Shown piece by piece: positions 1-64,000 of a DNA stretch of 64,000 bases. The first letter of the stretch is position 1; every line of letters begins with the position of its first letter. The notes below the pieces were generated by a model. It was not told where the DNA came from, made no database searches, and saw nothing but the letters and a program-made list of their open reading frames with translations. The translations under genes were made by a program, and so were the position numbers. The DNA is from a bacterium (GTDB lineage: Bacteria; UBA8248): contig CBDCRP010000002.1 in NCBI GenBank assembly GCA_965221165.1, forward strand, positions 960,001 to 1,024,000, in the 5' to 3' direction.

Positions 1-830
1 ACGGGCCCCGGAACCGGGACGCTCGGCTTGAAGCTGTCAATTTCACGCACCGGCATGGCGCAAATAGCGCTCGATGTGATGAAGTACTCTTCCGCCTGCG
101 CCAAATCGTATGTCGTGATGTCTCTCTCTTCGACTGGAATTCCCAAACGTGCGGCCAGTTCGAACACCGCCAGGCGGGTCACGCCCTGTAATATATTCCT
201 CTCATGCGGCGTCCAGAGCGCGCCGTCTTTCACCATGAAGAAATTGGCGGTCGAGTTTTCCGCCACGTTCCCGCGAACGTCGAGCATCAAGGACAAAGAA
301 CCCGATGCGGCGGCGTCGAGTTCCGCCAGAATCTGATTCATTTTGCTCGTCACCTTGGCTCTCGTCTCGATGCATTCGGGCGGATTGCGCCTCGTGGGCG
401 ATATCGCCAGGCGCACGCCGTTCAAATACCGCTCCGCAAAGGACGCGACGTTCACGGGCCGCCAGAATATGAAGACGGAGGCGGGCCCCGCCGCGTGCGC
501 CGCCATGGAGGGATCATCGATACCACGGCTCACCCAATGGCCGACGCGATACATGGCCCCCTCTTCGAGACGGCGCAAATTCGACTCCAGAGTCGCCAGC
601 GTCGCCTGTTTCATTTCCTCTTTGCTTAGCCCTAAGTCGATGCGAACATACTTGAGCGAGCGATAGAGGCGGTCGAGATGATCATCGAGCCGATAGAGCT
701 TTCCCGCAAAACAAGGGGTGACCTCATATACCCCGTCGCCCCAGAGAAAGCCGCGATCGAAAGGCGATATCCTGGCGCTCTGCTCTTCTACGATCTCTCC
801 ATTGAGATAAACGAATCGCTCACCCGGCAT
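1..830 (-). CDS. Class IV PLP-dependent aminotransferase (branched-chain/D-amino acid family), 3' end runs off the window
   Basis: Absent from the ORF track. Manual translation from ATG 830 gives MPGERFVYLNGEIVEEQSARISPFDRGFLWGDGVYEVT... and later ILQGVTRLAVFELAARLGIPVEERDIT...AEEYFITSS, typical class IV motifs. Confidence 0.9.
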   Translation of the reverse strand, partial: MPGERFVYLNGEIVEEQSARISPFDRGFLWGDGVYEVTPCFAGKLYRLDDHLDRLYRSLKYVRIDLGLSKEEMKQATLATLESNLRRLEEGAMYRVGHWVSRGIDDPSMAAHAAGPASVFIFWRPVNVASFAERYLNGVRLAISPTRRNPPECIETRAKVTSKMNQILAELDAAASGSLSLMLDVRGNVAENSTANFFMVKDGALWTPHERNILQGVTRLAVFELAARLGIPVEERDITTYDLAQAEEYFITSSAICAMPVREIDSFKPSVPVPGP

Positions 831-1012
831 CGGACATTTCTCCCTTCCGCATCAACAAAGAAAGGCCGGCCCGTTAAAAGGGGCACAGCCACAAGTAATA
901 TGAAATATCATCCTACATACAACCATCTTACAAAGAAAACGGCGAAGGGCAAACTCGCTCCGGGAAATTCCGCCATCCGCTATAACCGGCTTCGGGTTTT
1001 ACCATTCATGCT

Positions 1013-1238
1013 TAAGGGAGTTGTTGAAAAACCCAGCCCTGGAAGCGGACGCATTTGACGCTCCCTCCTCGCTCGCGTCAAGTCCTCGTCTTGCCCTGAC
1101 GCTATATTGACCTCACCCTGAGTAGCCGCCGAAGGCGGCGTATCGAAGGGCGCTCCCTCAATACGGCGCGCAAGCGCGCCTACTCGGGATGAGGGAGGGG
1201 TGAATACCGACCTAAGATGATTTTTCAACAGCCCCTTA
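1013..1238. mobile_element. MITE-like element with terminal inverted repeats and internal palindromes
   Basis: Left end TAAGGGAGTTGTTGAAAAA and right end TTTTTCAACAGCCCCTTA are imperfect inverted repeats. Internal hairpins GCCGCC-GAA-GGCGGC and GGCGCGC-AA-GCGCGCC. No credible protein encoded. Confidence 0.6.
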
Positions 1239-1284
1239 TGGATCGGGCTCAGAGTTAAAAATTTCCTGAAGAGGAAAGATGCGT

Positions 1285-2877
1285 TCAATCCTTCTTTCCC
1301 CAGCCCCCACCGCCTGGCGTTTCAAGACGTACCTTGTCTCCAGGCTTCGCTGAAAACCGGGCCTTGCCGGAGAATTGCCTATTCTCACCTTCCCTGATGA
1401 GCGAATTCCTGCCTTTCATTCCCGGCTCCCCTCCTTGCAGGGGCCAAGGCGCTATTTCCCGCCTCTCCGTCATGAATGAGACGGTGGCGTCGCCCAGGAG
1501 TTCGATCTCGCGGATGATGCCGTCTCCGCCGCGATGTTTTCCCCCGCCCCCACTGCCCCTCCGAACGGTGTAGCGGCTCACACGGAACGGATAGGCGTGT
1601 TCGAGCGCTTCTATCGGGGTGTTCAGGGTGTTGGTCAAATGGGTATGGATCGCATCCTCCCCGTCGCCCCACGGCCCCCCGCCCATGCCGCCGCCCGTGG
1701 TCTCGTAATAAGCGTATGGACGGCCCTGCCTGGGTCCGGGGCGATGGTCTATTCCTCCTACCGTGAGGTTGTTCATCGTGCCGCAGGAAGCGGCGGGGAT
1801 TTTATCGGGACAGGCTTTCGCGAGAGCACCGAGTATCACGTCCACCATTCTCTGGCTCGTCTCCACGTTCCCCCCCGCCACGGCGGCGGGAAATTCGGCG
1901 TTCACCACCGTGCCCGAGGGCGCTATGACCTCGATGGGAGTCATACAGCCTGAATTGTTCGGGATGTCGTACGGCACCAGACAACGCAGGGCGTAGTAGG
2001 CCGCCGTGCGGGCGATGGACTCCACGGCATTCACGCTGCCTTGCGTCTGCGGCGCGGAGCCGGTGTAATCCACGCGCATCCTGGAGCCGCGTATGGTGAT
2101 CTCCACCCGTATCGGAACAGCGCCGCTGCCGAAACCATCGTCATCCATGAAATCCTCGAAACGATACCGCCCATCGGGTATGTCGCGTATCACCGCTTTG
2201 GTCAGCCGCTCGGAATACCTTTGCAGCTCCACCGTGTAGCGCAGCGTTTGGGCCAGGCCGTGACGCTCGATGATCTCCAGGATTCTCCGCTCACCCACGC
2301 GGTTCGCCGCGATTTGCGCTGCGATGTCTCCCCTGCGTTCCTCGGCCGTGCGCACGTTCGAGAGTATGAGGGCCAAAACATCTTCCTGCATCTCTCCCCG
2401 GCGTACGAGTTTTACCGGCGGAATCACCACGCCATCCTGGAATATCTCCGTCGTAATGCTCATCGAACCAGGCGCGATGCCGCCCACATCCGCATGATGC
2501 GCCCGATTGGCCACGTAATAAATCAGTTTGTCTTTTCTTCTCTCCTTGACGTATACGGGCGAAATCATGGTGATGTCCGGCAGATGGTTCCCCCCGTGGA
2601 AAGGGTCGTTCAATACGACTACGTCGCCTGGCTCAAGCACCATCCGCTCGATGACGTATTCCACGGACATCGGCATGGAACCCAAATGAGCGGGAAGATG
2701 CGCCGCCTGAGCCGCCATCCGGCCTTTTACGTCAAATATGGCGCATGAGTAATCTTTTCTTTCTTTGATATTCGGGGAAAAAGAAGAGCGGCACAGCGCC
2801 ACGCCCATCTCTTCTGAGGCCGCAAACAACAGATTGCGAAAAACTTCCAGGAGTATCGGATCGTATTTATCAGCCAT
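1285..2877 (-). CDS. Hydantoinase B/oxoprolinase family protein
   Basis: FSPNIKERKDYSCA, NDPFHGGNHLPD, HHADVGG and ETPGGGGWG motifs. ATG 2877 preferred. Confidence 0.92.
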   Translation of the reverse strand: MADKYDPILLEVFRNLLFAASEEMGVALCRSSFSPNIKERKDYSCAIFDVKGRMAAQAAHLPAHLGSMPMSVEYVIERMVLEPGDVVVLNDPFHGGNHLPDITMISPVYVKERRKDKLIYYVANRAHHADVGGIAPGSMSITTEIFQDGVVIPPVKLVRRGEMQEDVLALILSNVRTAEERRGDIAAQIAANRVGERRILEIIERHGLAQTLRYTVELQRYSERLTKAVIRDIPDGRYRFEDFMDDDGFGSGAVPIRVEITIRGSRMRVDYTGSAPQTQGSVNAVESIARTAAYYALRCLVPYDIPNNSGCMTPIEVIAPSGTVVNAEFPAAVAGGNVETSQRMVDVILGALAKACPDKIPAASCGTMNNLTVGGIDHRPGPRQGRPYAYYETTGGGMGGGPWGDGEDAIHTHLTNTLNTPIEALEHAYPFRVSRYTVRRGSGGGGKHRGGDGIIREIELLGDATVSFMTERREIAPWPLQGGEPGMKGRNSLIREGENRQFSGKARFSAKPGDKVRLETPGGGGWGKKD

Positions 2878-2886
2878 CGCGCCCAC

Positions 2887-4902
2887 TCAGCTTACGTTCT
2901 TCAAAACAAGATTGCCCCAATCATCCACCCGGCATTCCCAGCCCGGAGAAACGACCGTCGTGGCGCTGAACTCGCACACCAGCGCCGGGCCCTTGAAGCG
3001 ATTGCCACGAGAAAACATATTCCGCGCATATACCGAACCCTTGACTTCTCTTCCCGCAAAAATCATTTTTCGCTTTCCCATGAGCGCATGAGAAACGCTT
3101 TTGGGAGCTTTGGGAAGCCGCCTCATGGGCGGACGCTCCACCTCGCCGACGACCCGCACCCGGAGCGTCACGATCTCGATGGCGCTCTCGGGGCTCGAAG
3201 TGCCGAAGCGTTCATCGTGCAACCTGTCAAACGCCGCTCTGAGGCTCTTGCGAAGATCCACGCCCGTATCGGGTCGATAGGGAAGCGTTAATTCGTATGA
3301 TTGCCCGAGATAGCGCATATCGATGAAGAACGAAAAGGCGGGTTTCGGGAAACCCTCGAATTTCAAGTCGTCCCGCCCCTTTTTCAGCAGAGGGGAAAAA
3401 TGACTTGCTAGAGATTTCTTGCTCAACCCCTCGAGCGGCAGCAGCACCGTTCTGGCATAGTCTTTCACCACGTCCGCGGTCAGCATCCCGCGCGCGGAGA
3501 GAATCCCCGGGTCATTGGGAACGATGACGTTCGGAATCCCGAGGATCTCCGCCAAAGAGCAGGCGTGCATCGCTCCCGCACCACCAAAGGAGATCAGGGC
3601 GAATTCACGCGGATCGTGGCCTCGCTCCACGCTAATCAAGCGAATCGCGCGCGCCATGTGCTGGTTGGCTACGCGAATGACGCCCTCGGCCGCTTGGCGA
3701 GCGTCGAGGCGCAAGGACTTCGCCAGACACGCGATGCCGACCTTCACAGGCTTCATGTCCAGGCCCATCCTGCCACCCAGGAATTGTTCCGGATCAAGAT
3801 GGCCGAGAAACAGGTTCGCATCCGTGACGGTGACCTCGCTTCCCTTCCCGTAGCATATCGGACCCGGGTCGGCGCCCGCACTCTGCGGACCAACGGCCAG
3901 AGCCCCACCCGGATCGACCCGGGCGATGGAGCCGCCTCCCGCGCCTACCGTGTGGATGTCGATGAGAGGAACCCGTATAGGGCAACCGGCCACTTCGGTC
4001 TCCGCCGTGAAGCCGATGCCGCCATGCAGCAAGGACACGTCCGTACTCGTTCCACCCATATCAAACGCGATCGAATTTTCGAACCCCGCTCTTCTCGCCA
4101 CCTCATAGGCGCCCACAACACCGCCGGCAGGGCCGGACAAAATCGTTCGAATGGCCTCCTCGCCCGCCATCGTGCTCGAAATGACGCCTCCGTTGCTCTG
4201 CATGATGCGCAAACGTCCGGAATCAAGGCGCGATTCCAAATCCTTCAAATATCTATTCATCATGGGAGATACATAGGCATTCACACACGTTGTGCTCATA
4301 CGCTCGTATTCCCTGAATTCTGGAAGCACCTGGCTGGACATCGATACGTGTATACCGCTTCGCCGTACCGCGTCAGCCACTTTCTCTTCATGAGAAGGAT
4401 TCGCATAAGAGTGCAGCAGGCAGATGGCGACGGACTCGACACCCGCTTTCTGGAGTTTTTGTTTCAGCTCCCTGATGGATGAATCCTTCAGGCGGAGTAT
4501 CGCGCCGCCCTTTTCGTCCAGGCGCTCCGCCACGCTCATTCTGAGATTTCTGGGTACCAGCGCCGGGGGTCTGCGATACGCCAGATTGTAGAGTTCTTTT
4601 CGGTTCTGGCGGCCGATTTCGATCAGGTCCTCAAAGCCGGCCGTCGTCACGAGAGCGGTTTTCGCGCCACGGCGCGTGAGCAGGGCATTCGTCGCCACGG
4701 TGGAGCCATGGGTGATATCCAGGGTGACGCCGCGACCCTCTAAAAGTTCACCCAACCCCTGGAGGATGGCGCGCTCAGGCGCATCGGGCGTGGAGGGCAC
4801 TTTGTGAACTTGTACGCGAGCACCATCGAACGAGATGAAATCGGTAAAAGTTCCCCCTGTGTCGACGCCGATTCTAAGCGTTTTTTTTTCACGCCCGGAC
4901 AT
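2887..4902 (-). CDS. Hydantoinase A/oxoprolinase family protein
   Basis: GVDTGGTFTD, HGSTVATNA, SGPAGG, DMGGTSTD and GAGGGSIA motifs. Confidence 0.93.
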   Translation of the reverse strand: MSGREKKTLRIGVDTGGTFTDFISFDGARVQVHKVPSTPDAPERAILQGLGELLEGRGVTLDITHGSTVATNALLTRRGAKTALVTTAGFEDLIEIGRQNRKELYNLAYRRPPALVPRNLRMSVAERLDEKGGAILRLKDSSIRELKQKLQKAGVESVAICLLHSYANPSHEEKVADAVRRSGIHVSMSSQVLPEFREYERMSTTCVNAYVSPMMNRYLKDLESRLDSGRLRIMQSNGGVISSTMAGEEAIRTILSGPAGGVVGAYEVARRAGFENSIAFDMGGTSTDVSLLHGGIGFTAETEVAGCPIRVPLIDIHTVGAGGGSIARVDPGGALAVGPQSAGADPGPICYGKGSEVTVTDANLFLGHLDPEQFLGGRMGLDMKPVKVGIACLAKSLRLDARQAAEGVIRVANQHMARAIRLISVERGHDPREFALISFGGAGAMHACSLAEILGIPNVIVPNDPGILSARGMLTADVVKDYARTVLLPLEGLSKKSLASHFSPLLKKGRDDLKFEGFPKPAFSFFIDMRYLGQSYELTLPYRPDTGVDLRKSLRAAFDRLHDERFGTSSPESAIEIVTLRVRVVGEVERPPMRRLPKAPKSVSHALMGKRKMIFAGREVKGSVYARNMFSRGNRFKGPALVCEFSATTVVSPGWECRVDDWGNLVLKNVS

Positions 4903-5912
4903 CACCGCCTCCTGTGGGGCCAGGCTTCCGGATTCAACAAATCTGGAGGGCGCTTGCCGAGCAAATAAGCCTTCACGTTTCTCTCCACCCGCTCTGAAAC
5001 CGCATTTCGGCCCAGATCCGTGTTCGTCCCCAGATGCGGCATCATGACCACGTTCTTCATCCGCAGGAGCCTTGGTTGCGGCCTGGGCTCTTGTTCGAAT
5101 ACATCCAGCCCCGCTCCGCCGAGGTGGCCCGAGCGCAGCGCTTCGACCAGAGCCTTTTCATCCAGAATGGCCCCCCGGGCCGTATTGATGACCACGGCCC
5201 CTTTTTTCATGAGAGCGAATTCCTCTGGCCCGATGAAATGGTGCGTGGCGTCGTTTAAGGCCAGATGCACGCTCAGAAAATCAGACTCCATGAGAAGTCT
5301 CCGGAAAGAGCGGTACGAGGCTCCGACCTCCTTTTCCATCTCGGGGCTTTTTCTGTTTCGACTCCAGTACCGGACCCTCATGCCGAACGCATTCGCCATG
5401 CGCGCCACGGCGCAGCCTATGCGCCCCAGACCGATGACCCCTAAGACTCGACCGTTCAGGCCCCGACCCTCCAACAACGTGGGCGTCCAGCCCTTCCATT
5501 TTCCCGTCCGAATGTAGGAATCCGCCTCCACCACGCGCCTGCTTGCCGAGAGCAGAAGCGACATGGCGCATTCCGCCGTAGGCTCCGTAACGACGCCGGG
5601 CGTATTGGTAGCCAGGACCCCGCGCTTCGTGACTTCTTCCATATCGATATTGTTAAAGCCGACTCCGCAATTGGCGACCAGTTTGAGGCGAGGCGCCGCA
5701 TCCAGAAAATCAGCGTCTATCTCATCTCCCACCATCGAGATGAGAATATCCGCATGGCGCACGGCGCGCCTGTAGCTGCCGGGGCTCGGCTTCACGTCTT
5801 TTGCGTGCATGATGAATTCAGTGGATTTTTTCAATTCCGCGAAATGAGGCGGAGGAAACCTTCTGGAGAGAAATACGCGCGGAAGAGCGTCCGGGGATGC
5901 TTTATCATTCAT
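4902..5912 (-). CDS. D-isomer-specific 2-hydroxyacid dehydrogenase (glyoxylate/glycerate reductase-like)
   Basis: GLGRIG, INTARG, LDVFEQEP and PHLG motifs. Start moved to ATG 5912, just after the upstream stop at 5915. Confidence 0.9.
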   Translation of the reverse strand: MNDKASPDALPRVFLSRRFPPPHFAELKKSTEFIMHAKDVKPSPGSYRRAVRHADILISMVGDEIDADFLDAAPRLKLVANCGVGFNNIDMEEVTKRGVLATNTPGVVTEPTAECAMSLLLSASRRVVEADSYIRTGKWKGWTPTLLEGRGLNGRVLGVIGLGRIGCAVARMANAFGMRVRYWSRNRKSPEMEKEVGASYRSFRRLLMESDFLSVHLALNDATHHFIGPEEFALMKKGAVVINTARGAILDEKALVEALRSGHLGGAGLDVFEQEPRPQPRLLRMKNVVMMPHLGTNTDLGRNAVSERVERNVKAYLLGKRPPDLLNPEAWPHRRR

Positions 5913-5914
5913 TT

Positions 5915-7078
5915 TCACAACCGCTTTACGGCATCCGCGATGCGATCGACCGCCCGTTCCAGATTCTCCACGCTGTTGGCGAAGCACATCCTCAGGTGAT
6001 TGTCCGCATGAACGCCGAAAGCGGAGCCGGGCAAAGTCGCCACTCCTACTTCATCGAGAAGATAATCCGCAAAATCATCCGCGCTCATGGGAACCTGACT
6101 TACATTTGGGAACGCATAAAAAGCACCGTCAGGGTATTGGCAAGATATTCCTTCCACCTCATTGAGGCCTGCAATAAAGATATCGCGCCTGCGCTTGAAA
6201 TCATCCATCATGGCGCGGCTCTCGGACTGATCCTCCAAAAGCCCCTTCGCACCCGCCAACTGAATAAAAGGGGGCACGCAACTCACCGAGTTCGTGATGA
6301 GCTGGGCCAGCGGTTCGGCAAGCGCGGCGGGAGCGGCGATGAAGCCGAGGCGCCAGCCGGTCATGGCATATGTCTTCGAGAACGTCTCGAGCATGATTGT
6401 GCGCTCTCTCATGCCCGGCAGCGTGCCCAAGGAGATGTGTTCTCCCTCGAAAAGCATGTGGGCATACACCTCGTCCGATAAAACGATGATGTCGTTCTCC
6501 ACGACGATGTCCACGATGGCGTCGAGTTCATTCCTCGTCAAAGTCCCGCCGGTCGGGTTGTGCGGGTAGTTCAGGATGAGGAGGCGGGTTTTGTCGGTAA
6601 CCCGCGCGCGCAGATCATCCGCCGTAAAGCGAAAATCGTTTTCCTCCAAAATCGGCAGCGGCACGGGCTTCGCGCCCGCATAGAGCGCCACGGACTCATA
6701 GACGGGAAATCCCGGATCCGGATAAATCACCTCATCGCCCGGCCCCGCCGTGGCCATGATGGTGTAGTACAAAAATGGCTTTCCCCCCGGGCCGACCACG
6801 ATTTCATTCGGCGAATAATCCCCGCGCCCATCGCGGCTGAGCCATTCGCAAGCGGCTTCTCGAAGCTCCAACACACCGGCGGATGGACAATAGTGCGTCT
6901 GGCCCGCTTTCAACTGCGCATACGCTTCTTCGACGATGCTCGAGGGCGTGTCGAAATCGGTATCACCGATCTCCAAATGGATGATGTCCCGACCCTGGCG
7001 TTCCATTTCACTCGCCTTGGCGAGAACCACGAAAGCGCTTTCCGTTTTGAGCAGTTTCATCCGATCAGCCAAACGCAT
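5915..7078 (-). CDS. Class I/II PLP-dependent (aspartate-type) aminotransferase
   Basis: NYPHNPTG, SDEVY and FSKTYAMTGWRLG motifs. Confidence 0.93.
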   Translation of the reverse strand: MRLADRMKLLKTESAFVVLAKASEMERQGRDIIHLEIGDTDFDTPSSIVEEAYAQLKAGQTHYCPSAGVLELREAACEWLSRDGRGDYSPNEIVVGPGGKPFLYYTIMATAGPGDEVIYPDPGFPVYESVALYAGAKPVPLPILEENDFRFTADDLRARVTDKTRLLILNYPHNPTGGTLTRNELDAIVDIVVENDIIVLSDEVYAHMLFEGEHISLGTLPGMRERTIMLETFSKTYAMTGWRLGFIAAPAALAEPLAQLITNSVSCVPPFIQLAGAKGLLEDQSESRAMMDDFKRRRDIFIAGLNEVEGISCQYPDGAFYAFPNVSQVPMSADDFADYLLDEVGVATLPGSAFGVHADNHLRMCFANSVENLERAVDRIADAVKRL

Positions 7079-7094
7079 ATTTAATCCCCGTATC

Positions 7095-7700
7095 TTATAG
7101 CGCCGAGCGAAGCGGCGCGTCCGTCACAACACCACACCTCATGAACATATTCAACACTTCCGCAACGGGCAGACCCACGACGTTGGTGTAACTTCCCTCC
7201 ACCCTGTCCACGAGGCTGCCGCCCATCCCCTGAATGGCGTATGCGCCCGCCTTGTCCATGGGTTCGCCACTTTCCACGTAACGCCCGATGGTTTTCTCGT
7301 CAATTTCCCGGAAGGACACCTTCGTAGCGACCGCCTCCCCATGCCGGGAACCCGCTCCGAGGAGAGTGAACGCGGTTATCACCTCGTGTGTTCGTCCCGA
7401 AAGCATCCGCAGCATACGCGAGGCGTCATCCGTGCCCGATGGTTTTCCTAAAATTTTCCCCTCCAGCACGACTACGGTATCGGCTCCGAGAACGAACACA
7501 CCAGAATGCATCTTCGCCACACAGCACGCCTTGGCCAATGCGCGACACCCGGCCTCGGCTTCGGCTCCAAGCCCTGGCGCAATGCCCTCCTCCACGTCCG
7601 GGGGCGCCTGTACGACATCAAAAGCTAGACCCGCATCTTCTAAAAGCCGTTTTCTGCGCGGAGAGCCCGAAGCCAGGATAAAATGCTGAATCTGTCGCAA
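7095..7700 (-). CDS. maf: Maf family nucleoside triphosphate pyrophosphatase
   Basis: LASGSPRR, GADTVV, GKP, DKAGAYAIQG and NVVGLP motifs. TTG start at 7700 is inferred. Confidence 0.9.
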   Translation of the reverse strand: MRQIQHFILASGSPRRKRLLEDAGLAFDVVQAPPDVEEGIAPGLGAEAEAGCRALAKACCVAKMHSGVFVLGADTVVVLEGKILGKPSGTDDASRMLRMLSGRTHEVITAFTLLGAGSRHGEAVATKVSFREIDEKTIGRYVESGEPMDKAGAYAIQGMGGSLVDRVEGSYTNVVGLPVAEVLNMFMRCGVVTDAPLRSAL

Positions 7701-7719
7701 GAACCAGACCTGCGGAAGG

Positions 7720-8697
7720 CTAATTGTCTCGATCGACAATATAGTCGGCGATGTCGCGCAATACGTCGACATGGGAGGAGTCGGGCAAGACGGAAAGAGC
7801 CGCTTTCCCAGCCTCTACATATCCCCGAGCCCTATCAAGGGTGTAGTCCACCGTCCCGTATTTGTTCATCAACCCGAGAACGTCATCCATGTCCTCCGTG
7901 CGGATCTCCTCCGCGTGAACCACGAGGTGATTGAGCCTCTCGAACTCCGCACCCGTGGCCCGGGCGCAAACCCTGAGCAAAGGCAGCGTCACATTCCCCT
8001 CGCGCAGATCCTCGCCCACGGATTTCCCCGTTCTCTCGACATCTCCCATGTAATCGAGGGCGTCATCCACCAGTTGAAAGGCATATCCGATCTGAACGCC
8101 GAATTGGTGGATCGCTTCCGCGAACGTGGGCGGACTGTCAGGGATCAAGGCGCCGACGCGGCAACTCGCGGCAATGAGGGCCGCCGTCTTGCGGTAGATG
8201 ACGTCGAGATATTCCTCTTCGGTGAGCTTGAGGTTGTACATGTTCACCAACTGGAGCACTTCTCCTTCGGAGAGCAGGGTGCAGGCCTCGCTCATGGTTT
8301 TGATGATTCGCAAATCGGCGTCTGCGGCCATGAGGGAGAAACTCTTGGCGAAGAGGAAATCACCCACCAGGACACTCGTCTCATTGCTCCATTTGGCATT
8401 GGCGGACGGGTTGCCCCGCCTCATCTGCGCGTCATCCACCACGTCGTCATGAAGGAGCGTGGCCGTATGGATGTATTCCACCACACAACCCATCGTCGTG
8501 GCGCGAGGACCCTCATAGCCGCACGCCTTGGCGACGAGCACCAAGAGCATCGGGCGGATTCTCTTGCCGCCGGAACCAATGAGATAATCACTCACATCGG
8601 GAATCAAGACGACGTCCGAATGAAAATTCGCGTGAATCGCTTCTTCCACTTCCTGCATCTCGGAAGCGATTGAATCCGCAATCTCAGAAAATTTCAT
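7720..8697 (-). CDS. ispB: Polyprenyl (octaprenyl) diphosphate synthase
   Basis: GGKRIRP, HDDVVD (FARM) and FQLVDDALD (SARM) motifs. ATG 8697 preceded by GGAGG. Confidence 0.92.
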   Translation of the reverse strand: MKFSEIADSIASEMQEVEEAIHANFHSDVVLIPDVSDYLIGSGGKRIRPMLLVLVAKACGYEGPRATTMGCVVEYIHTATLLHDDVVDDAQMRRGNPSANAKWSNETSVLVGDFLFAKSFSLMAADADLRIIKTMSEACTLLSEGEVLQLVNMYNLKLTEEEYLDVIYRKTAALIAASCRVGALIPDSPPTFAEAIHQFGVQIGYAFQLVDDALDYMGDVERTGKSVGEDLREGNVTLPLLRVCARATGAEFERLNHLVVHAEEIRTEDMDDVLGLMNKYGTVDYTLDRARGYVEAGKAALSVLPDSSHVDVLRDIADYIVDRDN

Positions 8698-8903
8698 CCC
8701 ACCTCCGACCCGCAAGATAAACCCTGATGCGGGGTTTTCCTTCTCTCGACCATTTTCCCCGATAGCCGAACACAAGAGCAAATCAATCTATTGAGGAGGC
8801 CCATGGGTGTCAAGGCGCTGGAACGCCCCTTTTCCTCTGAGCGAAGCTCGGCTATGTTGCCAGAAACAGGGCGATTGTCCAACCATGGAGGGGAGTTCCG
8901 GTT

Positions 8904-9281
8904 ATGAGCAGAAAAATTCGAATTGCCGCAGGCAATGTGAGTATGGAGGCGGAACTGACGGAGAGCGAAACCGCGAACGCCTTGTGGGAGGCCTTGCCGA
9001 TCACCGGCGTGGCGAACGTCTGGGGCGAGGAAATCTATTTTCAGGTTCCCGTAGACGCGCCTTTGGAGGATTCCGCGCGCGAGGAGATGGAAGTCGGGGA
9101 AATCGCCTATTGGCCGCCCGGCAGCGCATTTTGCATTTTCTTTGGGCGCACCCCGGCGAGCGTGGACGACAAACCCCGCGCGGCCAGCCCCGTGAACCCG
9201 CTCGGGAGAGTGGATGGCGACGCGAAAGATTTCCTCAACGTCCGCTCAGGAGAAGAAGTTCGCCTGGAGAAAACATCGTGA
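8904..9281 (+). CDS. Cyclophilin-like fold protein (DUF369-like)
   Basis: WGEEIYF and GEIAYWPPGSAFCIFFG motifs. GTGA overlap with thiI. Confidence 0.8.
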   Translation: MSRKIRIAAGNVSMEAELTESETANALWEALPITGVANVWGEEIYFQVPVDAPLEDSAREEMEVGEIAYWPPGSAFCIFFGRTPASVDDKPRAASPVNPLGRVDGDAKDFLNVRSGEEVRLEKTS

Positions 9282-10531
9282 ACTCCGAGGGACCGAAAGA
9301 CGGCTACATCCTCATTCATTACAACGAGATTGGGCTCAAGGGGAAAAATCGCCCGATTTTCATCGATCGCCTCGCCAAGAGGGTCGAGCGTGCGGCTTCT
9401 TTGTTTTGTGAAGCGAAAGTCAAAAAACGCACGGGAAGACTTATTCTGGAAACTACCGGCCTTAAAGATTCGGACGCCCTGATCAAATCGCTCGGCAAAG
9501 TATTCGGACTGGCCTATTTCGCCCGGGCGCAAAAAACTCTGCTCGACCTCGAGGCGGCGACAAAAACTGCGCTCGAGATGATAGCTCCCCTAAAAATCAA
9601 AAGTTTTCGGGTGCGAACCCGAAAATCGTTCCCTTCCACGCCCGTCAGCACGAGGGAGTGGGACAGGACCATCGGCTCCAGGATTCAGGCCAGAAGACAC
9701 CTTCCGGTCGATTTGGAGCATCCCGGACTGACGATCCACGTCGAAGTCATTCCAAGAGAAGCCTGGATGTATGTGGAGAAAATACCGGGTCCGGGCGGTC
9801 TGCCCATCAACTCGCTCGGAAGGGTGGCGGCGCTCCTCTCGGGCGGCATCGACTCTCCGCTGGCCGCCTGGCGCATCATGAAGCGCGGCTGCGAAGTAGT
9901 GTTCATCCATTTTCATGGCGCACCCTATCTCAGCCGCGCATCCGCCGATAAAGCGGAGGATTTGGCCCAGGTGCTGAACAGCTACCAGTTGGGCAGCAGG
10001 CTGTATATGGTGCCGTTCGGAAACCTGCAAAAGGAGATCGTTCTCGCCACGCAGCCCGAATACCGCGTCGTCCTTTACCGCCGGTTCATGACGCGCATCG
10101 GCGAGCGGATAGCCGAACTCGAGAATGCCCGCGCCCTGGTCACCGGAGAGAGCCTGGGCCAGGTGGCGAGCCAGACGCTTCCGAATCTGGCCGCGATTGA
10201 AGATGCGGTGCAAATCCCGATTCTCAGACCCCTGATCGGCATGGATAAAGAGGAGATCATCGAAGGGGCGAAGGGAATCGATACGTTCGATATTTCCATC
10301 GAACCCGACCAGGATTGCTGCTCGTTGTTCGTACCCAAACACCCGGCCATCCGCTCTCACGCGGGCCACCTGCGCGGGCTCGAATCACGCCTGGCCGTCA
10401 ATGAAATGATCGAAAAAACACTCCATGAAACCGAAATCATCGATCTCGACGCGCAAGGACGGACGAGGAATTTTTCTTTCGCCCAAATTCATCCCGCTGC
10501 CGAGGAGGCGGTCATCACGCCGAAGGCATAG
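9278..10531 (+). CDS. thiI: tRNA 4-thiouridine synthase ThiI
   Basis: EIGLKGKNR, THUMP region, LLSGGIDS PP-loop and TGESLGQVASQT. GTG start at 9278. Confidence 0.95.
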   Translation: MNSEGPKDGYILIHYNEIGLKGKNRPIFIDRLAKRVERAASLFCEAKVKKRTGRLILETTGLKDSDALIKSLGKVFGLAYFARAQKTLLDLEAATKTALEMIAPLKIKSFRVRTRKSFPSTPVSTREWDRTIGSRIQARRHLPVDLEHPGLTIHVEVIPREAWMYVEKIPGPGGLPINSLGRVAALLSGGIDSPLAAWRIMKRGCEVVFIHFHGAPYLSRASADKAEDLAQVLNSYQLGSRLYMVPFGNLQKEIVLATQPEYRVVLYRRFMTRIGERIAELENARALVTGESLGQVASQTLPNLAAIEDAVQIPILRPLIGMDKEEIIEGAKGIDTFDISIEPDQDCCSLFVPKHPAIRSHAGHLRGLESRLAVNEMIEKTLHETEIIDLDAQGRTRNFSFAQIHPAAEEAVITPKA

Positions 10532-10542
10532 GTGCGCATCCT

Positions 10543-10944
10543 TTACCCTGCTTTTTCTTTCTCCATGTCCGCCGCCAGATCCCTTTGATCCACGAAATGC
10601 GTATCCTGGTGCAGATAGCCCGCGAAATTATCCTGACGTATCGGTCCGCAAGCCTCGAAGGCCACCGTGTCTTCCAGATAGTCCGCCTGATGCTCGGTAT
10701 GCGGCGGCACGTACCAGACATCGCCTGGTTTCAAGACCGCCACCGGATCGTCTCCGGCCTGCACGCGGGCGGAGCCGCTGATGAGACAGAAAATCTGCTC
10801 CGCCTCATGGTGGTGTCTCCGCGTGGACTTCCCGCCTTTCGCGTGGATATAGCTGATCATGCAGTGCTTTCCGCTCACGAGGCCCACTTCCACCCCCGGG
10901 AACGGTACTTTCACCGGCAGTTCGTCCCAATTCGTCACTGGCAT
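10543..10944 (-). CDS. Cupin domain protein
   Basis: HHHEAEQ ... PGDVWYVPPHTEH cupin motifs. Confidence 0.85.
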   Translation of the reverse strand: MPVTNWDELPVKVPFPGVEVGLVSGKHCMISYIHAKGGKSTRRHHHEAEQIFCLISGSARVQAGDDPVAVLKPGDVWYVPPHTEHQADYLEDTVAFEACGPIRQDNFAGYLHQDTHFVDQRDLAADMEKEKAG

Positions 10945-11040
10945 TTTTGTCTCCTTGATACACGCGAACCCGTCCCCCCGATGAGGGGCGACGAGCTATC
11001 GCGGGCATGGAAAGATCGCGGCCTTTCTGCCGCCTCGCGC

Positions 11041-11949
11041 CTAGGTCTCTTGCATTCTCCTGACGGCCTCGGCGGGCAGGGATTCGCCGCAGGCGGCGTT
11101 TTGCGCAGACTGCTCAGGCGTTCTGATGCCTGGAATCACGCAGCTGACGTTTTCGTTGGAAACGCAGAACCGAATGGCCGCCTGGGCCGCCGAAATGCCG
11201 AGATTCCCCGCCACCTCGCGAGTACGGCCCAGCTGGGTCTGGAATTTCCGGATGTTCTCGGGCGAGAGGATGCCCTTTCTCCGGTCCCCTTCCGCGAACT
11301 CGAACGCCTCGTCGATGCGCCCTGAGAGAAAACCCCGCTTCAGCGGTACGCGGGATATCACGCCCACGTCCGCCGCCTTCGCCCGGACGAAGGCGGGCGC
11401 CGCCTCCTGGCTGATGACGTTGTACTCCATCTGCATGGTGGCGGGCTTGTCCTGCTCCACGGCCAGATTGCATTCCTCCACGGTGTTCACCGAAACGCCC
11501 CAGTGCTTGATCTTCCCGTCGGCCTTGGCGCCCTCGAGCAGCGCATAGCTGTCCTCGGCCGCCATGTTGTCGACCTTGGGGTTGTGTAGCTGGTAGTAGT
11601 CGATGGCATCGACTCCCAGGCGCTTCAAGCTCCCCTCCAGACAACCGGCGATGTAATCGGGCGTGAAGTTTCGCGTGCCCGTCGACATGTCGTTTCCGCC
11701 CTTGGTGAAAATCAGGATATCGCCGCGGTCGGAACGCTCGGTGAGAAACTTGCCGATGACGGTCTCGCTATGGCCCACGCCATAGGCGTCTGAGGTGTCG
11801 ATGAAATTCATGCCGGCGTCGATGGCGACGTGGAGCGCACGGTTGCTCTCGTCATCATCCACCGGGCCGAACGCGCCTCCGATGGTCATGGCGCCGAACC
11901 CGATAACCGTGACTTCCAAACCCGTCCGTCCGAGTGTTCTTCTCTCCAT
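11041..11949 (-). CDS. Aldo/keto reductase
   Basis: IDTSDAYG, SLKRLGVDAIDYYQLH and VIPG motifs. Confidence 0.92.
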   Translation of the reverse strand: MERRTLGRTGLEVTVIGFGAMTIGGAFGPVDDDESNRALHVAIDAGMNFIDTSDAYGVGHSETVIGKFLTERSDRGDILIFTKGGNDMSTGTRNFTPDYIAGCLEGSLKRLGVDAIDYYQLHNPKVDNMAAEDSYALLEGAKADGKIKHWGVSVNTVEECNLAVEQDKPATMQMEYNVISQEAAPAFVRAKAADVGVISRVPLKRGFLSGRIDEAFEFAEGDRRKGILSPENIRKFQTQLGRTREVAGNLGISAAQAAIRFCVSNENVSCVIPGIRTPEQSAQNAACGESLPAEAVRRMQET

Positions 11950-12183
11950 GCTCTATCTCCATATAAGAATGAGGAAATTTTGAAAATCCCATAGGGAAGT
12001 CCCAAGACTCCCAGGACGCTCATCTAAAGACTAGCGATGGGATGAATGTCCGCAAAGATGGCCGCATCATATCTTTCTTTCGCCGCCATCCGCAATCAAA
12101 CCTGCTCATATACGAAACCCATCGCCTGGGCTATACTCTCTCCACCCAACCATCGCCATCTGCGCCACCATGTGGAGAAAAAC

Positions 12184-13506
12184 ATGGACGACCTCAGACA
12201 AAAAGCCGTCGATTATCTCGACGCCCAAGCGGGCGAGACACGGGAAATCGCCCAAGAAATCTGGAACTTTGCGGAAATCGCTCTCGAGGAATTCAAATCC
12301 GCGGAATTGCTCGAAGACGTTTTGGAGCAAAACGGTTTCGAGGTGCAGCGCGGCGTGGGCGACCTGCCCACCGCATTCATCGCGAGATGGGGCGATAGCG
12401 GCCCCGCCGTTGGAATTTTAGGAGAATACGACGCGCTCCCCCACTGCGGGGATTCACACGAAAAACAAGGCCACGGCTGCGGGCACAACCTCTTCGGCAC
12501 GGCCAGCGCCTATGCAGCGATTGCGGCGGCGCGCGCGCTGCGCGAATCGGGGGCGAAGGGCCGTGTCGTCTGCTTCGGCTGTCCGGCGGAAGAAACCCTG
12601 GAGGGCAAGGTGTACATGGCGCGCGATGGCGCGTTCGACGACATCGACGCCGCCGTCACCTGGCACCCCGGGGAGAAGAGCTTCACCCGGGGGGGCAGCA
12701 CCAACGCCATGGATTCCATCGTCTTTGAGTTTTATGGCGAAACCGCCCACTCGGCCCGAGACCCGTGGAACGGCAGAAGCGCGCTCGACGGCGTGGAAAT
12801 CATGAACTATGGCGTCAACATGATGCGCGAGCACGTCATCGAGCCGGTCAAGATTCACTACGTGATCACGGACGGAGGGGTGGCTCCCAACGTCGTACCC
12901 TCCTATTCGCGCGTATGGTACTACGTGCGGGCGCCCAAAAGAGCGATGGTCAACGAATTGAGCGAGCGCGTGCGAAACTGCGCGAAAGCGGGCGCGCTGG
13001 CGTCGGGTACGCGGATGAAGGAAACACTGCTCACCGCCGTGTACGAGAATCTCCCCAACAACGCCTTGGCCCATTGCGTGCAAAGGAACCTGGAATTCGT
13101 GGGCGCGCACACTTATTCGGACGAGGCGAAGGAATTCGCCCGAAAACTGGGGTATGAGGAACCTCTCTCGGAAGAGGTGTCCCCCCTCGACCCGGCGGAC
13201 ATCCGCCCGAGCAACGAGCGCGGCAACGTGAGCTGGCTCACGCCCCTGGGCAACCTGATGACTACCTGCCATGCACCGGGAACGCCCGGGCATTCCTGGC
13301 TCGCCACGCAGCAATACGGCATGGAAATCGGAGAAAAGGGCATGATGACCTCCGCCAAAACCATGGCGGCCGCCACGCTGGAACTCATCAGCGACGAGAA
13401 CCTGTTGAAACAGGTGAGAGAAGAGTTCCAGGAGAGAACGAGAGGTTTTACCTACGACCCCCTCATCCCCGAGGGACAAAAACCGAACCCCCTGGGCATG
13501 AGGTAG
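12184..13506 (+). CDS. M20 family amidohydrolase (AbgB-like)
   Basis: GEYDAL, HGCGHN, PAEE, WHP and GRSALD motifs. Confidence 0.88.
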   Translation: MDDLRQKAVDYLDAQAGETREIAQEIWNFAEIALEEFKSAELLEDVLEQNGFEVQRGVGDLPTAFIARWGDSGPAVGILGEYDALPHCGDSHEKQGHGCGHNLFGTASAYAAIAAARALRESGAKGRVVCFGCPAEETLEGKVYMARDGAFDDIDAAVTWHPGEKSFTRGGSTNAMDSIVFEFYGETAHSARDPWNGRSALDGVEIMNYGVNMMREHVIEPVKIHYVITDGGVAPNVVPSYSRVWYYVRAPKRAMVNELSERVRNCAKAGALASGTRMKETLLTAVYENLPNNALAHCVQRNLEFVGAHTYSDEAKEFARKLGYEEPLSEEVSPLDPADIRPSNERGNVSWLTPLGNLMTTCHAPGTPGHSWLATQQYGMEIGEKGMMTSAKTMAAATLELISDENLLKQVREEFQERTRGFTYDPLIPEGQKPNPLGMR

Positions 13507-13556
13507 AAATTATCCAGAGACGATGCACAGCATAGCACGCACTAGAGGAGCAGATC

Positions 13557-14396
13557 ATGAAATTCGGCGTCGCGATTTTCCCGACAGATTATTCCATCGC
13601 CCCGCACCGGGTCGCCAAAGAGGCGGAAGACAGAGGTTTCGAGTCCATCTTCTTCCCGGAGCACACCCATATTCCGGCGAGTAGAAAAACCCCCTGGCCC
13701 GGCGGTGCGGAACTCCCGCTTGAATACTCGCACTCGCTCGATCTTTTCGTGGGTCTCGGGGCCGCGGCGGGGGCTACGAAAAAAATCATGCTGGGCACGG
13801 GCATATGCCTCGTCATCGAGCGCGACCCGATCACCCTCGCCAACGAAGTGGCCACGCTCGATCACATCTCGAACGGCCGCGTGCTCTTCGGGGTGGGCGG
13901 CGGCTGGAACCGCGAGGAGATGGAAAACCACGGAACGAGTTTCGAGAAACGCTGGTTCGTCCTGCGCGAGCGCATCGAGGCCATGAAAGCCATCTGGACG
14001 GAGGACGAGGCGAGTTATCATGGAGATTTCGTGGATTTCGAGCGCATCTGGTCCTGGCCCAAACCGATCCAGAAGCCGCACCCGCCGATATTCGTGGGTG
14101 GAAACGGGGCGAGAACGCTCGATCGCGTGGTACGCTACGGGGATGAGTGGATGCCGCTGCCCCGGGGGGATATGGACTTGACGCCGCGAATACGGGAGCT
14201 TCAGGAACTGGCGGCCAAAGCGGGGCGTGCGCCCATCCCCGTCAGCATTTTCTTCGCACCTCCTGACGTCGCTAAGCTTCGCGCTCTCGAGAGCAATGGG
14301 GTGGGGAGGAGCATCTTCATCCTGCCCTCCGCGGAAGCCGACGTCGTCTTGCCGAAACTAGACGAGCTGGCCGGCGTCGTGGCGCAATACGGCTAA
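13557..14396 (+). CDS. LLM class, probable F420-dependent oxidoreductase (Rv2161c-like)
   Basis: FPEHTHIP, ATLDHISNGR, GGGWNREE and PKPIQKPHPP motifs. Confidence 0.85.
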   Translation: MKFGVAIFPTDYSIAPHRVAKEAEDRGFESIFFPEHTHIPASRKTPWPGGAELPLEYSHSLDLFVGLGAAAGATKKIMLGTGICLVIERDPITLANEVATLDHISNGRVLFGVGGGWNREEMENHGTSFEKRWFVLRERIEAMKAIWTEDEASYHGDFVDFERIWSWPKPIQKPHPPIFVGGNGARTLDRVVRYGDEWMPLPRGDMDLTPRIRELQELAAKAGRAPIPVSIFFAPPDVAKLRALESNGVGRSIFILPSAEADVVLPKLDELAGVVAQYG

Positions 14397-14415
14397 GCAA
14401 AGAGAAACCAAAAGA

Positions 14416-14453
14416 AAAGGCCCCCGGCGGGATTCAAACCGCCTGGGGCCTTT
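14416..14453. terminator. Bidirectional intrinsic terminator
   Basis: AAAGGCCCC...GGCGG/CCGCC...GGGGCCTTT hairpin between convergent genes. Confidence 0.7.
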
Positions 14454-14468
14454 GTCGTTCGAATGCGG

Positions 14469-14933
14469 CTAGTGGCAGATGATTCCGTTTTTCTCGGCAT
14501 ACTGCTGGTGATAGTCCTCGCCCATCCAGAATTTCGACGCCTTTGTAATCTCCGTCACTATCGGGGCCCAATGACGCCCCGATTCCTCCTGCTCCTGCTT
14601 GGAGGCTAGCGCATCGGCCTCCTGCTCGGGCGAGAAGAAATAAATCGCCGAGCGATACTGGGTGCCCACATCGGGACCCTGGCGGTTCAGCGTGCAGGGA
14701 TCGTGAATCCGCCAGAGCATATCCAACAGTTCCCGATAAGAGACTTTCTCCGGCTCGAACTCCAGATAGACGACCTCCGCATGTCCCGTGCGGCCCGTGC
14801 ATACCTCTCCGTAGGTGGGATCGTCCTTCGCGCCGCCTGCGTATCCCACAGCGGTGTAGGCCACGCCTTCCACCTTGCGAAACGCCGCCTCCACTCCCCA
14901 GAAACAACCTGCGCCGAACATGGCCTTTTCCAT
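14469..14933 (-). CDS. msrA: Peptide-methionine (S)-S-oxide reductase
   Basis: GCFWG, GHAE, QYRS and EDYHQQY motifs. Confidence 0.95.
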   Translation of the reverse strand: MEKAMFGAGCFWGVEAAFRKVEGVAYTAVGYAGGAKDDPTYGEVCTGRTGHAEVVYLEFEPEKVSYRELLDMLWRIHDPCTLNRQGPDVGTQYRSAIYFFSPEQEADALASKQEQEESGRHWAPIVTEITKASKFWMGEDYHQQYAEKNGIICH

Positions 14934-14959
14934 AAGCGCTCCTTAGTGAAAAACAAAAA

Positions 14960-16057
14960 TTACGGCTCTATCTCCACGCTCCCCGGTGGGCCTTCGACCA
15001 CCTCGCCGAACGCGGCGGCGGGAGCGACGCCCGCCCCGTGCAGTTCGTCCAAAAGCGCCTCCGCCTTGTCCGCATCCACCGCGATGATGAGTCCTCCCGA
15101 TGTCTGCGCATCGTTGAGCAAGGCGACCATCTCCTCATCGACGCCCGGTTTCGGCTCGACGAACGGCTTCGTCCACAGGCGGTTGCGCTCGCCCCCTCCC
15201 GCCGTGCCCGCGATGGCGTGGGGAAGCAAGCCCTCAAACCTGGGCACACCGGAGAAAACGACGCGCGCGCGCGCGCCGCTTGCCTCCATCACATTATGAA
15301 GATGGCCCAGAAGACCAAACCCGGTCACGTCCGTACAAGCATTTACGCCAACGCGCATCATGCATTCGCTCGCTTTGTTGTTGAGCGCCTGCATCGAGGC
15401 CACCGCCTCTTCGAATACGCCGTCGCGGAGCTTTCCGTTTTTCCCAAAAATGCCGCGAGCGGCCTTTACTACCGGGTTCACCTGTTTCGTCACGTTGGTG
15501 ACGACGCCGGTGCCTATTTTTTTCGTCAGAATGAGCGTATCGCCGGGTTTCGCCCCCTGGTTCGTCACCATCTTCCGGGGGTCGACCGTTCCGGTGACGG
15601 CGATGCCGTATTTGGGCTCCACGTCATCCACGCTGTGGCCGCCCACGATGACGCCGCCCGCCTCGCGCATCTTGTCCGCGCCGCCGGCCAGGATTCTCCC
15701 CAACACGTCCAGACCGATGCGGCAGGGAAACCCCACCAGATTCAACCCGGTGATCGGCTGCGCGCCCATGGTGAAGCAATCGCTCAGCGCATTGGCCGCT
15801 GCTATCTGGCCATAGGCGTAAGCGTCATCCACGATGGGCGTGAAGAAATCCACCGTCTGGACGATGGCCAAATCCTCTCTGAGACGATACACGCCCGTGT
15901 CGTCCCCGGCGTTCGTTCCGTAGAGAAGATTCGGGTCCGAAAACGGCTCGAACTGGCTCAATGCCTCTCTCAGGTCCTCCGGACCCAGCTTAGAGCCTCA
16001 CCCGCCCGCCTTGACCATCCGGGTAAGCTGTACTTTTCTCTCAGACGCCGTTGCCAT
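14960..16057 (-). CDS. selD: Selenide, water dikinase, selenocysteine-containing (Sec at codon 20)
   Basis: From ATG 16057: MATASERKVQLTRMVKAGG-TGA(15998-16000)-GSKLGPEDL, in frame with DFFTPIVDD, AANALSD, DVTGFGLLGH and QTSGGL. Confidence 0.95.
15973..15985 (-). promoter_or_regulatory. Bacterial SECIS-like hairpin of selD
   Basis: GGUCC-GGA-GGACC; the apical loop starts with G, 17 nt after the UGA. Confidence 0.65.
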
Positions 16058-16191
16058 TCTCTCTCCCGAAAATTCCGACGCGGCTTGGGAAAATCCCTAA
16101 TCGGGGGGATAATAGTACATCTTCAGATGATAGACAAAAAACATATATCTTTCCCTCGTTTCCAATGAATGCCTCCAGAAAGGACACTTGA

Positions 16192-17160
16192 ATGAAAGTC
16201 GTGATTTCAGATGATTACCAAGACTGCATCCGCCACCTCGCGTGTTTTTCGAAAATGGCGGCGCACGACGTCACCATCCACAACGACACGCTCGATGACC
16301 TGGACGCACTCGCAGAGCGGTTTGAGGAAGCGCAGGCCATCGTCCTGATCAGGGAGCGCACCCACATCACCGATGCGCTGCTCGCCAGACTCCCGAATCT
16401 CAAAATCGTGAGCCAAACCGGCGCCGGTTTCGGCTCGCACGTCGACCTGGAAGCCTGCACTCGCCACAAGGTGGCCGTGGCCGCAGGCGGCACGGGCACA
16501 CACTCCACATGTGAGATCACATGGGGCCTGATCCACTGCGCCATGCGCTCCATTCCCCAGGAAATCCGGAACCTGGCGGGCGGCGGCTGGCAGACCACGC
16601 TGGGCGAAGATATTTATGGAAAAACGCTCGGCGTGTATTCCTACGGCAACATCGGGGGTCAGATGGCCGCCGTGGGAAAAGCCTTCGGCATGAACGTCAT
16701 CACATACGGGAGAGCAGGCTCCGAGGAGCGCGCCCGGACGGACGGCGTCCCCATGGCGTCCAGCAAAGAGGCGCTCTTCGCGGAAGCCGACATCGTGAGC
16801 CTCCATATTCGTCTGACTCCTCAAACCAGGGGCATCGTGGCGGCGAAGGATTTAGGCGTCATGAAGCCGAGCGCCCTTTTGGTGAACACCAGCCGCGCCG
16901 GACTGATAGAAGAAGGCGCTCTTGAAGCCGCGCTCAAGGCGGGAAGACCCGGCTTCGCCGCCGTAGACGTGTATGAAAAAGAGCCTGTTCGGGGAGCCGG
17001 GCATCCGCTCTTGCGCATGGAGAACGCGATTTGTACGCCGCATCTGGGCTACGTCACGCGAGGCACGTTCGAGAGATATTTTGGGATAGCCTTCAATCAA
17101 ATCAACGCTTTCGCGGATGGAAACCCGATAAACATCCATAACCCCGAAGTTCTGGATTGA
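16192..17160 (+). CDS. D-2-hydroxyacid dehydrogenase family protein
   Basis: LVNTSRA, VDVYEKEP and TPHLGY motifs. Confidence 0.9.
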   Translation: MKVVISDDYQDCIRHLACFSKMAAHDVTIHNDTLDDLDALAERFEEAQAIVLIRERTHITDALLARLPNLKIVSQTGAGFGSHVDLEACTRHKVAVAAGGTGTHSTCEITWGLIHCAMRSIPQEIRNLAGGGWQTTLGEDIYGKTLGVYSYGNIGGQMAAVGKAFGMNVITYGRAGSEERARTDGVPMASSKEALFAEADIVSLHIRLTPQTRGIVAAKDLGVMKPSALLVNTSRAGLIEEGALEAALKAGRPGFAAVDVYEKEPVRGAGHPLLRMENAICTPHLGYVTRGTFERYFGIAFNQINAFADGNPINIHNPEVLD

Positions 17161-17267
17161 AGCGTGGTTTCGCGCTCACTTCGCCGTATGGCTTGATTTT
17201 TCGTGTTGGGCGGTGTTCAATCGCTTCCCGAGTCAAGAAATCCACTTAACATTTGAGGTTCATTGGT

Positions 17268-18410
17268 TTGGATTTTGCTTTCAACGAGCGCCAGGAACTC
17301 ATGCGCCGCACGCTCCATGAGCTTCTCGAGCGTGTCTGCCCGCCTGAATACGCAATGGCTTGCGACAAGAAGGGCGAAGCTCCCATCGAGGCCTACAAGG
17401 CTTTGGCCGACGATGGGTGGATAGGCGTATCCACGCCCGAGGAATATGGCGGCATGGGAGGCGATGCGCTCGATCTGGCCCTGGTTCTCGAAACCACGGG
17501 CATGCATTACCTCGACCTTGCCACCATGATCTTCAGAAACGTCTGCTACGGCGTGGACGCCCTTCTGGTCAGCGGAACGGATGCGCAGAAAAAAGAATTC
17601 ATTCCCGCCACCATCCAGGGGAAGAAGTATTTCGCGTTCAGCCTCACCGAGCCGGACGCGGGCTCTGACGCCGCGGCCATCATAACGCGCGCGGATCGCG
17701 AGCAAGACCGCTTCCGGCTCACGGGCACGAAAAACTTCACCTCCGGCATGCCGACGGCCACGCACATACTCGTCGCCGCGCGAACGGACAACTCGGGCCA
17801 AAAGCACGAGGGCATCACGAATTTTATCCTTCCCGCCGATGCCGAGGGCGTCAGCTGGTCGAAGCTCGATCTGCTCGGCCACCGGGCGATGGGCACCTGC
17901 GTGGTGCACTATGACGCCGTGGAGGCGAGCACATGCGATGTTTTGGGAAACGTGGGAGACGGCTGGAAGGGCCTGATGGCGTACATCACCACCGAGCGCC
18001 TGTGCCTGTCCGCAGCGCGCACTGGCGCGGCGGCGGCGGCGCTCGACCTGGCTCTCAATCACGCGAAAGAAAGGAAACAGTTCGGCCGCCCCATCGGCAA
18101 GTTCCAGGCCGTCAGCCACATGCTCACCGAAATGCACACGCTCGTCGATACGGCGAGGCTCCAGGTCTACCGGTTCGCGTGGCTGGTCTCTCAGGGAAAG
18201 GCGGGACGCATCGAGGCGGCGACGCTCAAGCTCTACGCCGGAGAGGCTTACAAGCGGGTGGCCGACCTGGGCGTTCAGGTGATGGGCGGATACGGCTACA
18301 GCGGAGAATACGCCATGGAGCGCCACTACCGCGACGCGCGGCTGGCCACCATCGGCGCCGGCACGAGCGAGGTGCAAAGAAACATCATCGCCAAGGCGCT
18401 GGGACTTTAA
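17268..18410 (+). CDS. Acyl-CoA dehydrogenase
   Basis: FSLTEPDAGSD, RKQFGRPIGKFQAV and IGAGTSEVQR motifs. TTG start after GAGG. Confidence 0.92.
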   Translation: MDFAFNERQELMRRTLHELLERVCPPEYAMACDKKGEAPIEAYKALADDGWIGVSTPEEYGGMGGDALDLALVLETTGMHYLDLATMIFRNVCYGVDALLVSGTDAQKKEFIPATIQGKKYFAFSLTEPDAGSDAAAIITRADREQDRFRLTGTKNFTSGMPTATHILVAARTDNSGQKHEGITNFILPADAEGVSWSKLDLLGHRAMGTCVVHYDAVEASTCDVLGNVGDGWKGLMAYITTERLCLSAARTGAAAAALDLALNHAKERKQFGRPIGKFQAVSHMLTEMHTLVDTARLQVYRFAWLVSQGKAGRIEAATLKLYAGEAYKRVADLGVQVMGGYGYSGEYAMERHYRDARLATIGAGTSEVQRNIIAKALGL

Positions 18411-18503
18411 GAATCTCGCCGAAGATGCTTGATGATTTCGCCGAAAGAGCCGAAACTTAATATTCCCCGAGCGATGAAGCGATATTCATGAGGAACCGAT
18501 TTC

Positions 18504-18971
18504 ATGCCGTTAGATAAAAGCGTACTGGAAAGGACGTTCCCCGAGTTCGAATTCCGGGTCGAGCGCGGAAAAATCAGGGAATACGCCTTGGCCTTAGGGC
18601 TGGCCGACCCGGTGCACACGGACTTAGAAGCCGCCAGAGCCGCGGGCTTTGACGATCTGCTCGCTCCGCCCACGTTCGTGCGCCAGTTCTGGCATGAAAA
18701 CCCCGGGAACGACCCCATGCCGCATCTGGGCTACGACCCCAAGCGCCGCCTCCACGGAGAGCAGGAATTCGAATACCACAAGCCCCTGGTCGCCGGCATG
18801 AACCTGAAGGGCCGAAACGCCATCGTCTCCACCCGTGAAAAAGAAGGCCGCAGAGGCGGGATGATGACTTTCGTCGTCATCGAAACCAGTTTCGTGGATG
18901 CAGGGGGCGAACTGGTTCAGGTGGCGAGGCGCACCCTCATCGAAACCGCGGCCCCTCCCAAAGAGGGTTGA
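18504..18971 (+). CDS. MaoC-family dehydratase, N-terminal-type hotdog subunit
   Basis: VERGKIREYA, APPTF and LHGEQEFEYH motifs. Confidence 0.85.
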   Translation: MPLDKSVLERTFPEFEFRVERGKIREYALALGLADPVHTDLEAARAAGFDDLLAPPTFVRQFWHENPGNDPMPHLGYDPKRRLHGEQEFEYHKPLVAGMNLKGRNAIVSTREKEGRRGGMMTFVVIETSFVDAGGELVQVARRTLIETAAPPKEG

Positions 18972-18983
18972 TGGAGCTTTCAC

Positions 18984-19415
18984 ATGACGACGACCATGGA
19001 ATACGCGAAATGGGAAGAACTCACCGAGGGCGCGGAGTGTGAGTTGACGGCAGGCCCCATCACCCGGACGGACCTGGTTCGCTATGCGGGCGCCAGCGGG
19101 GATTTCAACCCCAACCACCACGATGAGATTTACGCCATCCGGGCGGGGTTCGACAAACCTTTCGCGCACGGGATGCTCCAGGGCGGATATCTCGCCCGTC
19201 TGCTCAGCGAGTGGCTCGGTCCCGATTCCTTCAAAAACCTCAAAATCCGCTTCAGCGCGCAGGCATGGCCCGGAGACATGGTGATTTGCAAGGCCAGGGT
19301 CGTGCGTCAATACCAGGAGGCGGGGAAGAATCTGGTGGAAATCGAGGCGAGCGCCTCGAACCAGCGCGGCGACGTCCTCATCAAAGCCACTGCAACCGCC
19401 GCTCCCAGGGCTTAA
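18984..19415 (+). CDS. MaoC-family dehydratase, catalytic hotdog subunit
   Basis: YAGASGDFNPNHHD...AHGM hydratase motif. Confidence 0.88.
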   Translation: MTTTMEYAKWEELTEGAECELTAGPITRTDLVRYAGASGDFNPNHHDEIYAIRAGFDKPFAHGMLQGGYLARLLSEWLGPDSFKNLKIRFSAQAWPGDMVICKARVVRQYQEAGKNLVEIEASASNQRGDVLIKATATAAPRA

Positions 19416-19431
19416 TTTCAGGATTCCCAAA

Positions 19432-20643
19432 ATGCTCGAAGGCTACCGCATTCTCGATCTCGGACAAGTCATCGCCGGAACCATCGGCGGCATGATTCTC
19501 GCCGACATGGGCGCCGAGGTCATCAAAGTCGAATCCCCCCAGGGCGACATCGGGCGCAACCCCGCCATCGCGGGCATCGGCCCCGTTTCGAGCATCTTCC
19601 TCACGTTCAACCGGGGCAAGAAGGGCCTCGTCATCGACCTGAAGAAGCCCGAAGGCAAAGAGGTGTTTCTCTCCCTGGTGGAAAAATCAGACGCCGTGAT
19701 GGTGAACTTCCGGCCGGGTACGATGGAGCGGCTGGGCCTCGGGTTCGACGTGATGAAAGAGAGAAACCCCGACATCGTATTCGTGGATTCGAGTGGATAC
19801 GGAGAACAAGGCCCCTGGCGCGATAAACCCGCTTTCGATCTGGTGGAGCAGGCCGTGAGCGGCCACATGTCCATCACGGGAGAGCCGAACCGCCCGCCCG
19901 CCAGAAACGGCTCGCCCACGGCGGATATCTCCACCGCGCTCTATACCGCCATCGCCTGCATGGCGGGCCTGTTGGCCAAGGCGAAAGGAAGAAGCGGGGC
20001 GCACCTGGAAGTACCCATGTTCGACGTCCAACTCGCCATGCTCGGATATATCGCCACCATGTATCTCAACAACGGCGACGTGCCCGATCCGCCCGGAAAC
20101 GCCCATGAGTACATGGTGCCCTACCAGGCGTTCCCGACGGCCACGATTTACATCGTGCTCTCACCGCGCGAGGAGCGCTTCTGGAAAAAGATGTGCGAGG
20201 TCATGGGAATGGACGACCTGGCGGACGACCCGCGCTTTCGCACGAACGACCTGCGCTCCGTGAACAGGGACGTCCTCCTCCCCATCATGGAAGAAATCCT
20301 GATGAAGCGATCCGGAGAGGAATGGATCGCGCTCTTCGAGGCGGCGGGCGTGCCCTCAGCCCCCGTGAACCCGCTAAATCGCGCTCTGGATAACGAGCAG
20401 GTCGAAGCGAGGCGTCTGATTCGAGAATACGAATACCCGGGGTTCGGAAATGTCAAAGTGGTGGGAAATCCCATCTTAAACCGCACGGAAAACGGAAACC
20501 CCGACCCGGGCCCCGCTCCCCTGCTGGGAGGCGACACCGAGGGTATACTCCGCGATATTCTTCATTTGAGCGATGAGCAAATTCATTCGCTCGTCTCATC
20601 CAAAGTCGTCTTCGCCACTGGATCCAAAGTGTCCGAAAAATAG
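19432..20643 (+). CDS. CaiB/BaiF family III CoA-transferase
   Basis: ADMGAEVIKVE, NRGKK, NFRPG and SGYG motifs. Confidence 0.93.
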   Translation: MLEGYRILDLGQVIAGTIGGMILADMGAEVIKVESPQGDIGRNPAIAGIGPVSSIFLTFNRGKKGLVIDLKKPEGKEVFLSLVEKSDAVMVNFRPGTMERLGLGFDVMKERNPDIVFVDSSGYGEQGPWRDKPAFDLVEQAVSGHMSITGEPNRPPARNGSPTADISTALYTAIACMAGLLAKAKGRSGAHLEVPMFDVQLAMLGYIATMYLNNGDVPDPPGNAHEYMVPYQAFPTATIYIVLSPREERFWKKMCEVMGMDDLADDPRFRTNDLRSVNRDVLLPIMEEILMKRSGEEWIALFEAAGVPSAPVNPLNRALDNEQVEARRLIREYEYPGFGNVKVVGNPILNRTENGNPDPGPAPLLGGDTEGILRDILHLSDEQIHSLVSSKVVFATGSKVSEK

Positions 20644-20932
20644 GCCGCACCCGCCATACACCTGGACGCTCATCGAACCTCGACTCGTCCTCGCCCGCAT
20701 TCGCCCCTCGACACCGAGCCCCCGCAAACTGCCGGAAATCATTAACTCCTCTTCGCGCCGACGCCTTTTTTCTCCCCCAAATACTCACGGCGTTCAGAGA
20801 AAGCCCAAGTAAAATTATATTATTTATATTTATAAACGCAGAAATTTGTGAAATAGGGGTTGATTTCGTTTTATATTCGTTATAAATTTCGCTTTATATT
20901 TGCTACTTCACGAGACAACCTGGAGAGAAGCC

Positions 20933-22465
20933 ATGCTGGCCAAGACGCAAGCAGCAGCCGTCCTGGGTGTGGACGCCTATCCCGTTGAAGTAGAGGTCGA
21001 CCTCGCATCGGGGCTCCCGTATTACTCCACCGTCGGCCTGCCGGACGCCGCCGTCAAGGAGAGCAAGGACAGGATTCGCGCCGCCATCGTCAACACGGGC
21101 TTCATCTATCCGATGGGGCGCATCACCGTGAGCCTCTCGCCGGCGGACGTTCGCAAGGAGGGCAGCGCCTTCGACTTGCCCATCGCGCTCTCGTTGCTGC
21201 GCGCGAACGGGGCGTTTCACGCCCGCTCTCAAACGGAGGATTCCCTGTTGTTCCTGGGCGAACTGGCGCTGGATGGTTCCTTGCGGCCCATCCGGGGGGC
21301 GCTGAACATCGCCGTTCTCGCCAAGAAGATGGGTAAGCGCGGAATCGTCCTCCCGGCGGAGAACGCGCCCGAAGCGGCCGTCGTCGAGAAGCTCGAAGTC
21401 TATCCCGTGCATACGCTTCCCCAAGTGGTGGGATTCATCAGAGAGGAAATCGAGATTCCCGCGGCGTGTTGCCAAAGAAACGGTATCGAGAAAAAAGAAA
21501 CCGGAAAAATCGATTTTCTGGACATCAGAGGACAACACCAGGCCAAGCGCTCCGTGGAGGTCGCGGCATCGGGCTCACACAATCTTTTGATGATAGGCCC
21601 GCCCGGCAGCGGAAAAAGCATGTTGGCGAAAAGATTCCCCACCATACTGCCCCCACTCTCCCTGGATGAGGCCATCGAGACCAGCCAGGTCTGGAGCGTG
21701 CTGGGCAAACTCACGCAGAACGATTCCCTGATTCAGGAAAGACCCTTCCGCGCTCCGCACCACACCATCAGCGACGCCGGCCTGGTGGGCGGAGGGGCGC
21801 TGCCGCTGCCCGGCGAGGCCTCGCTCGCACACAACGGCGTGTTGTTCCTGGACGAGTTGCCCGAGTTTCGAAAAAACGTGCTCGAATCCCTCCGTGGTCC
21901 GCTCGAAGACGGGAAGATCACCATCAGCAGGGCGCAGGCGAGTCTCTCGTTTCCGGCCCGCTTCATGCTCACCGCGGCGATGAACCCATGCAACTGCGGG
22001 TTGCGGGGAGACAGTGCATGCACCTGTACGCCCAAGCAGGTCGCCCGGTATCGCTCCCGCATCTCGGGGCCGATTCTCGACCGCATCGACATCCACATCC
22101 AGGTGCCGAGGGTGCCGTGGAAAGAACTCGCCGAAGACCCCGAGGGTGAAAGCTCGGCGACGATTAGAAGCCGCGTTCTCGCGGCGCAGAAAACCCAGAA
22201 AGCGCGCTTCCAAGAACACCCCGGCATATACGCCAACGCCCACATGGGGCCCGCCCTCATCAACGAACACTGCAAGCTCGACATGGAGGGCATGCGATTG
22301 CTCAAGCTGGCTGTGGAAAAACTGGGTCTGTCGGCGCGCGCCTATCATCGCGTACTCAAAGTAGCGCGAACCATCAGCGATCTGGCCGGAGAAAGAGACA
22401 TCGCCCCCCAGCACGTGGCGGAGGCGGTTCAGTACCGGCAGTTGGATAGACAGATCCCCGTCTAA
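20933..22465 (+). CDS. comM: YifB/ComM Mg-chelatase-like AAA ATPase
   Basis: VGLPDAAVKES, GPPGSGKS, FRAPHH, LAHNGVLFLDE and AAMNPCNCG motifs. Confidence 0.93.
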   Translation: MLAKTQAAAVLGVDAYPVEVEVDLASGLPYYSTVGLPDAAVKESKDRIRAAIVNTGFIYPMGRITVSLSPADVRKEGSAFDLPIALSLLRANGAFHARSQTEDSLLFLGELALDGSLRPIRGALNIAVLAKKMGKRGIVLPAENAPEAAVVEKLEVYPVHTLPQVVGFIREEIEIPAACCQRNGIEKKETGKIDFLDIRGQHQAKRSVEVAASGSHNLLMIGPPGSGKSMLAKRFPTILPPLSLDEAIETSQVWSVLGKLTQNDSLIQERPFRAPHHTISDAGLVGGGALPLPGEASLAHNGVLFLDELPEFRKNVLESLRGPLEDGKITISRAQASLSFPARFMLTAAMNPCNCGLRGDSACTCTPKQVARYRSRISGPILDRIDIHIQVPRVPWKELAEDPEGESSATIRSRVLAAQKTQKARFQEHPGIYANAHMGPALINEHCKLDMEGMRLLKLAVEKLGLSARAYHRVLKVARTISDLAGERDIAPQHVAEAVQYRQLDRQIPV

Positions 22466-22681
22466 TCCTCGCGCCAGAAGGCGATTTTTCCGGTTTGTCT
22501 TTTCGCCTTTCAGGCATGGGGCGCATCAACGGCATCCCCAAAAGGCTGCTTCTCATCACCGCCGCCTTGAGATTGACGCGCATCCGCCTTGTTTGTATTT
22601 TCAGAATCGGGTGGGACGAATACACATCGGGCGATTTTGGATTATACTATGCCCCATCTCTCACTATAGAGGTTCTTGAAT

Positions 22682-23797
22682 ATGGGGACAGAATACGCCT
22701 GGTTTCTCCCGTCGACCAGGGCGGGTGACGGCCACAAGATCAACACCAAGGTGCCTGAGCGAAAACCCACCATCGAGTATCTCTCCCAAGTGGCGAGCGC
22801 CGCGGAGAGGGCCGGCTTCGTGAACCTTCTGGTGCCCACCGGCACCCACTGCATGGACGCCTGGCTCGTGGCGGCGGGCGTGGCGCAACATACCGAAAGA
22901 ATCAAATTCTGCGTGGCGTTTCGCCCGGGCCTCACCAGCCCCGTATTCGCCGCCCAGACGGCGAGCACGCTCGACGCGCTCACCGGCGGACGCTTGACGC
23001 TCAACGTCGTCACCGGTTCGAGCCACGTGGAGCAGATGCGCTACGGCGACCACCTCGAACACGATGAGCGCTACGACAGGACAAATGAGTTTCTGGAGAT
23101 CGTCACACGAATATGGAGCGCCGACGCTCCCATCACCTACAAGGGGAAGTATTTCGACATACGCAAAGCCGCCTTTTTCCCGATCCACGTCTCCAAACCC
23201 TGGCCGCCCATCTATCTCGGCGGAAGCTCGGAGCCAGGCCGACGGGTGGGGGCGAAATTCTCCGACGTGCACATGATGTACGCCGTCGACGTCGAGACCA
23301 TCGCCAAGGACGCGCTCGACATGAGGCGGCGCGCGGCGGAGTTCGGGCGTGAGGATGAGATACAATTCGGCGTGCGGATGCACATCCTCTGCCGGGAGAC
23401 CAAGGCGGAGGCGAAAAAAGCCGCGCAGGCGCTTATCGAGGGAAGCGACATCTCGAACGTGCAGGTCTGGGCCGACATGAAGACCAAAACGGAGAGCACC
23501 GGCCAGACGCGCGTCAACGAACTGGCGAGGGGCGAATCGCTCTGGATCACCGACACCTTGTGGATGGGAGTGAACACCGTTCGCGGGGGCGCCGGCGCTT
23601 CCCTGGTGGGCACCCCCGACATGATCGCCAAAGCGCTCAAGGAATACGTGGACGTGGGCGTTCATACGTTCATCCTCTCCGGCTGGCCGCACGTCGAGGA
23701 AGTGAACATATTCGGACGCGAGATAATGCCCCTGCTCGAGGAAACGGAGCCCATCACCCTGGAGCCGCCCTTGCCCGCACTCGCAGAATACGATTGA
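22682..23797 (+). CDS. LLM class flavin-dependent monooxygenase (SsuD-like)
   Basis: VAFRPG, LNVVTG, YLGGSS, LVGTP and FILSGWPH motifs. Confidence 0.88.
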   Translation: MGTEYAWFLPSTRAGDGHKINTKVPERKPTIEYLSQVASAAERAGFVNLLVPTGTHCMDAWLVAAGVAQHTERIKFCVAFRPGLTSPVFAAQTASTLDALTGGRLTLNVVTGSSHVEQMRYGDHLEHDERYDRTNEFLEIVTRIWSADAPITYKGKYFDIRKAAFFPIHVSKPWPPIYLGGSSEPGRRVGAKFSDVHMMYAVDVETIAKDALDMRRRAAEFGREDEIQFGVRMHILCRETKAEAKKAAQALIEGSDISNVQVWADMKTKTESTGQTRVNELARGESLWITDTLWMGVNTVRGGAGASLVGTPDMIAKALKEYVDVGVHTFILSGWPHVEEVNIFGREIMPLLEETEPITLEPPLPALAEYD

Positions 23798-23829
23798 TAA
23801 GAGAACGCAACGGAAAGAGGAAGCCTTTG

Positions 23830-25008
23830 ATGAACAGTTCCACCGGTGCGCTTTGCGCCGAATCGCAAAAGTGGGTCGACATCGCCGAATCCCTGGGTCA
23901 GGAGAAATTTGCGCCGCGCGCGAAAATGATCGACGAGGAATCGCGCTTTCCGGCAGAGAACTACCAGGACCTGGCCGACGCCGGTCTTCTCTCCCTCATG
24001 GTGCCCAAAGAATTCGGCGGCATCGGCGCGGATTCGCTCACCTACGTCACGGTGCTCTCTAAAATTGCGAAAGGCTGCGCCTCCACCGGCCTCACGTTCA
24101 ACATGCACAGCGCCGTCGTGGATTTTCTGGGACAAATCGCCTCCAAAGAGCAGATGGCGCGCTACTTCTCCGAAGTCGTGAACGAGGGCGCCATTTTCGC
24201 CTCCATCACGAGCGAGCCGGGCAGTTCCTTCCGCGACAAGCTGGCGGTTCGCACCTCCATTCGCGAGGAGAGCGGCGGCTACCGCATTCACGGGAAGAAA
24301 CATTTCTGCTCCCTTTCCACCGGGGCGACCTATTACTTCACCTGGAGTTATCTCGACGGCGCGGAAAGCCTGCAAGACGGACTGCTGAACGTGATGATTC
24401 CCGCCAAGAGAGAAGACATCGAGATCCTCGACGATTGGCACACCATCGGCATGCGCGGAACGGCGTCCAATTCCCTGATGTTTCACGACGTCGCCGTGAA
24501 GGCCGATGAAATCATCGGGGAGCCGGGCAGCATTCTGGGCAAGGACATGAGCATGTGGTCTCTGGGATACACCGCCGTCTACATCGGCATCGCGGAGGCG
24601 GCCTATCAATTCACGGTGGATTACGTGAAGAAAACGAAATCGGGCATGGGGGTTCCTCTGGGCGAACTGGACCGCACGCAGCGCCAGATCGGCGAGATGG
24701 CGATGCTTTTAGAAAACGCGCGCCGCGCCGCCGAGAAGCTGGGCGAGTTGAGAGGAAACCTGGGGAAAATGGAGTTGACCTTCATCCTCAACCAGGCGAA
24801 ATACCTCGCGACCGAAGCCGCCAAAGAACTCGCCGAGCAGGGAATCCGCCTGTGCGGCGGACGCGGGCTTCACCGCTCCTTGCCGCTCGAGCGTCACTTG
24901 AGAGACGCGGTGGCCGGCATCGTCATGCCTCCCGCCAACGACAGGTGCCTCGAAACCATCGGACAGATCGCCCTGGGCCGCGAGGCGAAGACGCTCGATT
25001 TTCAGTAG
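23830..25008 (+). CDS. Acyl-CoA dehydrogenase-fold flavoprotein (DszC/SfnB-like)
   Basis: FNMH, WHTIGMRGTASN and LERHLRDA motifs. Confidence 0.8.
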   Translation: MNSSTGALCAESQKWVDIAESLGQEKFAPRAKMIDEESRFPAENYQDLADAGLLSLMVPKEFGGIGADSLTYVTVLSKIAKGCASTGLTFNMHSAVVDFLGQIASKEQMARYFSEVVNEGAIFASITSEPGSSFRDKLAVRTSIREESGGYRIHGKKHFCSLSTGATYYFTWSYLDGAESLQDGLLNVMIPAKREDIEILDDWHTIGMRGTASNSLMFHDVAVKADEIIGEPGSILGKDMSMWSLGYTAVYIGIAEAAYQFTVDYVKKTKSGMGVPLGELDRTQRQIGEMAMLLENARRAAEKLGELRGNLGKMELTFILNQAKYLATEAAKELAEQGIRLCGGRGLHRSLPLERHLRDAVAGIVMPPANDRCLETIGQIALGREAKTLDFQ

Positions 25009-25162
25009 CGAATCGTCTCACGCGCCCTCATTCGGGTGGCAGGGAAACGGACGAAGGTTTCGCAGGTGGCGGCCCGACCGCAGAGGGGTTTACCTCTCCG
25101 TTTGTCTTGCCATCAAAAAGGTTCTTATCACTCCCCCCTCCGGAGGGGGTAGATTCTCGTCT

Positions 25163-25400
25163 GTAGGGGACGGAACCCCTCCTCGGGGCCGTCCCACGCA
25201 TATATGCGGCCCGGCCGATAAGAGGGGAATGCTGCTCTATGCGGGTCGCATATATGCGGCCCCTACAAAAACGAAAGGCGACAAGGCAGGCGGCCACGGG
25301 GGGCCGCCCCTACGCGATATTTCATTCGCAAGGCATCTCTGCATTCCGCATAAAAGCATTGCGGGACGACGATCAAAAACAAAAGGCGGGTCGCATATAT
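25163..25400. repeat. Cluster of GTAG-type REP palindromes
   Basis: GTAGGGGACGG..CCGTCCC (+, 25163-25195), GTAGGGGCCGCATATATGCGACCCGC (-, 25241-25266) and GTAGGGGCGGCCCCCCGTGGCCGCC (-, 25289-25313). Partial copies at 25197 and 25386. Confidence 0.7.
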
Positions 25401-25500
25401 CAGGGGACAACCCGCCCCCTGATCCTTACGCAATCCCCCCGCGCGCATCCAGAAAACATGATTGTGAAAAACAGCCAGCCAAACAGGGAGGATTTTTCGC

Positions 25501-27057
25501 CTATTCCCTCGTGCCCGCCCTTCCCGCGCGGCGCGGATCGCCAAAGGCGGTGAGGCGATTGCCATCCCCCACTTCCACGGCGTGCACGCCGCCGAAGAAA
25601 TGGTGCGGATACGCGCGGGGTGAAACCTTGAAACCGTTTTCCTGCGCGCACTCCAAAACCGCGTCTTCCACTGCATCCTCCACATGGAGGGAACCGACGT
25701 CCAGGTGCATGCGGGGGGCCTTCACCGCCTCTGCAAGCGGCATCTCCCGGTACAACAGATTCAGGAGGACCTGCGCCACCGCCGTGGGAATGCGGTAGGA
25801 ACCGGGACTGCCGACAGCCAGTCGCAATTTCTCCCCCTCGAAGACGAGGGTGGGGGCATAGCCCGCCATGGGGCGCCTGCCCGCGCCCAGGGAGTTTCCG
25901 CGCCCCGGACGGGGGTCCATCCAGTTCGTATGGTTGTTCAAAACGACCCCCGTGCCCTGAGGCACGACGGCCGAGCCCCACGCCATGCCCAAAGTCTGCG
26001 TATGGCAAACCACGTTGCCTTTGTCGTCCACTATCGTGAAATGGGTGGTGGAACCAGGCTCCGCGTCGTGGATGTGAACGCCGGGCGCTCGCTCCTCCGC
26101 TACCACGGCGGCGGCGTATTCCTTGCTCAAAAGACGCTCCACCGGCATGTCGTAATGGTAGGGGTCGCCATAGACCGAGAACCTGTCGCGAAACGCAGCG
26201 CGCATGGCGCGTGCGAAGGCCAGGCCGCGCGCGCTCTCATCCGCCGCATCCCATTCGGGCAGCAGGACTTCGAGGAAATTCAGTATCTGAATCAGGATAA
26301 GGCCCGAAGAAGGAGGCGGCGCCGTGAAGAAAAGATGGCCCCGATAACGCGAGGCGAGCGGCTCCATCCACCGCACCCGGTAGTCTTTCATATCAGAAGC
26401 ACCCAGATAACCACCGCCGCTTCTCACCTCTTCGGCGATGGCCTTTGAGAGCGCGCCTTCATAAAAAACGCCAACGCCTTTTTCTGATATCTCTTGAAGC
26501 GTTTTCGCCAAATCCGGCTGGCGCAAGCGCGCGCCCTCTGCAAGCGACGCGCCGTTTTCTGAGTGAATGCCCGCGAACTCCGGGTATTCTCCACAAAGAC
26601 TCTTGAAGCGCGGCTCCCCCTGCCGGCGGCAATAGAACCAGCCGACGGGAAAGCCCGCATCCGCCAGACGAATCGCGCTCTCGAACAAATCGCCCCAGGG
26701 CAGCCGCCCGTATTCGCCATGAATGGCTTCCAGCCCGCGCAACAATCCGGGAATCAGGATGGAGCGATGGCCCCGGCTGTGCGCATCGCCGGTGTGTTTT
26801 CCGTTTTCATCGCACTCGAAAATACCCGGTTCCATGCCGACGGGGCACTCGTTTCCGAAATCGATGAACCTCGCTTTTTTCTTACTCTCCCGCCAGAGGA
26901 GCGCCACGCCGCCGCCGCCCAGACCGGAATAGAAAGGCTCCGCCACGCCGAGGGCCAGGGACACGGCCACCGCCGCATCGCAGGCGTCTCCTCCTTCTTC
27001 CATGACGCGCAAACCCGCTTCCACCGCTTTTTCATGGGCCGCCGCTACGGCGAACAT
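25501..27057 (-). CDS. ggt: Gamma-glutamyltransferase family protein
   Basis: SGLGGGG, PPPSSG, STTHF (catalytic Thr), GSPG and DPRR motifs. No signal peptide. Confidence 0.9.
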   Translation of the reverse strand: MFAVAAAHEKAVEAGLRVMEEGGDACDAAVAVSLALGVAEPFYSGLGGGGVALLWRESKKKARFIDFGNECPVGMEPGIFECDENGKHTGDAHSRGHRSILIPGLLRGLEAIHGEYGRLPWGDLFESAIRLADAGFPVGWFYCRRQGEPRFKSLCGEYPEFAGIHSENGASLAEGARLRQPDLAKTLQEISEKGVGVFYEGALSKAIAEEVRSGGGYLGASDMKDYRVRWMEPLASRYRGHLFFTAPPPSSGLILIQILNFLEVLLPEWDAADESARGLAFARAMRAAFRDRFSVYGDPYHYDMPVERLLSKEYAAAVVAEERAPGVHIHDAEPGSTTHFTIVDDKGNVVCHTQTLGMAWGSAVVPQGTGVVLNNHTNWMDPRPGRGNSLGAGRRPMAGYAPTLVFEGEKLRLAVGSPGSYRIPTAVAQVLLNLLYREMPLAEAVKAPRMHLDVGSLHVEDAVEDAVLECAQENGFKVSPRAYPHHFFGGVHAVEVGDGNRLTAFGDPRRAGRAGTRE

Positions 27058-27441
27058 ATGGCCTCCTCCCGTGTCTTCTCCATCATCAACTCCTGAGAAT
27101 CATAAGCACACCAAAGCCCCGAGACGCACTCCCCACTCGGGAACACCAAAAAGACATCCTCGTCCCGAAAGGATTGTCCCGCCCGATTACCGAAAACCAT
27201 GAGCGAAAAGGAAGAAAAAACATGTCTTTCGGGGGGCCTGAAAGACCCGACTGCCCTGCGCCCCGATAGCGAAACGTGAACGCCAGGCGCCGCTCTCAGT
27301 GAACGCAACATATTACATCATCGTGCTTTTCGGCCACTCACGATGGCGAACCTGCATTATTTGCTGTAATTTAAGCAGGTTCTCTTCGTAAATCGCAGAT
27401 TTTGATGCGTCGCCACTTTCCTCGAATTCTGGACCGCACCG

Positions 27442-28788
27442 ATGACAGACAAACCGCCAGATGGGGAAAATCCCGCCCTCACCGGGCCTGCCGAAAGGGA
27501 AAAAAAACCACTGCCCCCCCCCAATCGGCGTCCCCGGAAACGGCGCTTCACATTCTCTTTCGTAAAGAAATTCCTTCTTTTCCTGATCCTCGCCGTGGGC
27601 CTGTTCGCCGCCGCCGAGGGGGGATACTTCTGGTGGCAGCACTGGGAGCGATACGTCTCGACGGACAACGCCTATGTCAAGAGCACGTTGACGCCCGTGA
27701 GCGTCGAAATTCCGGGCGTGGTCAGAAAACTCATGGTCAAGGACAACCAGGCGGTCAGAAAAGGGGACCTCCTTCTCGTCCTCGACAAGCGGCGTCTCGA
27801 AGTGGCTCTCCAAAAAGCCAAGGCCGCCGTGGCCGTCGCCCGCGCGAGATATGAGGCGAGCAAGGTGTCCGTCACCCACTCCATGGGCCGCGCGAGCGGT
27901 CTTCAGCAGGAGGCAAGCGCCCGCCTGGAGACATTGAGGCGCACCCTCCGCTCTGCCCGCTCTCTGCTCGTTCAAAGAAAAAACGAAACGCGCGCCCAAG
28001 CGGCCACGGTGAACCAGGCGCGCGAGGACTGGAACAGAAAACAGCGTCTGCACGAGCAAAAAATCATCTCCGACGAAAACCTGGCGCTCGCTCGTGCTTC
28101 TTATGACGTCGGCAAGGCGAATTACGACGCCTCCCGGGCCGCGCTCAACGTGGAGGAAAACAAGGTTTCGGCGATCGTGAACCAGATCGAAGAAGCGCAG
28201 GCCGCCGTGGCGCTGGCCAAAAACGAAGACCGCTCCCGGCGCATGAAGAGCCATGACGCCGATTCCCTCAAGGCGGAACTCGAAGAAGCCCTGGCCACTT
28301 ACAGGGAAAAAGAGCTTCTCCTCTCCTACACCGAGATTCGCGCGCCCGTGTCCGGCTACGTGGAGAAATCCGTCGACCCGGGAACCTACGTGCAGCCCGG
28401 GCGTCCTTTGTTGCTTATCGTTCAACTCGACAAGGCATACATACGGGCGAATTTCAAAGAAATAAAACTCGAAGGCATCCACGTGGGCCAGCCCGTGGAA
28501 ATCGTTCTCGACGCCTACCCGAACAAATCGTTCAAGGGCCACGTCGAGAGTCTCTACTCGGGCACGGGAGAGACCTTCTCCCTCCTGCCGCCCGAGAACG
28601 CCACCGGCAACTGGGTGAAGGTCACCCGCCGCATTCCCGTGAAGATATTACTGGACGAAACGCCTCCCTCGAACTTCCCGCTTCTGGTCGGCATGTCCGC
28701 CTACGTGACCGTGGATACCAAAATACGGCGCGGCCCCCGCCTGCTGGCATACCCGATGAACAAAAAACCCAAAAACCAGAAACCTTGA
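27442..28788 (+). CDS. HlyD/EmrA family membrane fusion protein
   Basis: STDNAYV, coiled coil, ANFKE and LPPENATGNWVKV motifs. Confidence 0.92.
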   Translation: MTDKPPDGENPALTGPAEREKKPLPPPNRRPRKRRFTFSFVKKFLLFLILAVGLFAAAEGGYFWWQHWERYVSTDNAYVKSTLTPVSVEIPGVVRKLMVKDNQAVRKGDLLLVLDKRRLEVALQKAKAAVAVARARYEASKVSVTHSMGRASGLQQEASARLETLRRTLRSARSLLVQRKNETRAQAATVNQAREDWNRKQRLHEQKIISDENLALARASYDVGKANYDASRAALNVEENKVSAIVNQIEEAQAAVALAKNEDRSRRMKSHDADSLKAELEEALATYREKELLLSYTEIRAPVSGYVEKSVDPGTYVQPGRPLLLIVQLDKAYIRANFKEIKLEGIHVGQPVEIVLDAYPNKSFKGHVESLYSGTGETFSLLPPENATGNWVKVTRRIPVKILLDETPPSNFPLLVGMSAYVTVDTKIRRGPRLLAYPMNKKPKNQKP

Positions 28789-30368
28789 ACGAACAAACGA
28801 CTCCATCCGCTCCCCGAAGCGGGAGGGAAGCCACCTCGGATACGAGTTACCCGACCCCTTTCAACCGCGCGATGATAACGCTCGCCGTCGTATCGGCCGC
28901 GTTCATCTCCATAATGGACGTCAGCGTCGTCAACGTGGTGATGCCGCACATGCGCGGTTCTTTCAACGTCGACCTGTCCACCATCACCTGGGTAGCGACC
29001 ATCTACACCATCGCCCAGATCATCACGATCACCATGTCGGCCTGGTGGAGCACCTTTTTGGGGCGCAAGCGGTATTTCCTCATCTCCTTCGTCATCTTCA
29101 CCCTGGCGTCGATCATGGTCGGCACCTCGCAAACCTTCGCGCAGATGCTCACCTACCGCATCTTGCAAGGGCTGGGCGGCGGCGGGCTCATACCCGTGGC
29201 GCAGGCGATATTGCGCGAAACCTATCCGCCGGACAAACAAGGCTGGGCGATGGCCATGTTCGCGGCAGGCGTCGTAATCGCGCCCGCGATGGGGCCGGTG
29301 GTGGGCGGGTGGCTGACGGAGACGCTCAGCTGGCCCTGGGTTTTCTACATCAACGTGCCCGTCGCCGCCGTGGGAATCACCCTCGTCTCCGTCTACGTGT
29401 TCGACCCGCCCCACATGAAGCGCGGGATCAACAAGGTGGACTGGATGGGCATCATCCTGATCGGGGTCAGCCTCACCGCGCTCCAGGTCGTCCTCGAACG
29501 GGGACAGGACGAGGACTGGTTCGAGTCGAACTTCATCATTTTGATGACGATAGTCACCATCATCACCTTGACGGCGCTGGTCCTCTGGGAGCTCAGGACG
29601 GAAGAGCCCATCGTCGATTTCAGGGTTCTCAAAAACCTGAACCTCGGTTCATCGTGCTTCGTGGTCCTCATCTTCGGAATCGTGATGTTCGGAACCACCT
29701 TCATCCTGCCGCAATTTCTGCAAAACCTGCTCGACCACAGTCCGTATGAAACCGGCCTCGTCATGCTGCCAAGGGGTATCGCACTCTTTTGCATGATGCC
29801 CATCGTGGGGCACCTGTATAACCTGGTGGACTACAGGATATTGATGTGCGGCGGCGTCGCGCTGGCCATGACGTCGTTGTTTCTGATGTCGGGGCTCTCG
29901 TTGCAGACCGACTACTGGGACATGGTGTCGCGCCTCGTCATCCTGGGGTTCGGCATGCCCTTCGTCTTCGTCACCCTGACGACCGTCGCATTCAGCACCA
30001 CGGCGGTGACCGACATCAACTCCGCCACGAGCCTCTACAACCTGGCGCGCCGCCTGGGGGGCAACCTGGGGTTCGCCGTAATGGCGATACTACTCGAGCG
30101 GCGCACCGCTCTTCACCGCACGAACATGGTGGGACACATTACCGAGTCGAACGCCACCTTTCTTCACTACAAGGAGACGCTCTCGGAAATGCTCGTCCGC
30201 AAGCAAATCGACCCGCACACCGCGCAAACCAAGGCGATGGCCCTCATCGAGCAGACCATCGACAAACAATCCGCCATGCTCGCCTACAACGACATCTACT
30301 GGGTCATGGGGTGGTCTTTCGTATTCGTCGTCCCGTTTATTCTGGTGCTGAAAGTCAAGAAGGCGTGA
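28785..30368 (+). CDS. DHA2 family MFS efflux permease (EmrB/QacA)
   Basis: Multiple TM helices; RILQGLGGG, GPVVGG and WVFYINVP motifs. Confidence 0.92.
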   Translation: MNEQTTPSAPRSGREATSDTSYPTPFNRAMITLAVVSAAFISIMDVSVVNVVMPHMRGSFNVDLSTITWVATIYTIAQIITITMSAWWSTFLGRKRYFLISFVIFTLASIMVGTSQTFAQMLTYRILQGLGGGGLIPVAQAILRETYPPDKQGWAMAMFAAGVVIAPAMGPVVGGWLTETLSWPWVFYINVPVAAVGITLVSVYVFDPPHMKRGINKVDWMGIILIGVSLTALQVVLERGQDEDWFESNFIILMTIVTIITLTALVLWELRTEEPIVDFRVLKNLNLGSSCFVVLIFGIVMFGTTFILPQFLQNLLDHSPYETGLVMLPRGIALFCMMPIVGHLYNLVDYRILMCGGVALAMTSLFLMSGLSLQTDYWDMVSRLVILGFGMPFVFVTLTTVAFSTTAVTDINSATSLYNLARRLGGNLGFAVMAILLERRTALHRTNMVGHITESNATFLHYKETLSEMLVRKQIDPHTAQTKAMALIEQTIDKQSAMLAYNDIYWVMGWSFVFVVPFILVLKVKKA

Positions 30369-30475
30369 GTTCCAGACGGTTTCCCGGTAAGCGATGCGGA
30401 CGAAACGGCACTACCCCCAGAGAGAAGGTAATGTGCAAGCTCCGGGGAAGAAACGCCGTAAGGGAAAAAGGAGGG

Positions 30476-30574
30476 CTATCTCTTGGGGTAAATCCCGAAA
30501 GGATCCTTCAGAACTACCTTCCACACGACAATGAGTACGACCACGGCCACTACGATGAACGCAAGCGTTTGCAT
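30476..30574 (-). CDS. Putative 32-aa single-pass membrane protein
   Basis: MQTLAFIVVAVVVLIVVWKVVLKDPFGIYPKR*. GGAGAG lies 10 nt upstream; directly downstream of tRNA-Lys. Confidence 0.55.
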   Translation of the reverse strand: MQTLAFIVVAVVVLIVVWKVVLKDPFGIYPKR

Positions 30575-30607
30575 ATGGAACCGACTCTCCCATGAATGCG
30601 CGAAAAC

Positions 30608-30684
30608 TGGTGGGCCGCCGGGGAATCGAACCCCGAACCCACGGATTAAGAGTCCGTTGCTCTGCCTAGTTGAGCTAGCGACCC
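30608..30684 (-). tRNA. tRNA-Lys(CTT)
   Basis: Cloverleaf with anticodon arm ACGGA-CTCTTAA-TCCGT, GGTTCGATTCC and 3' CCA. Confidence 0.96.
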
Positions 30685-30901
30685 GATATCTGAATTATTG
30701 CCGATCGGTTATCTTCAAACCCGAAGTTAGCACAGCGATCCTCATAACAAAACCGGCGCGGCCCATCAACTCTTGAACAACCTTGAGTGAACCCCGCTTT
30801 GCAGCCCTCCACGCGGCAACCTCCTCAGGGAGCATGAAACCGCAAATCCCGGGTTCGCGCGCGCACGGCCTGCGGCTTTCGTGCTTTTGGCGAACGACAG
30901 C

Positions 30902-32212
30902 CTATTTTTCCGGAATGAGGCCGCGCGGACTGAAGCGCAGAACCAGCAACAGGAGCACTCCCATGGTCATCAACCGCATGTGTGCCGCGCTTTCGAGCAG
31001 ATGGCGTCTTAAAGCGTTGTCTTCCGCCAAGCCGGAAGTGATCAGATCCATCAGCCACAGACCGATGGGTTCGGCCTCGACCCAGAAGAACCAGATCACG
31101 AAGCCACCCAGAACGGCGCCCCAGTTATTGCCCGACCCGCCGACGATGACCATCACCCAGATGGTGAAGGTGAAACGAAGCGGCTGGTAGGAGGCGGGCG
31201 TGAACTGCCCGTCCAGGGTGGTGAGCATGGCCCCGGCGACACCGACCACCGCCGAGCCCAGGACGAACACCTGGAGATGGCGGCTCGTGACGTCTTTTCC
31301 CATGGCGGAGGCGGTGAGTTCGTTGTCCCTGATGGCCCGCATCATCCTACCCCACGGCGAATGCAACGCCCGCTCGGAGAGCCACAACACCACGAGGAGA
31401 ACGATGGCGAACAGCCCCGCGTAGCACAATTTGACGAAGATCGAGGAAAACTCCACCGGCGAAACGCCCAGGCCGGCGGCCAGGTCCTGAAACCACAGAG
31501 CCTGCTGAAGGTCGACCTCATACGGCACGGGGCGGGGCAGACCGCTCACGTTTTTCACGCCACGGGTCAGCCAGTCCTCGTTCTTGAGGACGGCGATGAT
31601 GATCTCGGCAATACCCAGCGTGGCGATGGCCAGATAGTCGGCCCTCAATCCTAAAGTAATTTTTCCGAGCACCCAGGCGACGGCGGCGGCGAACAGGCCG
31701 CCTGCTATCCAGGATAAGAGGATGGGCAACCCGAGGCCGCCCAGGAAACCGGCTTTTATGGGGTCCACGGCCTCGATGGCTTCTACCGCAGGATAAAAAA
31801 CCGCGCGCGCGAGAAAATAGCCGAAGATGATGATGCAGGCGAGGACGAGCTTTCGCGGCGCTCCGGCAGGCGTGCGTCTGGCGGCGAAAATGGCGGCCAG
31901 AATCGTCGCCAAAGAGATGCCCAGGGCGACGATAATGCCGACGCCGCCTGCTTCCCAGGCCGTCGGGACGGGCGTCACGGAGATGAGAACCGCCGTCACC
32001 CCGCCCAGCGCCGCGAACCCCATCACCCCGATGTTGAAGAGTCCGGCATAGCCCCACTGTATGTTGACGCCCAGAGACATCACGGCCGATATCAGGCAGA
32101 GATTCAGGATCGCCAGCGCCAAGGGCCAGCTTTGGACCAGGCCGACCACGGCCAAAGCCGTGAACATGGCGGCGAACATGAAGATGGCGCGCGTACGGTC
32201 TGTGGGGTTCAT
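30902..32212 (-). CDS. livM: Branched-chain amino acid ABC transporter permease (LivM-like)
   Basis: GYAGLFNIG, LRADYLAIATLG, RAIRDNE and VGGSGN motifs. True start MNPTD at 32212. Confidence 0.88.
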   Translation of the reverse strand: MNPTDRTRAIFMFAAMFTALAVVGLVQSWPLALAILNLCLISAVMSLGVNIQWGYAGLFNIGVMGFAALGGVTAVLISVTPVPTAWEAGGVGIIVALGISLATILAAIFAARRTPAGAPRKLVLACIIIFGYFLARAVFYPAVEAIEAVDPIKAGFLGGLGLPILLSWIAGGLFAAAVAWVLGKITLGLRADYLAIATLGIAEIIIAVLKNEDWLTRGVKNVSGLPRPVPYEVDLQQALWFQDLAAGLGVSPVEFSSIFVKLCYAGLFAIVLLVVLWLSERALHSPWGRMMRAIRDNELTASAMGKDVTSRHLQVFVLGSAVVGVAGAMLTTLDGQFTPASYQPLRFTFTIWVMVIVGGSGNNWGAVLGGFVIWFFWVEAEPIGLWLMDLITSGLAEDNALRRHLLESAAHMRLMTMGVLLLLVLRFSPRGLIPEK

Positions 32213-33222
32213 GGCGCTCTCCGCCCGAAAATGCCGGTGGGACGGAGCAGCAGCACCAGTACCAGTATGACGAAGGAAACCGCGAACTTGTAATCCGTGG
32301 ACAACAATTGCACCAACCCTTGCGGCGCCCAATCGCCGGGCAGGGAATAGGCGAGGAATTTCTTGTAGGCGTAGGTGAGCGTGACTTCGGAGAAGGCGAT
32401 GGTGAAGCCTCCTGCGATCGCGCCCAGCGGGTTGCCCAGTCCACCGATGATGGCGGCGGCGAAGATGGGCAGCAGGAGATGGAAATAGGTGAACGGCTTG
32501 AAGCTCTTGTCCAGGCCATACAGGACACCTGCGATGGTGGCGAGCGCCGCGGCTATTATCCAGGTGGTACGAACGACCCGTTCCGGATCGATCCCCGAGA
32601 GCAGGGCCAGGTCTTCGTTGTCCGAATATGCGCGCATGGATTTGCCGGTGCGCGTGCGGTTCAGAAACCAGAACAGCGCCGCCACCACGAGCACCGCCGT
32701 CAGGATGGTCAAACCCTGCGTAGTCTTGAAGGCGACGCCCTCGCTGAAACCGCTCAGGCGCTTGAAGGCTGGGGCCGTGATGATGAAACGCTCCCCGTCG
32801 ACGAACCACCGATCGCCTGGCCCGATGATGAAGCGCACCACGCTGTTGTAGACGAACATCACCCCGACCGAGACGATCATCAACACCTCGGGTTTCGCCT
32901 TCACCCGACGGTAGAAACGATACACCCATCGATCGAACAACAGGCAAAGAGCTATCGTGCAGAGGACACCGAACGGCAGGGCCAGCAACGCTGTCGGCAA
33001 CGGCGCGATCGAAACGCCCCAAGATTGCAGCAACCAAGTCAGCAGGATGGTCGCCATGGCCCCAAAGGCCATGGTGTCGCCCTGGGCGAAGTCCGAAAAG
33101 CGCAAGATGGCGTATATCAAGGTGACGGCCAGAGCTCCGAGCGCCAACTGACTGCCATACGCCATGCTGGGAACGATGACGAAATTCGACAACAGGATCA
33201 GCGCGTTCAGGATGCCGTCCAT
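32209..33222 (-). CDS. livH: Branched-chain amino acid ABC transporter permease (LivH-like)
   Basis: FAQGD, GKSMRAYSDN and IIGGLGN motifs. Confidence 0.88.
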   Translation of the reverse strand: MDGILNALILLSNFVIVPSMAYGSQLALGALAVTLIYAILRFSDFAQGDTMAFGAMATILLTWLLQSWGVSIAPLPTALLALPFGVLCTIALCLLFDRWVYRFYRRVKAKPEVLMIVSVGVMFVYNSVVRFIIGPGDRWFVDGERFIITAPAFKRLSGFSEGVAFKTTQGLTILTAVLVVAALFWFLNRTRTGKSMRAYSDNEDLALLSGIDPERVVRTTWIIAAALATIAGVLYGLDKSFKPFTYFHLLLPIFAAAIIGGLGNPLGAIAGGFTIAFSEVTLTYAYKKFLAYSLPGDWAPQGLVQLLSTDYKFAVSFVILVLVLLLRPTGIFGRRAP

Positions 33223-33226
33223 CGCC

Positions 33227-33949
33227 TCAGCCGCCCAGGAACGCCCGGCGGACTTCCGTGTTCATCATCAGGGCCGGGCCGGTGTCGGTATAGCGGTTTC
33301 GCCCCTGCACCAGCACGTATCCCCTGTCGGCGATGCTCAGCGCCTGGCGGGCGTTCTGCTCCACCATCAGAACGGCGATGCCGCTTCCGGCGATGTCGAG
33401 AATGCGCACGAACAATTCGGTCATCACGATGGGCGAGACCCCCGCCGTGGGTTCATCGAGCATCAACACCTTCGGACGGGTCATGAGCGCGCGGCCCACC
33501 GCCACCTGCTGGCGCTGGCCGCCGGATAGTTCGCCCGCGAGCTGGCGGCGCTTCTCCTTGAGGACGGGAAAGAGGTCGAACACCTCCCCCATGGTGTCCG
33601 CAATGTCTTCGCAGCGAATGAAGGCCCCCATCTCCAGGTTTTCCTCCACCGTCATGGAGGTGAAGACGTTGCCGGTTTGCGGCACCAGACTCATGCCGCT
33701 GACGACGCGATCCTGCGGCGTCAGCCCGGTGATGTCCTCCCCGCCCAGGCGAACCGAACCCTCGCGCATCTCCAGCATGCCGAAGAGCGCCTTCATCGCC
33801 GTGGATTTGCCCGAGCCGTTGGGGCCGACGACGACCGTGATTTCTCCGCATCGGGCGCCGATGGTGCACCCGTGCAGAATGTCCGGTCCGCCGTAGCCGC
33901 CGGTCATGTTCTCGCCGAGGAGATAATCTTCCGAATCATTCATCGTCAT
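33227..33949 (-). CDS. livF: ABC ATP-binding protein (LivF-like)
   Basis: GPNGSGKST, LSGGQRQ, LDEP and VEQN motifs. Confidence 0.9.
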   Translation of the reverse strand: MTMNDSEDYLLGENMTGGYGGPDILHGCTIGARCGEITVVVGPNGSGKSTAMKALFGMLEMREGSVRLGGEDITGLTPQDRVVSGMSLVPQTGNVFTSMTVEENLEMGAFIRCEDIADTMGEVFDLFPVLKEKRRQLAGELSGGQRQQVAVGRALMTRPKVLMLDEPTAGVSPIVMTELFVRILDIAGSGIAVLMVEQNARQALSIADRGYVLVQGRNRYTDTGPALMMNTEVRRAFLGG

Positions 33950-34727
33950 CGGTTCGGTTCGGCTTGTCTTTGCGGCGCCCGCCCAGATAGGCCGTGATGA
34001 CCTGCTCGTCGGCCTTCACCTCCTCGACGCCGCCCTGTGCGAGAATCGCGCCCTCGGCCATGACGATCACGGGATCGCAAAGGCGCGAGATGAAATCCAT
34101 GTCGTGCTCTATCATGCAGAACGTATAGCCGCGCTCGCGCTGCAATCGCAGAATCGCATCGCCCAGCGTTTTGAGCAGGGTGCGGTTCACGCCGGCGCCC
34201 ACCTCGTCGAGAAGAACGATCTTCGCGTCGGCCATCATGGCGCGGCCCAGTTCCAGGAGTTTCTTCTGGCCGCCGGAGAGGTTCCCTGCCAGTTCGTCGG
34301 CTACCTGCGTGATTTGAAGAAACTCGATGACTTCCTCGGCCTTGGCCCGAACGCGCTCTTCTTCGGAGCGCACCAACTCGGGCTTCAGCCAGGCTCCGAG
34401 CAGGTTTTCTCCCGCCTGGCCCGAGGGCACCATCATGAGGTTTTCGCGCACCGTCAGGGTGGAGAATTCCTGCGCGATCTGAAAGGTGCGCAGCATGCCC
34501 ATGGCGCACAATTCATGAGGCTTGAGACCGGTGACGTTCTCCCCATCGAGATAGACGCTGCCCGACGTGGGGCGGTAAACCCCGGCGATGACGTTGAACA
34601 GCGTGGTCTTGCCCGCGCCGTTGGGGCCGATGAGACCGGTGATGCGGCCGCCGTCGATAGTGAGGGAAACGCCATCGACGGCGCGAATGCCGCCAAAGTG
34701 CATGTGTAGATCAACGACCGAGATCAT
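33936..34727 (-). CDS. livG: ABC ATP-binding protein (LivG-like)
   Basis: GPNGAGKTT, LSGGQKK and IEHDM motifs. Confidence 0.9.
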   Translation of the reverse strand: MISVVDLHMHFGGIRAVDGVSLTIDGGRITGLIGPNGAGKTTLFNVIAGVYRPTSGSVYLDGENVTGLKPHELCAMGMLRTFQIAQEFSTLTVRENLMMVPSGQAGENLLGAWLKPELVRSEEERVRAKAEEVIEFLQITQVADELAGNLSGGQKKLLELGRAMMADAKIVLLDEVGAGVNRTLLKTLGDAILRLQRERGYTFCMIEHDMDFISRLCDPVIVMAEGAILAQGGVEEVKADEQVITAYLGGRRKDKPNRTDDDE

Positions 34728-34750
34728 AAAATCCGCAAGGAACGCCTGAC

Positions 34751-35935
34751 CTAGTGGTACCGCACGGTGGTGATCTTCCCACCCTTCACCAGTATCTCGC
34801 GGTAGTTGCCCGCGCTCTCACCAGCCCCGATCAGTTCGACCGCCGATGCGCCCACGTAATCGACGTCGCCACCCTTGGCGAGAATCTTGAGCGCTTTGGC
34901 CAGTTCACCGGGATAAATCTTCTCGCCCGGCGCATTGGCGACCATCATCACCTTGTCCTTGAGTTTCATGCTCTTGCTGGAGCCGGCCGCCTGCATGGCC
35001 AGGAGGATCAAGGCCGCGGCGTCATAGGATTCGGCCACGAACGGGGTGCCTCCCTTGAAGCCGGCCTTCTTGGCCAGCGCCCCGAGCTTCGCCGCACCCG
35101 GGCTGTCCGTGCCGGGCACGGTGCCGTAAGAACCATCGAGCGCCTTGCCGATCGCCTTCGGCAGGCTTTCGCCGATCATCCCGTCGGGCAGCACGAAGGT
35201 TTCGAACGCGCCGGTATCGACCGCCGCCCGGATGATGCCCTTGCCGCCCTGGTCCAGGTAACCGGCGACAATCAGAACATCGCCGCCTGCGGCTGCGAGT
35301 GCGCCGACTTCCGCCGTGTAGTCCGCCTTGCCGTCTTCATGCGCCGCGGAAATCGTAATCTTGCCGCCGGCCTTCTCGAAGTTGGTCTTGATGCTATCAG
35401 CCAGGCCCTTGCCATAATCGTTATTGGTGTAAGTCAAGGCCGCCGACTTGACGCCTCTTTCCTTCAAAACGGCGTTGAGAACCTGCCCCTGCCGGGCGTC
35501 GGAGGGAGCGGTGCGGAAGAACAGCCCATTGTCCTTGATGGTGGAAAGAGCAGGTGAAGTCGCCGAGGGGGAAATCATCACGACCCCGTTGGGCATAGCC
35601 ACGTTTTGCAGCATGGCGATGGTGACGCCGGAACAATCCCCCCCGACGATGGCGTTCACCTTATCGGACGTGACCAGACGCTCGGTCGCCGCCCTGGCGG
35701 CCGCTGAATCCGTACAAGTGCTATCGCCGCGCACCGAAACCACCTTGGCGCCGCCCAACAGGGCGCCGCTGTCGCTGACTTCCTTCATCGCCAATTCAGC
35801 GCCCTTGGCCATAGGCGGGGTGAGGGATTCAATGGGGCCCGTATAGCCGAAAATGACGCCCAATTTCACGGTTTCCGCACTGGCCGTCGCACCTGCAACT
35901 AAAACCAAAGCCATCGCAACCAGCAGTTTTTTCAT
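34751..35935 (-). CDS. ABC transporter substrate-binding protein (LivK/LivJ family)
   Basis: Signal peptide MKKLLVAMAL...ASA; SPSATSP, FRTAPSD and NNDYG motifs. Confidence 0.9.
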   Translation of the reverse strand: MKKLLVAMALVLVAGATASAETVKLGVIFGYTGPIESLTPPMAKGAELAMKEVSDSGALLGGAKVVSVRGDSTCTDSAAARAATERLVTSDKVNAIVGGDCSGVTIAMLQNVAMPNGVVMISPSATSPALSTIKDNGLFFRTAPSDARQGQVLNAVLKERGVKSAALTYTNNDYGKGLADSIKTNFEKAGGKITISAAHEDGKADYTAEVGALAAAGGDVLIVAGYLDQGGKGIIRAAVDTGAFETFVLPDGMIGESLPKAIGKALDGSYGTVPGTDSPGAAKLGALAKKAGFKGGTPFVAESYDAAALILLAMQAAGSSKSMKLKDKVMMVANAPGEKIYPGELAKALKILAKGGDVDYVGASAVELIGAGESAGNYREILVKGGKITTVRYH

Positions 35936-36353
35936 TGCTATATCTCCTTCAGGGTCATTGTTGAACAATAAGGTAGATAGTTAGGTCCTCCGCGTAGATG
36001 AAGCCGAATTATACACGAATAAGATGTTGAAAATCGATGAAATTCTTATTCATACACCCGGCGTATCAGGCAGGGGACTTGCCCGGCCTGCTCTTGCCAG
36101 GAACGCGAAGGGCGGGATGACACGCAAGGCCATCATACTGATTACATGAATCATTTTGCAAAAGGTAAGGCGGGAGAGCGCCTCACGGAACTTATTGTGG
36201 GTGTTGTGCGAAGCACCAAAATCTTTGGGTGTGTGTTTCAGCGCCTGTTCGTCATGGGTACGCACAGTGGCGAGGACAGGCACAGGAGACTCCATGTGAA
36301 ATCTCAGATCGCTTGCACCTTATCGACTCTATGATGTTTCCTTGATTTTCAGG

Positions 36354-36392
36354 TGGCACGCCCGGTAGGACTCGAACCTACAACGTTCGGAT
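36354..36392 (-). repeat. att-like direct repeat of the tRNA-Arg(TCG) 3' end
   Basis: TGGCACGCCCGGTAGGACTCGAACCTACAACgTTCGGAT matches 52281-52319 at 38 of 39 nt. Confidence 0.92.
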
Positions 36393-36632
36393 TCCCAATC
36401 GGTAGGTTGCGGCTTTCAATTTCTACATATCTAAACGTAAAAGAATAGCAAGTTCATAAAGGACACGCGACCTGGTACGCACTCTACAATTTTTGTTGGG
36501 GGATTTGTTACGCTTGTGGCAGTGACGATAACGCGTGCCGCCAGTCTGAGCGTGATCAACATCGAAAGGGCATTCCCGCTCCTTCACGACACGTTGCCGA
36601 CGCATAACAAGGACGGAAACGATATGGAATGA

Positions 36633-36662
36633 TTGACTCTTTTGGTGGTGTTGCCGTAAACT
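36633..36662 (+). promoter_or_regulatory. Putative sigma70 promoter of the respiratory cluster
   Basis: TTGACT-18nt-TAAACT, followed by AAGGAG before ATG 36693. Confidence 0.45.
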
Positions 36663-36692
36663 GATAAAGATTTAGCTAAGGAGTTCGCTCCA

Positions 36693-37436
36693 ATGATACG
36701 CAGATACTTCTTACTTTTCGTTTTTTCCCTGCTTTTTCTTTTTATCCCTAACTCTTCCCTGGCAAAGTACAAGGTCGCGCCCACCGCAGGCGGCGGAACC
36801 ATCGCCGGCCGGGTGAGCTTCGAGGGGGATACTCCCGCCCCCGTCAAATACATCATTACCAAGGACCATCACGCCTGTGGCAAAGGCCAGGTCACCCGCC
36901 AGGAGGTGGACGTGAAGGACGGCGCTCTCCGGGGCGTGATTGTCTATCTCCACAAGGTCAAGAAGGGCAAAGCCTTTTCCAAAAAAATCCAGAGCGTCGT
37001 GGTGGACCAGAAGAAGTGCGCCTATGTTCCCTACCTGCAAGTAGTCGCCGAAGGGGGCAAAGTCACCATCCTGAACAGTGACTCTGCCCATCACAACATT
37101 CACACCTACGAGATCATAGGCCGCTCCAAACGGTCCATGTGGAACATCTCTCAACCCAAATTCCGGAAAAAAGTCGTTCGCAAGGCCAAGGTTCGGCGAA
37201 GCCCCATCGTCCGGATCGAGTGTGACGTACACAACTGGATGAAGGGATTCCTCTTCGTGGCCAGGAACCCCTATTACGCGATCGTGAGCGGGGATGGGGC
37301 CTTTCAGATCAAGAATATACCCCCGGGGAAATACTCCCTGCGGGCGTGGCATCCGGCTCTGGGGATCAAGAAGAAAAAGATCACCATTTCCGCCGGTGGA
37401 AAGGAGACTGCCGCCTTCACGTTCTCTTCGAAATAA
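36693..37436 (+). CDS. Exported carboxypeptidase-regulatory-like beta-sandwich protein with a cupredoxin-like metal motif
   Basis: Signal peptide; HNIH ... CDVHNWM; C-terminal DGAFQIKNIPPGKYSLRAWH. Confidence 0.7.
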   Translation: MIRRYFLLFVFSLLFLFIPNSSLAKYKVAPTAGGGTIAGRVSFEGDTPAPVKYIITKDHHACGKGQVTRQEVDVKDGALRGVIVYLHKVKKGKAFSKKIQSVVVDQKKCAYVPYLQVVAEGGKVTILNSDSAHHNIHTYEIIGRSKRSMWNISQPKFRKKVVRKAKVRRSPIVRIECDVHNWMKGFLFVARNPYYAIVSGDGAFQIKNIPPGKYSLRAWHPALGIKKKKITISAGGKETAAFTFSSK

Positions 37437-37509
37437 GGCCGGATTTCCGGCCCAGAGGAGACGGATGTCCTATAGGGTATAGAACAGCTAGCTTTGGGAG
37501 GTAGGAAGA

Positions 37510-38616
37510 ATGGATTTAGTTCGCGCTGTCGGGTGTCGGGTGCTGAGCGGAATCCTGCTGACTGCCTGGATTTTTCTTCCTGCCGCGGGCTGGGGTGCTT
37601 CTTTCTCGCCTCTTCCGGCGCCCAAGGCCCAGAAGCCCGCCCGGACCGAGTTGGGCCGGCATCTGTTCTTTGAACCCCGGTTGTCGGGGGACGGAGGGAT
37701 CAGTTGCGCCACCTGCCATCAACCCGCCAAGGGATGGGGCGATGGACAGAGCCTGTCCACGGGCTATCCCGGGAGCAAGTATTTCCGAAACGCGCAGACC
37801 CTCCTGAACGCCACCTACCATAAACGAGTCTTCTGGGACGGTCGTCTGAGCGGGGCCGACCTGCCTACGCTCGTTCGGGATCACCTGACCGAGGCCCACT
37901 TCATGCTGGTTGACGGCCGGTTGTTTCCCGAGCGGCTCAAGCAGATTCCCCTTTATGTGAAGAAATTCAAAGAGGCCTACGGAGGGGAGCCTTCCTTCGG
38001 GGGCGCGCTGAAAGCCATCGCGGCGTTCCTCCATACCATCACCTCCCGGGACGTTCCTTTTGATGAGTATCTCAAGGGCGAGAAAAAAGCCCTTTCCTCC
38101 CAGGCCAAACAGGGCCTCGCCCTGTTCCAGGAGAAGGCCGGATGCGTCCAGTGCCATAACGGAGCTCTTTTGAGCGACGGAGACTTCCATGCGCTCGGCG
38201 TTCCTGAAAACGAGCAGATATTCAAAGATCCGCTGCGCCACATCACTTTCCGCCGGTTCAACAAGGTCATCGGCGTTCCGAATTTCATGAACCTCAGGGC
38301 CGACCCGGGTCTCTACGTCGTGACGAAAGAAGAGAGCGACCGGGGCAAGTTCCGCACGCCGACTTTGCGGGAAGTCGCTCGAACGGCCCCCTACATGCAC
38401 AACGGCGCATTCGCCACGCTTGAGGACGTCGTCGCCTTTTATGACAAGGGCGGCGGCCGCGGCCCCAACAAGAGTCCACGCTTGAAACCCCTGGGCCTCA
38501 AGGCGGATGAGCGTAAAGCCCTGGTGGAATTCCTGAAAAGTCTCTCCGGCGATCCGGTTTCCATGAAGGCGCCGAAGCTTCCCGAATATGAAGTCCGCAA
38601 GCTGGGTGATAATTGA
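37510..38616 (+). CDS. Diheme cytochrome c peroxidase/MauG family (IdrP-like)
   Basis: Signal peptide; CATCH and CVQCH; FWDGR; FRTPTLREVARTAPYMHNG. Confidence 0.9.
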   Translation: MDLVRAVGCRVLSGILLTAWIFLPAAGWGASFSPLPAPKAQKPARTELGRHLFFEPRLSGDGGISCATCHQPAKGWGDGQSLSTGYPGSKYFRNAQTLLNATYHKRVFWDGRLSGADLPTLVRDHLTEAHFMLVDGRLFPERLKQIPLYVKKFKEAYGGEPSFGGALKAIAAFLHTITSRDVPFDEYLKGEKKALSSQAKQGLALFQEKAGCVQCHNGALLSDGDFHALGVPENEQIFKDPLRHITFRRFNKVIGVPNFMNLRADPGLYVVTKEESDRGKFRTPTLREVARTAPYMHNGAFATLEDVVAFYDKGGGRGPNKSPRLKPLGLKADERKALVEFLKSLSGDPVSMKAPKLPEYEVRKLGDN

Positions 38617-38626
38617 GGAGACGGCC

Positions 38627-39766
38627 ATGAAAAGACGAATGAAAAATTGGTTCGTGGGTTCAACGATGGCCGTTTGCTTCATCGCCGTCCTTCTGACGGG
38701 AGGAGCCGGCTCGGCCCAGGAGGGGAAATTCCCTCCCCTGGGACCCCTTCCGCCGGTTCCGGTTCCGGCGGACAATCCCACCTCTCCGGCCAAGGTGGAG
38801 TTGGGCAAGCTCCTCTTTTTCGACGCCCGGTTGTCGGGGGACGCCAGCACGTCCTGCGCCTCTTGCCACAGCCCGGAGAGCGGCTGGGGAGACGGGGGGG
38901 ATCTGAGCCGGGGTTATCCGGGCACGCAGCACTGGAGGAACTCCCAGACAATCCTGAATTCAGCCTATTACGCAAAATTGTTCTGGGCCGGCGAGGTTCC
39001 GAGTCTGGAAGCGCAAGCCAAGAGCGCCGCCACCGGCAACGTGGCCGGGAACGGCGACACCATGATGATGGAGGAGCGTCTGCGCCAGGTGCCGGAGTAC
39101 GTCAAACGCTTTCGCGAGGTATTCGGAGCCGCCTGGCCGACCATCGACGACGCCTGGCGGGCCATTTCTGCCTTCGAGCGCACACTGGTCTCCAGGGCGA
39201 AGGACGTGCCGTTCGACCGCCACATGAAAGGGGACCGCAAGGCGCTTTCAGAAAGCGCGAAGCGGGGGTTGGCTCTTTTTCGCGGAAAGGCCCGGTGTGT
39301 CCAGTGCCATAACGGACCCCTGTTGTCAGACGATGACTATCACAACATCGGCGTTCCCCAAAATCCCGCATTCGAGGAAGACCCCCTGCGGCAGATTACC
39401 TTGCGTTTTCAGCACGTGATTCGGGGAGTACCGGAATCCGTGTACCGAAAGGCGGACCGGGATTTGGGGCTCTACTACACCACCAAGCGCAAGGCCGACC
39501 GGGGGAAGTTCCGTACCCCCAGCCTCCGGGAGCTGAAATACACGGCGCCCTATATGCATAACGGCGCATTTTTCGAGTTGGAAGAGGTCATTGATTTTTA
39601 TGACGAAGGAGGGGGAGAGGACCCGAACAAAAGTCCCCTTCTCAAGAAATTGGGGCTTTCAGACGAGGAGAAGGAGGATCTGCTGGCCTTTCTGCTGTCG
39701 ATATCGAGCGATAAGCCTTTGCTCGTTCAGCCACCTGAACTGCCGCCGTACGCGGCCATGCCGTAA
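38627..39766 (+). CDS. Diheme cytochrome c peroxidase/MauG family (IdrP-like, second paralog)
   Basis: GAGGAG RBS; signal peptide; CASCH and CVQCH; FRTPSLRELKYTAPYMHNG. Confidence 0.9.
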   Translation: MKRRMKNWFVGSTMAVCFIAVLLTGGAGSAQEGKFPPLGPLPPVPVPADNPTSPAKVELGKLLFFDARLSGDASTSCASCHSPESGWGDGGDLSRGYPGTQHWRNSQTILNSAYYAKLFWAGEVPSLEAQAKSAATGNVAGNGDTMMMEERLRQVPEYVKRFREVFGAAWPTIDDAWRAISAFERTLVSRAKDVPFDRHMKGDRKALSESAKRGLALFRGKARCVQCHNGPLLSDDDYHNIGVPQNPAFEEDPLRQITLRFQHVIRGVPESVYRKADRDLGLYYTTKRKADRGKFRTPSLRELKYTAPYMHNGAFFELEEVIDFYDEGGGEDPNKSPLLKKLGLSDEEKEDLLAFLLSISSDKPLLVQPPELPPYAAMP

Positions 39767-39776
39767 GGAGGAATCC

Positions 39777-40319
39777 ATGAGCCACGAAGCCAAGGAAACC
39801 CGGCCTTGCATGTCCCGGCGGGCCTTTCTCCTGACCGGCGGAACCGCCGTGAGCGTGGTGCTGGTTACGGGCATCCCCGGTCTGGCCGGGGCGGCCCTGC
39901 AGAAGGCTGCTTATCCCCGCAAGAGAATCGGCAAGCTCGGCAGTCTCAAGGTCGATGCGCCGCAATACTTCCAATACCCGTGGAAAGACGTCTTCTCGGG
40001 ATGCATGCTGCTCAAGTTGGGTGTCGAGGCCGGCGGCGGCGTCGGTTCCAAGAGAGACGTCGTGGCGTTCAGCACCATTTGCACCCACATGGGCGGTCCC
40101 CTTCAGGGCACCTACAACGGGAAGTACAAGGCCATTGGCCCGTGCCCCTTTCATTTGACGACCTTCGACCTGATGAAGCACGGCATGGTCGCGGCGGGAC
40201 AGGCCACGGAAAGCCTTCCCCAGGTCGTTCTGGAGACCCGTGGAGACGACATCTACGCGATCGGGATGATGGGCCTCATATACGGTTATCACTCAAACCT
40301 TGCGCCGCTACAGCGCTGA
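39777..40319 (+). CDS. idrB: Tat-exported Rieske small subunit (AioB/IdrB family)
   Basis: SRRAFLL Tat motif; CTHMGG...CPFHLTTFD; GQATESLPQV; GLIYG. Confidence 0.82.
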   Translation: MSHEAKETRPCMSRRAFLLTGGTAVSVVLVTGIPGLAGAALQKAAYPRKRIGKLGSLKVDAPQYFQYPWKDVFSGCMLLKLGVEAGGGVGSKRDVVAFSTICTHMGGPLQGTYNGKYKAIGPCPFHLTTFDLMKHGMVAAGQATESLPQVVLETRGDDIYAIGMMGLIYGYHSNLAPLQR

Positions 40320-40331
40320 GGAGGACGCACC

Positions 40332-42998
40332 ATGGCAAGAAGTGTGACCAACTACTACCTTGCGGAAGACAGTGTACCCCTCCCGCCGCCGGACGCGGAG
40401 GTTTTCACCACGGCGTGTGACTATTGCATCGTGGGCTGCGGGTACAAGGTGTACCGGTGGCCGGTCGGACGCGAGGGCGGACCCAAGGGCGTGGAGAACG
40501 CCTTGGGCGTCGATTTCCCAACCGGCATGATGAGCGGCGCCTGGATCAGCCCGAACATGCACAACATTATCCTGGTAAACGGTCGCCCCCACCACGTTAT
40601 CGTCATGCCCGATAAGGATTCGAAGGTCGTGAACGTAGGGGGGAACCACTCCATCCGGGGCGGCGTCCTGGCCAAGAAGCTTTTTAATCCCAACGAACCC
40701 TCGCAGGATCGCCTGCGTCAACCGATGATGCGGGTTCGCGGAACCCTCCAGGAGGTTTCGTGGGAAACGGCCCTGGGCGTCATGGCGGGAATCTCGAAAC
40801 ACGTCCTCGATAAGTACGGCGAGCATGCCTGGGCCATGAAGACGTATTCCTATCAGTATTTCGAAAATACATACGCCATCTCCAAGCTCGCTTTCCGCGC
40901 CATCGGGACGCCGGCCTACGCCCCGCACGACAAGCCGGGCCCCGGCCCGGACACGCCCGGGATCGATTTTTCGGGGATCAACCCCTTCAGCGCTTCTTAT
41001 GACGACTGGGGAGAGGCCGAGGTGATCTTCTTCTCCGGCGTCGATCCATGGGAAACCAAGTCGGTCTTGTTCACCTCCTGGATCATGGGAGGGAAAACGC
41101 CCGGCAAGAAGCTCGTCTTCGCCCTTCCCCGGAAGACCACGGGCGTGGCCTACGGTGAGAAACAGGGCGGTCTTTTCCTTCCGGTCATCCCGGGAACGGA
41201 TACGGTGCTTCACCTGGCCATCATTCGCCTGATCCTGGAAAACGGCTGGGAGGATAGGGAGTGGATTGCGCGAAAGTTGGCGAACAAGTGGGAGATAAAC
41301 TCCGGCATGGGGCGCGGAACCCGCAACACGCCGTGGCAGTGGGTCACGACCTGGGGCAAGTACGGGACCGACTTCGACGGCTACAAGAAGTGGATTCTAA
41401 GCTACCCCTACGCCGAGTTGGACCAAGCCGCCAAGATTACGGGCGTGTCCGCGGCATCCATTCGGAAGACCGCTGAAATACTGGCCAAGCCCAAACCCGA
41501 CGGGACGCGCAAGAAAACCTCGTTCATGCTCGAGAAGGGAAATTACTGGTGCAACAGTTTCGGGAACACGGCTTCCTTCGCGGCCCTCGGGCTGGTTTGC
41601 GGCGCCGGGTCGCGGCCAGGCCGTGTGATTTCCCGCGGAGGGGGGCATCAACGGGGCTGGATGGGCGCAGCCGGTTACCCGAGGAGCCTGTCTCCGGAGA
41701 AGGCGCCGGGACGCCGCAAGAAGGAAATCGATCTGGACCGGTGGGTCGTGGACGGCCACGTCCGCTTTGCATGGGTCATCGGAACCACCTGGTGTCAAGC
41801 CATGGCGGCTTCTCAGGAACTGATGGACGTCTTCCAGCGATTGACTCGCCACAATCCCCATCAGATCGATAGCTTCGACGTTGATGCGGCGGTGAACGCG
41901 CTCAAGCGACGTGCGGACGCCGGCGGCATGGTTGTGGCCCACCAGGACATTTACCCTGTTTCTCCGATCGGAACCGAGTATGCGGATCTGGTGCTTCCGG
42001 CCGCCACCTGGGGCGAGGAAGACTTTACCCGGTGCAACGGCGAGCGTCGCCTCAGGCTGTACAGCAAGTTCGCCGATCCCCCCGGAGAGGCCAGGCCCGA
42101 TTGGTGGATCATCGCAGCGTTCGCCAGGAAGATGGGATTCAAGGGTTTCGACTGGAAAGACAGCAACCAAATCTTCGAGGAGGCGGCCCGCTTCGGACGC
42201 AAGGGGGTACTCAACTACCATCCGCTCGTGGTGAAGGCCAAGCGCGAGGGGAAACGGGGCCACGAATTGCTCCGCGAATACGGGACCGGCGGCATTCAAA
42301 CCCCCATACGCATGGTCAAGGGAGAACTCGTCGGGACGAAGCGGCTCCATGATGAAACCCTTGAATTGGGAACCCCGGAAGGCCCCACGATGCACAGGAA
42401 ATGGCTCACCTCCTTCGGGACCCAGAGCGGCAAGGCGGTTTTGCTGAAAAGCTACTGGGAGGACTTCAAGGATTTCTACGATCGGGTTACTCCGCAAGGA
42501 GACGAGCTGTGGGTGACGAACGGCCGGATCAACGAGCTGTGGCAATCCGGCTACGACGACAAGCGGCGGCCCTATATCATGCAGCGCTGGCCTCAGCAGT
42601 TCCTGGAAATTCACCCGCAAGACGCCCGCGCCCGCGGCATCGAATCCGGAGACCTCGTGGCTATCGAGAACGACGACCTGCTCGTGCAGACGGGAGGATA
42701 CATCGGCGTCGACGGCAAGGAGCAGACGTTTACCGAGCTGATGAAGGCCGGACGAATCAAGAAAAGCAAGGGGAGCTTCACCGCGGTGGCCATCGTCACG
42801 GATGCGGTTCGGGCGGGCGTCACCTTCGCCTATTTCGGCTTTCCCGAAAACCCGGCCAATTCGGTGGTTCACCGGGTGCCGGACCCCCTGACCAACCGCT
42901 ATCGCTATAAGCTGGGCAAGGGGAAGTTGAAGAAGATTGGAGAATCTCCGCACAAGCATTCCCTGACGAGTCTTAGTTTCGTTCCCCGGACGCTTTGA
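40332..42998 (+). CDS. idrA: DMSO reductase-family molybdoenzyme large subunit, AioA/IdrA clade (iodate reductase-like)
   Basis: CDYCIVGCGYKVYRWP [3Fe-4S] motif, YFENTYAI, HDKP, EKG, GGHQRG and NGRINELWQS. Preceded by two peroxidases and a Rieske gene. Confidence 0.82.
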   Translation: MARSVTNYYLAEDSVPLPPPDAEVFTTACDYCIVGCGYKVYRWPVGREGGPKGVENALGVDFPTGMMSGAWISPNMHNIILVNGRPHHVIVMPDKDSKVVNVGGNHSIRGGVLAKKLFNPNEPSQDRLRQPMMRVRGTLQEVSWETALGVMAGISKHVLDKYGEHAWAMKTYSYQYFENTYAISKLAFRAIGTPAYAPHDKPGPGPDTPGIDFSGINPFSASYDDWGEAEVIFFSGVDPWETKSVLFTSWIMGGKTPGKKLVFALPRKTTGVAYGEKQGGLFLPVIPGTDTVLHLAIIRLILENGWEDREWIARKLANKWEINSGMGRGTRNTPWQWVTTWGKYGTDFDGYKKWILSYPYAELDQAAKITGVSAASIRKTAEILAKPKPDGTRKKTSFMLEKGNYWCNSFGNTASFAALGLVCGAGSRPGRVISRGGGHQRGWMGAAGYPRSLSPEKAPGRRKKEIDLDRWVVDGHVRFAWVIGTTWCQAMAASQELMDVFQRLTRHNPHQIDSFDVDAAVNALKRRADAGGMVVAHQDIYPVSPIGTEYADLVLPAATWGEEDFTRCNGERRLRLYSKFADPPGEARPDWWIIAAFARKMGFKGFDWKDSNQIFEEAARFGRKGVLNYHPLVVKAKREGKRGHELLREYGTGGIQTPIRMVKGELVGTKRLHDETLELGTPEGPTMHRKWLTSFGTQSGKAVLLKSYWEDFKDFYDRVTPQGDELWVTNGRINELWQSGYDDKRRPYIMQRWPQQFLEIHPQDARARGIESGDLVAIENDDLLVQTGGYIGVDGKEQTFTELMKAGRIKKSKGSFTAVAIVTDAVRAGVTFAYFGFPENPANSVVHRVPDPLTNRYRYKLGKGKLKKIGESPHKHSLTSLSFVPRTL

Positions 42999-43049
42999 TG
43001 GAGATGGATGCTTACAAACCCGTAGAACCGTGAGGGAGGTTGAAAACGA

Positions 43050-43430
43050 ATGACTCGATCGAGAAGCTTTTTCATCTGCGCCATCGGCGTACTCGGAATG
43101 GCGATCTTTTTCTGGTCCTCTAATGACGGCGTCGCTCAGCAAAAAGGCGACGCTGCGGCCGGCAAGGTCAAATACCAGCAGCTTTGCGCCTCCTGCCACG
43201 GGGCGAAGGGCAAGGGCGACGGTCCCGCTGCCGGTGCGCTCAACCCGAAACCCAGAAATCACACGGACGCCAAATATATGAAGACCATATCGGATGAGTA
43301 TATCGCCAAGATCACCAAGCTAGGCGGCGTCGCGGTAGGGAAATCGCCGTTGATGCCCCCCTGGGGCGGAGTTCTTTCGGACCCGGACGTCCGAAACGTA
43401 GTCGCATTCATTCGCTCCCTGGCGAAATAG
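43050..43430 (+). CDS. Monoheme class I cytochrome c
   Basis: Signal peptide, CASCH and distal MPPW. Confidence 0.9.
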   Translation: MTRSRSFFICAIGVLGMAIFFWSSNDGVAQQKGDAAAGKVKYQQLCASCHGAKGKGDGPAAGALNPKPRNHTDAKYMKTISDEYIAKITKLGGVAVGKSPLMPPWGGVLSDPDVRNVVAFIRSLAK

Positions 43431-43434
43431 GAGC

Positions 43435-45492
43435 ATGGGGATGGATTCAGGGAATCGGGATACTCTCCCCCCCGAGCGCTCCTTTCGGGTCGAGTTGCCC
43501 GGCCACGACCACTGGCGGAAAACGATTTCTTGCCAGGCGGCCTGTCCCGTCCATACGGACGCGCGGGGTTACGTGACCGCAATCTCCGAGGAGGACTTTG
43601 AGCGTGCATATATCATCGCCCGGGGACCAAACCCCTTTGCGTCCGTTTGCGGACGCATCTGTGCGGCGCCGTGCGAAGCGGCCTGCCGCCGCGGCAACAT
43701 CGACGCGCCGGTGGCTATCCGGGCGCTCAAGCGATTCGTAACGGAGCGCTACGGGGTAGAGGCCGATTTGTCGTCCGGAAAGAGAGAAACCCCCTTCTCG
43801 CACCGGAGCCTCGGGAGTCTGCGCGATCTCCGTTTTCAGCCCTCCACACGCACCATCAACGATTTCTCGGTGCTGGAGGCGGCCCGCCGGAAACCCGAAC
43901 AGGGAAAGACGGCGGGGAAAAAAGTGGCCGTCGTCGGATCGGGTGTAGCGGGGTTGACTTGCGCCCACGATCTCGCCTTGCTCGGCTATGACGTGAGCGT
44001 TTTCGAAAAGCAGGGAGTCCCCGGAGGCATGCTGATGCTCGGGGTTCCTGAGTACCGGCTTCCGCGCGATCTCGTTCAGGCCGAGATCCAGGCCATACTC
44101 AGCCTGGGTGTGGAGCTACGACTGAACAAAGCCATCGGGCGAGACTTCGACCTTTCCGCTCTTCGCGAGGAAGGCTTTGAAGCGGTGTTCATCGCCATCG
44201 GCGCTCATGTAAGCCGCAGCCTTCCCGTGGAGGGGCGGGACGCAGACGGTGTTTTCCGGGCCGTTGAATTTCTGCTGAACGTGAATCTGAATTTCCGCGT
44301 CGAATTGGGTGAGCGCGTCGTCGTGATCGGCGGGGGAAACGTGGCCATGGACGCCGCCCGGGTCGCCGCCCGGGTCGCCGGTCAGGCGGATGTTCCCTCG
44401 AGCGTGAGCGATCAAACGGAGGACGCCGTCCACATGCGGGAAATGATGGACGTGGCCCGGCAGGCGATGCGCGTAGGAGCGAGGAGCGTCCATGTCGTCT
44501 GCCTGGAATCCCGCGATGAGATGCCGGCGTCGGATTTCGAGATTGAAGAAGCGCTGGGTGAAGGGATCGAGATCGAGCCTCGGGTGGCACCCATTCGTAT
44601 TGTAGAGAACGGGGGCCGGGTGGCCGGGCTGGAAGTCCACACATGCACCCGTGTCCGTGACGAAGAGGGCCGCTTCAGTCCGGAATTCGAACCCGGCACC
44701 AATCGCGTGATTCCGTGCGATTCGGTAATCGTAGCCGTCGGCCAGTCCTCCGACCTGTCCTGGATCGGCGAGGAGGACGGCATCGAGACGACGCCGCGAG
44801 GGACAATCCGTATAGATCCCCAAACCCTGGCCACAACCGCACCGGGCGTGTATGCGGGAGGAGACGTTGCCCAGGGCCCCCGGATCTTCATTGAAGGGGT
44901 GGAAAACGGCCACCGGGCCGCTCGCTCCATCCACACCTATCTTTCAGGCGGCCAGGTCAACGTCCAGACCCATTTTCAGTGGGCCCCCATCGAACCCTTG
45001 CGGCAAGCGCTGCTTCAGGAGCCGGGAGATGGATTTTCGCTCCCCATCGTCAATCCCGGCTACCAGAAAACTTCCCGGCGAAACCCCGACGCGCTGCCCA
45101 TCGAGCGCCGAATCGGCGTCGCCGAGGTGGAACTGGGCTATTCGCCCGGGGAAGCGGTCGATCAGGGAGTCCGGTGCCTGCGCTGCAGCGCGAATCCGAT
45201 CTTCGACGGCGCCAAGTGCATCCTGTGCGGCGGTTGTGTGGACGTCTGCCCGTCACGCTGCCTTCGAATGGTTCCTCTGGAAGCCCTTCAGGGAGGAGAG
45301 GATCTGGCGGCTTTGATCCGCACTCGCTACGGGACGTCCGCCGGGGGCGCCGGAGAGGTGGGAAGAGGCGCGGCCATGATCATGGATCCGGACGCGTGTA
45401 TCCGTTGTTCGCTCTGTGTGCAGCGTTGTCCCACGGGCGCCGTCACCATCGAGAATTTTTCTTTCCAGGAAGAATGGGTGGAGCTTGGATGA
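43435..45492 (+). CDS. GltD/NfnA-like FAD- and Fe-S-containing NAD(P) oxidoreductase with a C-terminal 2[4Fe-4S] domain
   Basis: CQAACP...CGRICAAPCEAAC, GSGVAG, GGGNVA, CLRC, CILCGGCVDVCP and CIRCSLCVQRCP. No signal peptide. Confidence 0.9.
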   Translation: MGMDSGNRDTLPPERSFRVELPGHDHWRKTISCQAACPVHTDARGYVTAISEEDFERAYIIARGPNPFASVCGRICAAPCEAACRRGNIDAPVAIRALKRFVTERYGVEADLSSGKRETPFSHRSLGSLRDLRFQPSTRTINDFSVLEAARRKPEQGKTAGKKVAVVGSGVAGLTCAHDLALLGYDVSVFEKQGVPGGMLMLGVPEYRLPRDLVQAEIQAILSLGVELRLNKAIGRDFDLSALREEGFEAVFIAIGAHVSRSLPVEGRDADGVFRAVEFLLNVNLNFRVELGERVVVIGGGNVAMDAARVAARVAGQADVPSSVSDQTEDAVHMREMMDVARQAMRVGARSVHVVCLESRDEMPASDFEIEEALGEGIEIEPRVAPIRIVENGGRVAGLEVHTCTRVRDEEGRFSPEFEPGTNRVIPCDSVIVAVGQSSDLSWIGEEDGIETTPRGTIRIDPQTLATTAPGVYAGGDVAQGPRIFIEGVENGHRAARSIHTYLSGGQVNVQTHFQWAPIEPLRQALLQEPGDGFSLPIVNPGYQKTSRRNPDALPIERRIGVAEVELGYSPGEAVDQGVRCLRCSANPIFDGAKCILCGGCVDVCPSRCLRMVPLEALQGGEDLAALIRTRYGTSAGGAGEVGRGAAMIMDPDACIRCSLCVQRCPTGAVTIENFSFQEEWVELG

Positions 45493-45493
45493 C

Positions 45494-45985
45494 ATGACTG
45501 CGAGCCTGGATGAATCGACCCCCCGGCGGCGGATGCTTTTGGGTCTCGGCTGGGTTTCCTTCCTGGTCTCCCTGCTGGGTCCGGTTCTCGCCAACGTCCG
45601 GTTTTTGTTCCCCAACGTCGTTTATGAAGGCGAGGCAGTTCTGAAACTCGATTCCCTGAAGAAGTACCCCGTGGGTTCCATCACGTTTTTTGCAGAAAAA
45701 AAAGTGGTTCTTTTCCGTGAAAAGGACGGATTTAGGGCCTGTACGGCCGTCTGTCCCCATCTTCGTTGTGTGATTGGTCCCTTCGTCGGGGCGCCCGGGG
45801 CGTCTCCTGATATTTTAAGGGCCCGGTGCCCGTGCCACGGCAGCACTTTCGACGGCCGGGGACAGGTGCTCGGGGGGCCTGCGCCTCGAGGACTCGATTT
45901 TTTCCTCGTAACGAAATCGCCGGATGGCCGCGTCGTGGTCGATACGCGCAAAGTCGTCGGTCCCTCCGAGCATTTCAGACTCTGA
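45494..45985 (+). CDS. Rieske [2Fe-2S] subunit of a Rieske/cytochrome b complex
   Basis: RRRMLL plus TM helix; CPHLRC...CPCHGSTF; GPAPRGL. Confidence 0.9.
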   Translation: MTASLDESTPRRRMLLGLGWVSFLVSLLGPVLANVRFLFPNVVYEGEAVLKLDSLKKYPVGSITFFAEKKVVLFREKDGFRACTAVCPHLRCVIGPFVGAPGASPDILRARCPCHGSTFDGRGQVLGGPAPRGLDFFLVTKSPDGRVVVDTRKVVGPSEHFRL

Positions 45986-45994
45986 GTCGACATC

Positions 45995-47491
45995 GTGGCT
46001 ATTGAACCCCCACCGAAATCAGGGCGCAGAAAAGCCGCATCCTGGATTAGGGACAACCGCGTAGTCCGCTCGATCTTCCGCCGCGGCTACCCGGACAACG
46101 ATCTGGACCGCTCGGCGGTCATGTTCTCTAATTTCTTCCTTCACGTCCTTCCCGCGCGAACACACGTCAACAGCCTGAAGCCCACCTACACCTGGGGGCT
46201 CGGCATCATCTCTTTTTTCCTCTTTCTCATTCTTACGGGCACCGGCTTTTTGCTCATGTTCTTCTACGTCCCTTCGACCGAACGCGCCTATAACGACATG
46301 AAAGACCTGCAATTCGTCGTCTCCTACGGCATTGTCTTGCGAAACCTCCATCGCTGGGCTGCCCATGCGATGGTCGCCATCGTCTTTTTGCACATGTGCC
46401 GGGTGTTCTACACGAGCAGCTATAAAGCGCCCCGTGAGTTCAACTGGGTTATCGGGGTGCTCCTCTGGGGGGCGACCCTGATGATGAGCTTCACGGGCTA
46501 TCTGCTCCCCTGGGATCAACTCGCCTATTGGGCCATCACCGTCGGGTCGAGCATCGCCAGCTATCCGCCCCTGGTTGGAGAATACATTCGCACCCTGATG
46601 CTCGGAGGCGACACGGTGGGGCAAAACGCCTTGATCCGGTTTTACGTCATGCATGTCGTGGTCCTGCCGGGCATTATGCTCATACTCATGGGCGTCCATT
46701 TCTGGCGGATTCGCAAAGACGGGGGCCTCTCTCGTCCACCCACGGAGCCCCTGAAGGCCGCTGTAGGCAAGTCGGCGGCTTTTTCGCCGCACAAGACATA
46801 CATGCTCGTGGAACTGGCGGAAGGCAAAACGCCCATGGTGGATGCCCAGGCCCCGGAGGAAGAGGTCATGAGTTGGCCTCACACGGTTTTCAGAATGCTG
46901 GTCGTCTTCGTGGGAGTCGTGGCGGTTCTCTCCGCCGTCGCCTATTTTTTCGATGCTCCTCTGGAGGAGTTGGCCAACCCCGAGCATCCGCCCAACCCCG
47001 CCAAAGCCCCCTGGTACTTCCTTGGACTTCAGGAAATCGTGAGCTATTCCGCTCTGGCGGGAGGCGTCATCGTTCCCGCCGCTGCGATTATCGGCCTCAT
47101 GAGCATTCCCTACATAGACCGCAACCCGGAGGGCCAGGGAAATTGGTTCACCTCACACCAGGGTCGGCGGATTACGCTTGGGTCGGTCCTGGCGATTATT
47201 CCGGTCGTCCTCATCCTGACCTATCTGAACGAGCACTACGCCGTGCGGAAGCTGGTTCCGGGCGCTCCGCAAATCTGGGTCGACCTCTTGAATCCGGGGA
47301 CCATACTGATCGCTCTGTTCGCCGTCGGGTCGCTTTACACCTGGCGGCGGACGGGGTCGAGCCGGATGGGGGCCTTGGCCTTGTATTCTTATTTTCTGAC
47401 GTCTTATGTGATTTACACGATCATCGGGCTTTATTTTCGTGGAGCCAACTGGGCCTGGATATGGCCGTGGCAGGCCATGGGCCTGCACTGA
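45995..47491 (+). CDS. Cytochrome b (fused b6 + subunit IV)
   Basis: [28 protein letters not shown]-x14-H and [14 protein letters not shown] motifs. Confidence 0.92.
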
Positions 47492-47503
47492 GGCCGATAA
47501 CGA

Positions 47504-48307
47504 ATGACGAATTCAACGCAGAATAATTCCTATGTACCGTTCGGGTGGGTGGTCGCATTCGCCGTGCTGAGCGTGTGCGCGGCCTTATTCTTTCTGCTGT
47601 CCGTCTGGAAGGATTACGACCGCGAATGGAGGGGCTATCAACGGACGTTCCGTGAAATGCTCGTCGCAAGAACAGAAAGCGAAGAGGAGCGTAAAACCGT
47701 TCTGGCGAGCGGAGATCAATTCGAGCAGATCATCGTGGACCGAGGCGAGCGCGTAGACAGGTGCGTCATGTGCCATCGGGGAATCGAGCACCCGGCGTTT
47801 CAGGGCGCCGCTCAACCCTTCGCCAGCCATCCCTCCATCCCGCTGCATCCCTTCGAGCAATTCGGTTGCACCGTGTGCCACCAGGGCCAGGGCAGGGCGA
47901 CGACCCTTCAGGATGCCCACGGAGAAGTCCGGTTCTGGGAGGAGCCGCTCCTCCGGGGAGGGTTCATTCAAGCCAGTTGCGGTCCGTGTCACGCAGGCGT
48001 TTTGAAAGAGGCCCCTCTCATTCAGAAGGGAAAGCTGCTTTATCTGATGAACGGCTGCATCGCCTGCCACAAAATCAGGGGAGCCGGCGGGGTTGTCGGG
48101 CCCGACCTGACGTTTGCGGGGGAGCGCCGGAAAGACCCGAAATGGCACATCGAACATTTCAAGGCCCCGCAAAGGGTTTCTCCCGGATCCGCCATGCCCG
48201 CCTACACCCACTTGTCGCCGGCGGACCTCGAAGCGCTGACGGTTTACATGTTGAGCCTCCGCAGGGCCCCTTCCGCCTTGGCGCTGGCTGCACCCAGAAA
48301 AAAATAG
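47504..48307 (+). CDS. Membrane-anchored tetraheme cytochrome c
   Basis: N-terminal TM helix; CVMCH, CTVCH, CGPCH and CIACH; GPDL...SAMP. Confidence 0.88.
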   Translation: MTNSTQNNSYVPFGWVVAFAVLSVCAALFFLLSVWKDYDREWRGYQRTFREMLVARTESEEERKTVLASGDQFEQIIVDRGERVDRCVMCHRGIEHPAFQGAAQPFASHPSIPLHPFEQFGCTVCHQGQGRATTLQDAHGEVRFWEEPLLRGGFIQASCGPCHAGVLKEAPLIQKGKLLYLMNGCIACHKIRGAGGVVGPDLTFAGERRKDPKWHIEHFKAPQRVSPGSAMPAYTHLSPADLEALTVYMLSLRRAPSALALAAPRKK

Positions 48308-48334
48308 AAATAGTATCGCTCTTCCGCGGTCGCG

Positions 48335-49699
48335 CTAGTTGAGCAGCACCCTCGGTAGCCACATGGCGATGCCGGGAAAGGCCATGACCAGCCCCAGCCC
48401 GATGAGTTGGAGAATCACGAAGGGGATGATCCCGCGATATATCTGCGAGAGGCGCACCTGGGGCGGCGCTACCCCCTTCATGTAGAACAGCGCGAAGCCG
48501 AAAGGCGGGGTCAGGAACGATGTCTGTAGGTTGACCGCCATCAGAATCGAGAACCAGTAGATGACCTCGCTCTTGGGCAGGTGGTCGCCGAAGTCCAGCC
48601 CGGCGAGGATCGGCGCAAACACCGGGAGCACGATGAGCGTGATCTCGATCCAGTCGAAGAAGAACCCGAGGAAGAACGTCACCGCCATCAGGATCCCCAG
48701 GATTCCCCAGGGGTTGACCCCCACGGAGTAGATCACGTCCTTGATGAAGTCGTCGCCGCCGAGCGAGCGGAAGACGTAGGAGAAGGCGGTCGCCCCGACG
48801 AATATGAAGAACAGCATCGCGTTGGTGAGCGCGGTGCGCTCGACCACGTCCTTCAGGACCGAGAAGTTCAGCTTGCGGTTGAAGATGGCGAGCAGAGTCG
48901 CTCCGGCCGCGCCGACCCCTGCCGCTTCGGTGGGCGTCGCCCAGCCGAGGATGATCGACCCCAGGACCAGGACGATCAGAAACACCGCCGGCACCAAGCC
49001 TTTGAGCAACATCAGGATCAGTTCGTTTGGCGTCTGTGGACCCATCTCCTTGGGCAGGCGCGGCGCCAGGGAGGGATTCACGGCGCACCGCGTGAAGATG
49101 TAGACGAAATAGAGCCCGGAGAGGATCAGGCCGGGGAAGATGGCCGCGACGAACAGGGTTCCCACCGAACGCCCGAGAAGATCGGCCATGATGACCAGCA
49201 TGATGCTGGGCGGTATCAGTATCCCGAGCGTGCCCGAGGCGGCGATGGTGCCGGTCGAGAGCTCCATGTTGTATTTGCGCTCGACCATGACCGGCAGCGC
49301 CATCAGGCTGATCATCACGACCGAAGCGCCGATGATGCCGGTCGTCGCCGCGAGGATCGTCCCCATGACCGTGACCGCGAGCGCCAGCCCGCCCGGGGTG
49401 CGGCGCAGCACCACCTGGAGGCAGTACAGGAGGTTGGCGGCGACGCCGGAGCGTTCCAGCATCGTCCCCATGAAGATGAACATGGGGATCGCAACGAGAA
49501 CCAGGTTGTCGGCGAAACCCCAGATCCGGAGCACGAGGTTGAAGAACTCGATTTGGGAGAAGACATCGAAATACATGCCGATAAAGCCGAAGGCGAGCCC
49601 CACGCCGCCCAGTACGAATCCGACCGGGAAGCCCGAGAACAAGAGAGTCGCCAGGGTGAGGAACATGAAGGCCGGCAGGTAGTCCTCGACATAGAACAT
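48335..49699 (-). CDS. dctM: TRAP transporter large permease
   Basis: AIPMFIFMG, SGTLGILIPPS, ATPTEA and SFLTPPFG motifs. Confidence 0.93.
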   Translation of the reverse strand: MFYVEDYLPAFMFLTLATLLFSGFPVGFVLGGVGLAFGFIGMYFDVFSQIEFFNLVLRIWGFADNLVLVAIPMFIFMGTMLERSGVAANLLYCLQVVLRRTPGGLALAVTVMGTILAATTGIIGASVVMISLMALPVMVERKYNMELSTGTIAASGTLGILIPPSIMLVIMADLLGRSVGTLFVAAIFPGLILSGLYFVYIFTRCAVNPSLAPRLPKEMGPQTPNELILMLLKGLVPAVFLIVLVLGSIILGWATPTEAAGVGAAGATLLAIFNRKLNFSVLKDVVERTALTNAMLFFIFVGATAFSYVFRSLGGDDFIKDVIYSVGVNPWGILGILMAVTFFLGFFFDWIEITLIVLPVFAPILAGLDFGDHLPKSEVIYWFSILMAVNLQTSFLTPPFGFALFYMKGVAPPQVRLSQIYRGIIPFVILQLIGLGLVMAFPGIAMWLPRVLLN

Positions 49700-49711
49700 G
49701 CGCAGGCGCCC

Positions 49712-50290
49712 CTAGCTCGGCCCGATCTGGTCGATCTGTTCGGTCGCGTGCTCTTCCTTTTTGGGGAGGAGTTGGCGAAGGTCCGGTGGGCCGAACAGCT
49801 CGATGATCTTGCGCAGCAGGACGGTGATCCCCGACAGGAGCAGGACGAACAGCCCGATAGGCAGGCACGCCTTGATCGCCCAGCGATAGGGAAGGCCGGT
49901 CGCGGAGTCTGAGGCCTCGCCGACGGCCCATGATCTCTCGACGAAGTCTTCGGCGAAATAGACGACAATCAGGCAGTAGGGGATCACGAACACGATGCAG
50001 CCCACGAACTCGACCCAATCCCTGGCGCGCGAACTCAACCGCTCACGGATCAGGTCGATTCGCACGTGGGCGTCGTTGAGATAAGCGAAGCCTATACACA
50101 GCAGGAACAATAGCGCGTGCAGGTGCCACTCGCCTTCCTGCAGCTTGGTCGATCCCAGCACCAGGAAACGCCGGGTCACGACGTCGAAAATGATGACGAC
50201 CATCAGCGGAATCGAGAACCACGCGCTGACTTTACCGACGCCGATCACGATCCGGGCCAGAAACTCTTGCAATTGAAACAGATGCCGCAT
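49712..50290 (-). CDS. dctQ: TRAP transporter small permease
   Basis: Four TM helices; EWHL and HVRIDL motifs. Confidence 0.9.
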   Translation of the reverse strand: MRHLFQLQEFLARIVIGVGKVSAWFSIPLMVVIIFDVVTRRFLVLGSTKLQEGEWHLHALLFLLCIGFAYLNDAHVRIDLIRERLSSRARDWVEFVGCIVFVIPYCLIVVYFAEDFVERSWAVGEASDSATGLPYRWAIKACLPIGLFVLLLSGITVLLRKIIELFGPPDLRQLLPKKEEHATEQIDQIGPS

Positions 50291-50318
50291 CAATGGGCTT
50301 CCTGGCGCAACATACGCG

Positions 50319-50359
50319 AAAAAGGCGCCGGAACCGTGACCGTTACGGTTCCGGCGCCT
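50319..50359 (-). terminator. Intra-operon hairpin after dctP
   Basis: 15-bp perfect stem AGGCGCCGGAACCGT/ACGGTTCCGGCGCCT followed by a T-run on the - strand. Confidence 0.7.
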
Positions 50360-50402
50360 GTACTGTGGTCAAGCGGAACGGCGGAGCGCCGTCACATCGG
50401 TC

Positions 50403-51464
50403 TTACTTGAGGTAGCCGAGGTCCTTCCAGACCGCGTATTCCTTACGGAAGGCGCTGTAGGATTCCCAGACCTTCTTGAAGGTCGCGTCGCGCTTGGCGT
50501 CGGCGGCCGCGACTTCGGCCCACTTCTCCTCGAGCGTGTCCAGGATTGACTGGGGCCAGCGATGGATTGTCACGCCCTTCTTTTTGAGTTCGACCAAAGC
50601 CTTGCCCTGAATGGCCTCGCCCTCGGCGAGCCCGTCTCGGAACGCGTCGCCGCACGACACCTCAATCTGCGCCCGCTGGGTGTCGTTGAGCGCATCCCAT
50701 TTCTTTCTGTTCAGCAGCAATTCAAATACCGTCGACTGCTGGTGCCAGCCGGGGAAGTAGTAGTGCTTCGCCACCTGGTAGAAGCCGAGATTGAGGTCGA
50801 TAGCGGGCATCGAGTATTCGGTCGCGTCGATCGAGCCGCGCTCGAGCGCGGGGAAGATATCGCCGCCGGCGATGAGTTGGGTGGATACGCCCACTTTTTC
50901 CATCACCTTGGCGCCGAGTCCAAAGAAGCGCATCTTCAGGCCCTTCAGGTCGTCGATGCTCTTGATTTCCTTGCGGAACCAGCCCGACGCTTCGGGCGCG
51001 ATGACGCCGCAGGGTATCGATTTCAACCCGTGTTTCTTGTAAATCGCATCCCAGAGCTCATAGCCGCCGCCGTAGAAAATCCAGCCCATATACTCTCCGG
51101 CTCTGGGTCCGAAGGGGACGGCCGCGAACATCGCGAGCGCCGGCTCCTTGCCGTACCAGTAACCGGGCGTCGACCAGCACGCATCGACCGAACCCGCCGC
51201 AACGGCGTCGAAGCACTCCTTGGCCGGGATCAGCGCGTTGGGCTCGAAGAACTTGATTCTGATATTGCCGCCGGAAACCCGTTCCAGACGGTCGACCATG
51301 GCTTTGCCCATCGAGCCGAGCTGGGTCAGGTTGCTCGGGAACCAACTCGCCATTTTCCAGCGTATGCGCTTCGCGGCGTCCGCATCGCCGACACCCGACG
51401 CCATCAGCGTGACGCTCAACGCACAGATCATAAATCCGATCGTCGTAAGTTTCCTGATCGCCAT
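50403..51464 (-). CDS. dctP: TRAP substrate-binding protein (TakP-like)
   Basis: Signal peptide; AVPFG, GWFRKEI, GLKMRFFG and YYFPGWHQ motifs. Confidence 0.92.
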   Translation of the reverse strand: MAIRKLTTIGFMICALSVTLMASGVGDADAAKRIRWKMASWFPSNLTQLGSMGKAMVDRLERVSGGNIRIKFFEPNALIPAKECFDAVAAGSVDACWSTPGYWYGKEPALAMFAAVPFGPRAGEYMGWIFYGGGYELWDAIYKKHGLKSIPCGVIAPEASGWFRKEIKSIDDLKGLKMRFFGLGAKVMEKVGVSTQLIAGGDIFPALERGSIDATEYSMPAIDLNLGFYQVAKHYYFPGWHQQSTVFELLLNRKKWDALNDTQRAQIEVSCGDAFRDGLAEGEAIQGKALVELKKKGVTIHRWPQSILDTLEEKWAEVAAADAKRDATFKKVWESYSAFRKEYAVWKDLGYLK

Positions 51465-51831
51465 CTGCAGTTCCCTCCCTTCGAGTTAGACGCGTTTCAA
51501 AAAGGGGCGACTCATCTCAACTACGGATAAGCCGCCCAATAAAGCTCCCACGCCATGCGTTACGCCAACAAATATATTCCATTTACTAAAATATATTCTA
51601 TCTCTCATTCGGCCGCTGTCAAGGGGGTAGAAATCCGGGTATCCATTATTTTTTCCGAAGCTCTGACAGGCTGTCTATGGGCAGTACAAAGGGGAGGTAC
51701 CCTTGTTGCGGGCTGGAGACGTGGACTAACCGCAGGCGAATTTCCGATCTTTGTCGTAGATATACCATAGGCGTCGGGCGGTACTCGGCATCCCGGGCCG
51801 TCCCCCGTGAAGCCGGGTAGGGCCGCGGGGC

Positions 51832-51951
51832 GCCGAGCACGCGGCCGGGATCGGAAACGACTGCGGCGATATCCGCCACGCGGAGTGAGGAGGTGGTCGT
51901 GGCGAGCACGGCTTCATGAGGGGCGTACGCATCCAGTTCCCTGAATATCTC
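51832..51951 (-). pseudogene. Remnant of a 3-hydroxyacyl-CoA dehydrogenase NAD-binding domain
   Basis: EIFRELDAYAPHEAVLATTTSSLRVADIAAVVSDPGRVLG resembles the F..LD....A.LATNTSSL...IA....P.R.LG motif. Preceded by an in-frame TAG and lacks the following HFFNP. Confidence 0.6.
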
Positions 51952-52280
51952 CTAACCGAGGGAAGACAAGCGTGACCGTCTTGTCCCAAAATTGAGATAT
52001 CCCTGCTTGAGGAGAACAAGAGAGCGGAGACTCCGCATCGATAACACAGTGTGTCCTACGTGCAAAGCCAAGGAGCACATCGAAAATTAGGCAGAAACCT
52101 CCCCGGCAATTCACCGAAGAGCGAATCGATAAGGAGTAAATCGAGTGTCTGTTTTGGTGGACGTTTTTGTGCCTGTTACATGGACATTTCAGGATACATA
52201 GAGATGCAAAGAGAACCAATCTAAAATCTATAGATTTTTTCTATCTATTCGATTTTGTTTAGTATTTCCTTGTTTTTCCA

Positions 52281-52357
52281 TGGCACGCCCGGTAGGACTC
52301 GAACCTACAACCTTCGGATCCGAAGTCCGACGCTCTATCCAATTGAGCTACGGGCGC
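52281..52357 (-). tRNA. tRNA-Arg(TCG)
   Basis: Anticodon arm TCGGA-CTTCGGA-TCCGA; 3' CCA. Confidence 0.96.
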
Positions 52358-52415
52358 GTGATATCCGCCGGCCTTGTTCGGAAGCCAGGTTCCGCTCAAG
52401 AATATGTAATCGCTT

Positions 52416-52492
52416 TGGGGTGAGTGAGGGGATTTGAACCCCCGACCTCCGGGGCCACAACCCGGCGCTCTAACCACTGAGCTACACCCACC
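52416..52492 (-). tRNA. tRNA-His(GTG)
   Basis: Anticodon arm CCGGG-TTGTGGC-CCCGG; G-1; 3' CCA. Confidence 0.96.
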
Positions 52493-52565
52493 ATGCCTCC
52501 ACCCGTCTCGTCTGTGCGTGTGGCCTCACATTCGGCGAGAGGAGCAACTCGGATTTCCAAAAAAA

Positions 52566-52642
<77 letters not shown>

Positions 52643-53018
52643 CCGCCTCGGCGACTGTTCCGTGGCAACCCATTCGCAGGTGCTGCTTTCCGCTCAAAAG
52701 GCAAGAGAAAATATCACAAATCGAGATCGTCAACAACGCCTTGGTGAGGGAGGCGCATCTTGCGCGAGAGGTATCACGGGAAAATAACGAACATGGCGCT
52801 CGGGCGGGTACGGGGAGATGCGTCGGAGACGATTACGCGAACATACCAACCCGTAAAACGCACACGGGGCCTTCCGGCCCCGCCCCACGAGCACCCCCCA
52901 TTCTCCCCAAATTTTTTAGATGTCTCCTTAATACAGTAAAACCGCCGGAAATGTCCACCGGCGTTGGGGAATTCCCCGAAAACACGCATCAAGGGCGATT
53001 GCCGGCGAAGCAGGAAAC

Positions 53019-53912
53019 CTACTCCCCCTCGAATGGCTTTCTGCGCACCCTGCCCTCGCCCACCAGGGCCGCCTTCATGAGGAGAACCAAGGTGTTGGTT
53101 CTGGGGATGAGGTGGATGAAGCGATCGAGCTTTTGATCGATCACGTCGATTTCGCCCTCGGAAAGTCCCAGCGCCGCCGCCCGCTCCCTGCTCAGATCGA
53201 CGGCGAAGGGAAACTCCTGGGCCGCGGCAGCCGCAGCGCCTTGCGCCTGGGTGACGGTAATCCTGTACCCCGCCTTCGCCATCTCTTCTTTGAGAAACGG
53301 CCACACCCGCTCCAGGAAGGCGGGATGATGCCCGAGGGCGCGCCAGACGCTGCCCAGCCCCCCGGTCGCCTCGCGAATCTCCTGGTACAGAGCGCCCAGC
53401 GCATCATCGGCGGCGGCCGGGTCCACCAGAGCCTCCGCGCGCATCGAGGGGGGTGGCCCCTTGGGCAGCGCATCGGTGTCCGCGTCCGATCCGGGCCGGA
53501 CGCCGCCTATCTTCATGCCGTTCAGCGCGCCCTTCAAGGCTGCCGCGAGAATGAGGTTCTTGGGATTCGCATGGTTGTATATGTCCAGGACGCCATCGAC
53601 CGCGTCGATGTCCTCAGGCGTGTAATCGAAATCATCTTCTAATTCTTCTCCCACGTCGGGCACGTCGGGCGGCATGGGCGGGGCCATCCGCATCCTGAGG
53701 TTATCCGCGCAGCGCTCGAAATAGGCTATCGAGGCGTTGGGTCTGAGCGCATCCCAGGCCGCGGAAAAGTATTGTTCATGAACGGCCAGGGTGCGATAGA
53801 TGAGGTTCACCTGCGTGCTGCGGAGCACCCGACGCATGTCTTCATAGATCGCCGCAACCTTCCCGGTGGCGCGATCTTCGGTGATTTCATCCAGGGCGAT
53901 GGGTTTCATCAT
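53019..53912 (-). CDS. Halocarboxylic acid dehalogenase DehI-family protein
   Basis: Two internal repeats (EDRATGKVAAIYEDMRRVL..VNLIYRTLA..YFSAAW and ALYQEIRE..VWRALG..FLERVW) plus NPKNLI. Confidence 0.65.
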   Translation of the reverse strand: MMKPIALDEITEDRATGKVAAIYEDMRRVLRSTQVNLIYRTLAVHEQYFSAAWDALRPNASIAYFERCADNLRMRMAPPMPPDVPDVGEELEDDFDYTPEDIDAVDGVLDIYNHANPKNLILAAALKGALNGMKIGGVRPGSDADTDALPKGPPPSMRAEALVDPAAADDALGALYQEIREATGGLGSVWRALGHHPAFLERVWPFLKEEMAKAGYRITVTQAQGAAAAAAQEFPFAVDLSRERAAALGLSEGEIDVIDQKLDRFIHLIPRTNTLVLLMKAALVGEGRVRRKPFEGE

Positions 53913-54079
53913 TTCCCCCTTCAAGGCCCGTAAGGCAAAAGCTGAAACAGCGGCTCGGCGAGGCGCCGCGCGAATCGCCCAGAGTATAGGGGTGGTCAGT
54001 GGATGGAACAAGCCGGGAGCAGGCTCTCGAGCCGGTTTGGCTCCAAAACGCATTTTTTTCAAAAAAACAAAAAAATCCC

Positions 54080-54124
54080 TTGACACGAAAGTTGAATGGC
54101 AATATATTTGATTTAGTCAAATAT
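54080..54124 (+). promoter_or_regulatory. sigma70 promoter with overlapping operator palindrome
   Basis: TTGACA(54080)-17nt-TATATT(54103); ATATTTGA-N5-TCAAATAT at 54104-54124; extra half-site at 54136. Confidence 0.75.
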
Positions 54125-54246
54125 TGATGCGCCGCATATTTGACAAAGATTAAAAAAGAACCATCAGACGAAATGCCCGGGAAACATCGAGGCTGCGCCT
54201 CAAAAACCCGGGCCACGAAATCCGGGAATGATTATATCGAGGAGTC

Positions 54247-54741
54247 ATGAATAGAATGGACATCACTCCGCAAGCCTGTTGCGAGGGAACAGCCCTGGAG
54301 ACCCACGGCCTCGGCGCGCGCCTTCACGTGGCGCTCGACAATCTCTTTCATCAGAAAAAACCCGCCGACAGGGAGGCGGTGTGCCGCCACGACATCACCA
54401 ACAACCAGTGGACGCTCCTTCACATGCTCGCCCATGCGGAAACGGGCCCCCTGCCCATGGGGGTGATAGCCAGGCGAATGCGCCTCACCCCGAGCGGCGT
54501 GACGCGCTGCGCGGACCCCCTGGTCGAGCGCGGTCTCATCGAGCGCTGCATGAAGGAAGGAGACCGCCGCGTGTGCTGCCTGGGATTGAGCGAGGCGGGC
54601 GCCGCGCTCCACGGGACCATATCGGAAGGCTGCGCACTCGAGGACGGCGCGCTTCTGGGCGCTTTCTCCCCCGAGGAGCAGGAAGAGATCGTCCGCGCGA
54701 TAGAAAAACTCGCGCGCGCCGCCAAGGAGTCCTCGTCATGA
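54247..54741 (+). CDS. Cys-rich MarR family regulator
   Basis: wHTH LTPSGVTRCADPLVERGLIER..DRRV; eight Cys including two CC pairs. Confidence 0.85.
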   Translation: MNRMDITPQACCEGTALETHGLGARLHVALDNLFHQKKPADREAVCRHDITNNQWTLLHMLAHAETGPLPMGVIARRMRLTPSGVTRCADPLVERGLIERCMKEGDRRVCCLGLSEAGAALHGTISEGCALEDGALLGAFSPEEQEEIVRAIEKLARAAKESSS

Positions 54742-55835
54742 TCACCGAAGCGAAAACAGTCCAGGCGGTCGATGGCCCCGCACCGCCCGCAGATGAGGCC
54801 TCCTGCTACGCGCCCGAGCCAAAATCCAGATGGACCTCCCCCTACCTGTGGGGCTTCATCTCGGGGGCTGCGCTCTTGGCGCTCATCCTCTGGACGCAGG
54901 CTGGACGAGAGATTCCAGCCGGCCTCATCACCGCCGAGGTCAAGCGAAACGCCCTGTTCATGCTGGGGAGTTTCTGGAGCATCGCGCCCTTTTTCCTGTT
55001 GAGCGTGGCGGTTTCGGCCTGGGTCACCGTAGCCGGATATGCCGAGAAGATAAAAGCGGTGTTCAACAAACGCCAGGGCATGGCCATCGCAGGTGCGGCA
55101 TCGGTGGGAGCGGTCGTGCCGTTTTGCTCCTGCGGCGTCATTCCCCTGATCGCCGCTATGCTTTCGAGCGGCGTGCCGCTGGGACCCGTAATGGCCTTCT
55201 GGATAAGTTCGCCCCTGATGAGCCCCGAGAAATTCGTGCTGACCGCAGGCGTTTTGGGCACGGATTACGCCATCGCGCGGCTCGTCACCGCCATCGTCTT
55301 AGGCGCCGGAGCGGGCTACGCCACATACCTCATCGGGCGAGGCGGCAGGCTCGACGGTGAACTGAGGACCATCGTCGCGCCGGGCGCGCAGGAAACCCAA
55401 GGCAAAACCCGGATGAAGGGGCCGTCCTTGAGCGGCTTCACCGCCCAGGCGATGAGCGTGGGCGGTTATCTCGCCAAGTGGCTGGCCGTGGCGTTTTTCC
55501 TGGAAGCGCTGATCGTCCACTACGTCGACCCCGCGTGGATAGGCGCGGTACTCGGCGAGGAAAACCCCTGGTCGATTCCCCTGGCGAGCGCGGTGGGAAT
55601 CCCGCTCTACACCTCGGGCGTCGCCGCCATTCCCATCACCAAGGGACTCCTCGCCGCAGGCATGGGCGCGGGCGCCGCCATGGCCTTTCTCATCGCCGGT
55701 CCCGCCACGTGCATTCCCGCCATGGCCGGCGTGTGGGCGCTGGTGAAGCGCAAAATCTTCGCCATCTATCTCGCCACGGGCATCCTGGGGTCACTGGTTG
55801 CGGGATACGCGTTTCAGCTTCTCATCCGGCCATAG
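54738..55835 (+). CDS. DUF318/ArsP-like permease
   Basis: PFCSCGVIP, MAFWISSP, GIPLY and MAFLIAGP motifs. ATGA overlap with the regulator. Confidence 0.85.
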   Translation: MITEAKTVQAVDGPAPPADEASCYAPEPKSRWTSPYLWGFISGAALLALILWTQAGREIPAGLITAEVKRNALFMLGSFWSIAPFFLLSVAVSAWVTVAGYAEKIKAVFNKRQGMAIAGAASVGAVVPFCSCGVIPLIAAMLSSGVPLGPVMAFWISSPLMSPEKFVLTAGVLGTDYAIARLVTAIVLGAGAGYATYLIGRGGRLDGELRTIVAPGAQETQGKTRMKGPSLSGFTAQAMSVGGYLAKWLAVAFFLEALIVHYVDPAWIGAVLGEENPWSIPLASAVGIPLYTSGVAAIPITKGLLAAGMGAGAAMAFLIAGPATCIPAMAGVWALVKRKIFAIYLATGILGSLVAGYAFQLLIRP

Positions 55836-56063
55836 GGTTTGAGGCCGCTCATCGGTGATATCCTGCCCGGCGTCTGGTTTTCCACCTCAGGCGCCGGGCT
55901 TTTTTGAGCCCTGAACCAGGAGTTCACGAGGCGGTATCCGCCTCGGCATACGTCGCCCCTTAAAAGACGCCCTGCCCTCTCGACAAGATGCGCGCGCAGT
56001 CGTAACCTCCCGTAAAATTTTGCAAATACCCTCATCCTGTAAACACACTGGAGACATATAAAA

Positions 56064-56921
56064 ATGCCGATATCCCCTCACGCCGCCGAATACGCAGAAC
56101 CCAGCCGCATGCGCGTGGGCTACGTCATCACCACGCCCGAAGTGCGCTCGCCCCTGATGCCGGGCGTGCGCGGGGATTTCGGCGAGAATCTGGGCGTCCT
56201 CAAGGATTTGGGCTACGACACGCTCGAAGTCGCCATGCGCGACCCCGGCGACCCCGACGCCCAGGGGGTGGAGGCGGAAATCGCCCGCTCGGGCCTTTCG
56301 GTGACGATGATTGGCTCGGCACCCAGCGAGCTTCAGGACGGGGTGATGATGTGCCACCCAGACGCCGAGGTTCGCGAGGCGGGCGCCGCCCGGCTGCGCG
56401 CCTTGATCGATGCGGGCGAGAAACTGGGCGCCCTGGGCGTGAACATCGGCCGGTTTCGCGGCACGCGCATCCCCGGCGATATGTGGGAGACCTCGAACGC
56501 CTGGATGCGCGACGCCATGCGCGCGGGTGCGGACTACGCCGCTGCGCGGGGGATGAAAATCTACATCGAACCCTACAACCGTTACGAGACGAACTTCATC
56601 AACACCGTGCGCCAGGGTATGGAATACGTGAAGGCCGAGAACCACGCAGGCCTCGCCCTGATGATAGACAGCTGCTGGATGAACTCCGAAGACGCCTCGA
56701 TACCCGGAGCCATCTTCGCCGCGCGCGAGTGGATAGAATACGTGCACGCCGCCGATTCCACGCGCGGCTATCCGGGGTCGGGCCATATCCACTTCGGCGA
56801 CTTCATCCGCGCGCTCAGGGAGATCGGCTACGAGGGCGTGCTCTCGGTGCAGATCGACCAGAAACCCGCCTTCCGCATAGCGGCGGAGCGAAGCATCCGG
56901 CTGCTGAGGTGTTATCTGTAG
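56064..56921 (+). CDS. Sugar phosphate isomerase/epimerase (TIM barrel)
   Basis: EPYNRYETNFIN and HAADSTRGYPGSG motifs. Confidence 0.85.
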   Translation: MPISPHAAEYAEPSRMRVGYVITTPEVRSPLMPGVRGDFGENLGVLKDLGYDTLEVAMRDPGDPDAQGVEAEIARSGLSVTMIGSAPSELQDGVMMCHPDAEVREAGAARLRALIDAGEKLGALGVNIGRFRGTRIPGDMWETSNAWMRDAMRAGADYAAARGMKIYIEPYNRYETNFINTVRQGMEYVKAENHAGLALMIDSCWMNSEDASIPGAIFAAREWIEYVHAADSTRGYPGSGHIHFGDFIRALREIGYEGVLSVQIDQKPAFRIAAERSIRLLRCYL

Positions 56922-56981
56922 GGGTGAGGGGTTGGGGTGCAGACTCGAGAGCTCTGATCAGACGGAGGTGTCACTGCTGCT

Positions 56982-58196
56982 TCAAGCAATCGGTATCATC
57001 TTGAAATGAGCCTCGACGGTCTGAATGATTTCCTTAGCCAGCGGAAGATTTGTCTTCTCGGCCTGCCAATGCTGATGAAACAGGGCCACGGTTTCATGGG
57101 CTGTATCAAGAACCAGCTTCTCGGGCAACAGTGCCTTGGCCGCAAGATGAACTAACTCGTCTGCAGAGAATTCACTGAAACTCTTGGTTCGACTGAAATT
57201 CAGCGCAGCCTTCTCATCCGGGACATAGGGTATAGTCGACACGAAATCATAGGCGGGGGCAAGCGCCGCACGTCGCCGGTCGGGATAAATCAACGACCAG
57301 TTTTTCAAATGCATATCGGCATTACCGATCAACGTGTTGAACGTCAGCCTGCGAATGAACTCGGCGATATCCGCATCGCCGCCTTCCAAGGCAATGACTT
57401 TGGCAATGCTGCGGTAATTGGCTTTCTCGTATTTTTTATCTGGATAAACACCGAAGACCTGCGCGAAGTCCTCAATGTGGACGGGGACGCCATCCGCCAG
57501 TCGGTCAAAACGCTGAATGGCGAGCGCTTTTCCTTCCAGCTTGCCGATGCCTTCAGGCAGATTCCCGATCGCATCGACGTCAACCAGTTCGAGGGCCGGC
57601 ACGTCAATACCTATAAGACGGGCCAGGGTCATCATCGCATATTCGTTCTCGGGCACACCTGCGAATTCACGCGAAGGCAGCTTGATGATCCACGAGCCGC
57701 CGACGCCCTTGGCGGGAATCGTCAAACCACCGCTGGCCTCAGCAATCGCCGAAAACTTGAGTTGTACGCCGGCGAGTGAAAAGCGCAGCGTAGTTTCATG
57801 CGGGCCCCCATCATCTTGATCGACATGAACGTCGGGCGGCCACGCTTCACCATCGGCGGGCTGGATCGTGATCGCCCCCGGAAGATCCCTACCGAGCGCC
57901 CAGAGCAGAAAAAACTCCCGTGCGGGACTCACGCCGGCGCGGCCAGCGAGATAAGTGCGTAGATGTCCTTCCGGCAACAGATTTGAGAAGAACGGCAGCA
58001 CGCTTGCCCGGGTCGGGCGAAAGTCGGTGATCAATTCACCAAACTCGTCCTTGAAGCTCAGCCCGAGCACGGGCCGGTTCTCATCGGCGATATACTCGTC
58101 GTTGAACGCAAAGAGTATGCGATCTCCGCCGACGCGCGTCAGCGTACCGATCGGAACATCATAAAGGAGGACGTCAAGGACGGCGACATCAGCCAT
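56982..58196 (-). CDS. hipA: HipA family toxin kinase
   Basis: FFSNLLPEG, SLAGVQLK, HIEDFAQ, GNADMHLKN and LAPAYD motifs. Confidence 0.93.
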   Translation of the reverse strand: MADVAVLDVLLYDVPIGTLTRVGGDRILFAFNDEYIADENRPVLGLSFKDEFGELITDFRPTRASVLPFFSNLLPEGHLRTYLAGRAGVSPAREFFLLWALGRDLPGAITIQPADGEAWPPDVHVDQDDGGPHETTLRFSLAGVQLKFSAIAEASGGLTIPAKGVGGSWIIKLPSREFAGVPENEYAMMTLARLIGIDVPALELVDVDAIGNLPEGIGKLEGKALAIQRFDRLADGVPVHIEDFAQVFGVYPDKKYEKANYRSIAKVIALEGGDADIAEFIRRLTFNTLIGNADMHLKNWSLIYPDRRRAALAPAYDFVSTIPYVPDEKAALNFSRTKSFSEFSADELVHLAAKALLPEKLVLDTAHETVALFHQHWQAEKTNLPLAKEIIQTVEAHFKMIPIA

Positions 58197-58794
58197 GATC
58201 GTCCTCTTCCAGACTATGGGCCGGGCGTACGGGTTCTCTCGTCTCCCTATCGGACAGCCCATGGGCGAGCATATTGCGGAGATTGCGAAGCTGCAAAAGG
58301 GAGGAGCGAATAGCGTCCAGACTCTCCGGGTTATCCCCAAAGGCCTTCACAGCCTCCTCGGCGCTGCGGATCGTTTCAATGTCGTGACGGGGAATCAAAA
58401 AATGCTGGAGTTCTCGCACATGGCGCTGAAGCTCGGCCAGTTCAGGTGCCTTAGGGTGTAATTGTATTAGAGCGGCGATATGGCGCTGAAGGCGCCGGAG
58501 TACCCGAAGCGTCCGACGCACGCGCCCGCGGGCGAAGAGGTTGCTTTCGACACTGTCTCGTACAATCGACTGAACGGCGGGGACGGCCTTGCGCGGCGCG
58601 AGCACAACTTCCAGTTCCAAGACACGGGCCAGCTTTACAAGGTTGGAAACCCGGAGATCGACTGCATTGTTCTCGATCTTCGAGATATGTCCCTGCGGCA
58701 CGCCGGTCTGCTCGCTCAGCGCGCGCTGGCTCAGCCCCTTGCCCTCGCGGGCGCTTTTCAGCATATCGGCTATATGTTCGGTCGAATACATCAT
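58189..58794 (-). CDS. XRE/HipB-like antitoxin with a long C-terminal extension
   Basis: AREGKGLSQRALSEQTGVPQGHISKIEN HTH; overlaps the hipA start. Confidence 0.85.
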   Translation of the reverse strand: MMYSTEHIADMLKSAREGKGLSQRALSEQTGVPQGHISKIENNAVDLRVSNLVKLARVLELEVVLAPRKAVPAVQSIVRDSVESNLFARGRVRRTLRVLRRLQRHIAALIQLHPKAPELAELQRHVRELQHFLIPRHDIETIRSAEEAVKAFGDNPESLDAIRSSLLQLRNLRNMLAHGLSDRETREPVRPAHSLEEDDHG

Positions 58795-58803
58795 TTTAAT
58801 TCC

Positions 58804-58848
58804 TTTGATATATTAAAATATACAAACAATATAATTTAATATATCAAA
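58804..58848. promoter_or_regulatory. Operator inverted repeat upstream of hipBA
   Basis: Perfect 14-bp inverted repeat TTTGATATATTAAA-N17-TTTAATATATCAAA. Confidence 0.7.
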
Positions 58849-58943
58849 AAAAGATTAGATTCAAGGCTTGATAGATAAAAAAGAGAAATGACGGCGTCAA
58901 AACTTCCTAGATTGTAGGAAGCATTCCCAAAATTCAGTATCGA

Positions 58944-59261
58944 TCATATCGCTTCCGGCAACCCGGCCCGAGGCGGGAGACCCTCCTTCGTGGGCAGACG
59001 GCGGATATCATCGCCCGATTGCCCCTCGGCGCAGGCTAGTTCGAAATGCGCTTGCAGATTGAGCCAGAACTCGGGCTCGACGCCGAACCAGTGGCCCAAG
59101 CGCAGGGCCGTATCGCCGGTGATCGAGCGCTTGGCGTTGATAATCTGGCTCACCCGGTTGGGCGGTACGCCGATCTGGCGCGCGAATTCCGTGGGCGTGA
59201 CGCCGAGTTCCGCCAATTCGTTCTTCAATATCTTGCCGGGATGGACGGCTCGCTTCAACAC
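58944..59261 (-). CDS. higA: HigA family antitoxin (orphan)
   Basis: HPGKIL, ITGDTALRL and FWLNLQ motifs. Confidence 0.9.
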   Translation of the reverse strand: MLKRAVHPGKILKNELAELGVTPTEFARQIGVPPNRVSQIINAKRSITGDTALRLGHWFGVEPEFWLNLQAHFELACAEGQSGDDIRRLPTKEGLPPRAGLPEAI

Positions 59262-59304
59262 CTCATCTTCCCTCTCATGAATAATAACCCACTATCTCGA
59301 CCCC

Positions 59305-59769
59305 CTACTTCTCGCACTCCCCTTTCGCGAGTTTGGTGGCGATGTGGGCCGGAAAGGCGGGGAAAATCTCGATGATTCTCTTGTCTTTCACCTCGCGCAC
59401 GACGACGGTGTGGGAATATCTTCTCGAGAGGAAAAACCCGGTGAGGCGAAAGCGGCCGAAAGACTGCCAGGTGAGGATGAAGGGATAGGTGACGGATTTC
59501 GTTTTGTTGAAAGGCCGCGAGATGAGAAGCTCCCCCTCGCCACCGATGGGGTAGGCCAGCTTCTTGAACTCGCCCTTTTTCCGCTCCACCAGCCAGACGG
59601 CCAAGTCGCGCTCTTTGGTCGGCAGCGTGATGCGCACTTTCTGCTCCACCTTGTAGCCATTGAGAATCGTGTAGCTCACTTCGCAGTTCAGCACTCCTCC
59701 TACGTTCGTCTCGGCACTTGCGCCGAGACACGAGGCGAGCAGCACGAAAACACAGATGATGCGCTTCAT
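59305..59769 (-). CDS. Hypothetical exported protein
   Basis: Signal peptide MKRIICVFVLLASCLGASA; host-like codon pattern; no family recognised. Confidence 0.6.
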   Translation of the reverse strand: MKRIICVFVLLASCLGASAETNVGGVLNCEVSYTILNGYKVEQKVRITLPTKERDLAVWLVERKKGEFKKLAYPIGGEGELLISRPFNKTKSVTYPFILTWQSFGRFRLTGFFLSRRYSHTVVVREVKDKRIIEIFPAFPAHIATKLAKGECEK

Positions 59770-59906
59770 CCGAAACCCCCGGAAGTTTGAGAGGTAGCAT
59801 ACGACGGCGAACGTATTATGGATGATTTGAGCGGATGATTTCCACCGGGGGCGTCAGAAGGAGTGAGGCTGAAACCCGTACTACGACATGCGAAAGACCC
59901 CCCCAC

Positions 59907-59939
59907 AAAAAAACGCCCCGGAGCCGATGCCCCGGGGCG
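59907..59939 (-). terminator. Intrinsic terminator after the AhpD/CMD gene
   Basis: CGCCCCGG/CCGGGGCG stem followed by a T7 run on the - strand. Confidence 0.75.
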
Positions 59940-59958
59940 ATTCTTTCGGTGAGGTAAT

Positions 59959-60636
59959 TCAGCCGTTCTTGTTCGGGTTCTGGGCGTCGGGTTCGGGGTA
60001 CTCGTTCGGCCAGTGGTCCACCATCGTCTTGTAGTAGGTCTTGACCTTCCCGCCGTCGAGATGGAGAGATTTCTTGATTTTGTCGACCTCGCGCTGCTCC
60101 TCGAGCGGGATGCCGAGCGAATCCATGAAGCGGTTGAAGAGGTTGAACAGCCCGCTCACCATCGTGAGCTCGACGATCTCGGCTTCCGAGAAATGTTTCC
60201 TCACCTCCTCGAACACGTCGTCTGTCGAACGCGCGGTGTTGAGCGTCACGTGCTCCGCCCACAGGATGGCCGCCTTCTCGCGCGGGGTGAACAGATCCGA
60301 TGCCATGTAGCCGTCCGTGCCGATGACTTCCACCTGCTCGGGGGTGATGCCGGCCGCTTGACCAAGCGACGTGTTGTGCGCGTATCAGTAGGCGCACCCG
60401 TTGAGATGGCTCGTCTTGATGACCACCATCTCCTTGATCTTCGTCTTGAGCAGGCTGCCCCCGCCCTCGCGCTGGAGCGTCGCTATGAAGGGCAGCATGG
60501 CCTTGGCGACGTGGGGGGTCTTGGCCAGCACCCGCATCGAATGCGGGACACGGCCCAGCATGGCGGTGGTGGCCTCATAGAAGCGGGCCACGTCGGCATC
60601 CGCCTCCTCTGGCTGAATCATCTCTATTCTGGACAT
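59959..60636 (-). CDS. AhpD/carboxymuconolactone decarboxylase family selenoprotein (CxxU, Sec84)
   Basis: Two track ORFs join in frame across TGA 60385-60387: KEMVVIKTSHLNGCAY-U-YAHNTSLG...REKAAILWAEHVT..FSEAEIVELT..FNRF. SECIS-like GUCGCUU-GGUC-AAGCGGC. Confidence 0.88.
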
Positions 60637-60744
60637 ACATGTTGTCTCCTGGCTGCGCGCATCATGAGAACATGGGCGCCGTGTTTATCTCGGCCCCAGC
60701 CGCCGGGCGGCGGCGAACAGCCGAATCCTGATAAATTTCTCCCA

Positions 60745-61347
60745 TTATGACCCATCCGCCGCCTCCCGGGCCAGCCACGCGCGGAATTCCGCGAGCGCGA
60801 GCCCCCGGTGGCTGACGCGGTTCTTGACCGCAAGCGGAAGCTCCGAGACGGCGCAGCCGTGCGCGGGCAGATACATGAGCGGGTCGTAACCGAAACCGCC
60901 CGCACCTTGCGGCGTACGCAATATCCGCCCGTTAAGCACACCCTCGAAAAAACCGAACCAACCGCCCGGCTTCACATAGGCCAGCACGCATACGTAGCGT
61001 GCTCCGCGCTCCGCTTCGGCCACGTCGCGCATTTTTTCGAGCAAGAGCGCGTTCCGGCCGGAATCATCCAGCCCGTCGCCGCCGAAGCGCGCGGAGCGGA
61101 CGCCCAGCTCTCCGGGCAGCGCATCCACCTCCACGCCCGAGTCATCGGCGAGCGCGGGCAGGCCGCTCGCATCGCACGCGGCCCGCGCCTTGATGAGCGC
61201 GTTTTCCGCATAGGTGGAACCGGTTTCTTCGACGTCGAAACGGAACCCCGCCTCGGCGGGGAGCAACAGTTCTACGTCCATGCCCAAGAGGGCTGCGCGC
61301 ACCTCGCGCGCCTTTCCGGGATTTCCGCTCGCAAGAACGATCTTCAC
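60745..61347 (-). CDS. rdgB: Non-canonical purine NTP pyrophosphatase
   Basis: ASGNPGK, EETG, ADDSG, GFGYDP and SHRG motifs. GTG start at 61347. Confidence 0.93.
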
Positions 61348-62081
61348 TTCGCGCCGACGTGTGCGGCCTGAACTTCCAGAAGCTCCCCGATGCCCTTTTC
61401 CGCCAGGGCGATCAAGCGGTTCAGATCGCTTTTGCGAAAAGGAGTCTGCTCCGCCGTTCCCTGAAGCTCCACGAAACGGCCCCCGCCGGTCATCACGACG
61501 TTCATGTCCACCTCGGCGTTCGAGTCCTCCGAATAATTCAGATCCAGCATGGGGACGCCCCCGACCACGCCTACGCTCACGGCGGCCACCGCTTCGCGAA
61601 TGGGAGATTCGGCGATGCGCCCATCTGCGAGCATGGCGTTCACCGCGCGCGCCAGGGCCACGTAGCCTCCCGTGATGGCGGCGCACCGCGTGCCGCCGTC
61701 CGCCTGAACCACGTCGCAGTCGATGTAAATCGTCAGCCCACCCATTTTCGAGAGGTCGACTATCGAGCGCATCGAGCGTCCGATCAAACGCTGTATCTCC
61801 TGGCTGCGGCCCGCGCGCGCGCGTTTTCTGTCCACGCGCCAGGGCGAGCTTCCGGGCAGCATGGCGTATTCCGCCGTCACCCACCCCTCGCCCGAATCGC
61901 GCTTGTGGGGCGGCACGCGCTCTTCCACCGAGGCGGTGCACAAGACCCGCGTGTCGCCCACGGAGATGAGGCAGCTTCCCGCGCACGTTTCCACGTAATC
62001 GGCCTCGACGCGTACTTTTCTGTTCTCATCGGAAAGCCTTCCGTCCGCGCGCACTCTCCCGCCCACTCCCTTTCCGGCCAT
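61344..62081 (-). CDS. rph: Ribonuclease PH
   Basis: [27 protein letters not shown] and LQGTAE motifs. Confidence 0.96.
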
Positions 62082-62182
62082 GCTCTCTCCTATTGAAAAT
62101 GAACCTCGTTTACAAACGCAGAGGATACTACGGGGGTTTCATGGGGAAATCCAGAGAGATGGGATGAAACCGGCAGCCCTGC

Positions 62183-64000
62183 CTATGCGGCGGGTGCGGT
62201 GTATTTCGTCTCGCGCAAGCCCACGGCGCGCCTCAAGGAGCGGACCACGTTCTGGGCCGCGAGGTAGATACAGGGCACGAGAAAAAGCGTGAACAAGGTG
62301 GAAAGCGAGAGCCCGCTCAACACGACGAGTCCCAAGGGTTTGAGCATCTCAGAACCCTTCCCCCAGCCGCTCGCCAGGGGCGTCAGCGCGATGATGGTGG
62401 TGAGCGTGGTCATCAGAATCGGGCGCAGCCTCGTCGACGCCCCCTCGATGATGGCTTCTCGGATGTCCATGCCGCGTTCTCTCAAGCGCTCGACGTAGTC
62501 GATCATCACGATGGAGTTGTTCACCACGATGCCCACGAGGAGGATGACGCCGATGAGCACCGTCGAGCCGAAGGGCGTGCCGGTGAGATAAAGACCCAGA
62601 AGCGCGCCCGTGAGCGCGGGCGGCACGGCGAAGATGATGACGAAAGGGTTCACGAGCGAGTCGTACTGAACGGCCAGCACCGTGTAGACCAGGAACATCG
62701 CGAGCAGGGCCAGGATGAGCAGTTCGCGGTTCGATTTCTTGAGGTTTTCCTCATCCTCGCCCGGCAGGATGAAGTAGCCCCTCGGCACGTCGACGTCTTT
62801 CAGGCGCGCGCGCACGTCCGAGCTCACGTCGCCCAGGGAGCGGCCCTGTATGTCGCCCGTTATCTGGACGATGCGGTTCTGATCCGTGCGGACGATGACC
62901 GAACTGCCCTGCCCGTAGCGAATGCCCGCCACGTGATGGAGGCGCGTGGAGCGTCCGTCCCGGGGAAACAGGGGCAGGTGCGCCAAATCCTGCTCGCTCG
63001 TAATCTCGGTGTCGGAGAACTTCACGCGCACGGGCACGCGCGTATCCACCCTGTTGATGAACGTGGCTATCGACCCGTCTACCGCCGTGGCCACGGTATC
63101 GCCCACGTCCTCGACGGAGAGGCCGAGTTCCGCCGCGCGCTCCCTGTTCACCTGGATGCGGAACTCAGGCCGGGGCCTGTCCTCGTTCATCTGCACGTTG
63201 TGAAGCCCCGCCACGCCCTGGAGCCTCTCGACGGCTTCTTCCGCGATGCGGTTGAGCGTGGGCAAATCCTCGCCCCGAACGCCCAGGGAGAAGCTCTTGT
63301 TGTGCCGGGTGTTGGAGGTGCGCAGGCCGCGCACCCTGCTTTTGAAGGCGTAAATCCGCGCGTCGGGATACGTCATCCGCGCGATCCGGGGCCTCAGTTT
63401 CTTCAGGTAGTCGAACACGCTCACGTCTTCTTTGAGCGTCACGTCGATTCTCCCCCGGGAGGCGGAGGGCGAAAAATTCCGGCCGAAGAGACGCCCCCCC
63501 GCCGTGGCGAACACCTTATCCACGACGGGGTCGCGCACGAGCATGTCGTGAATCTCGCGCGTCACCCGTTTGGTGTATTCGAGGGTGCCGCCAGGGGAGA
63601 AGCGGATGTCCACCGAGATGCGCCCATCATCCACCTGGGGCAGGAGTTCGTTCCCCAGTCTGCCGATGAGCGTGTAGCTGCTCGCGCAGACGGCCAGGGC
63701 GAGGATGATGACCACCCAGCGGAGCGTGAGCACGGGTCCCAGGATATAGCGGTAGACCCGGTTGGCGAGATCGACGAACCAGAGAAACAGGCGGAAGAGC
63801 GGAAAGCGGCTTAAACCGCTGCTCATCGGTATCTGCAGGAGCCGGGCGGAGAGCATGGCCACGACAGTGAGGCCGACCAGGAGGCTGCAGATGAACGCCA
63901 GCGTGATGGTGAGTATCAACTCGCGGAACAGGAGCGCCACGTAGCCCGAGATGAGCAGAAACGGCATCACGGCGGCCACGTTCGTGAGCGTGGAGGCCAC
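62183..64000 (-). CDS. RND efflux permease (AcrB family), 5' part outside the window
   Basis: GIVVNNSI and RLRPILMT motifs with RND TM pattern. Confidence 0.92.
   Translation of the reverse strand: MASTLTNVAAVMPFLLISGYVALLFRELILTITLAFICSLLVGLTVVAMLSARLLQIPMSSGLSRFPLFRLFLWFVDLANRVYRYILGPVLTLRWVVIILALAVCASSYTLIGRLGNELLPQVDDGRISVDIRFSPGGTLEYTKRVTREIHDMLVRDPVVDKVFATAGGRLFGRNFSPSASRGRIDVTLKEDVSVFDYLKKLRPRIARMTYPDARIYAFKSRVRGLRTSNTRHNKSFSLGVRGEDLPTLNRIAEEAVERLQGVAGLHNVQMNEDRPRPEFRIQVNRERAAELGLSVEDVGDTVATAVDGSIATFINRVDTRVPVRVKFSDTEITSEQDLAHLPLFPRDGRSTRLHHVAGIRYGQGSSVIVRTDQNRIVQITGDIQGRSLGDVSSDVRARLKDVDVPRGYFILPGEDEENLKKSNRELLILALLAMFLVYTVLAVQYDSLVNPFVIIFAVPPALTGALLGLYLTGTPFGSTVLIGVILLVGIVVNNSIVMIDYVERLRERGMDIREAIIEGASTRLRPILMTTLTTIIALTPLASGWGKGSEMLKPLGLVVLSGLSLSTLFTLFLVPCIYLAAQNVVRSLRRAVGLRETKYTAPAA

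Follow-up and report, generated by a model that had tools for sequence, protein, structure and literature searches.

How might a bacterium supply electrons to a periplasmic iodate reductase, and what could it gain by encoding a dedicated Rieske/cytochrome b complex beside that enzyme? The question is raised by ten genes, all on the plus strand, at 36693..48307 of the 64,000-nucleotide stretch of bacterial DNA analysed here (the window, to which all positions refer). Genes 2-5 are an iodate reductase set in the order idrP-P-B-A, whilst genes 6-10 make up a five-gene module of their own for a cytochrome c, an NAD(H)-type Fe-S flavoprotein, a Rieske protein, a fused cytochrome b and a tetrahaem cytochrome c.

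36337..36392, minus strand: degenerate copy of the 3' end of tRNA-Arg(TCG), an att-like left boundary of the block; direct repeat of 52265-52319
36693..37436, plus strand: gene 1, exported, with a C-terminal beta-sandwich and, read from the sequence, a type-1 copper motif of the amicyanin kind
37510..38616, plus strand: gene 2, first IdrP dihaem cytochrome c peroxidase (CCP_MauG, E 2e-41)
38627..39766, plus strand: gene 3, second IdrP dihaem cytochrome c peroxidase (CCP_MauG, E 5e-43)
39777..40319, plus strand: gene 4, IdrB, Tat-exported Rieske small subunit (TIGR02694, 119 bits, cut-off 96)
40332..42998, plus strand: gene 5, IdrA, molybdopterin/[3Fe-4S] catalytic subunit (TIGR02693, 455 bits)
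43050..43430, plus strand: gene 6, monohaem cytochrome c, first gene of the module (Pfam)
43435..45492, plus strand: gene 7, cytoplasmic FAD flavoprotein of the GltD/NfnB family (Pfam/NCBIfam)
45494..45985, plus strand: gene 8, membrane-anchored Rieske protein (best PDB matches 9rk4, 9rk3)
45995..47491, plus strand: gene 9, fused cytochrome b6 and subunit IV (haem-b His, Qo motif of the APWY clade)
47504..48307, plus strand: gene 10, membrane-anchored tetrahaem cytochrome c replacing cytochrome c1/f (Pfam; N-terminal helix 16-34; four haem motifs)

The order of ten same-strand genes given in the earlier note is borne out by the ORF list and domain annotation. Its gap range of about 1-75 bp compares with a measured 1-73 bp (successively 73, 10, 10, 12, 51, 4, 1, 9 and 12 bp), and its claim of no obvious internal terminator holds: each plus-strand prediction within the cluster falls inside an ORF. 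Terminator predictions over 33000-52000 are at chance level (21 sites, against 18.7 +/- 5.1 in shuffled sequences); the one hairpin in the first gap, between genes 1 and 2, is predicted on the minus strand only. The sole promoter-like site upstream (36633-36662) is also at chance level (4 observed, 5.1 expected). In some relatives the internal gaps are longer, so that internal promoters are possible: gene 1 is followed by a gap of about 700 bp in L002 and idrA by one of about 450 bp in L009, whilst about 300 bp precede the flavoprotein gene in L017. Starts were corrected for the second peroxidase (38627), IdrB (39777) and the module Rieske protein (45494). Genes 2 and 3 have two haem-binding motifs each, gene 6 has one and gene 10 has four. 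The att-like repeat and its partner are 91% identical over 56 bp, the tRNA-Arg itself lying at 52281-52357.

Clade position and pocket residues uphold the earlier assignment of the molybdenum subunit to IdrA rather than AioA. In a FastTree tree of 43 sequences it lies, with support 1.0, inside the clade that holds the enzymes of Azonexus hydrophilus NCP973 (58% identity) and Notoacmeibacter marinus (60%), its sub-clade being sister to Rokubacteria/Methylomirabilota sequences; identity to four AioA proteins is 29-31%. It carries the IdrA-type pocket and insertions, and its substrate channel differs from that of AioA in a Glu to Asp change, an adjacent Arg to Lys change and the absence of a Gly-rich loop, matching the tested IdrA. 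Arsenite oxidase was rejected on these grounds, and reduction of iodate to iodide is predicted. Two cytochrome c peroxidase genes are syntenic with idrB and idrA, as in IdrABP1P2 systems: the gene 2 product is 50% identical to the first NCP973 peroxidase and has the same paralogue signature, and gene 3 has the signature of the second. IdrB has a visible twin-arginine leader, and N-termini are hydrophobic in the IdrP proteins and IdrB but not in IdrA, in agreement with a predicted Tat-exported IdrB, a leaderless IdrA and Sec-type peroxidases. Gene 1 probably encodes a copper-binding protein, the motif consisting of Cys177, His180, Met183 and either His134 or His137. Its Pfam matches are to fn3_3/CarboxypepD_reg only, a 'blue type 1 copper' cluster is amongst its neighbours in the atlas, and its homologues adjoin idr genes in several phyla, so that it goes with the idr half. 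The motif comparisons for IdrA and IdrP, like those below for the Rieske protein, flavoprotein and cytochrome b, rest on alignments.

The earlier note drew the block as a single chain containing a module of anammox type. The anammox-type working of the module stands, but the single cytochrome c has to be assigned to the module, because it heads the stand-alone module in three related genomes (G040, G048 and G050; 72-75% identity); it is the probable shuttle to IdrAB/IdrP. The flavoprotein, with best PDB match 9bov/9bp5, has an N-terminal Fe-S domain, a C-terminal 2x[4Fe-4S] domain and no hydrophobic helix, and shows the anammox-type combination of an Nfn-like chain encoded in the cluster, four Fe-S sites and a Lys at the FAD-proximal cluster. 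This Lys99 is present in 107 of 108 homologues and aligns with a Glu of 4ylf, presumably the proximal cluster ligand of NfnB. Glu358, which is invariant (108/108), replaces an Arg-rich site that we take to be the NADP(H) site. The NAD(P) linkage proposed earlier is thereby narrowed, the nucleotide site looking NAD(H)-type rather than NADP(H)-type. Ferredoxin reduction, also suggested earlier, is unsupported, as the ferredoxin domain belongs to the same chain. Flavin bifurcation to ferredoxin of the NfnAB type was rejected, given the two substitutions and the absence of an nfnA partner gene from the block.

In the module Rieske protein, Ser117 and Phe119 are invariant in the alignment (7/7), a pair from which a mid-to-high potential type is predicted, high-potential Rieske proteins of the anammox-type complexes having Ser together with either Tyr or Phe. 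The haem-b ligands of the cytochrome b (His119, His133, His220 and His235) are conserved in all 121 homologues, and an extra His50, the predicted ligand of a dimer-interface haem, in 118. Position 68 is Gly or Ala in 120 of the 121, with one gap, and Cys in none; the haem cN cysteine is thus absent, in keeping with a quinone-reducing site that is weakened. Downstream of the interface His stands the Arg/Lys that goes with the predicted additional haem. From His to Arg the spacing is 190 in the module protein, 204 in a housekeeping paralogue with a 14-residue insert and 204 in Kuenenia; judged by spacing and not by alignment with the Kuenenia cytochrome b, His50 may be equivalent to Kuenenia His43/His62. 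The subunits are predicted to form one complex, which would work like the anammox complex whilst being a variant of it (fused chain, no haem cN).

The synteny search that the earlier note had proposed shows that the two halves co-occur in other genomes. Amongst 51 genomes of the host phylum, 18 have idrA and all of these have the module; two have the module alone and 31 have neither. The halves adjoin on one contig in 15 of the 18, are split by contig ends in two and are unlinked in one (G048). Chance adjacency in one genome was rejected, since all ten genes also stand in this order in 11 of 46 loci and in the metagenome locus L084. Two gene orders go with two module lineages in the cytochrome b tree (support 97-100), so the link either arose twice or outlasted rearrangement. 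The second order is known from one assembly (G036, locus L015), which has five Ns between the module and idr genes, what look like frame breaks in the genes for the flavoprotein and the tetrahaem protein, and a deletion in idrA; its flavoprotein was excluded from the flavoprotein tree because of the frame break, and it is placed by cytochrome b only. A metagenome scan with the flavoprotein gave 46 loci, of which 36 were short or weak matches and were dropped. L084 is the full block; nine others (L085-L093) hold distant family members (44-52% identity) with no idr gene in the available DNA. Fifteen of the 18 idrA genomes belong to one genus, and a napA-like enzyme occurs in 17 of the 20 module-bearing genomes, so that co-occurrence partly reflects one anaerobic sub-lineage. 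Outside the host lineage, the module is near none of 31 idr loci, and a flavoprotein match is absent from nine of ten idr genomes, one having a 38% partial match. The two halves are nevertheless probably coupled in function. To call the chain 'self-contained', as was done earlier, overstates the case, since the block lacks a quinone-reducing input and the halves are unlinked in G048.

A separate housekeeping Rieske/cytochrome b complex is encoded elsewhere in the genome (with a cytochrome b match in 50 of the 51 phylum genomes), so the module complex is an additional one. The genome has futalosine menaquinone genes, complex I subunits and a haem-copper oxidase; bd oxidase, RuBisCO and CdhC were not found in it. 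A citrate-lyase-domain match (E 4e-6) was rejected as a marker of the rTCA cycle, being marginal and probably a CoA ligase, and the host is an apparent heterotroph. A nosZ search found none in the 51 genomes, though it had no positive control match. An exact second copy of the gene 6 cytochrome c lies upstream of a napA-like operon in the same genome. Two contig runs of one sample cover all 30 bins, at a depth that is somewhat higher over the duplicated stretch but does not amount to a copy number.

The reading we prefer, at slightly less than even odds, is that the block encodes an iodate reductase (IdrAB, two peroxidases and the copper protein) with its own NAD(H)-linked Rieske/cytochrome b complex, which would bifurcate the electrons of quinol between iodate/peroxide and NAD+. 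Menaquinol would be oxidised at the Qo site. The high-potential electron would pass through the Rieske protein, tetrahaem cytochrome and cytochrome c to IdrAB/IdrP, which would hand it on to periplasmic iodate and peroxide; the low-potential electron would reach NAD+ by way of the two b haems (bP and bN), the haem predicted at the dimer interface (His50), the four Fe-S clusters and FAD. Complex I would then re-oxidise the NADH in this apparent heterotroph. This loop would replace the quinone-reducing step of the Q-cycle and conserve a larger share of the big potential drop to iodate, with a paper yield of about 10 rather than 6 charges per two electrons. By arithmetic from potentials that we assume, the high branch has to operate at more than about +0.33 to +0.38 V, and iodate offers +0.55 to +0.67 V. 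At a protonmotive force of 0.2 V the margin is thin (2.0 eV needed, 1.98 available), which counts against bifurcation. An iodate potential of 0.72 V at pH 8.1 is given in PMC8692401. Membership of the IdrA clade, the presence of the module in all 18 idrA genomes of the phylum (adjacent to idr in most, in two gene orders), the extra housekeeping complex, the menaquinone and complex I genes, the missing haem cN cysteine and the anammox-type features favour bifurcation; the module alone in G040 and G050, its unlinked position in G048, the parallel distribution of the napA-like enzyme, the single assembly behind the second gene order and the 31 outside idr loci without the module weaken this reading. 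Bifurcation itself is only proposed for the anammox complexes. The direction of flow, from quinol to NAD+ plus iodate/peroxide, is likewise put forward tentatively.

The same wiring could carry the opposite cytoplasmic flow, the flavoprotein oxidising NADH and feeding the b haems, for menaquinone reduction or straight to the Rieske protein. This would feed IdrAB and the peroxidases quickly but at lower efficiency, perhaps chiefly for detoxification of iodate, hypoiodous acid or H2O2. It is thermodynamically downhill, every sequence feature is compatible with either direction, and the search for carbon-fixation markers gave no sign of an autotrophic need for NADH; aerobic marine idr carriers, moreover, reduce iodate under low oxygen (PMC11445184). 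It would, however, be wasteful relative to complex I, which the genome has (the same argument is made for anammox in PMC12954380), and the missing haem cN speaks against an ordinary quinone-reducing site, so we regard it as rather unlikely. Running the chain oxidatively, with the molybdenum enzyme oxidising arsenite or iodide and the complex driving reverse electron transport from cytochrome c to NAD+, was entertained in the earlier note and is very improbable. PMC4122944 suggests reverse running for APWY-type complexes, which counts against the bifurcation direction, and the AioA-family HMM match and the haem-copper oxidase speak for oxidative running. Yet the enzyme belongs to the IdrA clade and is partnered by peroxidases, the NCBI name 'arsenate reductase (azurin)' is also borne by the tested NCP973 IdrA, RuBisCO and CdhC were not found, the citrate-lyase-domain match being marginal, and the iodide/iodate couple lies some 0.9-1 V above NAD.

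A looser association is improbable too, though less so than oxidative running. Here the module would act as a general electron source under low oxygen, feeding Nap, peroxidases and others, and would have come to lie beside idr by shared regulation or by hitch-hiking on a mobile island. It would account for the stand-alone module, which in G040, G048 and G050 follows the gene for an Rrf2 regulator, for its co-distribution with Nap, for the cytochrome c copy upstream of the nap-like operon, and for the tRNA-linked repeat and several flanking contexts. But the junction gaps are 51 and 4 bp, the two gene orders carry different module lineages, the nap-like operon already has its own NapG/H-like quinol dehydrogenase, and the duplicate cytochrome c upstream of nap is absent in seven of seven relatives.

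Of the earlier reading as a whole, the IdrA identity, the anammox-type module and the co-occurrence stand, whilst self-containment is overstated, ferredoxin reduction unsupported and oxidative running unlikely. It was not aware of a description of the combination, and in the literature no earlier pairing of idr with an NAD-linked Rieske/cytochrome b complex was found; the search took in main texts, and supplements (Fig. S1 of PMC8692401 and PMC5600118) could show a similar cluster. Each half is already known. Quinol-driven NAD(P)+ reduction by anammox Rieske/cytochrome b complexes has been proposed but never shown, and one of the two complexes is without a proposed driving reaction (PMC12954380). 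The block offers a simpler complex with a defined, assayable high-potential sink, which makes the anammox question more directly testable, and idr genes have been functionally expressed in E. coli (PMC13455634). More speculatively, and with considerable doubt, quinol-bifurcating, NAD+-reducing Rieske/cytochrome b complexes may be a general energy-conserving device which various bacteria couple to periplasmic reductases that do not pump and whose acceptors, iodate in this instance, have a very high potential; recycling of electrons via complex I would then harvest energy lost by a normal Q-cycle. On that view the 11.6-kb block, compact and clonable, would be the first example in which the complex and its oxidant sink are encoded together. 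The block would also extend microbial iodate reduction, which is central to the marine iodine cycle, to a further, uncultured lineage of bacteria and to a new design of electron supply.

Amongst known systems, AioAB resembles the iodate reductase half in its Rieske small subunit, its Mo/[3Fe-4S] large subunit and HMM matches above cut-off, but differs in its low identity (29-31%), separate clade, substrate-channel residues and lack of a peroxidase pair. The idrABP1P2 clusters of Pseudomonas sp. SCT, Denitromonas IR-12, NCP973, N. marinus and Ca. Methylomirabilis iodofontis share the P-P-B-A order, clade, pocket residues and Tat-exported IdrB, and often have a cytochrome c after idrA as here; the block differs in adding the copper protein and a dedicated NAD-linked Rieske/cytochrome b complex. 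The IR-12 cluster has no quinone oxidoreductase and depends on the general bc1 complex (PMC8692401), and none lies within 12 kb of the NCP973 idr locus. The cytochrome b is 60% identical to the fused protein of Ca. Methylomirabilis (CBE67833.1), in the same clade. Subfamily G (Dibrova et al., PMC5600118) or the APWY clade (Kao and Hunte, PMC4122944) shares the Qo motif, the missing CxGG cysteine of its long forms and co-occurring NAD(P)-binding Fe-S proteins; the sections consulted do not mention an iodate reductase partner, and PMC4122944 gives no characterised APWY member as of 2014. Kuenenia stuttgartiensis Kuste4569-4574 and Kustd1480-1485 share a Rieske protein, b6-type cytochrome, multihaem cytochrome c and Nfn-like flavoprotein, and also the Lys at the FAD-proximal cluster, the interface His and the top PDB matches of the module Rieske protein. 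The Lys in place of a fourth ligand and the interface His with downstream Arg/Lys are the anammox features named in PMC12954380, where the Kustd1480 Rieske protein is of the Ser/Phe type at +335 mV; Ser117/Phe119 puts the module protein in the same type, which predicts its potential by residue type. In contrast, the Kuenenia complexes have a split b6 and subunit IV with haem cN (CxGG), and a cytochrome with six or eight haems rather than four. Their host differs from the heterotroph that this one appears to be, and the block encodes a high-potential sink, IdrAB/IdrP, where none has been proposed for Kustd1480-1485.

The ten genes of the block (36693 to 48307) lie on the + strand in the order described in an earlier note, and the short gaps noted there (about 1-75 bp) measure 73, 10, 10, 12, 51, 4, 1, 9 and 12 bp. 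The note had also seen no obvious internal terminator; the site scan finds zero + strand terminators within the intergenic gaps, and terminator-like and promoter-like sites in the block are at chance level. A TRAP transporter gene converges on the 3' end of the block, 27 bp away.

Genes of the block, with families from the family scan
Gene 1, + strand: beta-sandwich protein
Genes 2 and 3, + strand: two CCP_MauG peroxidases
Gene 4, + strand: AioB-family Rieske
Gene 5, + strand: AioA-family Mo subunit
Gene 6, + strand: cytochrome c
Gene 7, + strand: GltD-family flavoprotein
Gene 8, + strand: Rieske
Gene 9, + strand: cytochrome b with subunit IV
Gene 10, + strand: multihaem cytochrome

Judged by its sequence, the Mo enzyme is IdrA. 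Its identity to IdrA from Azonexus hydrophilus NCP973, which respires iodate (PMC13455634), is 58%, and to the homologue from the iodate-reducing species Notoacmeibacter marinus (PMC11445184) 60%, but just 29-31% to AioA (n=4 proteins). A tree of 43 sequences places it in a clade with the NCP973 and N. marinus proteins (support 1.0), its sister being Rokubacteria and Methylomirabilota sequences. IdrA-type channel residues and insertions are common to the window's enzyme and IdrA, and the two peroxidases pair in order with the first and second NCP973 peroxidases. We infer that this sub-clade of IdrA probably reduces iodate. At locus L050 (7518-10426) a paralogue of the putative copper protein (gene 1), with a weak amicyanin match, lies in divergent orientation near a chlorite-dismutase-family gene; enzymes of that family are discussed as removers of hypoiodous acid in strain SCT (PMC8692401).

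The second half of the block is a separate five-gene module (genes 6-10: cytochrome c, flavoprotein, Rieske, fused cytochrome b, tetrahaem c). It stands on its own, preceded by an Rrf2 regulator, in three genomes of the host phylum (G040, G048 and G050), and since the cytochrome c is included there, this single cytochrome is part of the module. The four haem-b histidines of the cytochrome b and its APWY-clade Qo motif are kept in 121/121 aligned sequences and His50 in 118/121, whilst the haem cN cysteine is found in 0/121. By spacing, His50 and Arg240/Lys241 correspond to the ligands of the interface haem modelled for anammox. The invariant Glu358 of the flavoprotein, at the position of arginines in NADPH enzymes, would by Rossmann-fold rules favour NAD(H). 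Lys99 of the flavoprotein lies at the position of NfnB's Glu, as in the anammox subunits, and its top PDB match, 9bov/9bp5, is the template structure used in the paper on those subunits (PMC12954380). The top matches of the module Rieske, 9rk4 and 9rk3, are, going by the structure names, the two Kuenenia proteins of that paper. This Rieske has Ser117/Phe119; Rieske proteins of the Ser/Phe type lie near +260 mV (PMC4122944), and +335 mV was measured for Kustd1480, of the same type (PMC12954380).

Close relatives carry the database names 'Nitrospinota bacterium' or 'bacterium'. The host phylum, which we take to be the UBA8248 lineage and largely sponge-associated, comprises 51 genomes of one class; UBA8248 has been placed near Tectomicrobia (PMC10839748). 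idrA is present in 18/51 genomes, the flavoprotein with the fused cytochrome b in 20/51, and neither half in 31/51. The possibility raised in the earlier note, that the two halves never co-occur elsewhere, is contradicted within the phylum, where 18/18 idrA genomes have the module, but outside the lineage the module lies beside idr in 0/31 loci (in the sequence available for each; 12 with full 10-kb flanks on both sides). A synteny search, which that note had proposed, finds the halves adjoining in other phylum genomes: the module follows idrA on one contig in 14 of the 18, the block is cut by contig ends in G015 and G022, the halves are unlinked in G048, and in G036 the module precedes the idr genes, an order known from this assembly alone, where five Ns separate the two halves and frame breaks occur. 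The G036 cytochrome b groups with the lineage of the stand-alone modules and not with the window's, and thus the coupling arose twice or survived rearrangement.

It counts against specificity of the idrA-module association that 15/18 idrA genomes belong to a single genus, and that a napA-like enzyme occurs in 17/20 module genomes. This enzyme, found in 19/51 phylum genomes, scores 336 bits in the window's genome (L047 10075-12714) against the NapA cut-off of 904, and is far under all NCBIfam cut-offs. Among ten outside idr genomes, nine lack a flavoprotein match and the remaining one has a 38% partial match. The idr clusters of other phyla (L019, L025, L034, L038, L043) have differing accessory modules, including a 1650-aa multicopper protein and cbb3-like cytochromes, with bd-like subunits near idr in L025 and L034 and a haem-copper-family subunit in L019. 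In metagenome loci L085-L090 the multihaem component of the module is an octahaem cytochrome, and genes for a copper-protein homologue, a monohaem outer-membrane-like protein and a two-component system lie ahead of it; the available DNA there contains no idr genes.

A cytochrome b match exists in 50/51 phylum genomes, mostly in a more distant split form. Since the window's genome has a separate split cytochrome b, with the haem cN cysteine and followed by a polyferredoxin, the block's complex is an additional one. Locus L048 (G000:C3:357945-371324) encodes a housekeeping Rieske, cytochrome b6 and subunit IV, in which both the haem cN cysteine and the additional interface His are present; a four-cluster ferredoxin of 159 aa follows at a distance of about 4 kb, and a multihaem cytochrome of 1003 aa is close by.

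Among relatives the block (11.6-11.9 kb) is conserved whilst its flanks vary, 12 relatives falling into several flank groups. The 3' end of tRNA-Arg(TCG) recurs as a 56-bp copy at 36337-36392, and in relatives L010 and L012 the block adjoins the same tRNA in opposite orientation. Together these features suggest an island mobile as one unit. The TRAP transporter (dctPQM, 48335-51464, - strand) lies between block and tRNA cluster here but not in L010 and L012, where a DehI halocarboxylic acid dehalogenase domain protein, beside the tRNA cluster here (53019-54086, - strand), is conserved adjoining the block. An exact 697-bp copy of part of the block (G000:C2:626476-627172; L047 8477-9173), containing the idrA 3' end, the entire cytochrome c and 22 flavoprotein codons, either arose by recent duplication or is an artefact of assembly; directly downstream are a dihaem cytochrome, the Tat-exported napA-like Mo enzyme and napG/H-like genes, and 7/7 relatives lack the copy upstream of nap.

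Menaquinone genes of the futalosine pathway are present in the genome, as are complex I subunits and a single haem-copper oxidase; RuBisCO, CdhC and a convincing ATP citrate lyase were not found in it (96% complete). The antiporter-like subunits of complex I number six and are grouped in threes near a single nuoF (G000:C2:1179789-1200525), which points to a putatively duplicated or extended membrane arm. By analogy with anammox, a bifurcation scheme is favoured for the block. Menaquinol would bifurcate at the Rieske/cytochrome b complex, one electron passing through the Rieske, tetrahaem c and cytochrome c to iodate and peroxide, and the other through the b haems, Fe-S clusters and FAD to NAD+. 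Recycling of the NADH via complex I would be just affordable, at 10 versus 6 charges per electron pair by arithmetic. The high branch would have to work above +0.33 to +0.38 V, and iodate offers +0.55 to +0.67 V. These calculations from redox potentials say nothing on direction. The main rival has NADH feeding electrons into the complex in the opposite direction, and the sequence fits the NADH-fed and NAD+-reducing directions alike.

PMC8692401 says explicitly that a quinone oxidoreductase is missing from the IR-12 idr cluster, the part of PMC10989891 presenting the cluster gives idrP2-P1-B-A only, and the words 'Rieske' and 'cytochrome' are absent from the main text of PMC13455634. Searches of the openly accessible literature, supplements aside, brought up no paper that seems to describe idr paired with a Rieske/cytochrome b module. 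The main value of the pairing is that it makes a bioenergetic mechanism, so far unproven, testable. The module type is already known: cytochromes b of subfamily G are found together with NAD(P)-binding Fe-S proteins (PMC5600118), and a Ca. Methylomirabilis protein has 60% identity to the module cytochrome b. The block is a real, conserved and new combination of two known systems.
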